The notes under the pieces were generated by a model, which was not told the origin of the DNA, did not search any database, and worked only from the letters and a program-made list of their open reading frames with translations. Shown piece after piece: positions 1 through 64,000 of a stretch of DNA of 64,000 bases. The translations under genes and the position numbers were made by a program. Source of the stretch: a virus (Duplodnaviria > Caudoviricetes); the IMG/VR virus record IMGVR_UViG_3300035130_000336, positions 1 to 64,000 of that record; one strand, written 5' to 3'. Numbering within the stretch: position 1 is the stretch's first letter; each line of letters opens with the position of its first letter.

Positions 1-201
1 ATAGACATTTTCAAAAACTGCACGATAAGCTAAATTCCATGATAATTCTATTGTAATGAGACCGTCAAGAGTACGGAAAACCGGGAATTCCGCAAGCCGT
101 CCGATGATAACCCCTTCAATAACGGCATCATTTTTATCTCTCATTTTCGCTGATTTTCCGACAATTTCATCTTTCAATTTTTGAGAAATTTCCTTTTTCA
201 T
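1..201 (-). CDS. hypothetical protein, runs off the left window edge (MKKEISQKLKDEIVGK...)
   Basis: ATG at 201 on the minus strand with an open frame toward the edge; co-oriented with neighbours; read manually. Confidence 0.55.
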   Translation of the reverse strand, partial: MKKEISQKLKDEIVGKSAKMRDKNDAVIEGVIIGRLAEFPVFRTLDGLITIELSWNLAYRAVFENVY

Positions 202-225
202 AATTTTTTTTCTTTTTAGTGGATA

Positions 226-861
226 TTATTTTTCTATTATTTCACCATCCCATTTTTTCATGGCATAATGAATTGCTCTCTCTGAAAAGCCAAAAGAAAG
301 CAATTCACATTTTAATGAGGATAATTGTTCCTTTACTATTTCTTTAATATGTTCGCCGGAATCGCTTTCAATTCCCCATAATCCACCTGAAGTAATATGT
401 TGAGTGATTCCGTTCTCTGTTTGCACAGTTGCCTTTGCCATGATTCCAATAAAACACCAGTCACCCCTATTGAGTGATTCCATTCGTTTATAATCCTGAA
501 AAGCGTATTTTTTATACTCAGGTGTTCCCGGTTTTTCCCCTCCGGCATAAGGTTGAAAATACTGGTATTCTCCCCTCCCTATTGGGGATTGATCAAGGCA
601 GTTTTTCAGTTTTTCGATACGCTTTTCAGTTTGTTCAATGTTTACCTTTGAAAAAGCAGGATTATTATTTTCTTTCTCATAGATACGTTCTTCCAATTGT
701 TCTATAAGATCATCCTGTTTTATTTCTGATATAACAAAGCGTTCAGTTTTTCGGTCGATGTTCCATGGATCTGCACTATTTGTATACTCCCCGAGAAAAG
801 AAGTGTCGGGACAATCGTCTATTCTTTGTTCCACCGTGATGGATAAGATTTTATTTTTCAT
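226..861 (-). CDS. hypothetical phage protein
   Basis: 211 aa ORF in the leftward operon with an upstream GGAG RBS. Confidence 0.75.
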   Translation of the reverse strand: MKNKILSITVEQRIDDCPDTSFLGEYTNSADPWNIDRKTERFVISEIKQDDLIEQLEERIYEKENNNPAFSKVNIEQTEKRIEKLKNCLDQSPIGRGEYQYFQPYAGGEKPGTPEYKKYAFQDYKRMESLNRGDWCFIGIMAKATVQTENGITQHITSGGLWGIESDSGEHIKEIVKEQLSSLKCELLSFGFSERAIHYAMKKWDGEIIEK

Positions 862-866
862 AATAT

Positions 867-1088
867 TTATTCTCCATTATATGGGTTAATTTTAGTTAAT
901 GCGGCGCAAAATGCTCTTGCGATTATTTCTGCCTGTCTTTTTCCTTCTTTAGAATGAAATGGTATAATCGCTAGTTGGATTCCCCTATAATCTCCAATTA
1001 ACGGCACATCATAATTTTTTGTGAAAATTATAATACAATCCAAAAGATCATCATTGTCATTATCTTCAAATTGATAAAAAGCATTCAT
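867..1088 (-). CDS. hypothetical protein
   Basis: 73 aa ORF with an AAAGGA RBS, tightly packed with neighbours. Confidence 0.65.
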   Translation of the reverse strand: MNAFYQFEDNDNDDLLDCIIIFTKNYDVPLIGDYRGIQLAIIPFHSKEGKRQAEIIARAFCAALTKINPYNGE

Positions 1089-1138
1089 AGTACTGTCCTT
1101 TCATCGACTTTTACGACCTGATGCCGGTCAAAGATGGT

Positions 1139-1582
1139 TTATTTTAATAAGTCTTTTGGTAAATCTTGTTGATAAACAATATTTTTCATCCAATTGGTAC
1201 AAAAAACAGCACAGTCTTTTTGATTCCTTCTATAAATACCTTTGATAAAACCTTTTTCATCATAAGTGAAAAATTCCTGATAGAGACCTAAATTATCCTG
1301 TAAAAAAGATGCTGGAAAAAAAGAGAATTCATCTTTAGAATTCTCATATGTTCCCGCAATTCTTTTTTTACGGAAAAAAGTGACTTCCGGATCACGCATA
1401 AGGTCGCCGTTTTGTTCATAATAATGAGCGACGGAAAACAATTCACCATTTGGTGTATTATGTAAAAATTCAATCGATACTGGCATGAATCCATTTCCGC
1501 CATTATTAATTTTACGGTATCTATTATTTTCATTTAATCCGGCGGTAATAAACCATAATACATGCATCGGAATTTTTGACAC
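1139..1582 (-). CDS. DUF1249/DUF6908-like phage/MGE protein
   Basis: Motif SVAHYYEQNGDLMRDPEVTF. Confidence 0.65.
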   Translation of the reverse strand: MSKIPMHVLWFITAGLNENNRYRKINNGGNGFMPVSIEFLHNTPNGELFSVAHYYEQNGDLMRDPEVTFFRKKRIAGTYENSKDEFSFFPASFLQDNLGLYQEFFTYDEKGFIKGIYRRNQKDCAVFCTNWMKNIVYQQDLPKDLLK

Positions 1583-1633
1583 TTCTTTTATAATAATACT
1601 CTTTTCTAAAAGGGGGATTTCTCCCCCCTTGGT

Positions 1634-2137
1634 TTATGCTGCAATTAATTTTTCTTCCGCTTCACTTTCAAGGCAGATCGAACCGAATTTTTCCCGAATT
1701 TTTTTCATGGAATAGATACCGCGTACTTTGCCTTGGGACATAGTAGGGGACCAGTACCATGCTTTTTTATTTCGGCTAAATTTCGCGCCTAAAGCTTTAA
1801 TTCGCTGATGAACAGGAAAAGTATTCCCGGTTATCCATAACCATGAACCGCAAATTTCTACCACAATATCAGGAATAGCTAGAAACCGCTCTATAGCATC
1901 CTGAAGGGCTTTTTCTGATTCATAGGTGTAAAAGGGTTTCCTGTCTTTTGCTGCGGCCCTTCCCGCTTCTCCCGCTGCGGAAAGCTTAATAAAATAGTCG
2001 TATTCGTTTTTCATTGCCTTGAATTCTTCCGCATCTCCCCCTTTATCGGGATGCAATACAAGGCAATGCCGGCGGAAATTCTTTCTCAATTCTTCAATAC
2101 CCATTTCCGGCGAAAAGTATTTTGGAGTGAAAGTCAT
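1634..2137 (-). CDS. DnaJ (J-domain) containing protein
   Basis: N-terminal J domain with HPDKGG motif; C-terminal GSWLWITG...WYW domain. Confidence 0.8.
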   Translation of the reverse strand: MTFTPKYFSPEMGIEELRKNFRRHCLVLHPDKGGDAEEFKAMKNEYDYFIKLSAAGEAGRAAAKDRKPFYTYESEKALQDAIERFLAIPDIVVEICGSWLWITGNTFPVHQRIKALGAKFSRNKKAWYWSPTMSQGKVRGIYSMKKIREKFGSICLESEAEEKLIAA

Positions 2138-2165
2138 ATCTAACCCCTTTCCGGTTAGGTGTGAT

Positions 2166-2198
2166 AAAACCCTATTCTCGTTAACGCGGGAATAGGGG
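2166..2198 (-). terminator. hairpin, possible intrinsic terminator
   Basis: CCCTATTC...GAATAGGG stem with an adjacent A run (U tract on the minus strand). Confidence 0.45.
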
Positions 2199-2280
2199 AT
2201 TTTTATTTTAGGCTGTTTCCATAAATTAATTTAATGTAGAGTTAAAAAAAGTATTTTATTATTTTTCTTGCCTTTTTCCC

Positions 2281-2487
2281 TTAATAATCAATTTCCGGTT
2301 CACGAACAGAAAGTATAGTGCTATGGTCTTTATTATCTAACCATTCACGATAAATATATAAACACGATCCAACAGCCAATTCATGCTGTTTAAGAATGGT
2401 AACAAGTTCCTGACGAGCACTGTTTGATAATCCAGCAATTTCACGGTTGACTCGTTGCTTTATACATTCATCATTTCCAGTATACAT
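2281..2487 (-). CDS. hypothetical protein
   Basis: 68 aa ORF with an AAGGA RBS, downstream of a repeated leader. Confidence 0.65.
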   Translation of the reverse strand: MYTGNDECIKQRVNREIAGLSNSARQELVTILKQHELAVGSCLYIYREWLDNKDHSTILSVREPEIDY

Positions 2488-2549
2488 TTTAATTCCTTTT
2501 TCTTTCGGTTGTGGGTGATTGATATTTTTTCCTTGCCTTTTTCCCTGTA

Positions 2550-2726
2550 TTATCGAATTACAGAAATAGTACCGACACTGTTCCCGTTAATGTCACGGAT
2601 AGGGGACACGTTTTTTCCCTGTTCTAGCCTGTCCGCAATATCCCGCAGGATACGGCATGTTTCCGGTATCCTATTTTCGCCGTCAAATGCCGCATTATCC
2701 ATGTTGATTTTAATTGTTGCCGTCAT
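2550..2726 (-). CDS. small phage protein (MTATIKINMDNAAFDGE...RDINGNSVG), 58 aa
   Basis: Manually translated; GGAGG RBS lies inside the leader repeat; DNAAF..E..RIL..D.NGN.VG pattern is typical of small phage proteins. Confidence 0.75.
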   Translation of the reverse strand: MTATIKINMDNAAFDGENRIPETCRILRDIADRLEQGKNVSPIRDINGNSVGTISVIR

Positions 2727-2738
2727 GTATCCTCCCGG

Positions 2739-2966
2739 TTATGGGTGATTTTTGATCATTTCCAGTCCAGCATTAACATTGTTCACATCGTCGTGTGTAA
2801 TATTATGAGGTTCGTAATTTGCCAACCAGTTTGTCATATCACACGTTGCTTTGGATCTGATTCTAATTTCGTCATTTTCGAGAACAAAACACGGATCTGC
2901 TGGTACATGCCCAACAGGGGCGTCTTTTTCTGCAACTATTTCGAGATTTCTTTTTGTGACCTTCAT
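2739..2966 (-). CDS. hypothetical protein
   Basis: 75 aa ORF with GGAGG RBS in the leader repeat. Confidence 0.7.
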   Translation of the reverse strand: MKVTKRNLEIVAEKDAPVGHVPADPCFVLENDEIRIRSKATCDMTNWLANYEPHNITHDDVNNVNAGLEMIKNHP

Positions 2967-3029
2967 ATTTCCTCCCGGTTATGGGTGATTTAGATTTTTC
3001 CTTGCCTTTTTCCTTGATTATGAGGTTAT

Positions 3030-3188
3030 TTATAGCTCTTCTTTAATTAATCGATAATATTCCTCACAACTAATTTTTAACTCTTTTTGTATATTAATAC
3101 GCTGCTCTTGTGCGATATTATATAGTCGCATAGATTCATTTTCGTTTTTTTGCTGTTCCATTATTCGATTTATAGTTTTAATATCCAT
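3030..3188 (-). CDS. hypothetical protein, 52 aa (MDIKTINRIMEQQ...)
   Basis: Manually translated; GGAGG RBS; first gene after the promoter. Confidence 0.65.
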   Translation of the reverse strand: MDIKTINRIMEQQKNENESMRLYNIAQEQRINIQKELKISCEEYYRLIKEEL

Positions 3189-3233
3189 GTATCCTCCCGG
3201 TTGTGGGTGATTGATTAATTAATTGATAACTCC

Positions 3234-3262
3234 AATATACTGCTATTGTGAGACGATGTCAA
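3234..3262 (-). promoter_or_regulatory. sigma70-type promoter for the leftward early genes
   Basis: TTGACA-17 nt-TATATT on the minus strand. Confidence 0.8.
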
Positions 3263-3385
3263 TAAAATAATATAAAAAAGCGTATTCTCATTTAGAATAC
3301 ATCCTATAAAATCCCCTGCTATCCTATCGAATACTCTATAGATTATTATCTATCAATCTCTATAAATCGTTGAGAAATAAAATAC

Positions 3386-3414
3386 TTGCATTGTTCATAA
3401 AAATGTGCTATCAT
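3386..3414 (+). promoter_or_regulatory. sigma70-type promoter
   Basis: TTGCAT-17 nt-TATCAT with an extended -10 TG. Confidence 0.6.
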
Positions 3415-3419
3415 ATAGA

Positions 3420-3508
3420 TAATGATGGAATGCATTGTATCCAGACTCGTAGTTATTGACGCACAGAGCGGACAGGCGCGCAACCTGTCCGCTTTTTTAA
3501 TTCCATCA
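3420..3508 (+). ncRNA. candidate small RNA
   Basis: Lies between the promoter at 3386-3414 and the terminator at 3467-3498; TGATGGAAT (3423-3431) is complementary to ATTCCATCA (3500-3508). Confidence 0.4.
3467..3498 (+). terminator. rho-independent terminator
   Basis: AGCGGACAGG-loop-CCTGTCCGCT followed by a T run. Confidence 0.8.
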
Positions 3509-3851
3509 CTCAGCTAACTATCAGTTCATTGATATATTGACTCTCTATATTATACGGCATTGTGGCAGCAATGACAATACTCCCATAATGGCACCGTGAA
3601 CCGCAAACCCGGTCACAGTTAAAGGTGCTAACTATCCCCTACGGGATCTACCAATAGGGGAAACCTACGGAAGGGGATATAATACCATAGGCTGTACAGC
3701 CTATCCACAACCGCCCCACTGCAATGATAACGACAAATAACCCCTCAGTTTCGTTAATTTCACCGGTTTTCATTGTTTTTCGCCTTTTATTGCATTTTAA
3801 AGTGAGAACAAAACACGCGCCGTAGGGCGCGTGCAAAAACCCTATACCCTA

Positions 3852-4075
3852 TTAAACGTTTAAATTATACACGTGTATAATTTAATATTTGTTAAATAGC
3901 GTTTTTAAGCAAATTTCGCCATTTAACACGTGTTAAATTATGCATGCTCATAATTTAACGTGTTAAATTATACACGTGTATAATTTAACTTTTAGTTAAT
4001 TATGGTCAAATTGATCAAATTTAGCCATTTAACGAGTTAAATTATGCATGCTCATAATTTAATTTGTTAAATAGA
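3852..4075. repeat. cluster of iterated AT-rich palindromes upstream of terS
   Basis: Perfect TTAAATTATACACGTGTATAATTTAA at 3860-3885 and 3963-3988; ATTTAACACGTGTTAAAT at 3921-3938; imperfect GTTAAATTATGCATGCTCATAATTTAA near 3932 and 4036. Confidence 0.9.
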
Positions 4076-4090
4076 TAAAAAAGGAGCATC

Positions 4091-4699
4091 ATGACAAGTA
4101 ATAAAAATGCTTTGCAGGTGATAAAAGGGGAGAAAAAACCGAACGTATCCCACCTATCATCTGAGGAAAAGGAATTGCTGGTTCCCGCTTCCGTGAAAAC
4201 GCCTTTCGGTCTTCAACACTACGACGCCCGAAAAATGCAAAGCATTATCCTCGAAATAGCCACCACTACCGATACCATCGACAATATCGTTAAACGCCAC
4301 GGACTAGCCAAAACGACCGTGTATTTGTGGAGATCGGTGTCTGTTCAACTGTTGAACACGTGGCGAACTGCCGTACGACATCGTACGCACGCAGTCGCGG
4401 ATGAATTCGAAGGTGAAGTTCAAATACTCAATAATCAGGTCGAAAATGACGATAATTACAAACGTACAAGTAACCGCATACGTCGGTTTGACCGTGTATG
4501 GGGCCACCGTCAATGGTTTATGTCAAGGTATAATAGGCAAGATTTCGGCGACAAAGTAGACATTGAGCAAAATATAACCATTGCACCAGCTAAAGCACGA
4601 GAGGAAGCGTATACTACGTTCCAAAACGCGCAAGTGGCTGATTTCGAGGAAGTTACCCTTCCCCCTATCAACCAAATAGAGAACGATTCAACTAGCTAG
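4091..4699 (+). CDS. terS: terminase small subunit (putative)
   Basis: HTH-like segment (TTVYLW) and ...RQWFMSRYNRQDFGDKVDIEQ as in phage small terminases; AAGGAG RBS; upstream of terL. Confidence 0.7.
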   Translation: MTSNKNALQVIKGEKKPNVSHLSSEEKELLVPASVKTPFGLQHYDARKMQSIILEIATTTDTIDNIVKRHGLAKTTVYLWRSVSVQLLNTWRTAVRHRTHAVADEFEGEVQILNNQVENDDNYKRTSNRIRRFDRVWGHRQWFMSRYNRQDFGDKVDIEQNITIAPAKAREEAYTTFQNAQVADFEEVTLPPINQIENDSTS

Positions 4700-5040
4700 T
4701 AATTGGTAGAATAACACAACTATTGACACTAATAATAGCAAAAGTGGTCAAATTTGATCAGAATCGCCATTATTGATGTCCATATAATAACTAATATGTA
4801 AACTATAGCCTAATGTAAACTATGATTTCCTTTAACGTTTAAATGCCCTAAATGGAAAGGATAGGGGGGGGGTGGTCCCGCTCACGCGTTCGACTCTTTT
4901 GTTTTATATATATATCCTCTCCCCACAGCGCGTCAATTTTTCATTACCATCTATGGAAACAAGGTTTACACAGAGGAATACGATTGCCATATGTTGTATG
5001 CAATTTTCGTTTTCTTTTGATTTATAGGAATTTTCACCTT

Positions 5041-5811
5041 ATGTCATACGAGTTAAGCAACATTATCAATTCTATAATCTGCGCCGATTGCTATGATGTA
5101 TTTAAGCAGCTTCCGGATAAGAGCGTGGATTTGGTTCTTACTGATCCTCCTTACGGAATTGGTGAATCAAACGGTAAAAACGATTCCAGAAGTTGTCTTG
5201 CAAAAGTTACATCATTTACTTATAAAACATGGGATAATAATATACCATCACCGGAATTTTTTCTTGAAATCAAACGAATCAGTAAGAATCAAATTGTGTG
5301 GGGCGGGAATCATTTCGCTGCGCATTTAGGAAATTCTCCTTGTTGGTTGGTTTGGCATAAAGATAATGGTGATAATGATTTTTCAGATTGTGAACTGGCT
5401 TGGTGTTCATTTTCGTCTACAATAAGATATTTTATGTGGCGTTGGCATGGTATGCTTCAGGGTCAAATGGGTTGGCGCAAGGAGATTCGCATTCACCCCA
5501 CACAAAAGCCATTGCCTTTGTTTAAATGGTGCCTTGTCAATTATTCAAAGCCTGGTGATCTTGTACTTGATCCAATGTGTGGTTCCGGGACAACGGCACT
5601 AGCTTGCCACGCTCTTGGAAGACGGTTCATTTGCATCGATAAAGAAGCTGAATACGTAACCGCAGCACGCAATCGGCTTTTGCAATTTCAAGCACAAGGT
5701 GATTTATTCAGCGGTGAAAATTCAGTATTAGTGGAAGAAAACGAAACCAACATACAACAGACGCTATACGCTGCGGGCGGAGTACCGCCCTTGGCCGGTG
5801 GCACATATTGA
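5041..5811 (+). CDS. DNA N4-C/N6-A methyltransferase (beta class)
   Basis: TDPPY, HPTQKP and VLDPMCGSGTT motifs; start taken at MSYELS. Confidence 0.9.
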   Translation: MSYELSNIINSIICADCYDVFKQLPDKSVDLVLTDPPYGIGESNGKNDSRSCLAKVTSFTYKTWDNNIPSPEFFLEIKRISKNQIVWGGNHFAAHLGNSPCWLVWHKDNGDNDFSDCELAWCSFSSTIRYFMWRWHGMLQGQMGWRKEIRIHPTQKPLPLFKWCLVNYSKPGDLVLDPMCGSGTTALACHALGRRFICIDKEAEYVTAARNRLLQFQAQGDLFSGENSVLVEENETNIQQTLYAAGGVPPLAGGTY

Positions 5812-5867
5812 AGCAGCAAGTCGTATAGTGTTAAACGTAAATGGTACGATTAGCAAAAGGAGTGATT

Positions 5868-6077
5868 ATGGCGGATTTGGCGATTACGACGAGGAAGGGG
5901 CTTAATGAGGTTACGGGTGTGACGGTTTCCGGGTTAGGGGTAGCTGCCATAGTTTTCGTTGCTCAACATCTTGGGGTAGATATTGACGAAAAGGTAGCGG
6001 TAGGGATTGTAACGTTTGGGACGGCTTTGGTATCGGCGGCGATTCGCATGTACAATAATTGGAGGAAGCATGTATAG
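5868..6077 (+). CDS. small two-TM membrane protein, holin-like
   Basis: Two hydrophobic segments and a basic C-terminus; AAGGAG RBS. Confidence 0.55.
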   Translation: MADLAITTRKGLNEVTGVTVSGLGVAAIVFVAQHLGVDIDEKVAVGIVTFGTALVSAAIRMYNNWRKHV

Positions 6078-6217
6078 GGTGTCGGGATGAAAGCCACATC
6101 ATGTGACCGAGCGACGGCGGAGTTGTGGACAAAACGTAGCCGAAAGGTTCTCTGTATCGGGCAGGTTGCATCGGCACCCTTTTTATAATATTCGTGGGAT
6201 AGGATGGTGATGGTTTA

Positions 6218-6496
6218 ATGTCGAAGGTTTTGATAGTGGGTAATCGGGTGGTATTGGTGGATGAAATTGATTGGTGGCGGGTGAAGGACCGGAAGTGGTG
6301 TTTGAACAAGGGGAAGTATAATGAGGGTTATTATGTGATGTATGGGAAGCGTGAGGGGCGGGTAGTGAGGAAAGTTTATTTGCATCGGTTTATAGCGGGA
6401 GCGCAGAGGGGGGATCGGGTGGAGTTTGTTGATGGAAATACGTTGAATTGTTGTAGGGGAAATTTAATGGTGAATGGGAGGAGATTAAATGGGTGA
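6218..6496 (+). CDS. HNH endonuclease-like protein (degenerate)
   Basis: YLHRFI...VEFVDGNTLNCCRGNL matches the HNH_3 pattern but lacks the DH histidine. Confidence 0.65.
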   Translation: MSKVLIVGNRVVLVDEIDWWRVKDRKWCLNKGKYNEGYYVMYGKREGRVVRKVYLHRFIAGAQRGDRVEFVDGNTLNCCRGNLMVNGRRLNG

Positions 6497-6755
6497 GATA
6501 GCGGAAATAGTAAAGTCATGTCCATTTTGTGGAAGAGAAAATATTAAATATTCTGTTTCTCATACAAGGATTAAGTTGCCACGGGTGGCGGGTGGTGGTA
6601 ATGTTGTTAAATACAAGCATTTTTATTCGTGTGATTGTGGTGCTTGTATAAGTGGATCGGATCAATTTAAAACTTTGGAAAAATGGAATTCTCGGTATGA
6701 AGACACGTCACAGAGTAATGCGGAGGATGCGCGGCGGGATGAAGGGGAAAAATGA
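6489..6755 (+). CDS. Lar-family zinc-ribbon (restriction alleviation-like) protein
   Basis: KSCPFCG ... CDCGA ... KWNSR. Confidence 0.6.
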   Translation: MGEIAEIVKSCPFCGRENIKYSVSHTRIKLPRVAGGGNVVKYKHFYSCDCGACISGSDQFKTLEKWNSRYEDTSQSNAEDARRDEGEK

Positions 6756-6949
6756 ATATCAGGTCTAATTGTCAGGTATCGACGAATGATTTCTGGTATG
6801 ACCTTGCGTATAGCGGGGATATTAAGCCGCAGGAGATTTGCGAGTCGAAGGAAGATGCTGATCGCATTAATGAGGCGGTTGAGCTAATCAGGGAGTTTCA
6901 GGAGTCATGTGAGGAGTACATTGATAATTTTGTACGCGGTATTTGGTGA
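6752..6949 (+). CDS. hypothetical protein
   Basis: 65 aa ORF with an ATGA overlap to the upstream gene. Confidence 0.6.
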   Translation: MNIRSNCQVSTNDFWYDLAYSGDIKPQEICESKEDADRINEAVELIREFQESCEEYIDNFVRGIW

Positions 6950-6967
6950 AAACAAATAGGAGCTTTT

Positions 6968-7222
6968 ATGATTGCGCCGAATAATGTTCGAGAGTGGTTT
7001 GCGTTCCATGGTGGGGAGGAATCTGGAATAAGTCTTGATGTGGCTTCTAAAATTTGGGAGGCTGCGACGAATGCTGCCAATAAACGTAGCTTGCCATCAT
7101 TAGAGGAAGTAAAAGCGCATGTTCAACGAGAAATGTGGCTTCACCATTCTGAACCGAATAGTTTGAATATAACTGAACTTTGTTACGATTATATCTGTCG
7201 GCAACTTTCGGCGATTCAATGA
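6968..7222 (+). CDS. hypothetical protein
   Basis: 84 aa ORF with a GGGAG RBS. Confidence 0.6.
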   Translation: MIAPNNVREWFAFHGGEESGISLDVASKIWEAATNAANKRSLPSLEEVKAHVQREMWLHHSEPNSLNITELCYDYICRQLSAIQ

Positions 7223-7716
7223 AGGCTTTCTGTTTATCGCGAAATATTTACTGTCTTACCGATGATGATATTTACGATTGGTTGCATCATTGGAAGTGGA
7301 GTATTGCTAATCATGGAAGAAAGGGTTTCAGGTATGCCCGTCGTTTCGGGATCAATCCATTGTTGCATAAACAACAGTTCATTTATCTGCATAAAGTTGT
7401 CGCGGGAATATCAAAAAATTATCTGCTTAGGTTCCGGGACCATAATCCCCTTAATCTGCAACGTGCGAATTTATCGGTGATCAATCCACGGGGAGAACCG
7501 GTCAAATGGTGGGCTTCCAATGGGGTGTCGCGGTTTACCGGGGTAAAGTGGGATGGGTATTACGGTTTATGGAAAGCGCATCTTCTTGATTTGCCGATAG
7601 GGTATTTCGCTTCCGAAATGGATGCGGCGGAAGCGTATAATAAAAAAATAAGAGAACTTTCAAAAGAGAATTTATTGTTGAATGATTTGAATCTGGAGGC
7701 TTTGAATGCCGCGTAA
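7219..7716 (+). CDS. HNH-AP2 domain protein (degenerate HNH)
   Basis: YLHKVV..RDHNPLNLQRANL plus AP2-like SRFTGVKW...IGYFASEMDAAEAYN. Confidence 0.75.
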   Translation: MKAFCLSRNIYCLTDDDIYDWLHHWKWSIANHGRKGFRYARRFGINPLLHKQQFIYLHKVVAGISKNYLLRFRDHNPLNLQRANLSVINPRGEPVKWWASNGVSRFTGVKWDGYYGLWKAHLLDLPIGYFASEMDAAEAYNKKIRELSKENLLLNDLNLEALNAA

Positions 7717-9760
7717 AAGACCTCCGATGTCCGCCAATAAGTACGAATATTATTATCCCCGCCCCATAGCCTTCACTGAACAACAGGTATTGCGTCTTAC
7801 TCCGGAAGAAGTCGCGGCCAACAAGATCGGAAGACGGCTTGAACCGCAGACAAAGTTAATTCTGAAAGCCGTGGCCACGCATGATTATGTGTCGATATTT
7901 TCAGGAAGAGGATGCACAAAAACCAGTTCTCTCGCCTTTCTGGCTCTTTGGTGGATATGGACAAGGAATGAATCCCGCGTAATCGCCACCGGTCCCAAAT
8001 ACGAAAACCTGAAGGCAACGCTTTGGGCGGAAATAAGGAAGTGGCTTGACGGTTCGAATCTTACCGATGAGATACGACTTACCGGTGAGAAAATTTATCA
8101 TGTCGATCCCACCATGCATGCTTTTGGGCAGATAATGACCACCAAGGACAAGGAGAATATTTCCGGTGTTCATGCCACTCACGTTTTGTGGCTGGTTGAT
8201 GAAGCTTCAAATGTCGAAAAAGTTATTATCGATGCGATCTTGGCGGGAATGAACGATCCGGATAATAAAATTGTTATGGCCGGAAATCCCACCTTGGCAT
8301 CCGGTCCCTTCTATGATTCTCATTATAAAGATAAAAATGATTGGTATCGTATCCGGTTAAGCACCGAACATTCCGAACGGAAAAACAATATATGGTTCAA
8401 ACGCATGCAGCGGTTCCCGAGAGAATCGGATATGTACCGGGTGTATGTTCTGGGGATGCCTCCGCTTGGGAATCCCATGGCCATTATATCTCTTTCCGAT
8501 TGTCATGCCGCGAAGGACCGGGATGTTCCGGCGGGTGATTATTTGGAAATGGGAATCGATCCGGCAAGGGAAGGAAACGACCTTACCGCAATTGCGATGA
8601 GGCAAGGAATGAAGTTGTTGGAAGTGCGTGTATTTCCGAAAACAAAAGGACCGGAGACCATCGGCCATGCCTTGAAAATGCTGCGTGAATATCGGATTAA
8701 AACCGGAATCAAAAGTAAGGTAAGAATTAAAATTGATGATCATGGTTTGGGCGGTCCCATCGGCGATGAACTGGCGTTGAATGAAACCGATAATATCGAG
8801 GTGGTACCATGCTTATCGAATACGAAAATCGATGATGATCGGTATCCGGATTCCGGTTCCGAAATGTGGTTCTACATGGCGGAAATCATAGGATCGATAG
8901 AATTGTGCGATGATGAAGATCTTATAGAGGAAATGTCAACGAGAGAGTGGCGTCCCGCTTCCAATAATAAAATGAAAATTGAACCGAAAGCGGAACATAA
9001 AAAGAGAGTGGGGAGAAGTCCGGACAGGGCCGATGCGGTTATAATCTGTTTTTATAAGGGTAGTAAAAAGATATTCGAACGTCCGGATAACCGGAGTGTG
9101 TCGAATAATTTTACCATAGATTGGAATTACGATCATCTGACCGATCCTTTTTTTGACGGCATTTTTATGGTGGATGTTCTTCACTATGCCGCCCTAGTGC
9201 TTAATAAGGATCTTTCCATTAATGGAATCGCGGCAATATACCAGCAATTCATTGACAAATTGTGGATTTACGCCGAATTCAAACAGGAGCATCCCGATCC
9301 GGATGTTATCGCGAGAATCGTGAACAGGAGTACGCATAAAGGATGTTATGACGATGACCGGGAAATACGTGTTATCGGAAACAACGAAATGTTCAATAAC
9401 AATGAGGATCGTCAACCATTGGGAGAAATTCTTCTGCGGTCGGGATTATACATCGCTTCCGCTGAAAAATATGATGAATTCGGAGCTATCGCGCTCGGTA
9501 TTAAAATGTACGGAGAAAACAATATCATCATTCATAACGATTTGAAGGATATGCGAACCGCGATAGCTCTCTGGTCGGTAAAGAAGGAAGGTCCGGATGT
9601 TGATAATAACGGATTCGTCAAAGCCTTGTTACTCATATTAAGTGAAGTGAGACGGAGAAAGAAAGAGAAAATAGAAATGAAAAAATTAAGGGATTATTCT
9701 CCGGTGTTAAGAATAAAGAAGAAAGAAAATCACAGTATGACAGCATGGTGTACGAGATGA
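7706..9760 (+). CDS. terL: terminase large subunit with C-terminal extension
   Basis: Walker A-like SGRGCTKT, Walker B LVDEAS, coupling motif AGNP, nuclease motifs GIDPAREGND, IDDHGLG and SPDRADA. Confidence 0.9.
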   Translation: MPRKRPPMSANKYEYYYPRPIAFTEQQVLRLTPEEVAANKIGRRLEPQTKLILKAVATHDYVSIFSGRGCTKTSSLAFLALWWIWTRNESRVIATGPKYENLKATLWAEIRKWLDGSNLTDEIRLTGEKIYHVDPTMHAFGQIMTTKDKENISGVHATHVLWLVDEASNVEKVIIDAILAGMNDPDNKIVMAGNPTLASGPFYDSHYKDKNDWYRIRLSTEHSERKNNIWFKRMQRFPRESDMYRVYVLGMPPLGNPMAIISLSDCHAAKDRDVPAGDYLEMGIDPAREGNDLTAIAMRQGMKLLEVRVFPKTKGPETIGHALKMLREYRIKTGIKSKVRIKIDDHGLGGPIGDELALNETDNIEVVPCLSNTKIDDDRYPDSGSEMWFYMAEIIGSIELCDDEDLIEEMSTREWRPASNNKMKIEPKAEHKKRVGRSPDRADAVIICFYKGSKKIFERPDNRSVSNNFTIDWNYDHLTDPFFDGIFMVDVLHYAALVLNKDLSINGIAAIYQQFIDKLWIYAEFKQEHPDPDVIARIVNRSTHKGCYDDDREIRVIGNNEMFNNNEDRQPLGEILLRSGLYIASAEKYDEFGAIALGIKMYGENNIIIHNDLKDMRTAIALWSVKKEGPDVDNNGFVKALLLILSEVRRRKKEKIEMKKLRDYSPVLRIKKKENHSMTAWCTR

Positions 9761-10185
9761 ATATAATCAAAACCAGATATGCGATTGAAGGGAAAGGTTT
9801 GTTCGTTGAGTACGAATGCGTGCCGGTTGATTTTCTGGTAAATATACCGATAATGGGTAAAGATAACAGGATTCTCGGCAGGGCGATACTGACGAAAAAT
9901 GTGCATTTTAAAAGAAATAACGGTACCGCACCGGTGATAAATGAAACGGTTATATTGACTGATATTATTGTATATGATCCGGATAATCGCGGCGAGGGAA
10001 TCGGCGATCAGATTATGGGATTTATTACCGGTTCGGGATTTTTCAATATTATTGTAACGGGTATATCTACTGAAGGTGGAAGGGAATTGTGTTTGAAATG
10101 GGGTTTCAAGCAGGAAACCATAAAAGGAAACAAATTACTCGTGTGGAGAAAGGAGCATCAGGATGCCGTTGACAAAAAAGGGTAA
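9745..10185 (+). CDS. GNAT-family acetyltransferase (putative)
   Basis: Acetyl-CoA-binding motif DNRGEGIG and ...LCLKWGF. Confidence 0.65.
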   Translation: MVYEMNIIKTRYAIEGKGLFVEYECVPVDFLVNIPIMGKDNRILGRAILTKNVHFKRNNGTAPVINETVILTDIIVYDPDNRGEGIGDQIMGFITGSGFFNIIVTGISTEGGRELCLKWGFKQETIKGNKLLVWRKEHQDAVDKKG

Positions 10186-10297
10186 GAAAATAATGACGAA
10201 CATGAAACAGGAATACGGCTCCAAAAAAGGGGAAAGCGTATTCTATGCATCGGCGAACAAGGGAACCATCAAAGGCGTGCATGGAAAGAAAAAGTGA
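10163..10297 (+). CDS. small basic phage protein (MPLTKKGKKIMTNMKQEYGSKKGESVFYASANKGTIKGVH), 44 aa
   Basis: Manually translated; AAGGAG RBS; resembles small basic proteins often found near phage head genes. Confidence 0.75.
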   Translation: MPLTKKGKKIMTNMKQEYGSKKGESVFYASANKGTIKGVHGKKK

Positions 10298-11238
10298 GTA
10301 GATTCTGTTTCTCATCCGTCTGCACGAACGATTCATATCAGTTCTTCATACCTTTATTCGTCTATACGACGAAGAAAGCGTATCCGGATGCCGGGGTTAA
10401 AGTGTTTGTTAAAGGAGAATTAAAGAATAATACCCGTGAAGCTTTGAAAATGATTCCGTATGATGGATGGGAAGTAAAGGAAAATTGTTTCAAATCATAC
10501 CCGAACAGGCCGTTTATAACGAATTGTCTGCGATTTCTTGTAAACGAAAAGGAATATAAAGGATATGACTATGTTTTTATAAAGGATATCGATTTTCTTA
10601 TATTCCCGCACAAGATTTCTCATTTGAAATTCTTTAAAGATGCCATGGGAGGACTGCCGTATTTCGGGGTGCGCGGTCCTTACCGGCATCCAAGGCGTTA
10701 CAATATAAATAGAATTGGATGGAAAGGTGATTTTACGAGAATCGCTGGCGGTTCTTTCGTTTTTAAAAACCCGGAATGGTTTGAAAAAACGCGGGAAATT
10801 CAGAAAAAGTATCGTTCTTTTATTAAACACAATCTTGCGGACGGTATCGACAGTCATATTCCCGCGTCGTACAGGGAATATGACGAAGTGATGCTTTATA
10901 GAATCGTTAAAAAGGCGGGATTGCCCGCTCCGACGAGAAAAAATAAAAATGTTTACAAAAAACATGCGCCAAAAATTTACAGGGATATACATCTGGGTGA
11001 TTTTATAAAGAGAAAACACGGCAAAAAAAGACTTGCCGGACGGGTAGCGGTTGAAAACCTGAAATTACTCGCCAAGCTTGAAAAAGATCCGTTATGGTTT
11101 CAAATACGGAAAAAAGTCGGTGAAAACGCCAAAATAAGAGAGATATTGAGACGCGTTCGAAAGTATACAAAATGGAAATTACATTTATCATCCTTATTAG
11201 AGGAAGAAACTGCGAAAAAACAGTTGAAAAATGCGTAA
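10294..11238 (+). CDS. putative GT-A glycosyltransferase-like protein
   Basis: YVFIKDIDF DxD motif; cluster context. Confidence 0.5.
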   Translation: MSRFCFSSVCTNDSYQFFIPLFVYTTKKAYPDAGVKVFVKGELKNNTREALKMIPYDGWEVKENCFKSYPNRPFITNCLRFLVNEKEYKGYDYVFIKDIDFLIFPHKISHLKFFKDAMGGLPYFGVRGPYRHPRRYNINRIGWKGDFTRIAGGSFVFKNPEWFEKTREIQKKYRSFIKHNLADGIDSHIPASYREYDEVMLYRIVKKAGLPAPTRKNKNVYKKHAPKIYRDIHLGDFIKRKHGKKRLAGRVAVENLKLLAKLEKDPLWFQIRKKVGENAKIREILRRVRKYTKWKLHLSSLLEEETAKKQLKNA

Positions 11239-11879
11239 GATCGATACGAAGACAGACATATTCACGATGGAAAGCGATCATATCGCTGGATGCGCCGATG
11301 GATAATTCAGCAATCGTAACGAATGCAGCGATAAAAGATGATAATAGATTTGTTTTGTCAACGAATTTGAACAATTTCGGACTTTGCAGAAACATGTATT
11401 CGATTATAGGTCTTACGAAACATGTTTTTAAACCTGATAATGACGATGTGGCGGTGGTGGTTGACGCCGACGATTATATCAGTAAGGAAGCGCTTGCAAC
11501 CGTTGAACGTGTTTATCGCGAACATCCCGATACTTTGATTACTCATGGAAGTTATAAGAAGATTTCAAAAGGAAGAAGAACGAAGATCAGCAAACCGTAT
11601 CCGCGAAACGGCGATATCAGGAAATTGCCGTGGCGTGGATCGCATTTGAAAACAATTAAATGGAAAATCATTAAACAGGCAAAACCGCAATGGTTTCAAC
11701 ATGGTGGAAAATGGTTTGAAGCGGCAAGTGATTTGGCTTTGATGTTCGGTTGTATCGGCATTACGGGATTAAAAAAGGTGAGGCATATTCATAAAGTTAT
11801 TTATTACTGGAACGATCATGTGACGCGAAGAAAAAAACGGTTGCAAAGAAAATGCGAAAAGCTTTTGAGAAAGAGTTGA
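11172..11879 (+). CDS. glycosyltransferase family 2
   Basis: RNCEKTVEKCVRSIRRQTY and VVVDADD motifs. Confidence 0.85.
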   Translation: MEITFIILIRGRNCEKTVEKCVRSIRRQTYSRWKAIISLDAPMDNSAIVTNAAIKDDNRFVLSTNLNNFGLCRNMYSIIGLTKHVFKPDNDDVAVVVDADDYISKEALATVERVYREHPDTLITHGSYKKISKGRRTKISKPYPRNGDIRKLPWRGSHLKTIKWKIIKQAKPQWFQHGGKWFEAASDLALMFGCIGITGLKKVRHIHKVIYYWNDHVTRRKKRLQRKCEKLLRKS

Positions 11880-11880
11880 A

Positions 11881-12189
11881 ATGGATGAGGAATTTTTAAA
11901 AAAAAGCGCTGAAATGGCGAAATCGGCGGTGGAAAAATGCCTCCTTACCGACGGTATTCAATATGTAACGGTGATGGATGAAGGTGGAGAATTCCGGGTA
12001 AAAGCGACGAAACGGCTGGATAGGGATAAAAAATTTTATGGAGAAATGCTGGTTACCATAGGACCGCCGAATTGGGGAGAACGTAATCGAATAGCCAATA
12101 TGAAAAAACGCGGCAAAGTACCGGAATTCTTTTTCAAAGTGATAGGTAAGTCACATCGTAAAAATTCGACGGAGGAGTATTTCTTTTGA
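11881..12189 (+). CDS. hypothetical protein
   Basis: 102 aa ORF within the operon. Confidence 0.6.
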   Translation: MDEEFLKKSAEMAKSAVEKCLLTDGIQYVTVMDEGGEFRVKATKRLDRDKKFYGEMLVTIGPPNWGERNRIANMKKRGKVPEFFFKVIGKSHRKNSTEEYFF

Positions 12190-12956
12190 AAACACTTCTT
12201 GCTGGACCATGGCTTGGAGAATTCGGATGGGAAATAATGACATGGGTTCCTGCTATTCGGAAATATAGTCGAAAATTCGATGAAACTATTATTGTATGTA
12301 AAATTGAACATGAGTATCTTTATCGTGATTTCGCGAAAAAGTTTATTTTTCACGAAAAAAAAGGTTTGCCAGACAGATGGTTGTTGAATGGTAAAAAAGT
12401 AAAGTTGCCCGAACTTATCATAAGGGATTTTCCGAAGACGTATGTTGTTCAACCGACGCGCTCTATATGTTCTGAATGGAAAAGAGAATATTTAAAATAT
12501 GGAATTAAAAGAATGAGCTGCGATTACGATCTTGTTATACATGCGAGGACGTGTGATAAATACGGACAGAGAAGTTGGAATTGGCCGAAACCGCGATATC
12601 GAGAGTTATTAAAAATATTAAAACCGAAAAAAGTGTGTTGTATAGGAACCGAAGCGCATTATATCGATAATACGGAAGATATGCGGAATTTTTCATTAAA
12701 CATTATATGTGATGTTTTGGCAAGCAGCAAAGTGCTCCTTACTCCTTCCAGCGGGCCGGGACATCTGGCGAGTTTATGCGGATGTCCTCAGGTGATTATG
12801 ACCGATAATAAATATCAAAAGTCAATAAAAGGAACCAATAAGGACAGATATAAACATATATGGAATCCGTTTGATACGCCGTGCAAGGTTCTTGATGAGG
12901 ATAATTGGCAATCATCCATTAAAAAGGTGGTAAAAGCCTTGGAGAAATTTTTATGA
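12186..12956 (+). CDS. GT9 (heptosyltransferase)-like glycosyltransferase
   Basis: GEFGWE, RSWNWP and SSGPGHLASLCGCP motifs. Confidence 0.7.
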   Translation: MKTLLAGPWLGEFGWEIMTWVPAIRKYSRKFDETIIVCKIEHEYLYRDFAKKFIFHEKKGLPDRWLLNGKKVKLPELIIRDFPKTYVVQPTRSICSEWKREYLKYGIKRMSCDYDLVIHARTCDKYGQRSWNWPKPRYRELLKILKPKKVCCIGTEAHYIDNTEDMRNFSLNIICDVLASSKVLLTPSSGPGHLASLCGCPQVIMTDNKYQKSIKGTNKDRYKHIWNPFDTPCKVLDEDNWQSSIKKVVKALEKFL

Positions 12957-13906
12957 ATATCTGTTTTTACGCGAATCATCCTTATTGGTCACAATTAAAT
13001 CCTAATGGGGGAACTTCGACCATTTTAAAATCCGCGAATTCATTGAAGAGTCTTGGTCATAAAGTTTATATTGTCGCGACAAAGGATAAATTTCGCTGGT
13101 TTAAACATCCTAAACCGGTGAATAAGATTTCAGAAGATGCCGATGCATGTATCGCCGTTACCGTCAGCGATATTAAACCGATGCTGAAGTATGCACCGAA
13201 AAAAGCGAAATTGTTCTATTGGTGCAGGCTTTTGGAAAATCATCAAATGCCGAAAAGGAAAGTGCTTAAATGGGCATCAAAAGTAAAAGTAATAGTAAAT
13301 AGTGAAAATTTGCGTGATTGGTATGCGAACCATGGAATAGAAACACGTATTGCTTATCAGGGTATTGATTCATATCGATGGCATAATTTGTATATCCATG
13401 AAAAAAACAGCATCGGTTTTTTAATATCGGATAAACCGCGAAAACATTTTGATTTCGTGATGGAGATCGTTAAAAAGCTTGGTGATACTTATCGATATTA
13501 TGGATATGGTATCGATTTGAATAAGAAAATAAAGAGATTTGTTAAAAACAATTTTTATTCTTTTGTAAAAAATGCGGATTACAGCAGCTTGATACGGATA
13601 TATAATGTCGTTGATACATGGGTTGTTACCAGCACGAAAGAGGGATTGCACAATCCGCCGATGGAAGCCGCGTTGTGCGGATGTACGGTCGTCTATCCGG
13701 ATGCTCCGTTAGCGGGTTGCAGCGATCATTGTATTGATAATGAAACCGCATGGCGATACAAGGCTCTTGATGTCGATTCGGCGATAAAAGCGATAAAATC
13801 ATCGGATAAAACGCGATGTAAAACTCATCGTGAACTTATCCTTAATAAAATAGGTAATCGCGAACAAGCAATGAGAAACTTCGTGGAGGTGTTAAAATGT
13901 TATTGA
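12953..13906 (+). CDS. GT4/GT-B glycosyltransferase
   Basis: STKEGLHNPPMEAALCG (EX7E) motif. Confidence 0.85.
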   Translation: MNICFYANHPYWSQLNPNGGTSTILKSANSLKSLGHKVYIVATKDKFRWFKHPKPVNKISEDADACIAVTVSDIKPMLKYAPKKAKLFYWCRLLENHQMPKRKVLKWASKVKVIVNSENLRDWYANHGIETRIAYQGIDSYRWHNLYIHEKNSIGFLISDKPRKHFDFVMEIVKKLGDTYRYYGYGIDLNKKIKRFVKNNFYSFVKNADYSSLIRIYNVVDTWVVTSTKEGLHNPPMEAALCGCTVVYPDAPLAGCSDHCIDNETAWRYKALDVDSAIKAIKSSDKTRCKTHRELILNKIGNREQAMRNFVEVLKCY

Positions 13907-15114
13907 CAAAAGATCAGTACAGGGAATTGTCGGGAAGTTGGGCGAAACATGGAACTATTTATCAGAAATTTGACAGATATCAGGTTCGGTTTCCTACGTT
14001 GTTGAAACATATCAATGTATTCAAAGGAAAAAACGTGCTCGAAGTGGGATGTAATGCCGGACTCGCCGCGTATCATATCGCACAAGTTGCTAATTGTTAT
14101 ACAGGAGTGGAAGGAGAAAAAGGATATTGGCAGCAAGCGCTTGAAACGAAAAAGCACATTCCTGAATTAGAATATGAACCGACGTTTTTAAATATGAGTA
14201 TTAAATCTTTCATGAAACGTATTGAAAAAGGTAAGTTGAAGGATGAGACAAATGCCGCGTATCTTTCATACGTGCTTTATCATTTCAGCGATAAAGAAGT
14301 GCGTCTGTTTGAAAAAGTGATTCTTCCAAAACTGGATGTAATTATCGTGCAAAGCAGATTTGCAGAAAGAAATAAGAAAGGCCGCAGGAAACATAATAGT
14401 TATGCTTTCTGGCATCCCATGAACGTTGAAAAATATTTAAATAAAAACGGATTTTCCACAACGGTGGAATGGGGACCGGAAAGGAAATTTCATTTTATTA
14501 TAGGGAGTAAAGATATATCTGATGAGAAGCTTTTAAAAGAAGAAGATAATATGATACATGAAGCTTTAACGGAACCTAAAGGTGAAGCTGTCACATATAC
14601 AAAAGAGATTGAAGATGCTTTAATAAAAAATCGGGTTGAACTTCCAACTGAGAAATTACAGGAATTGGATAAATGGGCAAAAATACATAAACCAATGGGA
14701 ATACAGCTTCCGGAATTTGATAAGGAGCAAACTGATGGAGATAAAAGGGATAGCGGAATTCATTCAGAGAGCGCATGTGCCGTGCCCGAAGGACGGAGTG
14801 CATCAGGTGGGAGCGAACAATCGGATAAAGGGGAGCCATGCGATACTGTTGAACGAGAAATTGATTCCGAAGGGAAGAGTGAAACTGTATTACCAAAAAA
14901 GCCAGAAAGTGGGCGTTCAGGTATTTTACAGCCTGTCATGGAAGAAAGCACAGAAGAAACGGTACGTGATAAAGATATTCAAAAAGTGGGAAAAAATCCA
15001 CGAATTCGGCGTCGCCCCACGACCAGAAAAAATAGTGGAAGTAAAGGTAAATCTGTTGTACAAAAAGACGCGCCACAAAACGACGGCGTTGGGGATAAAG
15101 ACGCAACATGTTGA
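13897..15114 (+). CDS. class I SAM-dependent methyltransferase with long low-complexity tail
   Basis: VLEVGCNAG and YVLYH motifs; paralog of 23729-24337; tail overlaps the next gene. Confidence 0.75.
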   Translation: MLLTKDQYRELSGSWAKHGTIYQKFDRYQVRFPTLLKHINVFKGKNVLEVGCNAGLAAYHIAQVANCYTGVEGEKGYWQQALETKKHIPELEYEPTFLNMSIKSFMKRIEKGKLKDETNAAYLSYVLYHFSDKEVRLFEKVILPKLDVIIVQSRFAERNKKGRRKHNSYAFWHPMNVEKYLNKNGFSTTVEWGPERKFHFIIGSKDISDEKLLKEEDNMIHEALTEPKGEAVTYTKEIEDALIKNRVELPTEKLQELDKWAKIHKPMGIQLPEFDKEQTDGDKRDSGIHSESACAVPEGRSASGGSEQSDKGEPCDTVEREIDSEGKSETVLPKKPESGRSGILQPVMEESTEETVRDKDIQKVGKNPRIRRRPTTRKNSGSKGKSVVQKDAPQNDGVGDKDATC

Positions 15115-15334
15115 TGCGCCGGAAAAAGCATGGTGGGATTATGTTTGCGGTTATCCATATGATTGGAAAGCGGTTGATCATCCGGATCATTCACCGGAGG
15201 GGTATTTAAAATTCGTAAAATGGGCGAAAAGAAAACAGCATGCGAACGGAGTTTCAACCGAAGGGAGTTATAAACTCGGTGATGTGATGTGGAGTTGTTC
15301 GAAAAAACGATGGTATCTGGTGGATATTGATTGA
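14735..15334 (+). CDS. kinase-like protein (paralog of 24318-24911)
   Basis: AAGGAG RBS before MEIKG; shared VFYSL, PYDW..DHP.HS and WYLVD motifs; protein-kinase-like layout inferred. Confidence 0.6.
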   Translation: MEIKGIAEFIQRAHVPCPKDGVHQVGANNRIKGSHAILLNEKLIPKGRVKLYYQKSQKVGVQVFYSLSWKKAQKKRYVIKIFKKWEKIHEFGVAPRPEKIVEVKVNLLYKKTRHKTTALGIKTQHVDAPEKAWWDYVCGYPYDWKAVDHPDHSPEGYLKFVKWAKRKQHANGVSTEGSYKLGDVMWSCSKKRWYLVDID

Positions 15335-15471
15335 TAATATAAAGGTTGCCATGCCTTATGCCGTCCTTAACGTATACGAACGTGGTAGAAGTTGAGCAAC
15401 CGTGGTATCGGTTCAACGGTCAATTGGCATGGCAATTATTTTATGATAAATAATATGAAGTTGGAAATAAA

Positions 15472-16431
15472 ATGCTCATCCATGTAAACAAAAATTATTT
15501 CGCAAGGGGGAAAACCGGTAAAGGTAAATTCGCGGCACGGTTGGTTAATTCATGGCGTGAAATGGGAATTAAAATAACTGAAAATCCGAAAGCAAAAGCC
15601 GATATCGCGCTTCATATCGGAAGAATGAATTATGATTCAAAGGCGAAAAAGCATGTATTGCGTGTCGGTCCCGCCTGTATCAATACCAATATGAATTGGA
15701 AGAAAATAAATCACGAAAAAGCGCAATCGGTAAAGAAAGCCGATGCCGTGATTTATCAGTCGCGATATTCAAAGAAGATATATCATAATCTTGTTTGCAA
15801 GCCGAATAAGCCGGAAACGGTAATATTCAACGGTGCCGATCCTCGTGATTATGATGTTGAACCGTTTGACAGTCATTTCAAAAATAATTTTCTGGCGAGT
15901 ACGAGAGTATGGTTGAAACAGAAAAGGCTTAAAACGATTATTCAATCTTTTCTTGAAATTGAAAGTGATGAAAATCGTTTAATCGTTTGTGGGGATACTC
16001 AAGGGATTGATAAAAAATATAATGGTTATAATAATATATTGTTTACCGGGTCGGTAAGCGATGAAGTTTTATCGGGGTTTTATAAAGCATGCAATGCGAT
16101 GATTCATATTACTTGGATCGATGCATGTCCTAACAGCGTTGTGGAAGCCCTTGTTGCTGGATTGCCGGTTATCTGTACCGATCAGGGGGGAACGCATGAA
16201 TTATTGGATATTTCTTCTGTCTATCGTTATTGTATCGTTTTAAAACATGATTCAATATTTAAATATAAACCTGTCAATCTGGATAAACCTCCGCAATCGG
16301 ATGAATTGATATGGTTGTTATCGAGTGCTATGAAAAGATATGTTCATGAATCATATAAAATAGAAGCTTCATATCTTTATATTGAAAATATCGCAAAACA
16401 GTATTTAAAATATTTCGAAAAAATATTATGA
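15472..16431 (+). CDS. GT4 glycosyltransferase
   Basis: VIFNGAD and DACPNSVVEALVAGLPVIC motifs. Confidence 0.85.
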   Translation: MLIHVNKNYFARGKTGKGKFAARLVNSWREMGIKITENPKAKADIALHIGRMNYDSKAKKHVLRVGPACINTNMNWKKINHEKAQSVKKADAVIYQSRYSKKIYHNLVCKPNKPETVIFNGADPRDYDVEPFDSHFKNNFLASTRVWLKQKRLKTIIQSFLEIESDENRLIVCGDTQGIDKKYNGYNNILFTGSVSDEVLSGFYKACNAMIHITWIDACPNSVVEALVAGLPVICTDQGGTHELLDISSVYRYCIVLKHDSIFKYKPVNLDKPPQSDELIWLLSSAMKRYVHESYKIEASYLYIENIAKQYLKYFEKIL

Positions 16432-16982
16432 GTGAAATCAAATATTTAAGCAAGAAATTTGAAAAAATTGATTTGAGAAAATTAAAATATCAATTCGTTC
16501 CCGAGTTTACGAATATGGATATTTGGAATTATGATATGAGTTTGCCGTATAGTCCGCAAGTGGAATGCGCGAAATTGCTTTTAAAATATGGAAGGGATTG
16601 GTCGAAACTGAAAGATTGCAGATTCGCGCAAGATCGTCGGCATAGATATAAATGCGGAATGACCAAATGGACCGAAAAAGCGATAAAAAAACATATTTTA
16701 GATTCACGTTATAATATTCTCATGAGTATAAAGAAACACGGATTCGATGAAAAATTAAATAGAAAGCAGCCGATAGCGATTCTTATTTCGCCTTTCTGGA
16801 CTACGAGATTTAATTATATGGCTGATTGGTTAATGGGACCGGAAATATATCATGGAGGACGCCGATGCGCGGCAATGTACGCACTTGGATATAAAAAGGT
16901 ATCGGTTTTGTGGGTAGAAGATAAATATCCCGGATCGAATAAAGGCGGAAAATTCGAAACGAAAGTAATCAAATATTTATGA
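16428..16982 (+). CDS. ParB/sulfiredoxin-like domain protein
   Basis: SIKKHGF...PI...IYHGGRRCAAMYALG resembles the ParB-N GxxR motif. Confidence 0.5.
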   Translation: MSEIKYLSKKFEKIDLRKLKYQFVPEFTNMDIWNYDMSLPYSPQVECAKLLLKYGRDWSKLKDCRFAQDRRHRYKCGMTKWTEKAIKKHILDSRYNILMSIKKHGFDEKLNRKQPIAILISPFWTTRFNYMADWLMGPEIYHGGRRCAAMYALGYKKVSVLWVEDKYPGSNKGGKFETKVIKYL

Positions 16983-17731
16983 TTAGCGTTATAATACCCG
17001 TTTATAATTACGCACAGTATCTTTTACAGGCTTTTTTATCGGTAGTAAACGAATGCGACGATATGGAAATTATCATCGTTGATGACGGCAGTACCGATGA
17101 TATCAAAAAAGTGATAGATAAAATAAGCCGACCTTTTGCTTTTCCGGAGAAGATTATAAGGTTTATATCGTTGGGATCGAACAGGGGAGTATCGATAGCG
17201 AGAAACGCGGGATTGAGAATAAGTGAAGGAAAATACATTACTTTCCTCGATGCGGATGATATGCGTGTTCCGGGGAGTATACTGGCTCAAAAAATGTATC
17301 TTGATAATTATGAGAATGTTGATGTGGTGTTCGGTGAAGCATTGGAAATACGCGGGGACATAAAATATTCTCAAGCTATAAACAGAGTAAGAAAATTTAG
17401 AATTCATCCGTCAGAAGTAAATCCGCAAACGGTGATGTATCGCAGAATCGTTTTTGAAAAATATGGTGGCTGGTATGAAGGGCTTATTTCCGGGGAGGAT
17501 AAAGAGATGAGTATTCGTCTCGGCATACATCCGGAATCGCCTTTTAAATTAGTTAAGGCGAAAAAACTTAAAGCTCCCATGGCATTTTATCGGAAGCATC
17601 CAAATGAAAAACATAAATTGAGAAAAGCCAATGTTGTTTGGAATAAAGAGACGAAACGAATTCAGAAAGACCGTATCATACAATTAAAACGTGAGGGAAT
17701 TACGAGAGAAAATACCTGTTTTCCTATTTAA
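16979..17731 (+). CDS. glycosyltransferase family 2
   Basis: ISVIIPVYN, IVDDGSTD, ARNAG and FLDADD motifs. Confidence 0.92.
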   Translation: MISVIIPVYNYAQYLLQAFLSVVNECDDMEIIIVDDGSTDDIKKVIDKISRPFAFPEKIIRFISLGSNRGVSIARNAGLRISEGKYITFLDADDMRVPGSILAQKMYLDNYENVDVVFGEALEIRGDIKYSQAINRVRKFRIHPSEVNPQTVMYRRIVFEKYGGWYEGLISGEDKEMSIRLGIHPESPFKLVKAKKLKAPMAFYRKHPNEKHKLRKANVVWNKETKRIQKDRIIQLKREGITRENTCFPI

Positions 17732-17741
17732 AGGATATAAA

Positions 17742-18002
17742 ATGTCGTTACGAAAGGCAACAAAAATAAGAACATTATGCGAAGTTCTTCGTGAAATAAA
17801 CGATCTTCATCAGGGAGAAACAAAACATGACAGAAAAGTTCGTAAAAGGCTTGTTGAAATTGAGCGTATGGCGAAAAAAATGTCTTATAAACTTTTGGAC
17901 TACAATAAGGAATATGATAAAGAATGGTGGGAAACTGTTGAAGGTAAAGAACGTGAAAAACGTTTAAGAAAGCGGTTGTCAAAATCATATTTAATTGGAT
18001 AG
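17742..18002 (+). CDS. hypothetical basic protein
   Basis: AAGGA RBS before MSLRKATK. Confidence 0.6.
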   Translation: MSLRKATKIRTLCEVLREINDLHQGETKHDRKVRKRLVEIERMAKKMSYKLLDYNKEYDKEWWETVEGKEREKRLRKRLSKSYLIG

Positions 18003-18005
18003 CAT

Positions 18006-18842
18006 ATGCAAATAAATAAAATGGGAATAGATATTGTTCATGGGTGCCAACTTCGATGTATTGGTTGTCCGAATTCAACATTGAAACCAAGGATAATTTA
18101 TTGCGATACTGATATTTTAGATGCATGTTTGCATAATCTTGATGTAAAAAAGATACGTAAATTAAGACTGTATAATTACGGAGAACCACTATTGCATCCG
18201 CATCTTGATAAAATACTCTTAATTATTTCACGACAATCATTTAAAATAAACAATGTGGAGATAACGACAAATGCACAATATTGGAATGAAGAGGTTTTTA
18301 CAAAGGCTTTTAGCCTTGGAGTAGTAACGCAATTATATGTATCTTGTGATGGGAATGCCACTTCTGATGATTATGAACGTTTGCGTCCTCCCGCTAAATG
18401 GGATAAGTTGATTGCTTTTATGAAAAACATGAGACGGCTTCGTGATACGGTTTGTCCTGATATGTTTCTTGGTACACGAACGATATGTACCGATAAAAAA
18501 GATCGGGATAGATGGAAAAAGTTATTAAAACAATTAGGTTATAAACCTGAATTTAGACCATGGGGTACAAGAGCCGATGCGCTAGAAAAACCATGGGGAA
18601 AAGTAAGAATACCAAGAGGAATATGTCGTTATCTCACAAAGGCCAAAGGTTTACGGTTATATGTCGATTATGACGGTACGGTTGTTCCTTGTTGCGTTCA
18701 TCCTCGTGCCGGAGTATTGGGAAATCTTGTCAAAAGCAAATACAGCGATATATTGAAATCTGATTTAAGAAATGAATTCATAAAAGTTATAAAAAAAAAT
18801 AGGGCGTTAATACCTGCCTGTATAGAGTGTCAGGAGAAATAA
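18006..18842 (+). CDS. radical SAM protein with SPASM/twitch domain
   Basis: CQLRCIGC (CxxxCxxC), GEPLLHP, TTN; C-terminal C...DGTVVPCC...GN...CIEC. Confidence 0.9.
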   Translation: MQINKMGIDIVHGCQLRCIGCPNSTLKPRIIYCDTDILDACLHNLDVKKIRKLRLYNYGEPLLHPHLDKILLIISRQSFKINNVEITTNAQYWNEEVFTKAFSLGVVTQLYVSCDGNATSDDYERLRPPAKWDKLIAFMKNMRRLRDTVCPDMFLGTRTICTDKKDRDRWKKLLKQLGYKPEFRPWGTRADALEKPWGKVRIPRGICRYLTKAKGLRLYVDYDGTVVPCCVHPRAGVLGNLVKSKYSDILKSDLRNEFIKVIKKNRALIPACIECQEK

Positions 18843-18843
18843 T

Positions 18844-19752
18844 ATGCTTGTGGCCGGAGTACAGACAGGACAAATGAGGGGAGCCTCTGCAAGGATAAGA
18901 TACTACACGTTTATGAAATATCTTAAATGTGACAAAACTGATAATTTGGAAGAAGCTGATGTTGTTTATTTTCAAAAAAAATCTTCCAAAGATATTATTA
19001 AATTAGCGTGGGAATTAAAACATAAAGGGAAAAAAATAGTTTACGATTGTGATGATGGGGATGGGAAAAGGGACAGAAAAAATAGAAACGATTCTGCAAT
19101 GTTTGAAGTTGCTGATGTTATTACAACCGATACTGAAGAAAGGGCGAAAGAATTTAGAAAAAAAACCGACACAATAGTTTGTGTAGTTCCGGATTGTATT
19201 GATTATAATATAGATAGAAATGAACATAAAATAATACATCCGGAAATTATAACAATAGGAACATTTGGAACACACAAAGTTCTTGAATCAACATTTAATA
19301 AAATCAAACTACTACCTAAATTTAAAAATCAATATTACATTACTGATAGAAAAATATCAAGCTATAACAAACATGGATGGAAATTGATATTGTGGAATGT
19401 TGATACGTTTATAAAAAATATAAAGAAGTTTGATTTATGCGTATTGCTGCATTCTGAAAACAAACTTGGAGAACTTAAATCAAATAACAGGTTACTTGTA
19501 TGTATGGCCCTTGGATTACCCACAATAGTTTCAAATACATGTGCATATGCGGAAACTATGTTTTTTGCCGGTCTTGATCACTGTATTATATCAGGAAAAG
19601 CAAAAAAAACAATTTCAATGTTGTTAAAATATAAAACAAGGATAATCTGTTCCGATAAAATGCATAATTATGTTTGGAGCGTTTATTCTCCGGAAAGATC
19701 TGCTGAACGATTGGAGTTTATATTTAGGAGATTATATGATTCAAGTCTTTAA
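18844..19752 (+). CDS. GT-B glycosyltransferase-like protein
   Basis: ASARIR, VYDCDD and KSNNRLLVCMALGLPTIVS motifs. Confidence 0.75.
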   Translation: MLVAGVQTGQMRGASARIRYYTFMKYLKCDKTDNLEEADVVYFQKKSSKDIIKLAWELKHKGKKIVYDCDDGDGKRDRKNRNDSAMFEVADVITTDTEERAKEFRKKTDTIVCVVPDCIDYNIDRNEHKIIHPEIITIGTFGTHKVLESTFNKIKLLPKFKNQYYITDRKISSYNKHGWKLILWNVDTFIKNIKKFDLCVLLHSENKLGELKSNNRLLVCMALGLPTIVSNTCAYAETMFFAGLDHCIISGKAKKTISMLLKYKTRIICSDKMHNYVWSVYSPERSAERLEFIFRRLYDSSL

Positions 19753-20854
19753 GCCATTGTTAAGAGTAGAAGAAATAATGCCTGAAATAGAAAAGGCGTT
19801 AAAAAGTGGATGGATAGGATTAGGACCGAAAGTATCTGAATTTGAAGAGAGAATCGTTCAATTTATATCAGGGAGAACAAATCCGGATTTGTATTGTTGT
19901 GCATTGAATAGTTGCACTTCCGCGCTTCATTTGGCGGTTAAATTTCTCAATCTTCCTGAGAAATCAATGATTATAACGACTCCGATAACTTTTGTTTCTA
20001 CTAATCATGCAATATTATATGAGAATCATATTCCTGTTTTTTGTGATGTTGAACCAAAGACGGGAAATATAAATGTTGACAGTATTTCAAAAGCAATAAA
20101 AGAATATAAAATAAGTGCGATTATGGTTGTTCATATTGGCGGTTATCCGTGTGAAATGGAAAAAATAAATGAAATAGCGAAAAATGCGGATATACCGATT
20201 ATAGAAGATTGCGCTCATGCATTCGGATCTTGTTATGATCCATGGACGTATGTAGGTAATTCAAATAATATATGTTGTTTTTCTTTTCATGCTGTAAAGA
20301 ATCTTCCTGTCGGAGATGGAGGAGCGATAGTATCAAAAAATAAAGAATTAATAAATTGGTGCAAAAAACAGCGTTGGCTTGGGATAGATAAAGATACGAT
20401 AAGCAGAAGCAAAGATGGCTATTCTTGGGAATATGAAGTTGAAAATATGGGATATAAATATCATATGTCGGATATTGCAGCTATTATAGGAATAGAACAG
20501 CTGAAATTGCTTGATGAAGATAATGTATGGAGGAGTTATATCGTATCATTATATAATTTTTACATGTCTGAATTTATTGGCAGACCGGCATATTGTCGTA
20601 ACAAGCAAAGCAGTTATCATTTTTACCCGATGTTTTTTAAAAACAGAGATGAAGTATATAAAAGATACGTTGAAAACGGTGTTTATTGCGGTATGCATTA
20701 TAAAATGAATACTAATTATAAACCGTATAAAAATTTTCCTAAAATGGATTTGTCCGGCGCAAAAGAGTATGAAAGTACGGAATTGACATTACCTTTGCAT
20801 TTGGGGCTTACTGAAAAAGATGTAAAATTTATTGCCGATATAATGATTTTATGA
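19736..20854 (+). CDS. DegT/DnrJ/EryC1/StrS PLP-dependent sugar aminotransferase
   Basis: NSCTSALHL, IIEDCAHAFG, FSFHAVKNL and GDGG motifs. Confidence 0.95.
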   Translation: MIQVFKPLLRVEEIMPEIEKALKSGWIGLGPKVSEFEERIVQFISGRTNPDLYCCALNSCTSALHLAVKFLNLPEKSMIITTPITFVSTNHAILYENHIPVFCDVEPKTGNINVDSISKAIKEYKISAIMVVHIGGYPCEMEKINEIAKNADIPIIEDCAHAFGSCYDPWTYVGNSNNICCFSFHAVKNLPVGDGGAIVSKNKELINWCKKQRWLGIDKDTISRSKDGYSWEYEVENMGYKYHMSDIAAIIGIEQLKLLDEDNVWRSYIVSLYNFYMSEFIGRPAYCRNKQSSYHFYPMFFKNRDEVYKRYVENGVYCGMHYKMNTNYKPYKNFPKMDLSGAKEYESTELTLPLHLGLTEKDVKFIADIMIL

Positions 20855-21780
20855 AACTTGCCATACGATACGAAAAAAATTCAACCGGCAAAAGCAAATT
20901 CATACAACGGCTTATTCCGGCATTGCAAAGACTTGGAATAGAGATCGTGAAAACACGACCTGATATTACTCTCGGGTTGCAATACTGGAAAGATAAACCT
21001 CATGGTAAAGCTATTATACGGGTTGATGGTATTCATATTGAAAAAGATGAAAAATATAGTTGGCGTAGGCATCTGATTAAAGACGCCATTAAGAAATCCG
21101 ATGGCGTAATATTTCAGTCAAAATTCGCTTATGATATATTGACGCAAATATTGAATGTACACGGTAAAAAGGAATTTATTATATATAATGGCGCTTCACC
21201 GGATGATTATAAAGTTAAACCCATAAAATCACCGTATGAAAAGAATATTATTATATCCGGACGTTATGCTACGGATAAGGTAAGACCGCATAAACGTATA
21301 AAAGAAATGGTTGAAATAGCGAAAAGTTATGTCAAAAAACATGATAATGTCCGTTTCTGGTTTCTTGGAAAGACAATGGGAGAACATTCAGAAAATTTAC
21401 AAATAAAATATACCGGTGATTTGGATGAGAAAAAAATAAAACGGTATCTTGTAATGGCTGATGTTATGTTGAGTATAGGTTATTGGGATTGGTGTCCGAA
21501 CAGCGTGGTTGAAGCTCTTGTCGCGGGATGTCCGGTAATATGCGGCAATCATGGAGGAGTACCGGAAATAGTTAAAGATTGCGGGATGATATTGTCGATA
21601 GATTCGGTGCCGTTAAAACCGAAATTGCAGAAAAATAAACCTCCAGAAATAAGAACCGATCTTGTGATAGAAGCATTGGATTTAATTTTTAATTCACCAA
21701 TGAAACCGGTTAACGCGGAACATCTTTATATAGATCGCATAGCGCAACAATATAAAACCGCTTTTGAGGATATTCTGTAA
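20851..21780 (+). CDS. GT4 glycosyltransferase (paralog of 15472-16431)
   Basis: TGKSKF, IIYNGA and DWCPNSVVEALVAGCPVIC motifs. Confidence 0.85.
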   Translation: MKLAIRYEKNSTGKSKFIQRLIPALQRLGIEIVKTRPDITLGLQYWKDKPHGKAIIRVDGIHIEKDEKYSWRRHLIKDAIKKSDGVIFQSKFAYDILTQILNVHGKKEFIIYNGASPDDYKVKPIKSPYEKNIIISGRYATDKVRPHKRIKEMVEIAKSYVKKHDNVRFWFLGKTMGEHSENLQIKYTGDLDEKKIKRYLVMADVMLSIGYWDWCPNSVVEALVAGCPVICGNHGGVPEIVKDCGMILSIDSVPLKPKLQKNKPPEIRTDLVIEALDLIFNSPMKPVNAEHLYIDRIAQQYKTAFEDIL

Positions 21781-22367
21781 TGACCATTATAATGCCTAAA
21801 AAGATATTATGGAAGGATACCGACATATCCAGTATTCAGCAGTTTATTAAAAAAAAACAAGGTGCCGCCGATAATGAAATAAGAAAGAAGAATTGCAGAA
21901 CCAGAATAATCAGAACTTATTTGAAATCGCTTGTTGATAAAGAAAAAATAACATGTAACTTCAGGCTTGTCGATTTGTTTTGCGGTGATGCCATTATAAT
22001 TACTTATTTGAAAAAATATTTTAAAACGGCTGAAATAATCGGAGTTGATATAAACAGATTTGATACTCATGAGGAAGCTAAAAAATCAGGTGTTGAAATC
22101 AAATATAAATATGTGCAGAAATATATTAAAACAAGACGTGAAAAAATAGACGTTTTATTGATGTTAAATACATATAGAAATTATTCTTTATCAGGAATGA
22201 CAAAACGTGAATTTGACAAAATAAATAAATGGATGTTAAAAACTTGCAGACATGCAATTATAACCGCAAAAAATATAAAGCGAATTAAAAAATATGGATT
22301 TAAACCCTTAATAATAGGTAAAGGTGAAGGAAATTCAATGATGATTGATTTAAAAGGCGTTGAGTAA
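21780..22367 (+). CDS. class I SAM-dependent methyltransferase-like protein
   Basis: LVDLFCGDA and IIGVDI motifs. Confidence 0.6.
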   Translation: MTIIMPKKILWKDTDISSIQQFIKKKQGAADNEIRKKNCRTRIIRTYLKSLVDKEKITCNFRLVDLFCGDAIIITYLKKYFKTAEIIGVDINRFDTHEEAKKSGVEIKYKYVQKYIKTRREKIDVLLMLNTYRNYSLSGMTKREFDKINKWMLKTCRHAIITAKNIKRIKKYGFKPLIIGKGEGNSMMIDLKGVE

Positions 22368-22834
22368 TGAGTCAATCAAAAATAGAGATAATAAAAAAAT
22401 GCGTTTGTAAACAATATTATGATAACAAAAAAAATAGGCTTTCTTCGGTAAAAATGGAATTGGCGATGATTGATCGTTTTAAAAGTCGTCATGCTCCAGA
22501 AATTATAAGTCGATTTGATAACGGTTATTATATGAAACGCTATGATTATGCTCTTGGAACGACTAAAAAATTAAATCGTTTTTGTCCGAACTTTTTGGAT
22601 GAAATCAATGAAATTGAACGGGATTTAATAAATAGTAGAATTAATCATCGGGATATCAATCCCGGTAATTTACTGTATTGTGAAGACGAACATTCTTTGA
22701 TCTTGATAGATTTTTATTGGGCGATTTCATTAGAAATGTCAAAAATAAGAATCGGTAAGTTGAATAAATATTACGGAAATGATCGTGATGCGTTTGAAAG
22801 GTTAAGAAGAGAATATGGGAAAAACCATTTATAA
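22367..22834 (+). CDS. protein-kinase-like / sugar kinase
   Basis: Catalytic-loop motif HRDINPGN and LIDF. Confidence 0.75.
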   Translation: MSQSKIEIIKKCVCKQYYDNKKNRLSSVKMELAMIDRFKSRHAPEIISRFDNGYYMKRYDYALGTTKKLNRFCPNFLDEINEIERDLINSRINHRDINPGNLLYCEDEHSLILIDFYWAISLEMSKIRIGKLNKYYGNDRDAFERLRREYGKNHL

Positions 22835-23732
22835 TTTGGCAAAAGCCCAAATTGATAATTACTGCATATTTCCTGAAAGGCTTACTATAGAAAAAGATGA
22901 TGAATATCATTTGCATTATCGAAGTCTTCGTATAGCATTTACCATGCAAGAATATAAAGATTTTCTCAGTTTAATGAGATACAATCCAGAAGATAAAAAG
23001 AGTATTTTCTTGAAGAAAGTGATAACTTCTAAAGACGATGTGATAAATAAAAATGATCTTGTGATTGAATACAATAAAAATACTTACATAAAGCACCGCA
23101 ACGATTCGGCAAAGGAAGCGGATTTTTTTGAAGAGAAATATTATATCCACGTTCATTACCGCAATATTAGGCTTGAGTTTCCGATAAAAGAGTTTGTTCA
23201 AGTCGCACAAACATTTGAAACAGCACGAAAGTCGTTACCGATAAAAACCATTCAAGATATGTTTTCAGTTATTGATGATGTTTCATATGTTGTAATAAGA
23301 AATTTTGATAATTTGCCTGATTCCATAAAATTCGGGCAGCATAGCGATCTTGATTTGCTTTTTGCATCAAAAGCCGATGTTGACAAATTTATTAAACTCA
23401 CGCATGCCGAAAAAACATTTAAAGAAGAATATCGTGTACAGCATAAAGTAACTATTGGTAACGATTATATTCTTTGTGATTTGAGAGTGATAGGGGATGA
23501 TTATTTTCCATTATCCTTATGCGTTGATATGATAAACAACAGAATTCGGTGTAAATGTTTTTGGGTTTCTTCAGAACCTTGGCATTCAATAGCTTTGACA
23601 TATCATGCCTATATTCACAAAAAAAACATGACTGATGATTATCGAAAAAGGATAATATGCTCAAAAAATGATATACGAACAATGTTTGAAACAACTAAAC
23701 CTAAAGACAGATCGGTTTATTATAATCCATGA
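22815..23732 (+). CDS. nucleotidyltransferase-like protein with N-terminal repeat
   Basis: YVVIRNF..LP...SDLDLL; two copies of Y.H.HYR..R..F...E. Confidence 0.6.
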   Translation: MGKTIYNLAKAQIDNYCIFPERLTIEKDDEYHLHYRSLRIAFTMQEYKDFLSLMRYNPEDKKSIFLKKVITSKDDVINKNDLVIEYNKNTYIKHRNDSAKEADFFEEKYYIHVHYRNIRLEFPIKEFVQVAQTFETARKSLPIKTIQDMFSVIDDVSYVVIRNFDNLPDSIKFGQHSDLDLLFASKADVDKFIKLTHAEKTFKEEYRVQHKVTIGNDYILCDLRVIGDDYFPLSLCVDMINNRIRCKCFWVSSEPWHSIALTYHAYIHKKNMTDDYRKRIICSKNDIRTMFETTKPKDRSVYYNP

Positions 23733-24337
23733 TAACCAAAAAAGAGTATAAAAAAATATCTTCCAGATGGACCGGAAAAATATATCAGAAATGGAAGAAA
23801 ATAAAAAAGAGGTTTCCCATGATAGAACAACATATTGAATTTTTTAAAGACGCAAAAGTTCTTGAACTTGGAGCGAACGCGGGAATGTATGCTTTTCTTT
23901 TATACCATTATATAAAAAAATATATCGGCATTGAATTTGATGAACATTATTACAATCAATCGCTTCATACGCTCAAAGGGAAAATGGATGTTACCCTGAT
24001 AAAAGATAAATTTGAAAACATCGATATCGAGGTATTGGATTATGATTTGTTTTTTGTCTGTTATGTGCTTCACCATTTAAATGAAAAGGAAATTAACAAG
24101 CTCAATGTAATATTTGATAAATGCAATAAAGTCGCGATCAGTACGAGAAGCGGCGATCCGCTTAAATACGGTCATGATGAAATCGGATTCGATCCTCTGC
24201 CGAAATGGGAGAACAGCAGAATAAAGAAAATGCTAGATGAACACGGCTTTAAGAGCGAATTGCATCTTATGGGAAAACATGATTATAACGGTATTTATTT
24301 GATATTGGCGGAGAAAAATGATAACAATCAAGGGTAA
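23729..24337 (+). CDS. class I SAM-dependent methyltransferase
   Basis: VLELGANAG and YVLHHL motifs. Confidence 0.8.
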   Translation: MITKKEYKKISSRWTGKIYQKWKKIKKRFPMIEQHIEFFKDAKVLELGANAGMYAFLLYHYIKKYIGIEFDEHYYNQSLHTLKGKMDVTLIKDKFENIDIEVLDYDLFFVCYVLHHLNEKEINKLNVIFDKCNKVAISTRSGDPLKYGHDEIGFDPLPKWENSRIKKMLDEHGFKSELHLMGKHDYNGIYLILAEKNDNNQG

Positions 24338-24911
24338 AGCGAAAAAAATTCCAAAAAAGAAATATAAATGTCCGAATGACGGTATTCACCGGAAAAAGGA
24401 GAGCGGAGGAATTCGCGGGTTTTGGGCGGCGAAGATTTCCGATACATACATATATTATGGCAATTGGTCTTATTATATAAAACATATGGATTTCGGATTG
24501 AAGGTTTTTTATTCATTGAAATTCAATAAACCGACGAAAACAATCAAGGATGTCAAATCAACGGTGAACATGATGGTTGATTTGAAAGAATTCTGTCCAA
24601 AAATTTATTGTTACGATATAATAGAAACCGATATCAAATTCGATAAAAGAGTATGTCGTTCGGCTTCTCACGCCGTCTATATGCAACATATACATTTTTC
24701 CGAAAAAGCTTGGTTGAATTTCGCCAAAGGGAAACCGTATGATTGGAGTGCCGACAATCATCCGGCGCATTCGGAAGTGGGATTTATTGAATTTCGGAAT
24801 CGGCTTGAAGATGTCGTTAAAGATATTAATTATGATTTCGATCATTTTTCAATAGGTAATATTGTATGGTGTACAGTTAATAAACGCTGGTATTTGGTGG
24901 ATGTAAGATGA
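24318..24911 (+). CDS. kinase-like protein (paralog of 14735-15334)
   Basis: GLKVFYSL, PYDWSADNHPAHS and GNIVW...WYLVD motifs. Confidence 0.6.
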   Translation: MITIKGKAKKIPKKKYKCPNDGIHRKKESGGIRGFWAAKISDTYIYYGNWSYYIKHMDFGLKVFYSLKFNKPTKTIKDVKSTVNMMVDLKEFCPKIYCYDIIETDIKFDKRVCRSASHAVYMQHIHFSEKAWLNFAKGKPYDWSADNHPAHSEVGFIEFRNRLEDVVKDINYDFDHFSIGNIVWCTVNKRWYLVDVR

Positions 24912-25537
24912 TTGTCGGTTTAATGGCATTGTGCAGATTTCCGTATTATGAGGGATGTTTATTATCGTTATGCAATCTCGTGGATAAAGTATATCTGCGA
25001 TTTGATGGGATAACCGGTAATGAAAAAATACGTGAAGTCGCTCCGTATATATGTGGAAATAAATTCGGCGAAATGTTGGTAAGTTCTACTGTCTGGAATG
25101 CTTTTATATGGCGTGAAGAACTGTTGAGAATGCTTGATGATGTCAAACCGGAACTTGTTTTATTTCCCGATGAGGATGAAGTTTTCGGTCTTGGAATAGA
25201 TGATGATTTAAAAAGATTTATAAAAAGTGATAAACAACAGCTTGCATTTAATTATCAATATCCGGCACCGACGATAGATGGTTGGAAGCATAAAAAGCCT
25301 TATCCTTCAGAACCCCACATCAAGGCATATAAATGGAAGCCGGGATTGACATATATTCCATACAAAAAAAGAGCTAGTCTAAGTAATTATGGAAAATTTC
25401 ACTATAAAATGGCGAAAAGTAAAATACTTCATTATTGTTTTTATACTCCGGAATTAAGAAAAAGAAAACTTTGGACTACACCAGCTAAAAAGTTATGGTT
25501 TCGACAAGAAATGAAAGGGAGAAATGATGAAAAATAA
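24908..25537 (+). CDS. GT-A glycosyltransferase-like protein
   Basis: VLFPDEDE and ILHY motifs. Confidence 0.65.
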   Translation: MIVGLMALCRFPYYEGCLLSLCNLVDKVYLRFDGITGNEKIREVAPYICGNKFGEMLVSSTVWNAFIWREELLRMLDDVKPELVLFPDEDEVFGLGIDDDLKRFIKSDKQQLAFNYQYPAPTIDGWKHKKPYPSEPHIKAYKWKPGLTYIPYKKRASLSNYGKFHYKMAKSKILHYCFYTPELRKRKLWTTPAKKLWFRQEMKGRNDEK

Positions 25538-25664
25538 GGGTAATTATTCGGGAAAAGGTGGTCGTGGTATTTGTGGAGGACAGCGAAGAAAAGATGGTTC
25601 AGGCGGTGGTGTCGGGAATCGTGGTACAAATAGACAGCCGATTAGTAGGAATAATAAAAAATGA
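25524..25664 (+). CDS. small Gly/Arg/Lys-rich peptide, 46 aa
   Basis: Manually translated MMKNKGNYSGKGGRGICGGQRRKDGSGGGVGNRG...; GGGAG RBS; ATGA overlap with the next gene. Confidence 0.55.
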   Translation: MMKNKGNYSGKGGRGICGGQRRKDGSGGGVGNRGTNRQPISRNNKK

Positions 25665-26599
25665 ACTGGCTTTTTCTTCGTGGACGGATGGAACGGCATT
25701 CGGAATGTTTATGGCGAAATCTTGATGAATGTACCGATATGTGGACGCATCTGTTCGCGGGTATGATTGATGAAAATAATTCAGGAGTTATCTTATACGG
25801 TAACGGTCATAGAACCGTTAAATATTCTGATAAATTATGTGAAAAGTGGATTTTAAAATTCAAGGAATATGAAGGAGAGAAACCTGATATCATCATAGCT
25901 CGTGGTGGATTTAAAGACTATGTTCCGTTGTTGAAAAAATATCCTGAAGCGAAAAAAGTTTATTATGGTGCCAATCATGGCTGTATTCCAAAAGATGGAA
26001 TAAAATATGATTTGATTATGTGCGATAGTGAAGAACAGGTAAAGAAATGCCGTAAGCATGGATTGAACGGACAACTATTTATTAAACCCGCCGCGCCGCA
26101 ATTTTATCCTCGATTTTTTAAAAAAAAATATGATGTCGGATTTTCAGCCATATGGCCGAAGGATAAAAGAAAGAATGTGGCTTGGGTGCATAAAACCGCT
26201 CCGAAGGATTTGAATATACTTCAGATGGGACATGCATGTAAAGCACCGAAAAATATTTTGGTAAAAATGATTGATCATGATAAAATGCCGAGAGCGATAT
26301 CACGATGCAAAGTAATTATCGCTCCTTATACTGGAGAGGATTCATGTCCGAGAATAATTCCGGAAGCTCTGGCTTGCGGAGTGCATGTAGTTGCTTTGCA
26401 TGGGTGTCAGTATTGGCGTGAAAAATATCCGGTTGATTATATATCGAAAAAACATTTTTGGGAAACCGTTAAAAGATGCGTGAAGTATTATCAAAACAAT
26501 TTGCATGATGATTATAAGGAAACTCTTTCCATACCGGTAGCGGCGGATTGTTTAAGGAGATTAATATATGAAAGTTGCGATATTCAGCGGCAGGTTTGA
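25661..26599 (+). CDS. GT4/GT-B glycosyltransferase
   Basis: DSCPRIIPEALACGVHVV motif. Confidence 0.75.
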   Translation: MNWLFLRGRMERHSECLWRNLDECTDMWTHLFAGMIDENNSGVILYGNGHRTVKYSDKLCEKWILKFKEYEGEKPDIIIARGGFKDYVPLLKKYPEAKKVYYGANHGCIPKDGIKYDLIMCDSEEQVKKCRKHGLNGQLFIKPAAPQFYPRFFKKKYDVGFSAIWPKDKRKNVAWVHKTAPKDLNILQMGHACKAPKNILVKMIDHDKMPRAISRCKVIIAPYTGEDSCPRIIPEALACGVHVVALHGCQYWREKYPVDYISKKHFWETVKRCVKYYQNNLHDDYKETLSIPVAADCLRRLIYESCDIQRQV

Positions 26600-27008
26600 T
26601 CCTTTACATATAGGACATATTCTTACTATAATTGAAATAGCGAAAAAATACGATCATGTATTTGTACCAATATTAAATTATTCAAATCGATTTATTGAAG
26701 TTGAAATAATTTTGAAAATATTTAAAAGAATTTTTGAACATATGGATAATCTTTTTTTTAAAGTAACTCTTATAGTAAATGAAATACATTTTGGAAAAAT
26801 TACTTCTAAAGAATATAAAACATTAATTAGAAGTATTAATTGTGAAAATGATGATGTGACATATCTTTCCGGCAATTTCGAAGTGCTTGATCATATGAAT
26901 AAAATAGGAATAAAAAACGAATATTTTAAACGAACCATGGATGAAGTATATACGGGAACGAACATTCGTAATCAGATCAAAGATGGAGTATGTGAAGAAT
27001 TTTTATAA
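26568..27008 (+). CDS. cytidylyltransferase-family (HIGH) nucleotidyltransferase
   Basis: SGRFDPLHIGH and TGTNIR motifs. Confidence 0.85.
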   Translation: MKVAIFSGRFDPLHIGHILTIIEIAKKYDHVFVPILNYSNRFIEVEIILKIFKRIFEHMDNLFFKVTLIVNEIHFGKITSKEYKTLIRSINCENDDVTYLSGNFEVLDHMNKIGIKNEYFKRTMDEVYTGTNIRNQIKDGVCEEFL

Positions 27009-27026
27009 AATAAATTTGGAAAGAAA

Positions 27027-27734
27027 ATGCATATGAACAATCAAATCGAATCGGCGAAAAAGATACTTGATGATTTGACAACGTTGTTTGATTTTCTGGA
27101 AACAAGCGATGGTAAATCCATATGGTGGTGTCATTGTTTCGGCGGTGTTCTCGAATTCATAGCGGATAAAACTTTTTCATTGAATTATGACATCGATATC
27201 GGGGTAATGTACGGGGAATGCGATGAAAATAAATTGATATATGCACTGGAAGGACATGGATATAAAGCCGAAAAAAAATGTATAAATGATGTTAATAAAA
27301 AATCGTTTAATATTCATTTTACTCCACGTGAAGAGACGTTGAAAGGGACGCCTACCGTGGATGTCTATTTTTGGGTTCCGATAGGAGATAAATATTATCA
27401 TACGTATGATACGAAAAAAGAGGGAAACAAAATACCTTCCGAATATGTGTTCAAGGGTGTGAAAAAATGGTGGTTGAAACCTTCGCCCGAAATAATAAAA
27501 ATGGAAAAAAACAAAGGTAAACCCGGACGGGAACAAATGCTTACGGATCAAGGTACGTGGAGGTTTCCGGTTTTTGGCAGTTCCGGCGGATTGACCATGA
27601 GGCTTCCTTATGCAATAGGACATTTGCTCGATACATGGTATTCACCGACGTGGAGATTCAGAGAATATTATAAAGGACAGAGCATGAGTCCGTGGGTGAA
27701 AAAAGTAAAATCTTGCAGGGAATTGGAACAATGA
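27027..27734 (+). CDS. LicD-like nucleotidyltransferase-fold protein
   Basis: CFGGVL...DIDIG, VDVYFW and LLDTWY motifs. Confidence 0.7.
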   Translation: MHMNNQIESAKKILDDLTTLFDFLETSDGKSIWWCHCFGGVLEFIADKTFSLNYDIDIGVMYGECDENKLIYALEGHGYKAEKKCINDVNKKSFNIHFTPREETLKGTPTVDVYFWVPIGDKYYHTYDTKKEGNKIPSEYVFKGVKKWWLKPSPEIIKMEKNKGKPGREQMLTDQGTWRFPVFGSSGGLTMRLPYAIGHLLDTWYSPTWRFREYYKGQSMSPWVKKVKSCRELEQ

Positions 27735-28006
27735 ATTTATGTGAAACCAATAAAGGCGCTGCCTTATATTGGGTTGAAAGATTCGGTTATGGTAAAGACT
27801 GCCGGAAATGTGAACATTATAACGATACATGTTGTTGTGAAATAGCCGATAGAATAATCAAGAAATTGGAAGAGCATAAAGGTTTTCTTTATAATATTCG
27901 CAAAAAAAAGAAGGTATATAGAATTACAGCCCAAGAATGCGACAGGTTCGATTTATGTACTTATCCTTATTCAAACGAACTTTATTTAAAAGAAAATGAT
28001 TTATGA
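27731..28006 (+). CDS. Cys-rich hypothetical protein
   Basis: ORF from MNLCE, overlapping both neighbours (ATGA). Confidence 0.5.
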   Translation: MNLCETNKGAALYWVERFGYGKDCRKCEHYNDTCCCEIADRIIKKLEEHKGFLYNIRKKKKVYRITAQECDRFDLCTYPYSNELYLKENDL

Positions 28007-28308
28007 AGGAAAAAACAATTGAGATTTGTTTTTTTGGCACTGTTATTTTCTTAATTGTGTTACTAATTGGTGTAACAATATATGGTGGCATGAGTGTTGA
28101 GAATAAAACAATAACAGTTACCGTTAAAGAAAAAATATATCAACCTAGTACTGAAGTTTTAATATTTGGACACCATGAGGCTTACTACATTATATCTGAA
28201 GACAGTGCTGGAAATATGTATAAAACTAAGACCAATTATGCTACTTATGGTGAACTAAATCGAGGAGATGATATTTATTTGGATGTAAATGTTAGTAAAG
28301 CAAGATAA
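28003..28308 (+). CDS. membrane-anchored hypothetical protein
   Basis: N-terminal TM helix followed by a beta-rich domain. Confidence 0.6.
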   Translation: MKEKTIEICFFGTVIFLIVLLIGVTIYGGMSVENKTITVTVKEKIYQPSTEVLIFGHHEAYYIISEDSAGNMYKTKTNYATYGELNRGDDIYLDVNVSKAR

Positions 28309-28330
28309 GTAAATACAATAAAAAAGGACA

Positions 28331-29017
28331 TTGATTTCAATGAGTTACTTCAATTACGATCGAAAAAGATGGGCTATTGAAGATATCGCGACTTGTTATG
28401 AATGTGCGGAGAAAGTGGGTATCAAAGAAAAGCTGTTCATCAATTTCGGTTTGTTATTGGGAATCATAAGAGAAAATGATTTTATTCCAAATGATGATGA
28501 TGTCGATATTTGCGTGCAATCCGATAATGTTTCAAAAAGGCAACAGGAAGAGTATATCAATCGTCTGGATGATCATGGATTGTTTTTCGCACGGGAAAAA
28601 AAGGTAAAGCGATTTGATAAAGATATGTATTTATGGTTTTCGTTGAGAAAAGAAATCAATAGATCAAAATTTTGCCATTGGTGGGGATTTAATTGGCAAG
28701 GTTATTATTGGTGGTCTAAAGGAAGAAAATGGGTGCGTCCGAATAAATTTGATGGATCACGATGGGGATATGAAGATACTGATGAAGGAATTGCCTTAGG
28801 AATACCGTTAAATTATGTTGAAAAATTAATGTGGATTAAATTCAAAGGAATTAAAATTCAAATTCCTGAAAAATACGGGCATGTTTTGGATTGGGAATAT
28901 CCGGGATGGCCGGTACCGCAATCGGGAAGCAGCAGAAAACAGGTTGCATGCATCATACCAAAATGGAATAATCCGCGAGATTGGAAGATAAAAACCGCTT
29001 CTTTATCTTTGTATTAA
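28331..29017 (+). CDS. LicD-family phosphotransferase
   Basis: FGLLLGIIRENDFIPNDDDVDI and IPEKYGHVLDWEYPGW motifs. Confidence 0.85.
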   Translation: MISMSYFNYDRKRWAIEDIATCYECAEKVGIKEKLFINFGLLLGIIRENDFIPNDDDVDICVQSDNVSKRQQEEYINRLDDHGLFFAREKKVKRFDKDMYLWFSLRKEINRSKFCHWWGFNWQGYYWWSKGRKWVRPNKFDGSRWGYEDTDEGIALGIPLNYVEKLMWIKFKGIKIQIPEKYGHVLDWEYPGWPVPQSGSSRKQVACIIPKWNNPRDWKIKTASLSLY

Positions 29018-29074
29018 TATTTTTTTGTTTTTATTAACGTATGCGGTACGTGTGTCGCATACATTAGGTGCAAT

Positions 29075-29944
29075 ATGGCAAATGAAAACATGAATATTAT
29101 ACGCGCGGGGCAAGACACAGCGCGTCCTGTGCCGAAGATAAATACAATTACGTGCGGTGATTGTATTGAGGTTATGCAATTAGTACCAGACAAAAGTGTC
29201 GATATGATTCTTTGTGATTTACCTTATGGTACTACCCAAAATAAATGGGATACTGTAATCCCATTTGTGCCGTTGTGGAAGCAATACAATCGTATTTGCT
29301 TAGGTGCCATTGTTCTTACTGCAAGTCAACCATTTACATCTGCCATAATTATGAGCAATCTAAAAATGTTCAAACACGAATGGATTTGGATAAAAAACAG
29401 GGGAAGTAATTTTGCAAATACAGTGCGTGAACCGATGAAAGAGCATGAATCGGTTTTGGTTTTTGCTTATGGCAAATGGACATACAACAAACAGATGCAA
29501 GAAAGAACCGGAGGAGGTCTGTCTAGGGTTGGGTACAAGTTTACCTGCTGCACCGAAACCGAAAACTATGGGAGGATAGGTAACCCAAAAGAAGCGCAGG
29601 GAGAGTTGCGGGTTCCATCTTCGTGGCAAAAGTTCAATACTGAGGTTGGATTGCATCCAACACAAAAACCAGTAGCCCTTTTCGAGTACCTAATCCGCAC
29701 CTACACAAACGAAGGTGATACGGTTCTGGATAATTGCATAGGTTCAGGCACAACAGCAATAGCCTGTATTAACACCGGAAGAAATTATATCGGAATTGAG
29801 AAGGAAGAAAGATACTGCCGGATAGCAGAAGAGCGCATCCATGCGCTAAGAAGCCCCGTGCAGAACACTAAAGAAATTTGCCATACAGCACCTAACAGCG
29901 GTAGGGATGCCATGCTGCTGACACTATGGAATGAGAATAAATAG
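29075..29944 (+). CDS. DNA N4-C/N6-A methyltransferase (beta class)
   Basis: CDLPYG, HPTQKPV and VLDNCIGSGTT motifs. Confidence 0.92.
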   Translation: MANENMNIIRAGQDTARPVPKINTITCGDCIEVMQLVPDKSVDMILCDLPYGTTQNKWDTVIPFVPLWKQYNRICLGAIVLTASQPFTSAIIMSNLKMFKHEWIWIKNRGSNFANTVREPMKEHESVLVFAYGKWTYNKQMQERTGGGLSRVGYKFTCCTETENYGRIGNPKEAQGELRVPSSWQKFNTEVGLHPTQKPVALFEYLIRTYTNEGDTVLDNCIGSGTTAIACINTGRNYIGIEKEERYCRIAEERIHALRSPVQNTKEICHTAPNSGRDAMLLTLWNENK

Positions 29945-30417
29945 GCGGCACGACACACGTACCGCATAGGTTGTCTTATAACGGATCGCGCAACGGTTGA
30001 TCGTTTTAATGTCAACCTTGCGCTGTTGTGTGAATGTAAAATTGATTACCATAATATTATTTTGCGAACGGTGTTATTTTTTTAAACTACCGGGCTTGTG
30101 ATAACCGCCTGTTTCCATTCTTGCACGCACCTTAAGCTCTCCAATGTTGCTTTTCATCATTTTATCAAAATCTTTTTGACGAGAATCGAGCCTTTTAAAT
30201 CTCATTTTAACTTTCATAGAACCTCCAATGTAGTGAGCAAAAACTATTTATATAAAAATCAATTTTATTTCCACACAAATACTAAATATATGTAACCATA
30301 TTAATATATTAATATGCTTCATTTAATTCAATATTAAATTAGGATATTTCGTTTCTATGCTATTGTTTTAATAGCGCAACATTATAAGACCCTTCCTAAA
30401 AATCTATATAAGTAGTA

Positions 30418-30636
30418 GTGATTTTCAAGATCCTATGTCCTAACCATAGGTATGAAAAAATACTTATGGCGTATGAACCCGAATTGCGGAGATTTTGGGT
30501 GAATTGTCGTGGCTATAAATGCAAACGATGGATTCAAATCGACATAAATAATGTTGGTGGGGTAAATACGACGCTTATGCCTAAAGGTTATCTATTCGAT
30601 TTCGAAACGATGCCAACACTCGTAAAGGGAATATGA
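30418..30636 (+). CDS. small zinc-finger protein (Com-like)
   Basis: CPNH...CRGYKC; directly upstream of portal. Confidence 0.45.
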   Translation: MIFKILCPNHRYEKILMAYEPELRRFWVNCRGYKCKRWIQIDINNVGGVNTTLMPKGYLFDFETMPTLVKGI

Positions 30637-32747
30637 TGAATCAGCCGATTGGATTGGTTTCCGATACGAAATTTCCCATTGAAGAAATTAATATAAATAC
30701 CAAAACATCCCGTAGGATGCGATCGTCCGACGGCGAACTGGTTCGGTACGTTGAAGATAAACATCGACATTGGGTTGATTATCACTCTCCTGCACGGAAA
30801 CGATTATATGACGTCCTCGAAGCATTTATGGATATCAACGGCGGGATGTGGCCGAAAAAAGAACGTGATGAAATAACCGGTTCCGGTCGTCATGCGGCGA
30901 GTATAAATATCGCCAAACAAAAAATGGAAACACTCAGCGGTTCGTTGATGTCGGAAAAATTTGATTTCGATTTCAAGCCGTTGGATATCGAAGAAAATAC
31001 CCTTATAGAATCCATCAAGCACTGGTATTTCGCTGACAAGGAACAATACAACTATCATAACGCGGATAATCAGACCAATATTTCAGGACTTCTCCATGCC
31101 GGTGTTCAGACGATGTATATCGATTACAATATACGTCGTACCGGAGCGATCGGCTTTAAACCTTTAACCGATGGTATGGTTCTTTCCGATCCTTATTGGC
31201 AGACAAATGAAAATAAGGATTGGCGGGAAGCGATGATTGACGGTTATTTGACTCCTTCGAAAATGATCGAGGATTTCAATATAACCGATGATGGAATCAG
31301 AAAACTTGCTGAAGCTGATTTTTATATTGGTGAAACATATGAGGGACAGGATGATGTAAGGGCGTGGGAAAATTTACCGAACAGAGAAGGTTCGCGTTTT
31401 CTTGTCAGTGAATACCGATGGCTGGAAAAATTAAAAACAACGAGATTGCATGCACAATTACCTGATGGAGAGTGGTTTGCTTTTCCGCTTAAAGTAAGGG
31501 AAGAACAGGTAAGAGATTTCATCGAAAAAATGGAAATTCATTGGTCCGATATCAGGGAATTTCCTTATGAAGACAATATTCTTCAGTATTGCATAATTTC
31601 ACCGGATTTGACCGGCATAGCTCCCGACTTGATATTTGTTCGCGGAAAACATCCGATACAGTGCGGCGGTATCGGACTTTTTAAATTTTCCGCCACCCGC
31701 ATGTTCGGTATCGATAAAGGGCTGTTCGAATACATCCTTGATTTGAACAGGACGTTGAATTATCGGCAATCCAAGATAGACGATATTATCGCTTCCGCCG
31801 CGTCGGGAATGGCTTTTGTCAATAAAAACAAAATCGGTGGGGATGCGGGTATCCGGCAATTGGCGCAGAATAAAACCCGTCCCGATTACATTCATCCCGT
31901 TGATGGTTCTCCGGATGGCGTAGCGACACTGTTTCCCATCAATCAGGTTCCCGAGCATATTTTCCGGGAAGTAAACAATATCATCGATCTTTTCGATCGG
32001 GTAAGTCCGGTTACTCCCGCGTTGGAAGGTGCGGCGACGAAAGACGAATCGGGAATTTTGCTGGAAATGCGGCATGAAATAACCAAGCTCGGGACGTTGC
32101 GGCTTTATAACAACTGGCAGCAGTTTTTAATGGACAAAGCGGAAGCGTGGTACAATCAGGCCCAAATCACCTATAAAAATTTGTATCGTAAAGTGCCGTC
32201 GGCGAACGGAGCGGGAAGTGTCGAGTTTAACGTTCCGGCTTTCAGAACGACGGCTGAAGGAACGCGGGAAAAGGTGTATATCAATTCGATCGGCGATTTG
32301 CCGAGAGCGAAAGTGATCGTGACGCTTTCGAAAGCTTCACCGACGAAAAGAATGGCGCGACGGCTTGAATTGTTCGATACGACGAAAATGCTGTCGGCTC
32401 ATCCCGAATTGTTCAAGAACGAAATCAGAATTCTCACGAACGATCTGATCAGTACGATAGAGCGTGAACCTGAAGAACAGGTCAAATTGGAACGAATGCA
32501 AACCTTGCAGGAGATGCGCGATATCCTTGAAATATTCACTCAAATCGAAAGTTTGAAAGCGCAAGGCATGGAAGCGCAAATGATGCAGAAAAGATTGAGC
32601 GATATGATGCAGAGCGCTCAGGGAGCCATGCAGCAAATAACCGGACAACAACAGGTTCCCGAACAATTCGAGACCGCGAAGAAACGGATGCCATTTACTC
32701 AGGAACAACCTGCGGCACCAACCGGAGAAAACGGAGGAATGAGGTGA
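30633..32747 (+). CDS. portal protein (P22-like)
   Basis: 704 aa; GGMW...SINIAK, ESGI..E..and a Gln-rich C-terminus; upstream of scaffold and capsid. Confidence 0.8.
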   Translation: MMNQPIGLVSDTKFPIEEININTKTSRRMRSSDGELVRYVEDKHRHWVDYHSPARKRLYDVLEAFMDINGGMWPKKERDEITGSGRHAASINIAKQKMETLSGSLMSEKFDFDFKPLDIEENTLIESIKHWYFADKEQYNYHNADNQTNISGLLHAGVQTMYIDYNIRRTGAIGFKPLTDGMVLSDPYWQTNENKDWREAMIDGYLTPSKMIEDFNITDDGIRKLAEADFYIGETYEGQDDVRAWENLPNREGSRFLVSEYRWLEKLKTTRLHAQLPDGEWFAFPLKVREEQVRDFIEKMEIHWSDIREFPYEDNILQYCIISPDLTGIAPDLIFVRGKHPIQCGGIGLFKFSATRMFGIDKGLFEYILDLNRTLNYRQSKIDDIIASAASGMAFVNKNKIGGDAGIRQLAQNKTRPDYIHPVDGSPDGVATLFPINQVPEHIFREVNNIIDLFDRVSPVTPALEGAATKDESGILLEMRHEITKLGTLRLYNNWQQFLMDKAEAWYNQAQITYKNLYRKVPSANGAGSVEFNVPAFRTTAEGTREKVYINSIGDLPRAKVIVTLSKASPTKRMARRLELFDTTKMLSAHPELFKNEIRILTNDLISTIEREPEEQVKLERMQTLQEMRDILEIFTQIESLKAQGMEAQMMQKRLSDMMQSAQGAMQQITGQQQVPEQFETAKKRMPFTQEQPAAPTGENGGMR

Positions 32748-32994
32748 AAAAGACGAAACCTGAACCGACGGATATCCAAAAAAATCTGGACAACAGGAAT
32801 AAGACTTTGCAAGGATGCGAACATAATTCCTATGAAAGTGAACCTGATCCCGAACCCGATCTTATGCTGTTCGGCATAAGTGGCTGATTCGTTCGGGAAT
32901 GAGGATTTTTAATAAATGATTGTCAAGAAAAAGCAGCCCGATAAGCAGCCAACTGTTTTTGACGGACCCAACTGCAATTCGAAAGGACGATTGA

Positions 32995-34575
32995 ATGGAT
33001 GATGTAGCCATGGAAACACTTGTTTTTACGAGTGAAGAAGAAAGACAGAAAGCTTTAATTGACATACCGGATGAACCGCCCCCCGGCGTTGACATCGAGG
33101 AATGGCAAAAGGAGCAGGACGAAAAAGTAAAAAAAATAGTCGAAGCTTCCATTTCCGAAGAAGCGGCTCCGAAAACGGAATCCAAAACCGATGAAGGACA
33201 CCCTCCCGCGAAACCGGAACAAGAAGATAAGACGAAACAGCCCGTGGAGGAGGAAGACGAATACGTAGATTTTTCCGCGCTTGGAAAAATGAAAAAATCC
33301 GAATTGCCGGAGAATTTGCGTCCCTATCGAAGTCCTCAGGAAATCATCAAGCAGGCGGCTCACGCGAGACGTTATGCGAATAGTGCCGAGGATAAGATAC
33401 GTCAATATGAAGAGAAGATCACGGAATTGCAGTCAACAGCCGGAAAAGTTCCTGATTTGCAGAAGCAACTTGAAGAACTTAAAAAGGCGACTGAAGACGC
33501 GAAGAAATCCGTTGAGCAAAAGCCTTTCATATCATCCGGGAAACGAGCGGAATTCAATACGAAATTGGATGAAATCAACGCCCGGATAGAAAAATTGAAG
33601 GATTACGGCGGAGAAGATGTTGATGCTCTTCAGAGTGTGATGTCCGGTACGGTCGAAGTTTTCAAGGATACTCTGGCCGAACTTGATTCGGTAAAGGATG
33701 AATTTACGAGTTATCGTAAAACCGCCGAATCACGATATGCCAATCTTGAAAAAAGCATTAAAAGCGTATCGGAAATGACCCAACGGGCTGAGGAAAAAAG
33801 AAAGTTGGAGTTTGAACAAAAAACAGCGGAAAGAAATCTGGAGGAGTTACAATCGAAGTTTCCCGAATTAAAGACGACGAAACCTTTATATGCCGACAAC
33901 AGGGATGACCTTGAATCGGCGATCGTCAGAATGGCTGAAGTAGTATATGATAGAAAGCCGAAAAATTTTGATGAGATAAACAGGTTCGTCAGTGATTTTA
34001 ATGCGAAAAATCCTGAACTTATTAAAATTTGTGAAAGGAACAGTATTTTCCCCGGCAATTTCGGCATTAATCCAAATGATATCCGGAATTACGGAATACT
34101 CATGAATGTTTACTGGAGGCAACGGGGAGAACGCATTGATCCTATGACCGGTTCCCGTATACCGGTTACCGATTGGAGAGGACAGAAAGTAACGTTTCCG
34201 GATTTCGCATCCACGTTTCAACATATGAAGGAAAGTGAAGGGATAACGACTGCGGAAAAGGAATTGGCGATTATTGAGGCTGAAAAAAAGGGACAGCAAA
34301 ATCTTGATGCATCCCTTAAAAAACGCGATACATCACCGCCGACGCTCGAACCGACCGGTTTACCGCCTGAAGGACAGGGTTTGACTGAAAATCAGGCGTT
34401 GGAAATCATTGGTGAAAGAAAGGGCCGGATGACCGTTGACGAAGAAAAAATGGAACGGTTGTTACGGATCGGTGATAAGCGCGGATGGGATATGTTCAAA
34501 GCGTTGCAAGCAGCCCATGAGACTTTAGGAATGCCGATTCCGCAGCCGGAACCGTATTGGAGAAATTCTGCCTGA
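32995..34575 (+). CDS. capsid scaffolding protein (putative)
   Basis: Acidic N-terminus and long coiled coil; between portal and capsid. Confidence 0.6.
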   Translation: MDDVAMETLVFTSEEERQKALIDIPDEPPPGVDIEEWQKEQDEKVKKIVEASISEEAAPKTESKTDEGHPPAKPEQEDKTKQPVEEEDEYVDFSALGKMKKSELPENLRPYRSPQEIIKQAAHARRYANSAEDKIRQYEEKITELQSTAGKVPDLQKQLEELKKATEDAKKSVEQKPFISSGKRAEFNTKLDEINARIEKLKDYGGEDVDALQSVMSGTVEVFKDTLAELDSVKDEFTSYRKTAESRYANLEKSIKSVSEMTQRAEEKRKLEFEQKTAERNLEELQSKFPELKTTKPLYADNRDDLESAIVRMAEVVYDRKPKNFDEINRFVSDFNAKNPELIKICERNSIFPGNFGINPNDIRNYGILMNVYWRQRGERIDPMTGSRIPVTDWRGQKVTFPDFASTFQHMKESEGITTAEKELAIIEAEKKGQQNLDASLKKRDTSPPTLEPTGLPPEGQGLTENQALEIIGERKGRMTVDEEKMERLLRIGDKRGWDMFKALQAAHETLGMPIPQPEPYWRNSA

Positions 34576-34609
34576 TATTATCAGGCAATAAACTAAAAGG
34601 AGCTTAAAA

Positions 34610-35896
34610 ATGGGTGTCAGGAATTACACCGATTTGAATACTCTTTCGGGCGGAAGTCTTGTTGTACGTAAATTCAGCAATACTCTCCGTCGGAGAGCTA
34701 TTCCGAAATCGATTTATGCGAACATTACCGGTGAACGCATCATTTATAAACGGCAGGAATTGTCGATGCCTTCCGCCGTTATCGAACGTTTGTCACCGGA
34801 GGAAATCGGTGGAGCGAACAATGTTCGCGTCGGATTGAAAATGGAAGCGAATGCGAATATCATTCGCGGCAATGGCGTCGCGATGGGAACTGAAGTGGCT
34901 CCCGTCGTGAAGAGCGGTACATTATTTCGTAATAATTACCGCGTTGTTTTTCAGGACAAACCCGGATACGGAGAGCACAAACTCGACGCCGAGTTTTTCA
35001 ATCTCTATGAGCAACATGCGAAGGATCTGGCTCCTCATGCGGCGGCGGAGGAAGACCTTGAAATTCATATGGGGCTTATCGAGACGAACGGATGGAACCT
35101 GCAATTCGGTTCTACGGCAAATACCTGTCCGGCGCAATGGAACCGGCACTGTTATGTTGCCAATGCCGGAACCATCTATCAGCAACCGCAGTTTCATCCG
35201 AACTGGGCAACGTATACCAACCGTATAGTTGCGGCGATTGATACCGCTTCCGGAGGGACGGGAACCTTTCCGCAAACTGCTGCTCAGATGCTGAGCGGAC
35301 AGGTAATGGATGAGCTTGTCAGGTTCGCGTTCATGCGTAGATTGTGGCCGCTTTCGATCGAAAACAATCAGGCGTTTCTTCTTACCGTTTCCCAGCTTCA
35401 GGCGGCGCGTTTTTCGAATCCGCGATTCGTCGATACGCTTGGTTCACGGTATACCCGTGTTGATGATATCAAGGATAGCAAGGTACAAAACTGGTACGGA
35501 ATGCTTGGCAAATGGGAAAGTGCCGCCGGAGCGACGATTTATCTCGTTCGTGATGACAGGCTCGCCACCCTTCTGCCGAGTGGTACGGCGGCTCCGTACG
35601 GGTTGCAGGCCAATTATATGTGGCCGACCGCCAACGACCAGCGGCAGCTTGAAAATCCGCTGGTAAGGGATGCGTCGATTCTTCACGGGGCTGGCGCTCT
35701 TTACCTGCTTGAACCGGAAAAAATGCACATGATATCTCAGGATTGGGATTACAACGTGCGTAACGGTGTCGGGTATGCCGGTGTACGAGGATATCAGCAT
35801 ATGCAGTTTGACAATACTCCCGTTGATCCGACGGGTGCTGCGAGAGAGTATTTCGGTTCGGTGCTTGTTGTACTCGGGCGTGTTGAAAACGCATGA
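34610..35896 (+). CDS. major capsid protein (putative)
   Basis: 428 aa, strong AAGGAG RBS, position after scaffold, followed by a hairpin. Confidence 0.75.
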   Translation: MGVRNYTDLNTLSGGSLVVRKFSNTLRRRAIPKSIYANITGERIIYKRQELSMPSAVIERLSPEEIGGANNVRVGLKMEANANIIRGNGVAMGTEVAPVVKSGTLFRNNYRVVFQDKPGYGEHKLDAEFFNLYEQHAKDLAPHAAAEEDLEIHMGLIETNGWNLQFGSTANTCPAQWNRHCYVANAGTIYQQPQFHPNWATYTNRIVAAIDTASGGTGTFPQTAAQMLSGQVMDELVRFAFMRRLWPLSIENNQAFLLTVSQLQAARFSNPRFVDTLGSRYTRVDDIKDSKVQNWYGMLGKWESAAGATIYLVRDDRLATLLPSGTAAPYGLQANYMWPTANDQRQLENPLVRDASILHGAGALYLLEPEKMHMISQDWDYNVRNGVGYAGVRGYQHMQFDNTPVDPTGAAREYFGSVLVVLGRVENA

Positions 35897-35927
35897 AGTT
35901 GAAGTAAAAACAGTTTGTAAATTTTTG

Positions 35928-35960
35928 AGGGTAGTATCCCGCTTTGCGGGACTACCCTTA
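35928..35960 (+). terminator. hairpin after the capsid gene
   Basis: AGGGTAGTATCCCGC-TTT-GCGGGACTACCCT stem. Confidence 0.55.
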
Positions 35961-35984
35961 TATCCATTAAAAAAGGGATGAATT

Positions 35985-36620
35985 ATGAATGAACTGGCTG
36001 AAATTCTGAAGTCGCAGGAGGAACGGGACCGATTAAAAAGAGTCGAACAATTACGGCGAAAGGGAGAACGGTTCATACGTGTTCGATATAAAGGACCGAT
36101 TATTCCTGAAATCGATCATGAAGGCATCTGTTACAATATCAGGCCGCATGGACTGAGAGATGTCGAAGCGTATGAATCATCGGATATAAATACCGGGCGG
36201 ACGGAATGGAAATCGAGAAAAGGCGCTCGTGTTTTATACTTTCGCCAGACAGCAAGCGGGGATATTGAAGCTGACATATGGGATGATCCCGACGGCTGGA
36301 ATCGAAGATACATCGCATCGCATCCCGACGATCTTGAGGTATTGGATGATAAGTTAAGAGAGGAAATCAGAGAGGAAGCCAAGAAACCATTCAAAGCCGA
36401 ACTCAGTAGAAAAGAGCAATTGGAAAGAGACATCGCCGAAAAAGTGCGTGAACTCGAATTGATAAATCAACAGGAAAATGAAGCCGGAAACAGGAAAAGA
36501 GGAAGGCCGAAAGGAAGTGTAACGAATGGCATCAACGAGTCAACATCTGGCGTGGATAGCTCTGGAGTGCCACGGGTGGCAACCGGAGGGGACAGAGAAG
36601 GGAATACTTCCTCTTTATAA
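35985..36620 (+). CDS. hypothetical virion-associated protein
   Basis: 211 aa ORF in the structural operon; KRGRP motif. Confidence 0.65.
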   Translation: MNELAEILKSQEERDRLKRVEQLRRKGERFIRVRYKGPIIPEIDHEGICYNIRPHGLRDVEAYESSDINTGRTEWKSRKGARVLYFRQTASGDIEADIWDDPDGWNRRYIASHPDDLEVLDDKLREEIREEAKKPFKAELSRKEQLERDIAEKVRELELINQQENEAGNRKRGRPKGSVTNGINESTSGVDSSGVPRVATGGDREGNTSSL

Positions 36621-37209
36621 TCAGGCACACCGGATACTGAACACGGCTGAACGGGAACAGAATCTTCTTTACGATTCCGCTACCGGAGATTTTCCTTTTA
36701 TTGCTACCGCTGATAATACCTTTCAGTATAATTGTCCGGAAACCGTTTGGCAGGTTAAACATATCGTAATTGATTGGGACGCCGATCTGCCGTCGGCATG
36801 GACAAATGAATGGTTAGTTGAAGCACTGCACTTTGAGGGAATGGAATATCGGCGGATTCTCAATGTAAAAACCAGACCCGCGAGAGTAGCCGGAAGTGGA
36901 AACGTCACTCCGGCTATTCTCATGTTCCGAGGAGTAAATCCCGGAAATACCACTTCTCTGTTTCGCCGCATAGCCTATAAATTACCCACGGAAATTACCT
37001 CACAGAGAATACAGCATGAATGTCCGAGTCCGGAAGCGGAACAGATTTTGATGCAGGCTACAATGTCGCTTATCGATGCCGTCAATGATCATAAAAAACA
37101 ATTGGCGGTAACGAAATATATCGAAGATGTTTTAAAGCCGAAATACTGGTCGGAACTTGATAATGGAGAACAGGGGATTTCGTTGTTTTGTACGAAAAGA
37201 CCTTTTTGA
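36526..37209 (+). CDS. head-tail adaptor protein (putative)
   Basis: Size and position; N-terminal helix (LYNQA) and beta insertion as in podophage adaptors. Confidence 0.55.
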   Translation: MASTSQHLAWIALECHGWQPEGTEKGILPLYNQAHRILNTAEREQNLLYDSATGDFPFIATADNTFQYNCPETVWQVKHIVIDWDADLPSAWTNEWLVEALHFEGMEYRRILNVKTRPARVAGSGNVTPAILMFRGVNPGNTTSLFRRIAYKLPTEITSQRIQHECPSPEAEQILMQATMSLIDAVNDHKKQLAVTKYIEDVLKPKYWSELDNGEQGISLFCTKRPF

Positions 37210-37218
37210 CGATTTGCT

Positions 37219-39747
37219 ATGAGCAGACAGACAGACGATAATCTGGAAAACTGGAATCAAACCAATTTCGGTAATGGTTTGGTAAAGAATGCGCCGCATG
37301 AGGACATACCGGTCAATGCGGTCGCAGGATTGATCAATGCCCATTCTTTCGACACCGAAATACAGCCGAGATTGGCATCGTGGCTATGGTCCGATTTGCA
37401 ACCTCCGCCTTGGAGGGATGGCTGCGGAAGCGAATTAAAAAATCTTTATATGAGCAAAGTTAATAACGTCGTTACCTGCGATCAGGACGTTTTTAATTAT
37501 GACAGTGTAAGTTGTTATATCGCATGGCCGACCGATGACGGCGAATATTATCACGACGAAATAGCCGAATATATTTCCGAAAATCAGGTAAGGATGGCAT
37601 TATCGGGAATTGACAGGGAATCGGACGGATGTTATATCCATGGCCGCTTGAATATTAATAGTTGGCATAAAATACAAAGAAAAAAAATATGGCAGTTCGG
37701 TAAAAGAGTATATACCAGCAGTTATAAATACAGGGGATATAGTGAATGTCTTTGTGTTTCGAGAAGAATGCCATCGAACGTCATATCCGATTGGGACGAT
37801 TCCGACAATGACGGGGTATTCGGGAATTCGAACGGCATATTCAAGTTGAGTTTCGATCAAAGCGTCGGTATTTTCTGGCGTGCGAACGGGCCGGTTCCGC
37901 ATATACTGCTTTATGGAAGACAAAGAAGAAAAGAGCATAAGCATCGTTACGATTATCTCTATTCCATGGCGAGAATCGCTGGAGCCGGAATAAGGGATAG
38001 AACGAATGCGAAACTGTTGCAGCAAAGCGGAACGACGCAATTAAATACCGATGTGATTCCAAACAGGGATTATTCGACGTATTGGAGAGAAAAACCGATA
38101 GGAAACAATGATAGCAGCGTTAAAATCGGTTGTCGTCTTACGTGCGCTGAAATGTCTGATGTCAATAAAGATCCCGCTTATTATCGAACGATTGCGGCTC
38201 CCGGTGCTTCTTTTAAATTTACCCACAATGAATACGAGGCTGAATTTATTGTTGATATGAGCACGACCGGAACTAATGTGCAGAGCATGCATGAAGTTGC
38301 TAATTCGCTGCAAAAAGGTATCAACACGTTGTTTCCGTGGATTGTCGTCAAATATAATGACGACGGTTACTTTACTTTTAATACGGGTCGCGAAAAAAAC
38401 GCATCGATCGGTTATCTGGGAGCGGGTACTACCGGAACGGATATTTCAGGGGTAATAAAAGGAACTGAAGCTGATGGTGCCAAAATAAATGACCAATGGG
38501 AATATACCGAACCCAATCAGGTAGGAGTGTTTTTTATTCCGCTTGATCAAGATTATTTTGAATGGCACTGGACGCATTATACGAAATGGCGCACTACCGA
38601 TATCAGTGAAAACGGGGCTAATCCGCGAACTACCGAAAACGGGGAAGAATTAACGCCGCTTAAATTTACATGGTGCGGCGATTTTCGCGTGGCTGCCGCC
38701 TTTTATGCAAGTAAAGCACACGGTATCGTTACTGCAATAGTCGGTACATTTGAAAAGGCCGATGAGGGAACGCCGCTTAAATGGGAGGATGGCGATACCG
38801 AAACCATTATAGAATATTTATCTCCAAAAAAAGTAAGGGTGGGAACCGATTATTACGGCGGGACGAAACCGTTACAGGCTTGCGCGATCGGCGCGGGACG
38901 GGTTATGCGTGCCTCGCAGGATGGATACATAGTTACTTTACATAATGTATATACGGATGATTATTTTTCCAAAACCGAATGTGATGAACGGAAAACGATA
39001 TTCTGGTCCACCGGCTACGAATCGATTATCGTGGAAGTGATTTCCAGCAATCAGGTGCGGGTACATGAAAATTTGTCAAAAGAAATTCAGGGAATAACTC
39101 TTGATCCGATGTACCGGGTAATTACGGATATTACTACCGATGAAACACTGCGGAATCGCATGGATGAAAAGCATATCGGCTTATTGAATATGCGTTATAA
39201 AGAGGCAATGCCTAATTGCAATATTCTTCGGATGGTTCCCGGTTTTATGGTGACGGCACAGCGCGGCGATTCGTTGATTCATTATTGCGATCTTGCCAAC
39301 AACATGCGATATAATGCCGGTTATTATTTGATGTCGAGACAGATTATCGACAAGATCGAAGGTTCGATACAGCTTATTCGCAAAGCTCCCAACTATATCC
39401 TTGTCTGGTGTATCGACAGTTTGTGGAGCATTCCGACCAATAATCCTGATGTTGAAACGTTGCCTGATTTTGGGGAATATTATGGTATTCTTCATGCCGA
39501 TGTGGTTGACGAATATCTCGGTGCCATTGATTGGGGAAGTATACAGGAAATAGACAAGGGAACATTCGAACTTCTCTGTCATGATATGAGCGTACGTCAG
39601 GTTATCAATAGAACATATAGTGAAGACATGACGTTTAATTCGCTCGAACAGGATATAATCGCGAAGGATTTCAAAGAGTGCTGGAATATCGGCGCGAGCG
39701 CTTATGGGAGGACGCTCGGGCATGTATTCTGGAGAACTAGGAAATAA
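37219..39747 (+). CDS. tail nozzle/stabilization protein (putative)
   Basis: 842 aa beta-rich; N-terminal F.NGL......IP.NA....IN pattern; follows the adaptor. Confidence 0.6.
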   Translation: MSRQTDDNLENWNQTNFGNGLVKNAPHEDIPVNAVAGLINAHSFDTEIQPRLASWLWSDLQPPPWRDGCGSELKNLYMSKVNNVVTCDQDVFNYDSVSCYIAWPTDDGEYYHDEIAEYISENQVRMALSGIDRESDGCYIHGRLNINSWHKIQRKKIWQFGKRVYTSSYKYRGYSECLCVSRRMPSNVISDWDDSDNDGVFGNSNGIFKLSFDQSVGIFWRANGPVPHILLYGRQRRKEHKHRYDYLYSMARIAGAGIRDRTNAKLLQQSGTTQLNTDVIPNRDYSTYWREKPIGNNDSSVKIGCRLTCAEMSDVNKDPAYYRTIAAPGASFKFTHNEYEAEFIVDMSTTGTNVQSMHEVANSLQKGINTLFPWIVVKYNDDGYFTFNTGREKNASIGYLGAGTTGTDISGVIKGTEADGAKINDQWEYTEPNQVGVFFIPLDQDYFEWHWTHYTKWRTTDISENGANPRTTENGEELTPLKFTWCGDFRVAAAFYASKAHGIVTAIVGTFEKADEGTPLKWEDGDTETIIEYLSPKKVRVGTDYYGGTKPLQACAIGAGRVMRASQDGYIVTLHNVYTDDYFSKTECDERKTIFWSTGYESIIVEVISSNQVRVHENLSKEIQGITLDPMYRVITDITTDETLRNRMDEKHIGLLNMRYKEAMPNCNILRMVPGFMVTAQRGDSLIHYCDLANNMRYNAGYYLMSRQIIDKIEGSIQLIRKAPNYILVWCIDSLWSIPTNNPDVETLPDFGEYYGILHADVVDEYLGAIDWGSIQEIDKGTFELLCHDMSVRQVINRTYSEDMTFNSLEQDIIAKDFKECWNIGASAYGRTLGHVFWRTRK

Positions 39748-39750
39748 CAA

Positions 39751-40944
39751 ATGCCTATTATTCTTAATGATTGGACTCGGAAACTTGCCGCTGCTCCTTG
39801 GTCTGAACGCAGGTTAATGCGTGCCGTTTCAGTCGGTGATTATATTTATATGACCGGTGGGAATACGAATGCAGCAGGAGTGAGAGTTGCTGAAGTATGG
39901 AGAACTAGAGATGGAATATCATGGGAACTTCTTACCGATACTCCCGGATGGTCGGCGAGAGCGGCGCACGGATTCGTTTATTATAATGGACTTTTTTGGG
40001 TTTTCGGCGGTTCCGAACAAGCGGCATTTTTAAACGATGTATGGTCTTCTCCTGATTGTATAACGTGGACGGAAAGAACGGCTGCCGCCGCATGGAGTGT
40101 ACGTCATGAATTCGCATACTGTTTACATAAGGGAGAAATCTATTTATCCGGTGGTTATGGCGGAGGATATAGACAAAATATATATAAAACATCGGATATG
40201 ATCAATTGGGCACTTGTTGCGAATTTACCACAAGCGGTTCGTGAACATGTAATGCTTTCATTCGGAGGTAATTTATACTGTTATTATGGAGATAACGGCG
40301 CTTCATCAAATGTGGTGCATCGATCAATAGATAATGGAGTTAATTGGGTAAATCTTGGAAATGCAGCTTATGGAGTCAGAAGAGAACATTGCGGCTTGAT
40401 AGATGGGGAGGGTGATAATTTAGCTATCGTCGGCGGTTATAATACAGCAACCAGTACATCATATCATGATGTATGGGAAACGGATGACGGATTTAATTTT
40501 ACTGAAATTGCACAGATAAACGCATATACCGAAAGAAGTGATTTTTGTTTTGTTCATCACAATAAAAGGCTTTATATATTCGGTGGGACGCCGGATACCG
40601 GAGCGACATATTTAAATGACGTTTGGGAATCACCCGCCGAACCGTATGCGGAATTTAGTGGTTATCCTTTAAGTGGTATATATCCGTTAACCGTTAATTT
40701 TACTAATAAATCGTCGGGTTCGCCGACATCGTATCTCTGGGATTTCGGTGACGGAAAGACTTCTACCGAAGAGAATCCGACGCACCGGTATGATGCGCCG
40801 GGAGTTTATACGGTTACATTGAGTTCAACCTATTCTTATGGTTTGTATACCGAAACAAAAAAGGATTACATCACCGTAACGCTTGACTTTACTGGAACGC
40901 CTCGAAGCGGCGTCCGTCCTTTTGAAGTGACATTCAAATTATGA
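39751..40944 (+). CDS. Kelch-repeat beta-propeller plus PKD domain virion protein
   Basis: Six W..R...GG......DVW-type repeats; PKD motif SYLWDFGDG...PGVYTVTL. Confidence 0.85.
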   Translation: MPIILNDWTRKLAAAPWSERRLMRAVSVGDYIYMTGGNTNAAGVRVAEVWRTRDGISWELLTDTPGWSARAAHGFVYYNGLFWVFGGSEQAAFLNDVWSSPDCITWTERTAAAAWSVRHEFAYCLHKGEIYLSGGYGGGYRQNIYKTSDMINWALVANLPQAVREHVMLSFGGNLYCYYGDNGASSNVVHRSIDNGVNWVNLGNAAYGVRREHCGLIDGEGDNLAIVGGYNTATSTSYHDVWETDDGFNFTEIAQINAYTERSDFCFVHHNKRLYIFGGTPDTGATYLNDVWESPAEPYAEFSGYPLSGIYPLTVNFTNKSSGSPTSYLWDFGDGKTSTEENPTHRYDAPGVYTVTLSSTYSYGLYTETKKDYITVTLDFTGTPRSGVRPFEVTFKL

Positions 40945-42401
40945 GTGGGATAATTGTTAAATATCTATGGACATTCGGTGACGGTGAAATTTCCAATGAA
41001 AAGGAACCGGTGCATGTCTATCGGATGCCCGGTGTATATACGGTAAAGCTTGAGGTATGGGATAATGACGGCAATCTTTTTTCTGAAACCAAAGTTGATT
41101 ACATCTATGTCTATGAAAACAGTTACGCTCCCGGCGGAAGAAACGTTACCAAATCAGACCGGATTTATCGATTGGGCGTTCCGCAGGAAAAGAAACAGGG
41201 GATAAGCTGGAGTGAATATCAGGGAAGTGATTATCCCAATGCGATCGGTTTGATAGGAACCTGTAAAATATTTGATAACAATGATGAAGAACGGATAATC
41301 GTTACCGATTGCGATTCGTTCAAACATTACTGGTTGGGCAAGGAAGATCACTGGCTTGACGGCGGGAATGAGGATTATGGCGGAAGTGAAATTGAATCCG
41401 ATATTTTATTCAGAGAGCATGTTCCGCCCATCGAAGCGACTGCTAAATTACGGCATTCTGAAAGTCATGCCAATTTAAAACCGTGGTATAAAGATCGAAG
41501 AAATACCGGCGATTATAATGTATTCGGTTTCAGGAAAAATTTCAAATCAAGCATGTATTTCCGTGAGGATTCGAGTCCGGAAGATCGGGCGGTAGTAAAA
41601 TATTTCCCGAGAAAAGCGCAGATAGTTTCTGATCGGCATATAGAGAGCGAAAGCATACAGGCCGGATTGAGACTTATTGGAGCACCGTGGCGATTGGTCA
41701 ATATGCAGCAATGGTATGAGCAGATCGATACCGCCGCCGCGCCGCCCGAAAAGCAGATGAGTGAAAAGACATGGGCTGAGTTGATGGCCGATTCGATCAT
41801 ATGGATCGGCAGAAGTATTGAACTTGTCAGTCTGGAAGATGGCTCCCATAAAATGCCGTGGGACAAGGGAAGCAATCAGCGGACAACCGGAAGTTTTTCC
41901 GGGGTAATCGGCGGTCCTGATGGGGTTACACGATCGGCGATCGTATTTAATGCTTCCGAAAGTATGAGCGTGGATACGGATTTACCCTCAGGAGACATGA
42001 GTATCGTGTTATGGGTAAAATCTCCGGCGTCTTCCTGTACAATAATCAGCAATGCCGATTTGACAATCAAATTGATCAAAAGCGGGTATGGATGGAATCT
42101 TGATTGGGATGACGGGGTGAATAACTGGAAGGTCGCGTTAAGCGCGGCACTGACGCAATGGACGATGATTACCATTATCCGCCATGAAACGACGGTTGAA
42201 GTTTATGAAAACAAATCGTTCGCGAATACACGGCTTTTGAAAACGAATCGATCGTATGCTGGTCCTATTGAATTTTATTCCGGTTCGGTAATCGGATTCG
42301 AACCGCGAATTGTCGGATCAATATTGACGGCGGATGCGATCGAGTGGTTATACAATGATGTGATTGAAAATCAGGGAAAATCAACCTGTGCAATGTATTG
42401 A
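40941..42401 (+). CDS. PKD plus LamG-like domain tail protein
   Basis: YLWTFGDG...PGVYTVKL; C-terminal SIVLWVK...WTMITI...VYEN LamG-like region. Confidence 0.75.
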   Translation: MSGIIVKYLWTFGDGEISNEKEPVHVYRMPGVYTVKLEVWDNDGNLFSETKVDYIYVYENSYAPGGRNVTKSDRIYRLGVPQEKKQGISWSEYQGSDYPNAIGLIGTCKIFDNNDEERIIVTDCDSFKHYWLGKEDHWLDGGNEDYGGSEIESDILFREHVPPIEATAKLRHSESHANLKPWYKDRRNTGDYNVFGFRKNFKSSMYFREDSSPEDRAVVKYFPRKAQIVSDRHIESESIQAGLRLIGAPWRLVNMQQWYEQIDTAAAPPEKQMSEKTWAELMADSIIWIGRSIELVSLEDGSHKMPWDKGSNQRTTGSFSGVIGGPDGVTRSAIVFNASESMSVDTDLPSGDMSIVLWVKSPASSCTIISNADLTIKLIKSGYGWNLDWDDGVNNWKVALSAALTQWTMITIIRHETTVEVYENKSFANTRLLKTNRSYAGPIEFYSGSVIGFEPRIVGSILTADAIEWLYNDVIENQGKSTCAMY

Positions 42402-42407
42402 TAGAAT

Positions 42408-45254
42408 ATGACAAAATCAATTATTACTAATTCCCGTGATCTACTTAATGCCATTGCCAAAATGGAAAGGGAGATGAATGGCATTTCGGATGATATACGG
42501 AATTTGAAATCCGCCAAAGCGACTATTAATCAACCGACAAATAATCAATTGCTTACATGGGATTCCGAAATATCCATGGTTGAAGACAGTCTTTGGCAAC
42601 TTCCCGCAGCCGATGGCGCTGCCAATGAAATCATGTATACCGATGGAGCGGGAAATCTGGCTTGGATCGCTCCGGGAGCGGCGGCGGTCGCGGGAGCGGA
42701 TACGCAGGTACAATACAATGCCGGAGGCGTCATGGCTGCCGAAGCGGCATTTACCTATAATTACGGTACGAATACGCTGACTACCGACCATATTCAGGCA
42801 ACAATTGATTTCGCGCCGAGTGCGGCTGATGGAGCGTCGCTTGGAACCGCTGCCCTTGAATTTTCAGATCTTTATCTTGCTGACGGCGGAATCATTTATT
42901 TGGGTGACGATCAGGATGTAACGCTTACCCATATTGCCGATACCGGTATACGCATTAATTCAACCATGCAACTGCAATTCAGGGATGCCGCCATTTATAT
43001 AGCGTCGCTTGACGATGGGCATCTTGATTTGAAAGCTGATACGCAGATTGATTTGAACAGCGCGGTATACCTCAATGTTTGTGCCGATGCGGGAGCGGAT
43101 GTCAATGCATTTCTCGTGAGGGATGCCGGAGGGTTTATTGATTATCGCACCGGTACGGAATTGCTGGCCGATCTGAGCGGGGATGCCGGAGCGGCATTTT
43201 CCTTTAATAGTCAGGATGTTACCAATGTAGCTACACTATATGGCGCTTATGTTGATTTGACGAATTGTATTGATTTGGTAAATACCATATCGGCGATTAC
43301 CGGTGTTGTAAGAAAGAATGGTGATAGATTTATTCATGATTTTAAGCATCCGACCGGCGGGGGAGCAATTCCGGTCGGACATAATTTGTTTATAGGAGAA
43401 GACGCCGGTAATTTTACTATGGGTGCAGCGGCAACGAATATCTCTGAAGCTTCATACAATTTGGGTATTGGATGGAAGTCATTATTAAGTGTAGCTCTAG
43501 GATATAATAATATAGCTATTGGACCGCAGGCTCTTACAAGTTTAACGGATGCCCCTTATTGTATTGCTATAGGAAGAGATGCTCTGGCACTTTGTACAAC
43601 CGGAGGGAGTAATCTTGGAATAGGTTATTCAGCTTTATATAAAAATACTACAGGTAGATATAATACTGCTATTGGGCGTCAGGCTCTTTACAATTGCGAT
43701 GGTGGTGAATATAATTGCGGAATATCCACTCAGGCTTTGAATGCATTAGCGGGAGGAGATTCTAATTGTGGAATTGGTTATAGAGCCTTATTTAATATAG
43801 TCGATCCAGATTATAATGTAGGGATCGGACATTATGCCGGAGCTTATATAGTAGGTGGAGGCAATAATACAGCAGGAAGTAATTCTATATTTATTGGAGT
43901 TGATACTCGACCTGCTGCTAATGGCGAAACCAATGAAATAGTTATTGGATATCAAGGTAACGGTATTGGCAGCAATACGACGGTAATCGGCAATGCTTCA
44001 ACGGTTACCGCCAGAATATACGGCGATATTCAAATCGATTCCGATACCGATATGATAATATTCGGCGACGGTCAGGATGCCGGTATTTATTACAACGGTT
44101 CCAATTTAGTTTACAATTCAACATTAGTAGGTGCGGGAGCACATGCGTTTACCGGCACGGTAAGACTTAATACCTGTGCGGACGCCGGGACGGATACCGA
44201 CAAATTTCTTGTTCGCGATGCTGCGAATAATATTGACTATCGCACCGGGGCGGAACTGCTTGCTGATTTGAGCGGAGATGCGGCGGCATCTTTTGATTGG
44301 AACAGTCAGGAACTTGATAATGTTGGATGGCTTGGTATTAATACCGCAGCAGACTCGAATCGGTATATAAATATTGATGATGCGGCGTTGTCGTTTACGA
44401 GTACGTTTTATGGAATATATCAGTCTTTGACAAAAACGGCGGGGGCTAGTGATGCTGGAGATTATTATTATGGTATTTATAATGTTACGGAATTAAATCA
44501 GGCCGGTGGAAAAATAGGATATGCGAGAGGAATACAGAATGAATTTCAACTGACAGATGGCGATATTGGAGATGCTAGTAATTCGAGAAATTTGATGTCT
44601 ATATATAGTTTCCTTGATTTAAACGGTGGAAAAATATATGGGGATGTTCGTGCTGGTTATTTTTCCATAGATCAGGAAGCGGGAAATGAAATAACAACTG
44701 ATGCGGTTGGAGTACGGATATACGCTGATCTTGATGGTACCGTTGGTGGAATATCCTATATGCTGCATTTGATTGAAGGCAATGGCATTGATTACGGTAT
44801 TTATCAGGAGGGGGTGGCGCAGAACAGGCTGGGTGGAATATTAGATATTTGGTCAAGCGCTAAAACAATCTTTCTTGGTGCTGACGAAGGGTTAAATACA
44901 CGAACCGACAACACAAATAAACGTTGTCATATTCAGTGCACCCAATACGATACCGACGCTGACGGAATGGCAATTTTAGCGACTTTATGTAATGTCGGTC
45001 AAAATTTGTTATTGATTGGTGGTCGCGGTTCAATGACCGGTAACGCTCCGACTGCCATATATTTTACTACATCCGCAAATACAACCGCCGGAGCTGGTGC
45101 CTCTGCACTTGGAATAGAATCGGATGGGGGAGTTTATTTATATATAGTCAAGTCCGGTGCAACGCAAGCGGCTGCCGGAGCATCGGCAGGTGAAATTTGG
45201 GAAACTTCCGGTCATGCATCATTGCCGGATCACGTTTTAATGTTGGGAGCTTAA
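42408..45254 (+). CDS. tail fibre / receptor-binding protein
   Basis: 948 aa Gly/Ala/Asn-rich; N(T/I)AIG..AL beta-roll repeats; duplicated internal module. Confidence 0.8.
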   Translation: MTKSIITNSRDLLNAIAKMEREMNGISDDIRNLKSAKATINQPTNNQLLTWDSEISMVEDSLWQLPAADGAANEIMYTDGAGNLAWIAPGAAAVAGADTQVQYNAGGVMAAEAAFTYNYGTNTLTTDHIQATIDFAPSAADGASLGTAALEFSDLYLADGGIIYLGDDQDVTLTHIADTGIRINSTMQLQFRDAAIYIASLDDGHLDLKADTQIDLNSAVYLNVCADAGADVNAFLVRDAGGFIDYRTGTELLADLSGDAGAAFSFNSQDVTNVATLYGAYVDLTNCIDLVNTISAITGVVRKNGDRFIHDFKHPTGGGAIPVGHNLFIGEDAGNFTMGAAATNISEASYNLGIGWKSLLSVALGYNNIAIGPQALTSLTDAPYCIAIGRDALALCTTGGSNLGIGYSALYKNTTGRYNTAIGRQALYNCDGGEYNCGISTQALNALAGGDSNCGIGYRALFNIVDPDYNVGIGHYAGAYIVGGGNNTAGSNSIFIGVDTRPAANGETNEIVIGYQGNGIGSNTTVIGNASTVTARIYGDIQIDSDTDMIIFGDGQDAGIYYNGSNLVYNSTLVGAGAHAFTGTVRLNTCADAGTDTDKFLVRDAANNIDYRTGAELLADLSGDAAASFDWNSQELDNVGWLGINTAADSNRYINIDDAALSFTSTFYGIYQSLTKTAGASDAGDYYYGIYNVTELNQAGGKIGYARGIQNEFQLTDGDIGDASNSRNLMSIYSFLDLNGGKIYGDVRAGYFSIDQEAGNEITTDAVGVRIYADLDGTVGGISYMLHLIEGNGIDYGIYQEGVAQNRLGGILDIWSSAKTIFLGADEGLNTRTDNTNKRCHIQCTQYDTDADGMAILATLCNVGQNLLLIGGRGSMTGNAPTAIYFTTSANTTAGAGASALGIESDGGVYLYIVKSGATQAAAGASAGEIWETSGHASLPDHVLMLGA

Positions 45255-45557
45255 ATGTCAAAAAATTACACGGCAACAAAAATGGATGAGATTACCATAC
45301 GTATGCGAATTCCCGCATATTGTCCGGAAACGGGTAAATATCATGCGGGTTCGATGCAGATGATTGGTATAGCGAAAAATGGTGTTATGAAAGTACCCGT
45401 AATAATGGATATGGAATATCTCGGTTCCGAAAAAGATGTTCCGTGGACGCCGAGCGAAATATATACGGCATTGACGAATTACAGTAATTTTAATACAATG
45501 CTCGCGAATAAATTAAAAGATCTTTATGTCGAAGGTATAAACGAAGATATTACGTGA
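45255..45557 (+). CDS. hypothetical protein (possible fibre chaperone)
   Basis: Immediately follows the fibre gene; GGAG RBS. Confidence 0.55.
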   Translation: MSKNYTATKMDEITIRMRIPAYCPETGKYHAGSMQMIGIAKNGVMKVPVIMDMEYLGSEKDVPWTPSEIYTALTNYSNFNTMLANKLKDLYVEGINEDIT

Positions 45558-45769
45558 GGAGAATCTTTATGTCAAATGGCGGTGAAACGAATGTTCAACA
45601 GAAACAACAACCGGTCAGTTTGGAACAAATTGAATTGCGAACACGGAGAATAGTTGATGAATTAAATGGGGTAATTACTTTTTTATGCAAAAATTATGCT
45701 GCGTTGGCACAGGAAAATGATCAATTGAAAAAACAGACATCGAAAATAAAAAATGGCTCAAAGAAATGA
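45554..45769 (+). CDS. small coiled-coil protein
   Basis: ORF within the operon. Confidence 0.55.
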   Translation: MRRIFMSNGGETNVQQKQQPVSLEQIELRTRRIVDELNGVITFLCKNYAALAQENDQLKKQTSKIKNGSKK

Positions 45770-45923
45770 AATTCAATCGCAAAACATTCAATTGGATATG
45801 ATTGATCCGAAAAATCCGGAATCGTTGATGCAATTGATTGAATGGGCGAAACAGACATCCGCCAAACAAAAGGAACTGCAACGGCAGATAGACCGATTAA
45901 ACCGGTGGGTATATCCTCAGTAA
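45753..45923 (+). CDS. hypothetical protein, 56 aa (MAQRNEIQSQ...)
   Basis: Manually translated; fills the gap in the operon. Confidence 0.5.
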   Translation: MAQRNEIQSQNIQLDMIDPKNPESLMQLIEWAKQTSAKQKELQRQIDRLNRWVYPQ

Positions 45924-45934
45924 AGGAGTGAAAG

Positions 45935-46369
45935 ATGTTGAAATGTTATCCTGTAAGCGATGTGTGGCTGCGAACGAAAGACAAAAATGCGCCGGAGTAT
46001 TGCGACATCGATGAAATAAGAAACGATCCGCACGGCAATGTACGGCAACCTGAAAATGTACTGGTCGGCGCTCCGAATTATCCGAACAGCGCTTACTTGA
46101 CATGGGTGCTTGCGAATGATCCGAACGTATTTACTTTGCAGGATGGCAGCACCCCGACGAGAATGGATCATATTATTGCGGCGCGATTCAACGATACGAA
46201 AATCCGGGTGGGTGATGTCGATAATGGAAATAATATCAAAGGGATATTGAAATACAACAATATCGTTACCGTTGGTGAATATACCGGCGGCATTCTTCAT
46301 GAGGAAGTGTATCGTCGAATATACCGCAAGGGAACGACCGTGGAAAAATTATGGTTCATGGGGTGCTAA
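45935..46369 (+). CDS. hypothetical protein
   Basis: 144 aa ORF with an AAGGAG RBS. Confidence 0.65.
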   Translation: MLKCYPVSDVWLRTKDKNAPEYCDIDEIRNDPHGNVRQPENVLVGAPNYPNSAYLTWVLANDPNVFTLQDGSTPTRMDHIIAARFNDTKIRVGDVDNGNNIKGILKYNNIVTVGEYTGGILHEEVYRRIYRKGTTVEKLWFMGC

Positions 46370-46384
46370 TAAAGGACATGTAAA

Positions 46385-49069
46385 ATGACTTCGAGCAATT
46401 ATCCATTTCTGGCCAGAAACCAGAAAACGGAAGAGGAACGTCAGAAAGAGAATATCGATGCTCTTTGGGACCGGTTGGGAGTAATCGGTCTTCCCGGCAA
46501 GCAATCTTTTTTCACAGGATACGGCAATGACAAACAGTTGCAACCGGAAAGACCGACCGGCATATTGAATACCAATCAGGGACCGAAAACCGTTCATGAA
46601 GGCGAACAGGTGAACATCGAACCTGATGGTCAATTCGGTGTTATTCCTGCGTCGCAATTGGGAGGACAGGAAAATCTCCAGACTATGGAACGTGAAAATA
46701 ATATGGAGGGTTATCAGTTGGGGAAATCTCCCGATGATAATACCATCATTGACGATACATATAAACCATATACTACCCGTGGATTGCAGCGTCTTGAACG
46801 GTACGCCGATTATGAAAGTCCGGTGAATACCGCTATCAGGGAAGGGGAACGGGAGCGTTTTGCCGGTGAAGCGGTAGCGGCGAAAGGTGCATTGGCTCAG
46901 GAACAGGCGCAGATGGGAATTAAAGGAAGGGAAGCTGCTACGGAAGAGGCGCGGCTGGGAAGACAGATCGGTGCTCAGGAAAATGAGCTTATGACAAATT
47001 TGAGAAAGCAGGAATCGGAACAGGCGTTTACCGCTGCACGACAATTGCCCGGAGAGGCGATTACGGCGCGGGGAGTGGATTTTGAAAGACAGAAATACGG
47101 CGATCAGGAATTTACCCGTATGGCTGATGATGCGCAAACCACATCGTATGAAACGTGGAAGCAGAAATATCCGAATGCCACTGAAGAGGATTATACGACG
47201 GCGAGAGAGTATAAAACACGACAACTTCAAAGCATGGATATAGGGATTCAAACGCAGAGTGAAAATTTATATCAGCTTAAGAAAAGCGATCAATGGAATG
47301 ATGCCGAACAATTTCTTAATGCTGGAGATTATGACAATTATGCGGCACTTGTAAAAAAGATTACGGGACGTACTATCAATTACACGCAATTCGTGGAAGA
47401 CCGTGATTATGTTTTGAAAACTCGCGAACAAACCATTACCGCAGGTGATATCGCAAATGATGCCGCCCGATACGGATTGAACGATGCGGAGATGCAATCC
47501 GTTGTAAGGGATATAAACAGCGGTGTTCCGGTTGATACCATCAATTCTCAATATGGTACGGAATTTACTGAGGACGACAGGGATTCAATCGCCGCGAGAT
47601 ACGATTCTGAATTGTTGTCATTGAAAAACAGAGTGGGCGATGAGATATACAATTCACTTCAGGAGATGATTAACGGTGGATCGTCGCTTGAAGCGATCAA
47701 TGATCGCGCGAGATATTATGGAATGGGAGAAATATCAACTTCAGAATACATGAAGATGCTGGATGCGACGCCGCTTGGAGAACGTACGTGGGAACGTAAT
47801 CTACAATATTCGAATATGCTGCTTCAATCTCAGGACCCCGATAATATCATCAAGGCGCAACGCATACTCAAAGAACTTTTTCCGTTCATGGGTTATGACG
47901 TTACTTTTGATGTCGATCAGCTTATTAACGATATCGGGGCGGAAAGATTCGCCGGAGCATTGACGGATATGTCAACACTAGCTTCGACCTACGATACATG
48001 GGAGGAAGCCAAAGCCAGCGCTGAAGGATTGAATCTTATCGAAACGCTTGGAGGCGGACGGGAGGATGCCGAAGGTAATGCGATGAGGATGTTTCAGAGT
48101 CTTAAAATGAATGCGGTGGATGAACAGTGGGATGCTATTGAACAGTCGGATTTCTATCAGGGATTGTTGAGAAGTAATCCCGATGGAGCGGAATTGATCC
48201 GGCAGACATTTACCAAAGGACTTACCGGAGAACTTGAATTCGACATCAAACCGGTTTATAACGTAACTGATGAAACTGGAAAATTTGTACAATCGTTTGA
48301 CAATATCGTTGACGCCAACAAGTTTTTAAGTGAAAACGCCGATAAGGGATATATCGTAAATGAAAGTTCAAATTACATTTACAAGGATATCGTATCTGGC
48401 AATACGGTAACGGTAAATAACCAGACGGGAACGACGACGACAGGTAATGAAGGTACGACCGAAACGGTGCAAACCGTGGCGGCAAGATTTAAAAAGGCCG
48501 GATCGGATTATTCGGAAGTGGATGTACAGGATTTTTTTGATGAAATGGGAAGACTTCCTCTTGACACAAAAGAAATGGATGAATGGGATGCGAAAAGATA
48601 CGGAATCAATTTTTGGGATAGGGTTGAAACCAGTTATCCCGATGGTAATTTGAGTTTGGGAGGAACAAGGCCGAATATAGGCGAGGAAGATTTAAACAAG
48701 ATACTTGAAGCAAAAGCAAGCGGAGATAAAAGAGCCGATAAATTTTTCATGGTGGAAGAGGATTTAAATCGTGTTCTCAATGCTAATAGTAAATATACCA
48801 CGAATTCAAGGAAGGGAAGTAATGCGGCGGCGGCTCGAACGGAAGCATATACAAACGCCGCAAGGGAAATCAGGGAAGCGGTAGGTAATAATACCGGAAA
48901 AATAGTTGAAACAAGTAAAGGAACGTTCATCATTTTAGGATTAAGTTCTGATGATACGATTAAATTATATGATCCGCAAAATAAAAATAACGTTTATCTT
49001 GATCTGGCTACTATTATACAAAAAGGAACTGAAACTGCATTGTCACAAATGACTGAAAAGCCGAGTTAA
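46385..49069 (+). CDS. internal virion / DNA ejection protein (putative)
   Basis: 894 aa helical, Gln/Glu/Ala-rich; position after the tail genes in a podophage layout. Confidence 0.6.
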   Translation: MTSSNYPFLARNQKTEEERQKENIDALWDRLGVIGLPGKQSFFTGYGNDKQLQPERPTGILNTNQGPKTVHEGEQVNIEPDGQFGVIPASQLGGQENLQTMERENNMEGYQLGKSPDDNTIIDDTYKPYTTRGLQRLERYADYESPVNTAIREGERERFAGEAVAAKGALAQEQAQMGIKGREAATEEARLGRQIGAQENELMTNLRKQESEQAFTAARQLPGEAITARGVDFERQKYGDQEFTRMADDAQTTSYETWKQKYPNATEEDYTTAREYKTRQLQSMDIGIQTQSENLYQLKKSDQWNDAEQFLNAGDYDNYAALVKKITGRTINYTQFVEDRDYVLKTREQTITAGDIANDAARYGLNDAEMQSVVRDINSGVPVDTINSQYGTEFTEDDRDSIAARYDSELLSLKNRVGDEIYNSLQEMINGGSSLEAINDRARYYGMGEISTSEYMKMLDATPLGERTWERNLQYSNMLLQSQDPDNIIKAQRILKELFPFMGYDVTFDVDQLINDIGAERFAGALTDMSTLASTYDTWEEAKASAEGLNLIETLGGGREDAEGNAMRMFQSLKMNAVDEQWDAIEQSDFYQGLLRSNPDGAELIRQTFTKGLTGELEFDIKPVYNVTDETGKFVQSFDNIVDANKFLSENADKGYIVNESSNYIYKDIVSGNTVTVNNQTGTTTTGNEGTTETVQTVAARFKKAGSDYSEVDVQDFFDEMGRLPLDTKEMDEWDAKRYGINFWDRVETSYPDGNLSLGGTRPNIGEEDLNKILEAKASGDKRADKFFMVEEDLNRVLNANSKYTTNSRKGSNAAAARTEAYTNAAREIREAVGNNTGKIVETSKGTFIILGLSSDDTIKLYDPQNKNNVYLDLATIIQKGTETALSQMTEKPS

Positions 49070-49083
49070 TATAGGGAGAGATT

Positions 49084-49470
49084 ATGTCAATAGCGGCGGC
49101 GGTAATAACGGGAATAGCGGGAATCGCTTCGACTCTAATAGGTGGCGGTCTTCAAATGAGGACTCTTAAACGGGGAGAAGCGGCGGCCAAGGAACAGTAT
49201 CAAGGAGAACTTGCCGAAAGCGCACGGCGTTTTAATCTTGAAGCGGGACTTTCACGGCAATCGCTTTCTCTTCAACGGCAAAATCTCGCGGAACAGAAAC
49301 GGCAGTTCAATGAATCATTGGGTTTGAAACAGACGGAACTTGCCATGACAAAAAACGAATACGCGAGAAATGCTTTTAGGGAACAGGTGAAAAATCTTAC
49401 CGGCATCCTTGATAAAAACGAGCAATTAAAGGATTTATATATAAACCGTCTTAAAGGATTGAGGAATTAA
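49084..49470 (+). CDS. DNA ejection (pilot) protein-like
   Basis: Hydrophobic Gly/Ala N-terminus plus coiled coil with RRFN/RQFN motifs. Confidence 0.6.
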   Translation: MSIAAAVITGIAGIASTLIGGGLQMRTLKRGEAAAKEQYQGELAESARRFNLEAGLSRQSLSLQRQNLAEQKRQFNESLGLKQTELAMTKNEYARNAFREQVKNLTGILDKNEQLKDLYINRLKGLRN

Positions 49471-49471
49471 T

Positions 49472-50881
49472 ATGCCTTACGATCCATATCAATTTTCAGT
49501 GGCAAGAGCGAATGTTATCGGCGGTATGACTTCCGGTATTGAAAAAGCCGTAGTGGATACCGCTTCGAGAATAGCCGAGATATCGAAACAAAAAGGTATC
49601 AATGATAAAATAAGAGGTCTTTACAAAGAGACGGTAAACAGATTTGTAACGGAAATGAAGGAAGCCGATCCTTCCATATCGGATGAGAAAGCCAGAATTA
49701 CCGCTATGAGAAAATTGCCTTCTCCCATGGAAGGTATTTCGAGCGAGGATAATTTAAAAAATCTGTTGGCTGCTTCTTTATCGGCGGATAAATATATTGA
49801 GGAGTTGCAGAAAAAAACAAAAGCCACGCAATTTACGAAAGCTGCTGAACAGCCTGTTTCCGAAACAAGACAGATACAAGCTGAAGGACCGCCTATACAA
49901 CAAGGCGAACGTACCGGTGAAGTTCCCATGGAACAGCAAACAATTCAGCGTCCGATGAGATATGAAGAGTATGAAAAAGGATATGAAACATTGGAACCGG
50001 AAACGCGAAAAATGATTCCCGAATCGGTTGGAGCGCGGGTAAAAACCACTGAATCTGTTTATCAACAACCGTTAAAAACATTCGAGACTGAAAGAGAAGC
50101 ATCGGTAAAAGAGCGGGAAAATAATATAAAAACGATGTCGGGGATCGATAAGGGTGCCGGATTTCATACGGCGATAATTGAAAGTCAGAAAGCGGTGGAT
50201 AAATTAAAATCCAAAAAATCGACGCTTGAAGATTTGATAAAAACCGTCAGCAAATCCGAAGGTTTATCCATGAAACAGATCGAACAGGGAAAACAAAAAG
50301 ATCTGGAAATGGAAATCGATCAGATTTCTCAAGAACTTAATATCCCGCAACAGCTCGCGCATAATGATGAATTTTTAGGACGTATGAAAGAGGATATCGA
50401 TCGTCTTGTTGCGAAAGAAGAGGATTGGCAGAAAGGTTGGGAAACCGCTTATGATGAAATGAAAAAGCGGGAAGAAATGAATGCACGGAGAAAAGGAGCG
50501 CCGACACCGACTCCCGATTGGAAATTAGGTAAAGAGTTGCAGAATGCTTTAGAAAAAATGGCGAAACAGCAATTTCCCAATCTTTTTAAAGTTATCGAAG
50601 GCGAATATGGTATTGATGTTCTTAAGCAAACAAGCGGTATTGCTGAAGCGGCGAGAGCAATTTTAAGAGATCCGCAAAAAAGAATAGCTCTGGCTTATGC
50701 TTTTCCGGAAGAAGTGGGAGCGATAGCGCGGGCGAAAGGTGCGCCGCGTCCATCTGATGCTGAAATTCAATCGGTATTAAATGAGATGCAGCAATTACAA
50801 AATCAAGTATATGGAGTTATCGAAAAAACGCCTTCATCGCAAAGTGAGGATATTTTTAGCGGATTGGGCGGATTGCAGTGA
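49472..50881 (+). CDS. internal virion protein (putative)
   Basis: 469 aa helical ORF in the ejection cluster. Confidence 0.55.
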
Positions 50882-53800
50882 AGCAATATACGGTTGATGA
50901 ATTTGCGGAAGAACTTAAAAATAAATATCCGCAATACAAAAATCTTGATAATAATATATTGGTGGAAAAGGCATTATCAAAAAAACCTGAACTTGAACAA
51001 TATATTATAAAGGAAGAAACCACTCCCGTTTCTTCTCCAACCAAATATACCGTCAAAGAATTCGCCGCCAAATTAAAGGAACTTCATCCGGAATACGCTT
51101 CAATTGATGATAAGGAATTGGTTGATAAAGCCATAGAAAAAAAACCCGATATTAAAAATTATATTGAGACGCCTTCTCTTCTTGAACGGGGGAAAGAATT
51201 TGTTGGGAAAGGCGTGGAAGCGATTAAAGGTTTTGCGGAAAAAATTATTTTTCCATCAGAACCCGGCAATATTGATTTATCAAATAGACCGATTGTAAAA
51301 AATGCCGATGGTTCAATAAGTACCGTTCGTTCTATAAGTTTTAATGAGAATGGAAAAGAAATTCTTATTCCGACTATATCTAATGATGGAAAAATATTGA
51401 CTGATCAGGAGGCAATTGAACAATATCATAAAACAGGTAAACATCTTGGAAAATTTAATTCGATTGAAGAAGCTAACAAATATGCTGAAAAGTTGCATCA
51501 ATCACAAGAGCAACGTTATTCAGAATCGAAAAAACCAATTGGCGCAACGCGATCTTTTGAACCTTCTGAAACAATTGAAAAACCGGAACAAAAACCGGAA
51601 CCGGGACAAATTCCCATTCCTCAATTAAGCGCTGAACCGCAAATAAAGGCTATCGAATCAAGATTTTATAGTATTCAAGATTCCCGTGCAAAAGCGCTTG
51701 AATTGAAATCTTTGCCGTTGGATACAAGTATTAATCTGATTAACAAATTGCCTGATGATCAAAAAACTGCGGTAAATGGAGAGCTTGAAAAATTATTAAA
51801 AGAAGATAAAGAAGCGAATGCTTTTGCTATGGGGATATTGCAATCAACTTTGGCACCGACTTTTTTTCCGAAAGAAACCAAAAGGGAAATAGAAAAAACA
51901 CAACAGGCCGCTCCGATACGATTCGGTGTAGGGCAATTCGCTGGAACGGCAAGTCAGGCTTTGATTGGCGCGGGCGCATTGAGTAAGCTTCTTGGAAAAA
52001 CAATCATTTCAAAATCTCCTTTATTGACTAATGCCATTACGAGATTAACTACCGCCGGTGCGATCGCCGCTGAACAAAATATAGGAAGGAAAGAAATCGG
52101 TGAGGCTATAGGAGATGTCGCGCAACAGAGCGGGGGAGGATTGGTATCGATAATTCCCGAAATTGTCGTTCCTGCCGGACCTTTACAATTAATAGCACAA
52201 CCTCTTGGTGATTTGGTATATGATATCGTTTCCGGAAAAATAAGGGGACAGGATGTCGGTTCAAAAAGATGGTGGAAAAATGAAATAATTACTCTTGCCT
52301 CATCCGCTGGATTCGCTATAAGGGATGTTGCTTCAGGGAAGACATTTGAAGTACAGCAACAAGCACAACGGAATGAATTAAAAAAGCTTCTCAATTCCGG
52401 AAAAACGAAAGAGTGGGAACTTACCCCTGAAGCAAGTCGGCGTATTGATGAGAATGTTAGTAAATGGATTAAAGAAACAGAATCACCACCAAAATCTAAA
52501 GTAATAACTGATGAAGAATCAGAATTTATAGCAGCAAATAAAGGTGTAATGGCAGGTAGAATAAATGTTAAAAAACCACCGACGGAAATAGAACTTAAAG
52601 CCGTAGATGAAGAAGCACGAATAAGGGAGGAAATAGAACGGCTTACGGAATCGAAACCCGTTGAAAAGACGATTCGATTCAGATCGGATGAAATGAAAAA
52701 TGCCGATAATGAAATGAATAAAAGATTGCAGGATGTATCCGAATTCGAACGAGCGGAGGCGCAGAAAGGTTTTTTACAGCTTCCCGGAGAAAAAAAAGTT
52801 ATTGAAGGAGGAGAAAAAAAGGTTGCGGAAACATTGGAAGCGGGAAGATATGAATCGTTAAATCCCATTGAAAAAATAAAAAAATCAATTAATGCCACGA
52901 TCGGATCGATTAAAAAAAGCTTTACCAAATATGAAAGTGATGTTGAAAGCTATCCTCAATACAGGGATGATCGGCGTACTGAATTCGATACAATGAGAAG
53001 AGGATTGTTTGAAACGGTTGCTAAATATCGTTATGCATCTCTGTCAAAATTGTTTAAAAGTGAAGGAAAGCGGGGAGTCAGAAAAGCAACGGATATTCTT
53101 TTATTGAGAAATTTGAAATTGCGGGGATTAAAAGGTCAGACGCTTGAGAATGATTTAAGTGTTGAACAGGTGCAAAACCATTTGGATTGGGTTGAAAAAA
53201 ATTCAAGTAAAGAAGTTCTCGATGCCGTGGAAGATATGAGAACGGTTTTACAGGGTATTGGTAAAGAACTTGTAGCGCGTGGTAAATTGCCGGAAGCGGC
53301 TCTTGAAGTAGATTATTTTCCTCATAAGGTTCTTGATTATACTCCTGAATTTATGCTTGGTTTGAAAACGCCGATGAATAGAAAATTCGGCGAACCATAT
53401 CGACCGTATACAAAAAAAGCGGTCGGATCGAAACGATTGATATCATCTGACGACAGCGTTGTATGGACCCATATCGCAAAGGTTTTAGCTGATAACGCAC
53501 AAGAGGATTGGTTTACAAAGCAGGCATTGAAGTATGATGCCACGAGTCGTGTTACGCCGGAAGAACGTCAAAAGTTTTATAAAGGGTATGAAACGGTAAT
53601 AAATGGCAAACGATACAAGGTGATGGAATGGAAGAAAACGAGATACCGGGCGCGTGCAATCAGTGAAGGTTTACTGGAAAAAGCGCAACAGGAAGATATG
53701 CTCGTTAAGGATTGGCTGGAAACGAAAGGGCCTTTTGGAGGAAAACCGGTAAGAGAAATTACGGCGATGGGTAAACCTCAATTGTATTTATTACCGAAGG

Positions 53801-55521
53801 AAATAGCCGTTGATCTTGATAATCTCATTGAAAAAAGTCCGCCTTTTATGGATGCGATTTATAATATCGGACATTTAACTCAGAAATGGAAAGGTTTCAC
53901 ATTAGCGACGGCTGCATTACCGTATCAGATGGGTAATATAATGGGTGACGGGATATCAACATTGGTTTTTGATCCTCATGCATATACTTATTTACCGCAA
54001 TCCAGCCGTGTGGCGATGAGAATATTTTATCCTCAAGGCATCGGTAAAAATATTACTCTGAATAGTTTTGAACAGAGATTATACGATGTTGCTTTGCAAA
54101 AAGACGTTGCTCGAAGTGGAATGACATCCGAACTCAGATATGGGATTTTAAAAAGTTTGTCCGAAAAATATAAAACGGCATCGGAATATCGGGAATCCTT
54201 GATGCGGCTTTCCATATTGGCACATCAGTTGGACAGGGTAGATAAAGGTGAAGCGGTACAAAATCTGGCTGGATTGAATTTAGAAGGATTGGATAATGAA
54301 TCAGCGGCTGGGAAAGTCGCGAGAGAAGTATTGGTTGATTATTTGGCCGTACCAAGATCATATCAATTGTTTCTCAGCCGGGGATTGATGCCTTTTGTAC
54401 GTTTTCATGAAGGGAATTTTCGCAATTATGCACGGGCGATCACGAGAAATGAAGGAACGCATAAAGCATTAAAAACCGCAACGCCGATCCTTGCCGCTTA
54501 TGCGGCGCAATGGGCGTATAATAATTTGTCTGAAAATAAAAAAGACATGGAAATGCAATTGCCCGATTATCTTCGCGAACGGTGGCATCTGAATTTATTT
54601 AAAAACAAGGATGGCAATGTAGTCGTTTGGGCACCGCAACAACCGGTTGACATGGCGATGAGTTGGCTTGGTTTGGATAAAATGAATAAAATCGCTTCAG
54701 ATATGAAAGCTGGAAGAATTACTCCGAAACAGGCTGCCGGAGAATTTTGGGATGCCATACGCGGCGGGGCATCCGAAAATATCGGTTCTTTAATGAATCC
54801 GCTGATTCAAGCGTGGCAAGGGTTGCAATCAAACGAAGATCCATTTACTCATCGTAAAATAATGCCGGATGCGGTACATAGGGAAGGGATATTCAGCAAA
54901 TATGGAAAACGATATACTATTGGTTATTTAGGGGAAAAACTCATTACGCCGATCGCTCAATATACCCGTACCAAAAAAGGCGGCGATCCGACGAAAAATC
55001 CGTTATTGGATTGGTTAACGGAAGGACCGTTTAATATAAAAAGAGCTTTCGGTATTTATGAAGTAAATCCATTGACTCAAAAATTATCGGAACATTTCGA
55101 AGTTGCGGGACCGATAGAGGCGGCGAATGAATATTATCGAACGAAGTTTTATGATATTCTGGATGAATACGGAGATAATGTAAGTGAGGGTTTGAAAGCC
55201 CGGAAAAATAATGTGGCATTAACCGATAAACAACAAAGGGCGATTAATGATGTTGAAGCGTTGGTGAAGACCGCCAAAGAAAACGGTTTCGAAGGGTTGC
55301 AATTGAATACATGGTTCAAAAACAATACCGCGCAGAGAAAAATAATTGATTCCGAATTGCGGAATACGACCGATGAAAACAAAAGAAAAGAGTTGATCAA
55401 CAGAAAAAAGGAATTGTTAACTGGTAGTCAGGTTGAGTATATGAAAAAGGTGCCTAAAACGGGACAGAGAAAATACGTAACTGAAATGCAGCGGCGTAGT
55501 GCCATGCCGGGGAATGAATAA
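50878..55521 (+). CDS. large internal virion / polyvalent ejection protein
   Basis: 1547 aa; two N-terminal FA..LK..(Y/H)P.Y repeats; [23 protein letters not shown] domain; helical C-terminus. Confidence 0.7.
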
Positions 55522-55786
55522 CATGATACATCCTGAAGTGCAGGGAGCATTAATAGGCGTGGGAGCGATGTCTATCGCCCATATAGGTAAAATGGGATTT
55601 GATTATTTAATGCTGAAATTAAATAAAAATGGAAAAAATAAAAATGGATTTTGCAAAGAACATTACAGGCTTGTCGAAACTCTTAACAAATTGGAAGAAC
55701 ATTATAAGGAAGAAAAACAAATTTTTTTATATAAAGAAGCCATAAAACAGGTTAATAAAGAAATCTTAAATGGTGCTTTGAAATAA
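55499..55786 (+). CDS. small membrane protein (holin-like); true start probably slightly downstream
   Basis: One hydrophobic segment plus a charged coiled-coil tail. Confidence 0.45.
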
Positions 55787-55892
55787 AATATTGGGGGGAT
55801 GATGGATAAACCCGGCTGGATACTCGCGGCGATAGGAACGGTTTTCGTAATGTGGATGTTACTGTATCTGATTTACTATTGCAAGTGATAGC

Positions 55893-56273
55893 ATGAAAAT
55901 TCGAAATCTTTCGGAATTGAATAAATATCCTATTCCGGAACATATAAAGCAACAGATCGTTGATGCATACCGAAAAAAAAAGAATGGAGATAATACTCCC
56001 CATTCCGTTACCGACATGGAACCGGCTTCTCGAAATGAATCCGTTTCAGCGTATTCGGGTGAGACATTTGATTCACCTGTTCATATCGATATTTATTCTA
56101 CCCGAAAGCAAAAGACCGACATTGATAACATATCGGGGAAAGCCGCAATCGACGGAATCGTTAATTGCGGAATACTTGAAACTGATTCGCCCGACCAAAT
56201 CGAAAGCTATCAGGTCCATAAGCCGGAAATATCGCCGGTAGAACAGACGGTGATAGTGATTGAGGAGGTATGA
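55893..56273 (+). CDS. RusA-like Holliday junction resolvase
   Basis: DIDNISGKAAIDGIVNCGILETDS matches the RusA D.DN..K...D......DD motif. Confidence 0.75.
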   Translation: MKIRNLSELNKYPIPEHIKQQIVDAYRKKKNGDNTPHSVTDMEPASRNESVSAYSGETFDSPVHIDIYSTRKQKTDIDNISGKAAIDGIVNCGILETDSPDQIESYQVHKPEISPVEQTVIVIEEV

Positions 56274-56276
56274 TGC

Positions 56277-57315
56277 GCCTTTGCTTCGCACGACCAAACG
56301 ATACTTAGCTTTGCTTTTGCTGGGCTAAACACAACAATGCCCCACATTGCCTTTGCAAAACAATGCATTGCATTACTTCACTTTGCCTTTGCAACACAAT
56401 ACGCAACACTACCATGCTCTGCCTATGCTCTACTTTACATAACATGACCGCACTTTGCCTTTGCATTACATTACATTACCACGCCTTTACATTACCATAC
56501 TCAACACCACCATGCTCCGCCTATGCTTCACACGCCGCTACTTCGCTTCGCTTTGCCTTTGCATTACTTCACTACACTATACGGTGCTTTTGCATTACTC
56601 CACTACACCTGACTCCGCATTGCCTTTGCAACACTATACATTGAATAGCCTTTCCAATGCATCGCAATACTTAACTATGCTGATCCTTTGCTAGCACAGC
56701 TTCACCATACACTACTTTTGCTTTGTCGTACTGAACGGAACTTTGCCCAACCATTGCAACACATGGCTATACTGCACAATACAATACCTTCGCATGGCGA
56801 TACGAAACAAGGCTTCACACTTCCTTTGCGTCGCTAAACCACGCAAAACTATGCCTTTGCCGTATTGAACGGAACTTCGCTTTGCCTTTGCGGCGTAAAA
56901 CTACGCTTCACTCAGCTTCTGCTTTACGCAACGAAACAGCACTATGCTTTACCTTTGCCATACAGCACATCACTTCGCTTTTGCTTGGCCACTCCTAACT
57001 ATTCTGTGCCTGTGCCACACGATACAACGCCTCGCCAAGCCTGTGCTTTGCTCCACCGTATCCGGCCCTGCTTTACCAAACCATTACAACACAGTGCAGT
57101 ACAAGGCTATGCCTGTGCTTAACTATACTAGACTTTGCCTGTGCCAAACATGACGAGACTTTGCCTGTGCTTAACTTTACTTTGCTTAACGGCACCATAC
57201 CACGCCTGTGCTCTACTAAACATCACTGTACTTTGCCTGTGCCATACACCACCCTGCAATACATGGTATTAGCGATGTTTGACCGCACCGGGCATTCCTA
57301 TACTTTGGATTGCCT
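56277..57315 (-). repeat. pentamer-periodic array 1 (plus NNNRC / minus GYNNN, punctuated by CTTTGC/CTGTGC hexamers)
   Basis: e.g. ctttgc aaaac aatgc attgc attac ttcac tttgc ctttgc; abuts the stop codon of the RAMP gene; strand inferred from co-oriented genes. Confidence 0.9.
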
Positions 57316-57951
57316 TTAGCTTTTTAAATAATTGACGGTAAAGCGGCCTTTTCCACTGTTTCGCCACTGTCCGATGCCGCGCAATTGGCCATAATCAAGC
57401 CATTCGCGTACGAACTTTTCATGGCTGTCACTTAAACACTGAATTTCCAATTCGCAGGTGCTTCCTGCGGGGACGGTTTCACTGTTCGCCAAAGCAATTC
57501 TCTCGCCCTGTGCGGTATTTCCGCGAAGAGGACGTTGACAGTTTCCCATCTTGCCTTTTACTTTGATGGCAATCATTCTCGGGTGAACGAAAATACATCC
57601 ATCGATCACCTTTTTATACGCTCTTAATTCTCCCTTCTTTCCTTTACCCGATTCGGATTTTGACGCCTTATACGTTTCGAATCCCTCACAGCGCATGAGA
57701 GCGGCGCAGGTATCCTTGAAAAACCCCTTCCACTGGTAATCCCAAAAGATGGGATTACTATCCTTATCGCGTGGAAAAATAGTCATTGCTTTTTCAACAA
57801 CTTCTTCTATCCCGATCGCTTCCACTTCTTCTTCCCGCGACAGCTTATCGGGAGCCTTGCTTGCTATATACTCCGCATGGATTTCTTTTGACGGACTTGC
57901 TGTTCCCAACACTTCTTCTTGGAAAGTGATTTTTACTTTGAGCGTTTTCAT
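57316..57951 (-). CDS. stand-alone Cas7/RAMP-superfamily RNA-binding protein
   Basis: N-terminal beta strand LKVKITFQEEVLG, QWKGFFKD helix, SETVPAGS strand, C-terminal Gly-rich loop GIGQWRNSGKGRF; AAAGG RBS. Confidence 0.8.
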   Translation of the reverse strand: MKTLKVKITFQEEVLGTASPSKEIHAEYIASKAPDKLSREEEVEAIGIEEVVEKAMTIFPRDKDSNPIFWDYQWKGFFKDTCAALMRCEGFETYKASKSESGKGKKGELRAYKKVIDGCIFVHPRMIAIKVKGKMGNCQRPLRGNTAQGERIALANSETVPAGSTCELEIQCLSDSHEKFVREWLDYGQLRGIGQWRNSGKGRFTVNYLKS

Positions 57952-57982
57952 ACTGAACCTTTCTGATAAAATTGAGGGTTGA

Positions 57983-58101
57983 TTTACCTTTGCATAACTT
58001 CACAACACATTGTTTTGCCTTTGCGTTGCCAAACTATTCCTTGCTCAACTCTGCCGTTGCAAAACACCACATTGCAATACAGCACTTTACAATTGCGATA
58101 C
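57983..58101 (-). repeat. pentamer-periodic array 2a
   Basis: ctttgc ataac ttcac aacac attgt tttgc ctttgc gttgc caaac...; directly upstream of the RAMP gene. Confidence 0.85.
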
Positions 58102-58264
58102 ATCTCCTTTCTGTTTGAACCATTTGGTTTTTTCTTTATAATATTTTCTACTCTCCTCTCTTGTTTTATTTTTTGTTTCTCTATACATTTTGTCACGGGT
58201 TTTTCTTATGAATCTCATTACTTTGAAATTTTTCATAATTGATATTTTTTTTGAGATAATAAAA

Positions 58265-59790
58265 GAAACCGTGCTGTTCCATACGATACGTTACATCGAC
58301 CTGCTTTTGCAACACTTAACTACGCAAATCCATACAAAGCTTTTGCGGGGCTAGACTAGACATCACAGTACCCCTGCCTCGCTGCGCGTTACATTACTAT
58401 GCATTACCCCTGCCCCGCTGCGCGTCACATTGCTATGCTTTACCTTTGTTTTGCTGGGCAATACGTTACCGTGCGTTGCCATGCCTGTACGGAACTTTAC
58501 TTAACTCTACTTAGCCTTTGCTCCACAAAACATAACTTCACTTTGCCATTCCTGTGCTACACAAGACACAACCTTACTCTACCATGCCTTTCCTTTGCTT
58601 GGTTATACTGTACCATGCCATACCTGCGCAATACCCCACAATACCGAACTGTACAATGCTACGCCTTAACAATGCCAAACAGCGCTTTGGCATGCATTGC
58701 CGGTGCTGTGCCAAACTACTCAACGCTTTACCATCGCCATGCCAAGCTTTGCCGTTCCTTTGCCGCACTAAACGCCGCGATACCATGCCTGTGCATAACC
58801 ATGCATAACTGTGCTCTGCCTGTGCATTACTGAACAACATACCGCTTTGCCTTACCTTTGCAGAACAATGCTTCGCTATGTATTGCCTGTGCTCCACAAT
58901 GCATCACAATACTTCACATTGCTTCGCCTTTGCCATACAGCGACATGCGATACTCCGCCTTTCCTTTGCAAAACACAGCGTCACAACGCATAGCCTATGC
59001 TTCACGAAACAGCACGTCACAAAACTATGCCTTTGCGTCACTAAACTACACAGTGCCTGTGCTTTACTAAACATCACTTTGCTTTTGCATAACAGCACAT
59101 CACTACGCCTGTGCTTCACCTTACTTCACTCTACATTGCCTGTGCCGCGCAATACATAGCGAAACCAGACCATGCCTGTGCATAACGTTACCAAACTCTG
59201 CTGTGCCTGTGCATTACCTTACCTCACTTCGCTTTACCATGCCAGCGCACCACGGTACAGCACTATGCCTGTGCATCACGCTACCAAACAATACATTGTC
59301 ATGCATGTGCATCACATTACTTCACTTCCCACCGCCTGTGCCTTACTAAACTCCACTCTACAGTGCCTGTGCATCACTTGACTTCGCTCTACCTCGCTTT
59401 GCCTGTGCATTACATCACCACACAGTGCTTTGCCGGTGCTTCACGTTACAACACTATACACTACATATCCTAACCATTTCTTTGCCAAACAGTGCATCAC
59501 CATACAATGCCGGTGCCATACATTGCTATACCATGCATCGCCTGTGCTTTGCTTCACTCCACCTCGCTTTGCCTGTGCTTGGCTTAACCACGCTCTGTCT
59601 GTGCATTGCATCACGGCACACAACGGGACAGCACTACGCCTGTGCATCACTAAACTATACTGTGCCTGTGCTTGGCTTAACTAATCTGTGCCTGTGCATC
59701 ACTTCGCCGCACATAGTTCTGCTGGTGCTTTGTATTACTATACTATGCATCGCCTGTGCATGACAGTACATCACATTGCTTTGCCTCTGT
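58265..59790 (-). repeat. pentamer-periodic array 2b
   Basis: ~1.5 kb of NNNRC pentamers with a CTGTGC/CTTTGC-type hexamer every 4-7 pentamers. Confidence 0.9.
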
Positions 59791-59841
59791 ATTGATTCTC
59801 TGTTTTTGATACCCTCCCGAATTGATTTTTTGGTTCTCAGA

Positions 59842-60086
59842 GGCTACAAAAAGACTACAATTGGCCCTGATGATAGTATATTTAAGGATAAAATTACTCA
59901 TGATGGAAAGCAGGTTTTTAAAAAAAGTGCCCAAATTCGTTAAAAAAACGGAGGGGAGAGGATTTGAACCTCCGGTAGAGTTGCCCCTACGCAGGTTTAG
60001 CAACTCTACGGCGGAGTAGGTTTCACCCAATAAAACCAATGGTTCTATGCCGTCTTTCGCAGCGAAAAGGCTACCTGAGGGCTACA
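59842..60086. other. attP region: tRNA-derived core flanked by integrase arm-type repeats
   Basis: GGCTACA/GACTACA at 59842 and 59853, GGCTACC/GGCTACA at 60069 and 60080 (11 bp pitch), on both sides of the tRNA fragment. Confidence 0.7.
59949..60003 (-). tRNA. 3' half of tRNA-Ser(GCT); att core fragment, not a complete tRNA
   Basis: Minus strand TTGCTAA-ACCTG-long variable arm-GGAGGTTCAAATCCTCT-CCCCTCC-G; similarity stops at the anticodon loop; no D arm or 5' acceptor strand. Confidence 0.85.
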
Positions 60087-61097
60087 TAATACGTCATTTA
60101 TGATATCAATCTGACGCCGGTTGTCGTAAACATGCTGCGTTTTCGGACTCGTTTGAATGCCCATTTTCTTTAACATCTCATAGGTGAATCCCTGCCGCAA
60201 CAGATACGTCTCCGCGCAATGCTTTAAATCGTGCCAGTTGAAATCATAAATCCCCACCTGTTTTAAAACTGTATCGAAATGCCATCGGGGATCGCTGATT
60301 TTTTTCCAGACGACCTTTCCGTTTTTCCGTTCCAACATGGGAAAGAGCCACGGACAATCCTTCGGCAACGAATGGGCGTACCGGACAAAATCCATGTCGA
60401 TATTCGGCAGGATCGTTACCCGGATTTTATCTTTCGTTTTCTTCGCCTGAAAACGAACGACCCATCGTGATACTTCCATCTGAAGATTTTTTCGCTGTAA
60501 ATTGAAAAGATCCCCCTTGCGGATGGGATTAATAAGGGAGAATTTTACCGCTTCGAGAATGTGGGATTTATGTAAGGTCAAATAATTGATCAGGGCGTTT
60601 TTTTCGCCGTCGGAGAGAATCCGATTGCGCTCGTTGCCTTTCCTGATCCTCCATTTTCTGACCGTGGTTCGACCGCACCGCCCGGTTTCATAAGCGAAAT
60701 TGCAGATTGACCGGACGACGATTTTATAATTATTGACGGTATTGACCGCAAGGCCGCTCCCTTCGAGATTTCCGACATACCGGCTGTAACCGGCGGCGAA
60801 AATCTGCTTGTCGGGAAACAGACGACCCAATTCCTTAATCGATCGGTCGTAACACGCCTGATTAAATCCCCCGCGTCCGCGCTCGTTCAAATAAAGTTCC
60901 GCGCATTTGGAAAATCGTAACGATGTCAAAGAACAATCTCCCGTCAATGAACGGGCTTCGATCTGATTTTTTAAATGCTGATCGAAATTATCCGTCTTGC
61001 GGCGGAAGTGACGCGCCTTTCCCGCGCCGTTTCGGTATGCCCGGTCAACGTAATACCACCGAACCCCATTTGCATCATTCTTATACCAGACTCGCAT
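60045..61097 (-). CDS. int: tyrosine recombinase / phage integrase
   Basis: TVNNY core-binding region, NPIRKGDL, KTK, WHDLKH and C-terminal Y; GGAGGAG RBS before MRVWYK; adjacent to the att core. Confidence 0.88.
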   Translation of the reverse strand: MRVWYKNDANGVRWYYVDRAYRNGAGKARHFRRKTDNFDQHLKNQIEARSLTGDCSLTSLRFSKCAELYLNERGRGGFNQACYDRSIKELGRLFPDKQIFAAGYSRYVGNLEGSGLAVNTVNNYKIVVRSICNFAYETGRCGRTTVRKWRIRKGNERNRILSDGEKNALINYLTLHKSHILEAVKFSLINPIRKGDLFNLQRKNLQMEVSRWVVRFQAKKTKDKIRVTILPNIDMDFVRYAHSLPKDCPWLFPMLERKNGKVVWKKISDPRWHFDTVLKQVGIYDFNWHDLKHCAETYLLRQGFTYEMLKKMGIQTSPKTQHVYDNRRQIDIINDVLCSPQVAFSLRKTA

Positions 61098-61168
61098 ATC
61101 TCCTCCCTTTTCAGGGAGGGTATCTGAGTATAATATAGTATCAGGTAGGGGAAAAGAGGGTATATTTT

Positions 61169-61441
61169 CTACGCTTTTACGCATACCGCATTATAGATGA
61201 TTTTATTGGCGTATTCCGGACAGAATTCAGGCGTTTTCGACATATCGTATCGATTGCCCTGTTCGTATTTCACGCAAGTGTTTTTGAGGGGACACTCTTC
61301 ACAGGTCGGAATATCTTTTTTCCACCGGTCGGCGTATTCCCGGCAGCCGCCGAGCATACATCGCGGACTCCACTTATGCGGGACGGCGGAGGGACACCCT
61401 TCACACTCTTTTACGGCTTTGCCGCAAATATAGAGGCTCAT
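61169..61441 (-). CDS. Cys-rich hypothetical protein
   Basis: 90 aa with several CxxC motifs; ATGA overlap. Confidence 0.6.
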   Translation of the reverse strand: MSLYICGKAVKECEGCPSAVPHKWSPRCMLGGCREYADRWKKDIPTCEECPLKNTCVKYEQGNRYDMSKTPEFCPEYANKIIYNAVCVKA

Positions 61442-61641
61442 TTTTTTCTTCCTCTCTCCGGCAATAAAAACTCTCCGCCGGTCAGTCGTTTTTCAATATC
61501 GGCACGCCTGAACCGATAAATTCCCCCGATTTTTACCATACCGGGCAGACGTCGTAACGCCATGTATTTTTCGATGAACTTTTTACTGACGTTCAACCTC
61601 TCGCTCAGCTCGTCGGGAGTCATCAGCGAATCTTTCGTCAT
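61438..61641 (-). CDS. excisionase-like HTH_17 protein
   Basis: LMTPDELSERLNVS...LPGMVKIGGIYRFRRADI; AAGGAG RBS. Confidence 0.85.
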   Translation of the reverse strand: MTKDSLMTPDELSERLNVSKKFIEKYMALRRLPGMVKIGGIYRFRRADIEKRLTGGEFLLPERGRKK

Positions 61642-61649
61642 ACGCGCTC

Positions 61650-62154
61650 CTTGCCTTTGCATCACTGAACATTACTTTGCATTGCCATGCCTGTGCTTGA
61701 CTACGCCTTACTTCGCCTGTGCTATACTAAACTTCACATCGCATCGCCTGTGCTACACCAAACAACACTGCGCACTGCCTGTGCCTAACTCAACAATGCC
61801 AAACCGTGCCTGTGCTTAACAAAACAACACCATGCTAATCCTGTGCTTCACATAACTGAACAGCACTATGCATTGCCTGTGCCGCGCAATACACCACCTC
61901 GCTTTGCCTGTGCTGGGCCAAACATTACCCTGCCTTGCCTGTGCATAACGAAACTCCACCGCGCATTACCTGTGCATTACCTTACCAAACCTTACATCAC
62001 CATGCCTGTGCAAAACTTGACATTGCTTCACGATGCCTGTGCTTAACAAAACATGTCATAACAATGCATTGCCTATGCTTAACCAAACCGTGCTGTACCT
62101 GTGCTTGACAATACATCACCCCACGGTGCCTATGCATTACCTTACCAAACACCG
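61650..62154 (-). repeat. pentamer-periodic array 3
   Basis: Same grammar (ctgtgc ttgac tacgc cttac ttcgc ctgtgc...); fills the gap between the SSB-like gene stop and the xis RBS. Confidence 0.9.
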
Positions 62155-62583
62155 TTAAAACGGCAGATCGGAATCCGCTGGGGGAGCGTTGTTCTGGTCC
62201 GCCAGATGTTTCGCTTCACGGCACACGTAATCATCGATTTTGTTCTTGTCGGGATAGATGCCGTTTTTATCCACTTCGATACCGATTTTTGCTTTACCGA
62301 CACGACCTTCGAAATCGAAGGCTCTGAGGCTTCCCGTTTCGTATTTCGCCAGCAGCCCGAAAGCATCGCATGCATGGCGGAGTTTCGCGGGCATCTCATC
62401 AAGCAGATAGTCATAGATTCTGTTGACGACGCGATCCCCCAACCAGACGGCAATAGTAAGCCGGATCATCTCCTTGTCGTTTTTACTTACCTGATCGATC
62501 GCTTCGATCACTTCGACGTCGTAAACGCCTTTATCGATGATTTTTCTCGGTAGATCTTTTTCCGAATAGGTTTTGAACCTCAT
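62155..62583 (-). CDS. DUF669-like single-stranded DNA-binding protein
   Basis: GVYDVEVIEA...SKNDKEM, YPDKNKIDDY, C-terminal DSDLPF tip; follows the Sak4-like gene. Confidence 0.75.
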   Translation of the reverse strand: MRFKTYSEKDLPRKIIDKGVYDVEVIEAIDQVSKNDKEMIRLTIAVWLGDRVVNRIYDYLLDEMPAKLRHACDAFGLLAKYETGSLRAFDFEGRVGKAKIGIEVDKNGIYPDKNKIDDYVCREAKHLADQNNAPPADSDLPF

Positions 62584-63479
62584 TTCTTTTTTCCGCCTTT
62601 CAATTTGCCGTTTAACCATTCTATTGTTTTCGCCGCCTGATCGGCGGTAAGTTCGTTCCAGTTGTCCGCTCCCGCCTTGGTCAATACTTTCGTCGTTTCC
62701 TCAGGGGTGATTTTAAGGAGCGCCACCATCCGTTCGATTTCCTCGACATCTTCATCCGACGCGATCGTGATAGGGTTTACATTCGATTCAATATTCTCCC
62801 TGCCGTACCGTTTCGAAAACTCCTCGTAATCGAGGGAAAAGGTTTCCTGATCGGGAAAACCCGCGAGGCGCGTTTTATAAACGATCGCCGTCGGCGGATA
62901 GACGGTGCCGCGTTTGATCACCCGCAATCCCAGATCAAGCTCGTAAACGAGTTTGTCCCATACGTCGGGACACTTTCCTGTCTCTTCCCGCTGCCCGGTT
63001 CGGGGATTGGTACCCCATTCCGACGTCTCATGCGCGATGAACCAGATGTTCATATCAAGTTTCATACACCAATTGACAAGTCGGCGCATTTGCGCGATCG
63101 CCGGTTTTTTCGACGCGCCAAAGACATCACGTTCGGCGAGACGCTCCGCCTCGTTGGCGATGCATGTCTGGTAGACTTTCGTGATTGAATCGATCACCAG
63201 CGTACCGTAATTATGTTTTTCGGTGGCAAGCGACTGCATCTCGGTAACGATCGCCGAAAGGTCAAGCGCCCCTTCTTCCGGTCCCATGTACGCGCCTCCC
63301 GCCGCTTTGAGGCGTTTCTGGTATTCCACTCCATCCGCTCCCCCTTCGGTATCGATATAATACGGCCTTGGGAACGTGAGAGAAAACCATGTTTTTCCCA
63401 CTCCACTCGCTCCGAAAAGAAGCCCTTTCGCCTTACCCTGTTTTACTTCTTCAGGATCTTTCGCTTTCAATTTGCTCAT
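62580..63479 (-). CDS. AAA_24 / Sak4-like recombination ATPase
   Basis: GASGVGKT, YIDTEGG, LVIDSIT and FIAHE motifs; GGAGG RBS before MSKLK. Confidence 0.85.
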   Translation of the reverse strand: MSKLKAKDPEEVKQGKAKGLLFGASGVGKTWFSLTFPRPYYIDTEGGADGVEYQKRLKAAGGAYMGPEEGALDLSAIVTEMQSLATEKHNYGTLVIDSITKVYQTCIANEAERLAERDVFGASKKPAIAQMRRLVNWCMKLDMNIWFIAHETSEWGTNPRTGQREETGKCPDVWDKLVYELDLGLRVIKRGTVYPPTAIVYKTRLAGFPDQETFSLDYEEFSKRYGRENIESNVNPITIASDEDVEEIERMVALLKITPEETTKVLTKAGADNWNELTADQAAKTIEWLNGKLKGGKKK

Positions 63480-63702
63480 CAAAAACCTCCATTGATTGAC
63501 AATTAGCGGTGCAGCGGTTATGTTCCCGGTCCCACGGCGCACCGCATTCGGGACATGTTTCTTTCACGATGTCATTGCCGTTGCGTCGACGGCGGTCGCG
63601 CGACGGAACGGGCGTCATATCCTGCTGGCCCAATGCTCTTCCACCGGTTTTCTGCGGTGTTCGCCCCATTGCTCCATTATCCGTGCGATCGCCGCGTCAT
63701 AA

Positions 63703-64000
63703 TCAAACGGTTCTTCCGATTTTTCTGAGGACTCCGGCAACGACGTCTTCCGTTGCGGCAATTTGTTCTCGTTTCTCATCATCGGTCATGCTCACTTGTT
63801 TCACCGGTTCCTTTTCCGGTGCCGGTTGCATCCTTCCCCGTATTTTGTCGATCACCCAATTGCGGATAACCTTGTTGTGATCCTGATACTGTTTGCGTTT
63901 CTTCGGGTTATTGGTCAGATATTCATCGAGATATTTTATACATGCTTTAACAAACCGTTCGCCAAGTTCTTTCTTCAACCGCTCATACTCTTCATCGGTC
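63703..64000 (-). CDS. C-terminal part of a phage replication protein (5' end beyond the window)
   Basis: Frame open to the edge: ...TDEEYERLKKELGE...YLDEY...YQDHNKVIRNW. Confidence 0.55.
   Translation of the reverse strand, partial: TDEEYERLKKELGERFVKACIKYLDEYLTNNPKKRKQYQDHNKVIRNWVIDKIRGRMQPAPEKEPVKQVSMTDDEKREQIAATEDVVAGVLRKIGRTV

Follow-up and report, generated by a model that had tools for sequence, protein, structure and literature searches.

A temperate tailed phage carries a probable VIPR system with one small RAMP gene and large arrays of short, staggered repeat units

VIPR (Viral Interference Programmable Repeat) is a class of RNA-guided DNA recognition that has recently been described and is proposed to be older than CRISPR. 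The type II system of Escherichia phage SUSP1 is composed of the RAMP protein Vipr, vap1, and four vrRNAs (10.64898/2026.04.26.720920, 10.64898/2026.04.26.720927), and the first G of the repeat is read by residues Asp177 and His17 of SUSP1 Vipr (10.64898/2026.04.26.720927). The Methods of the first of these preprints list alternative YNNNG and NNNNG repeats as VIPR, so conservation of the first G marks the canonical GGY type and not the VIPR class; the legend to its fig. S18 describes staggered arrays in which consecutive vrRNAs overlap by 1 nt (10.64898/2026.04.26.720920). Passages of a survey based on a genomic language model report non-canonical VIPR-like 5-nt arrays (WGT/NN, TGH/NN) beside a Vipr-like fold (10.64898/2026.10.21.760802).

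We analyzed a 64-kb window (the whole stretch of DNA under study, 64,000 nucleotides) from the 73,074-bp genome of a phage with terminase, portal, integrase and excisionase-like genes (PHROGs), which is a temperate tailed phage. An earlier sequence-only reading had proposed a candidate non-CRISPR RNA-guided system here, consisting of a stand-alone RAMP gene embedded in 5-nt-periodic arrays, and had likened it to viral RAMP systems of VIPR type with GGY/NN repeat RNAs, a comparison that proved correct (10.64898/2026.04.26.720920, 10.64898/2026.04.26.720927). Our analysis indicates that the locus is very probably a VIPR system, in which a single Vipr RAMP gene is combined with several arrays on the minus strand for many short vrRNAs (Table 1). 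The vipr gene has as neighbors an integrase, a 90-aa Cys-rich protein and an HTH_17 protein.

Table 1. Features of the locus, in positions of the 64-kb window
Feature	Position	Strand	Description
Array tract 1	56277..57315	-	Directly 3' of vipr gene; 30 in-register x-G-Y-N-N runs with +1-nt junctions; lag-5 identity 0.456, z 14.2
vipr gene	57316..57951	-	211 aa, Cas7/Csm3-like RAMP, G-loop GIGQWRNSGKGRF
Array tract 2	57983..58101	-	Within 5' leader of vipr gene; three full units; z 4.2
Spacer between tracts 2 and 3	58102..58264		AT-rich, non-periodic
Array tract 3	58265..59790	-	Largest, 47 runs; end ~170 nt from attP/tRNA fragment; z 15.7
Array tract 4	61650..62154	-	16 runs, most regular; adjoins start of HTH_17 excisionase-like gene; z 9.6

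The minus strand of all four tracts is tiled with x-G-Y-N-N pentamers (n = 571 in the window), as the sequence-only reading had described. Position 2 is G (.95) and position 3 is a pyrimidine in 95% (C.45, T.50), positions 4 and 5 are variable, and the canonical GGY with its conserved first G is not found, position 1 being free (A.32, G.33, T.28) except that C is rare (.06). Base identity at lag 5 was 0.44–0.46 in all four tracts compared to 0.26 in shuffles, and for each tract the observed value was reached by 0 of 1000 mononucleotide shuffles. Autocorrelation, which had been suggested as a check, also gave peaks at lags of 26, 31, 36 and 41 nt (identity 0.38–0.58) in all four tracts. The coding control at 50878–55521 was flat (0.25–0.29 over lags 2–20, and 0.34 at lag 1). 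A sliding scan of the window confined the periodicity to the four tracts and one isolated 150-nt window at 40751–40900; beyond the window, additional array tracts lie at about 71225–72075 and 72160–72445 of the genome. The arrays total 3.2 kb at the locus and about 4.3 kb across the 73-kb genome, roughly 6% of it. No Rfam family was matched, and no CRISPR-like repeat was found, Tandem Repeats Finder giving only fragments of period 26–36. A search of the spacer between tracts 2 and 3 for sigma-70-like promoters gave no site above shuffles; the spacer is possibly an internal promoter region. Plus-strand ORFs of 40–144 aa traverse the tracts, and tract 2 overlaps an ORF on the minus strand that carries a Shine-Dalgarno-like sequence.

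Viterbi parsing of the minus-strand sequence resolved 98 in-register runs (30, 5, 47 and 16 in tracts 1 to 4), and the only register change inside the tracts other than +1 nt was a +3 at the tract 3 edge. Units had been thought to be punctuated by a hexamer, GCAAAG or GCACAG. The punctuation is real, but its actual mark is a single extra base, inserted within D-G-C-A-[A/C] A G-G-C-A-N, some GCAAAG being in-register pentamers. There are 89 complete units of 26–41 nt in the window, for which the earlier, length-based estimate was about 100, and 116 in the genome. All but two of the 89 contain 5–8 pentamers, leaving only 10–16 specifying (NN) bases per putative guide; those of tract 4 are mostly 31 nt long and end in GCAC-A. 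The units are nearly all distinct, with 8 of 1862 pairs of equal length reaching 80% identity. The most similar pairs differ in 31–38% of cases at positions 1, 4 and 5, in 4% at position 2 and in 13% at position 3, where 24 of 31 differences are C/T exchanges. The invariant positions are thus kept while the others vary, as the sequence-only reading had stated; its "relaxed GY" holds in that the repeat is relaxed, but the relaxed part is the first G of GGY, and GY itself is kept.

The vipr gene, present in one copy in the phage, and the glycine-rich loop of its product were as first described. An AF2 model of the protein (mean pLDDT of 73) had type VII Cas7 and Csm3 as its best Foldseek matches (E 2e-8 to 1e-6), and VIA-align against 48,161 chains placed Csm3 (9g9a_D) first, with Z 12.4 and an rmsd of 3.3 over 152 residues, confirming the RAMP fold. 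Like the backbone subunits of Class 1 CRISPR effectors (Cas7/Csm3/Cmr4, type VII Cas7), its best structural matches, the protein has an RRM core, a glycine-rich loop and a thumb hairpin; sequence identity to these subunits is only 9–17%, and a PDB sequence search gave no match. Like SUSP1 Vipr, it is a small RAMP that has a single domain and a length of about 200 aa, and its G-loop is of the form G-x-G-[D/Q]-W-R...G-R-F. Comparison by hhalign of a family profile of 51 sequences with a profile of the SUSP1 clade (35 sequences) gave a probability of 66.6% and an E of 5.4e-5 over 183 columns end to end; a family profile of 32 sequences against the single SUSP1 protein gave 19% and 1.2e-3. The protein is a minimal RAMP, remotely homologous to the SUSP1 Vipr clade. 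The G-loops align as GxGQWR in the phage's family and GVGDWR in SUSP1 Vipr, Gln195 is aligned to SUSP1 Asp177, and Thr17 is found at the sequence position of SUSP1 His17. On sequence grounds, the exchange of both residues responsible for reading the first G would be consistent with this clade's relaxation of position 1. The alignment of the thumb region to SUSP1 Vipr is not convincing.

The sequence-only reading had suggested looking for similar arrays beside homologues. Array tracts were found in 79 of 80 IMG/VR loci and in 77 of 80 loci from bacterial genomes, including all 59 of at least 8 kb, and an array of the same type was present in the fetched flanks of 153 of the 160 related loci. 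A periodic tract lies within 150 nt of the vipr gene in 76 of the 80 IMG/VR loci, and all 76 of these gene-adjacent arrays are on the strand of the gene, 70 downstream and 6 upstream. As in the phage, +1 is the commonest register change in the arrays of relatives (955 of 1322), and Q before W-R occurs together with a relaxed position 1 in 143 of 145 loci. The 80 IMG/VR loci contain no homologue of any of the phage's neighboring ORFs; in a gut phage (L003), the one relative whose neighbors were scanned, the module lies between antirepressor genes. Gene and array thus move together through unrelated phage backgrounds that share no other gene. Array size is the main outlier of the locus, with 3.2 kb here, whereas the arrays of relatives have a median size of about 0.5 kb and do not exceed 1.5 kb (160 loci, within ±10 kb).

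The locus resembles that of SUSP1 in being phage-encoded without cas genes or a CRISPR array, and in having pentamers in which G and Y are fixed and NN varies, on the strand of the gene and on both of its sides. It differs in that the first repeat position, G in SUSP1, can be A, G or T, in a guide length of 5–8 pentamers compared to 9–16, and in the number of guides, the four vrRNAs of SUSP1 contrasting with 89 complete units in the window and 116 in the whole genome. The units abut directly with a +1-nt slip, and the invariant 3' tail and pseudoknot of type II vrRNAs are absent. A vap gene was not recognizable here by comparison of the neighbors of vipr with the 80 IMG/VR loci, none of these neighbors being shared. 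Assignment to VIPR type II was rejected on the basis of the short abutting units, the lack of a 3' tail, and the folding of tract 4 RNA, which has no more structure than expected from shuffles (z +0.84). Class 1 CRISPR-Cas was likewise rejected. There is no repeat-spacer array and no multi-subunit cas operon, Cas5, Cas6, Cas10, Cas3 and adaptation genes are missing, and a PADLOC scan of 46 proteins matched no Cas model, in line with the absence of cas genes first reported. The step is 5 nt, compared to the 6 nt of Class 1 effectors cited in the VIPR preprint.

The tail-less consecutive units, the 5n+1 period and the shared junction G fit the staggered vrRNA arrays of the fig. S18 legend (10.64898/2026.04.26.720920), and, as far as that legend goes, the stagger here would correspond to the published staggered architecture. 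In the YNNGG framing of that preprint the repeat reads YNNNG (10.64898/2026.04.26.720920). The non-canonical arrays of the genomic language model survey are similar in having a trinucleotide that is fixed except for degeneracy at one position; they differ in that the survey gives repeat motifs for clusters, the passages considered mentioning neither a +1 stagger nor arrays of such size (10.64898/2026.10.21.760802). Because the VIPR preprints also report a relaxed repeat consensus and staggered arrays, we consider the system to be of an already known kind. The proposal of a non-CRISPR RNA-guided system was therefore right but is no longer new; in the "divergent variant" of the sequence-only reading, the relaxed repeat, the punctuation and the very large arrays are real, but relaxation and punctuation are apparently already covered by the preprint.

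Modelled by homology on the VIPR of phage SUSP1, the system would operate as follows. The arrays would be transcribed along with the surrounding leftward (minus-strand) operon, and one Vipr protomer would bind each pentamer, with G2 and Y3 locked and N4-N5 exposed. The extra base at the GCA[A/C]-A-GGCA junction would shift the register by +1 and so limit the filament to 5–8 pentamers, with processing at the junctions, and each 26–41-nt unit would yield one guide in a staggered architecture without a 3' tail. The guide-protein filament would bind double-stranded DNA, its NN dinucleotides pairing with two of every three target bases, and may silence transcription of competing phages or other mobile elements, its presumed targets.

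A potential concern is whether the pairing rule of published VIPR applies. It is improbable, but the protein could be an RNA-guided RAMP on the same pentamer scaffold with a different read-out, such as RNA targeting or a reading of position 1 as well, which would use three of the five bases per pentamer. Position 1 is as variable as positions 4 and 5, the SUSP1 residues that read G1 are replaced, and position 1 is coupled to the preceding NN (mutual information of 0.096; null 0.055 ± 0.011). Index-stratified permutations also contain more in-frame stop triplets in N4-N5-x than the actual sequences, both for this phage (29.8 compared to the 26 observed, a non-significant difference) and for 1154 distinct units from relatives (267.9 ± 11.2 compared to the 238 observed). 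The specificity control failed, however: depletion was also seen for anti-stops (z -1.85) and for stops when x+own-NN is read (z -5.0), so the coupling is not codon-specific, and composition differences between loci may be its source. One 8-pentamer guide matches an IMG/VR provirus family in the first codons of a small ORF, at 16 of 16 NN and 6 of 7 x positions. A match of such quality is expected by chance, since the IMG/VR scan, limited in its number of rows, listed at least 117 stretches; no other guide converged on the same proviruses, degenerate scans with two other guides gave mostly internal, chance-like matches, and the best NN matches of relatives' guides have x matched at only 0–2 of 7–8 positions.

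Under the published rule with a 1-nt skip, 20 of 114 of the phage's own guides had a perfect match in about 1 Mb (its genome and the 80 loci) compared to 19 and 13 for shuffled guides, a search of little power with guides this short and a search space this small. Perfect matches of relatives' guides of 6 and 7 pentamers numbered 14 and 3 with skip 1, 7 and 0 with skips 0 and 2, 13 and 2 with skip 3, and 11 and 1 or 9 and 0 in shuffles, a slight excess at low power. The failure of the phage's own guides to outdo shuffled ones counts against the VIPR assignment, as do the remoteness of the sequence link to SUSP1 Vipr, the lack of a recognizable vap gene and of a conserved 3' tail, and the few specifying bases per guide.

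The arrays might mainly be decoys, competitive vrRNAs that soak up or redirect the Vipr of rival phages and do not guide the phage's own protein, as is reported for satellite-encoded solo vrRNAs that redirect phage VIPR to decoy sites (10.64898/2026.10.15.759431). The ratio of RNA to protein coding is very high, with about 4.3 kb of array for a single vipr gene, and one guide has 13 of its 14 NN positions matched in the vipr coding sequences of the phage itself and about 60 relatives. This match is within the range of shuffled guides, a pure sponge would not need units that are nearly all distinct, and the arrays lie directly beside their cognate vipr on its strand, as do the gene-adjacent arrays of relatives; we regard the decoy function as very unlikely. 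Least credible of all is a role of the tracts as DNA, either as iterons bound by protein or as a structural repeat, or as coding sequence for plus-strand Cys-rich repeat peptides, the RAMP gene being unrelated: the ORFs noted above would suit it, but lag-3 identity is at background (0.22–0.23) with no 3-nt periodicity, the 5n+1 period is incompatible with a constant reading frame, the tracts are strand-asymmetric and always oriented as the RAMP gene, and the gene-array pair is kept across unrelated phage backgrounds.

Within the VIPR assignment, a joint reading of these features, speculative and rather unlikely as a whole, is that this clade runs VIPR in a distinct mode. Tail-less mini-guides of 5–8 protomers would have their ends set by the one-base register slip alone, nucleation would start anew at the canonical GGC pentamer after the slip, a library of over 100 different short guides would act jointly, and position 1 would add specificity. 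In the lysogen, the largest array would lie just 3' of the host tRNA gene that is reconstituted at the attachment site, where it could be expressed by read-through from the host promoter.

The locus does not open a new category. It represents an extreme natural case of VIPR, in which one effector gene is accompanied by about 116 different short putative guides with a relaxed position 1 and no guide tail. As such, the phage provides a test case for how guide ends are defined in staggered arrays, for the minimum length of a functional VIPR guide, for whether and how position 1 is read (by Q195/T17 in this phage, by D177/H17 in SUSP1), and for what is targeted by a phage with a hundred guides.

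The RAMP identity proposed for the 211-aa protein encoded between the first two array tracts is upheld by its predicted fold. The protein is without a Pfam, PHROGs or PADLOC model, and a PDB sequence search at E up to 10 returned zero matches. Its family is uncharacterised and very large, comprising at least 7922 clusters at 90% identity (E ≤ 1e-3, among 8000 candidates scored) and 2005 representatives at 50% identity. An AlphaFold2 model based on a 32-sequence alignment (mean pLDDT 73) had type VII Cas7 and Csm3 as its best Foldseek matches (E 2e-8 to 1e-6), and when 48,161 chains were searched independently of Foldseek, Csm3 came first (Z 12.4) and Cmr4-, gRAMP- and type IV Cas7-like chains next.

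The viral RAMP system to which the sequence-only reading had pointed proved to be the Viral Interference Programmable Repeat (VIPR), described in two preprints (10.64898/2026.04.26.720920, 10.64898/2026.04.26.720927). According to their descriptions, the guide RNA (vrRNA) is made of GGY/NN pentamers along which the RAMP protein Vipr oligomerises at one protomer per repeat, presenting the NN bases with GGY flipped out; the complex binds double-stranded DNA, passing over one target base in three, and represses transcription; competing phages and satellites are its targets in nature (10.64898/2026.04.26.720920, 10.64898/2026.04.26.720927). In the Escherichia phage SUSP1, which carries an experimentally studied type II VIPR, we found the 195-aa Vipr to be flanked by two GGYNN arrays. 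A profile of the present family (32 sequences) aligned weakly with the single SUSP1 protein (E 1.2e-3); profile against profile, the family and the SUSP1 clade aligned end-to-end over 183 columns (E 5.4e-5, probability 66.6%), with the N-terminal strand and the G-loop in register. In SUSP1 Vipr, H17 and D177 are reported to read the first G of GGY, and R138 and W178 the second (10.64898/2026.04.26.720927). The profile alignment places Q195 of the present protein opposite D177 and W196-R197 opposite W178-R179. T17 holds the same sequence position as SUSP1 H17; this correspondence is by residue number, since the printed alignment runs two residues out of step at that point. In 143 of 145 family loci the residue before W-R is Q, and the first repeat position is relaxed in every one of the 143. 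Replacement at Q195 and T17 would thus fit the relaxed first position, as far as two clades only can indicate. No simple correlation was found between the G-loop residue and repeat position 3 across the 145 loci.

Features of the phage genome, in coordinates of the window unless another record is named
Feature	Coordinates	Strand	Remark
Array tract 1	56277-57315	-	
vipr gene	57316-57951	-	211 aa
Array tract 2	57983-58101	-	
ORF across tract 2	57984-58196	-	internal ATG after Shine-Dalgarno-like AAAGGAG
Array tract 3	58265-59790	-	
Tandem duplicate in tract 3	58372-58444		two neighbouring 36-nt units, 89% identical
tRNA 3' end, candidate attP core	59941-60010, core 59960-60002	-	adjoins integrase
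Array tract 4	61650-62154	-	
Two further arrays, outside window	whole genome (G000) about 71225-72075 and 72160-72445; locus L082 about 7225-8445	-	27 more complete units
AT-rich tandem repeat	3851-4072		period 104, 2.2 copies, internal inverted repeats
Glycosyltransferase, GtrB-like, aminotransferase and radical-SAM-like genes, in series	12953-21780		

The four tracts delimited by the sequence-only reading are real and far from chance. Autocorrelation of base identity reached 0.44–0.46 at lag 5, compared with 0.25–0.29 over lags 2–20 in 4.6 kb of coding control; the lag-5 z values for tracts 1–4 were 14.2, 4.2, 15.7 and 9.6, and the observed value was unmatched in 1000 shuffles per tract. The predicted super-periods were also present, with further peaks at lags 26, 31 and 36, and one more at 41. 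In a sliding scan of the 64-kb window, the only other hit besides the four tracts was one isolated 150-nt window (40751-40900). The plus strand of the tracts is C-rich (29–33% C vs 12–16% G), which makes the minus strand, also the strand of the neighbouring genes, the informative one. Autocorrelation revealed no 3-nt periodicity in the tracts, no Rfam family matched them, Tandem Repeats Finder recovered only short fragments of period 26–36, and predicted RNA folding of tract 4 was no better than that of shuffles (z +0.84). Between 55800 and 62700, the promoter-like sites (8 vs 11.6 ± 3.4 in shuffles) and terminator-like sites (5 vs 6.1 ± 2.3) did not exceed the numbers in shuffles. A look-up of sequencing runs containing this stretch listed none of RNA; the runs compared were all DNA contigs. 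The minus-strand ORF that traverses tract 2 is probably fortuitous, the repeats being rich in G and T.

To define the repeat, the minus strand was parsed into pentamers by the Viterbi algorithm with a penalty on register changes. The four tracts yielded 98 in-register runs, and all register changes but one, at a tract edge, were of +1 nt. Defining a complete unit as one with a +1 slip at both ends, we obtained 89 complete units within the window; the genome as a whole has 116, of which 114 consist of 5–8 pentamers, i.e. 26, 31, 36 or 41 nt. Among the 571 window pentamers, which have the form x-G-Y-N-N, position 2 is G in 95% and position 3 is C or T in 95%; position 1 is A, G or T, with C in 6%, confirming that the base before GY is rarely C. 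The junction between units reads D-G-C-A-[A/C], one extra base (A in 81%), then G-G-C-A-N, so that every unit opens with a canonical GGC pentamer and closes with a GCA[A/C] pentamer that hardly varies. The punctuating hexamer of the sequence-only reading corresponds to this +1 junction, but some of the GCAAAG strings are ordinary in-register pentamers. The units are almost all distinct, only 8 of 1862 same-length pairs reaching 80% identity or more. The most similar pairs differ at positions 1, 4 and 5; position 2 almost always agrees, and changes at position 3 are mostly between C and T. The only clear tandem duplicate is in tract 3, a hint that the array grows by duplication of units followed by divergence.

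The array at this locus amounts to 3189 nt and is the largest among the 161 loci examined. In relatives from IMG/VR it measures 275–775 nt (within ±6 kb of the gene), and in those from bacterial genome assemblies the median is 525 nt and the largest 1525 nt (±10 kb). With the two further arrays, the lower of which ends in a terminator-like 11-bp hairpin, the total comes to about 4.3 kb and takes up 6% of the 73,074-bp genome, in which the vipr gene is single-copy. IMG/VR classes the genome as linear and 95% complete; the same 18 nt stand at both ends of the contig, suggesting that the genome is complete and either circular or circularly permuted.

Association of the gene with such arrays extends to its homologues, as had been anticipated. 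IMG/VR holds at least 552 stretches encoding relatives, and among the best 80 of these a periodic tract is present in 79; in 76 it is no more than 150 nt away from the gene, on the same strand in all 76 (70 downstream, 6 upstream). A tract is likewise present in 77 of 80 loci from bacterial assemblies, mostly of gut Clostridia, with Bacteroidales, Coriobacteriia, Chitinivibrionales, Planctomycetota and others also represented. The gene-adjacent tracts of the IMG/VR relatives have the +1 slip as the dominant register change and run-length peaks at 31, 26 and 36 nt; their repeat is x-G-[C/A]-N-N, whereas position 3 in this phage is C/T. No neighbour of the vipr gene in this phage recurs in the 80 IMG/VR loci, indicating that gene and array move as a module. 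In L003, the only gut-phage relative with neighbours scanned, antirepressor and cI-like genes surround the module. Two marsh metagenomes from other studies contain contigs of relatives with point differences in genes; their arrays show skips, returns and replaced stretches of 17–410 nt, weakly suggesting, from joints at 85% likeness within repeats, that array content turns over between strains.

We also examined what the guides might target. This phage's guides, searched against its own genome and the 80 IMG/VR loci (about 1 Mb), showed no excess of matches over shuffled guides at any skip length, the skip being the number of target bases left out between NN pairs; at skip 3 they matched only the arrays themselves. 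The 233 distinct guides of relatives showed, at skip 1, a small surplus of perfect matches that was not significant. One of them, at L003 7083-7117 in one gut-phage subclade and present in 4 loci, matches 14 of 14 NN bases with a 1-nt skip in ten other loci, of another subclade (locus L002 about 4596-4615 and nine more), at an intergenic site with repeated operator-like words between divergent ORFs. We regard this match as a lead only. When one 8-pentamer guide was scanned through IMG/VR as an NNx pattern, at least 117 stretches matched; the best family among the matches listed comprises six contigs, in which the match falls on the first codons of a 44-codon ORF that follows a long, AT-rich intergenic stretch. 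Two complete proviruses of that family were not a point of convergence for the other 113 guides, and no second guide supports its status as a target. Degenerate scans from two other guides returned 23 and 4 stretches, mostly inside ORFs. A 7-pentamer guide (56754-56788) matches 13 of 14 NN bases at a conserved site in the vipr coding sequence, both in the phage's own gene (57557) and in about 60 IMG/VR loci (position 6367), which is within chance for one guide; the vipr gene appears as a VIPR target class in the list of a later preprint.

A separate idea was that position 1 keeps the wobble base of the target. In-frame stop depletion gave apparent support against a simple permutation and weaker support against an index-stratified null, and was seen again in 1154 units of relatives. 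The idea did not survive a control with non-stop triplet sets, which showed that the depletion is not codon-specific, and it is treated as unsupported.

The phage is tailed and temperate, encoding a terminase, portal, major head protein, integrase, excisionase-like HTH protein, Sak4-like annealing protein and two methyltransferases. The array tracts and intervening genes all run leftward, with the integrase module and attachment site between tracts 3 and 4. ARAGORN found no whole tRNA. A 55-nt contig of higher depth from the likely source run (X1) has just the core in common with the phage, and in a contig from run X5 the sequence that follows tract 3 becomes unrelated at 59980, the pattern that an integrated relative would give. 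The core is probably that of attP, and, being a tRNA 3' end, would place a rebuilt tRNA gene just upstream of tract 3 in the lysogen. Elsewhere in the phage, the AT-rich tandem repeat, located immediately upstream of the gene for the small terminase, may act in packaging or as a site of replication, and the glycosyltransferase-to-radical-SAM gene series may serve DNA or surface-sugar modification.

The class, mechanism, relaxed repeats and staggered arrays are already known from preprints. Relaxed YNNNG and NNNNG repeats and, in the legend of fig. S18, staggered tail-less arrays have been described for VIPR (10.64898/2026.04.26.720920), and a later survey lists degenerate trinucleotides such as WGT/NN (10.64898/2026.10.21.760802). 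VIPR-type membership stands, the relaxed repeat and the punctuation appear to lose the novelty first claimed for them, and array size holds as an outlier. Literature searches, with preprint supplements outside their scope, found no description of arrays of comparable size. Since the class, mechanism, repeat variants and staggered arrays are known, the locus joins a known kind of system, in which it is notable for having no recognisable accessory gene, for very short predicted guides and for the largest array among 161 loci.
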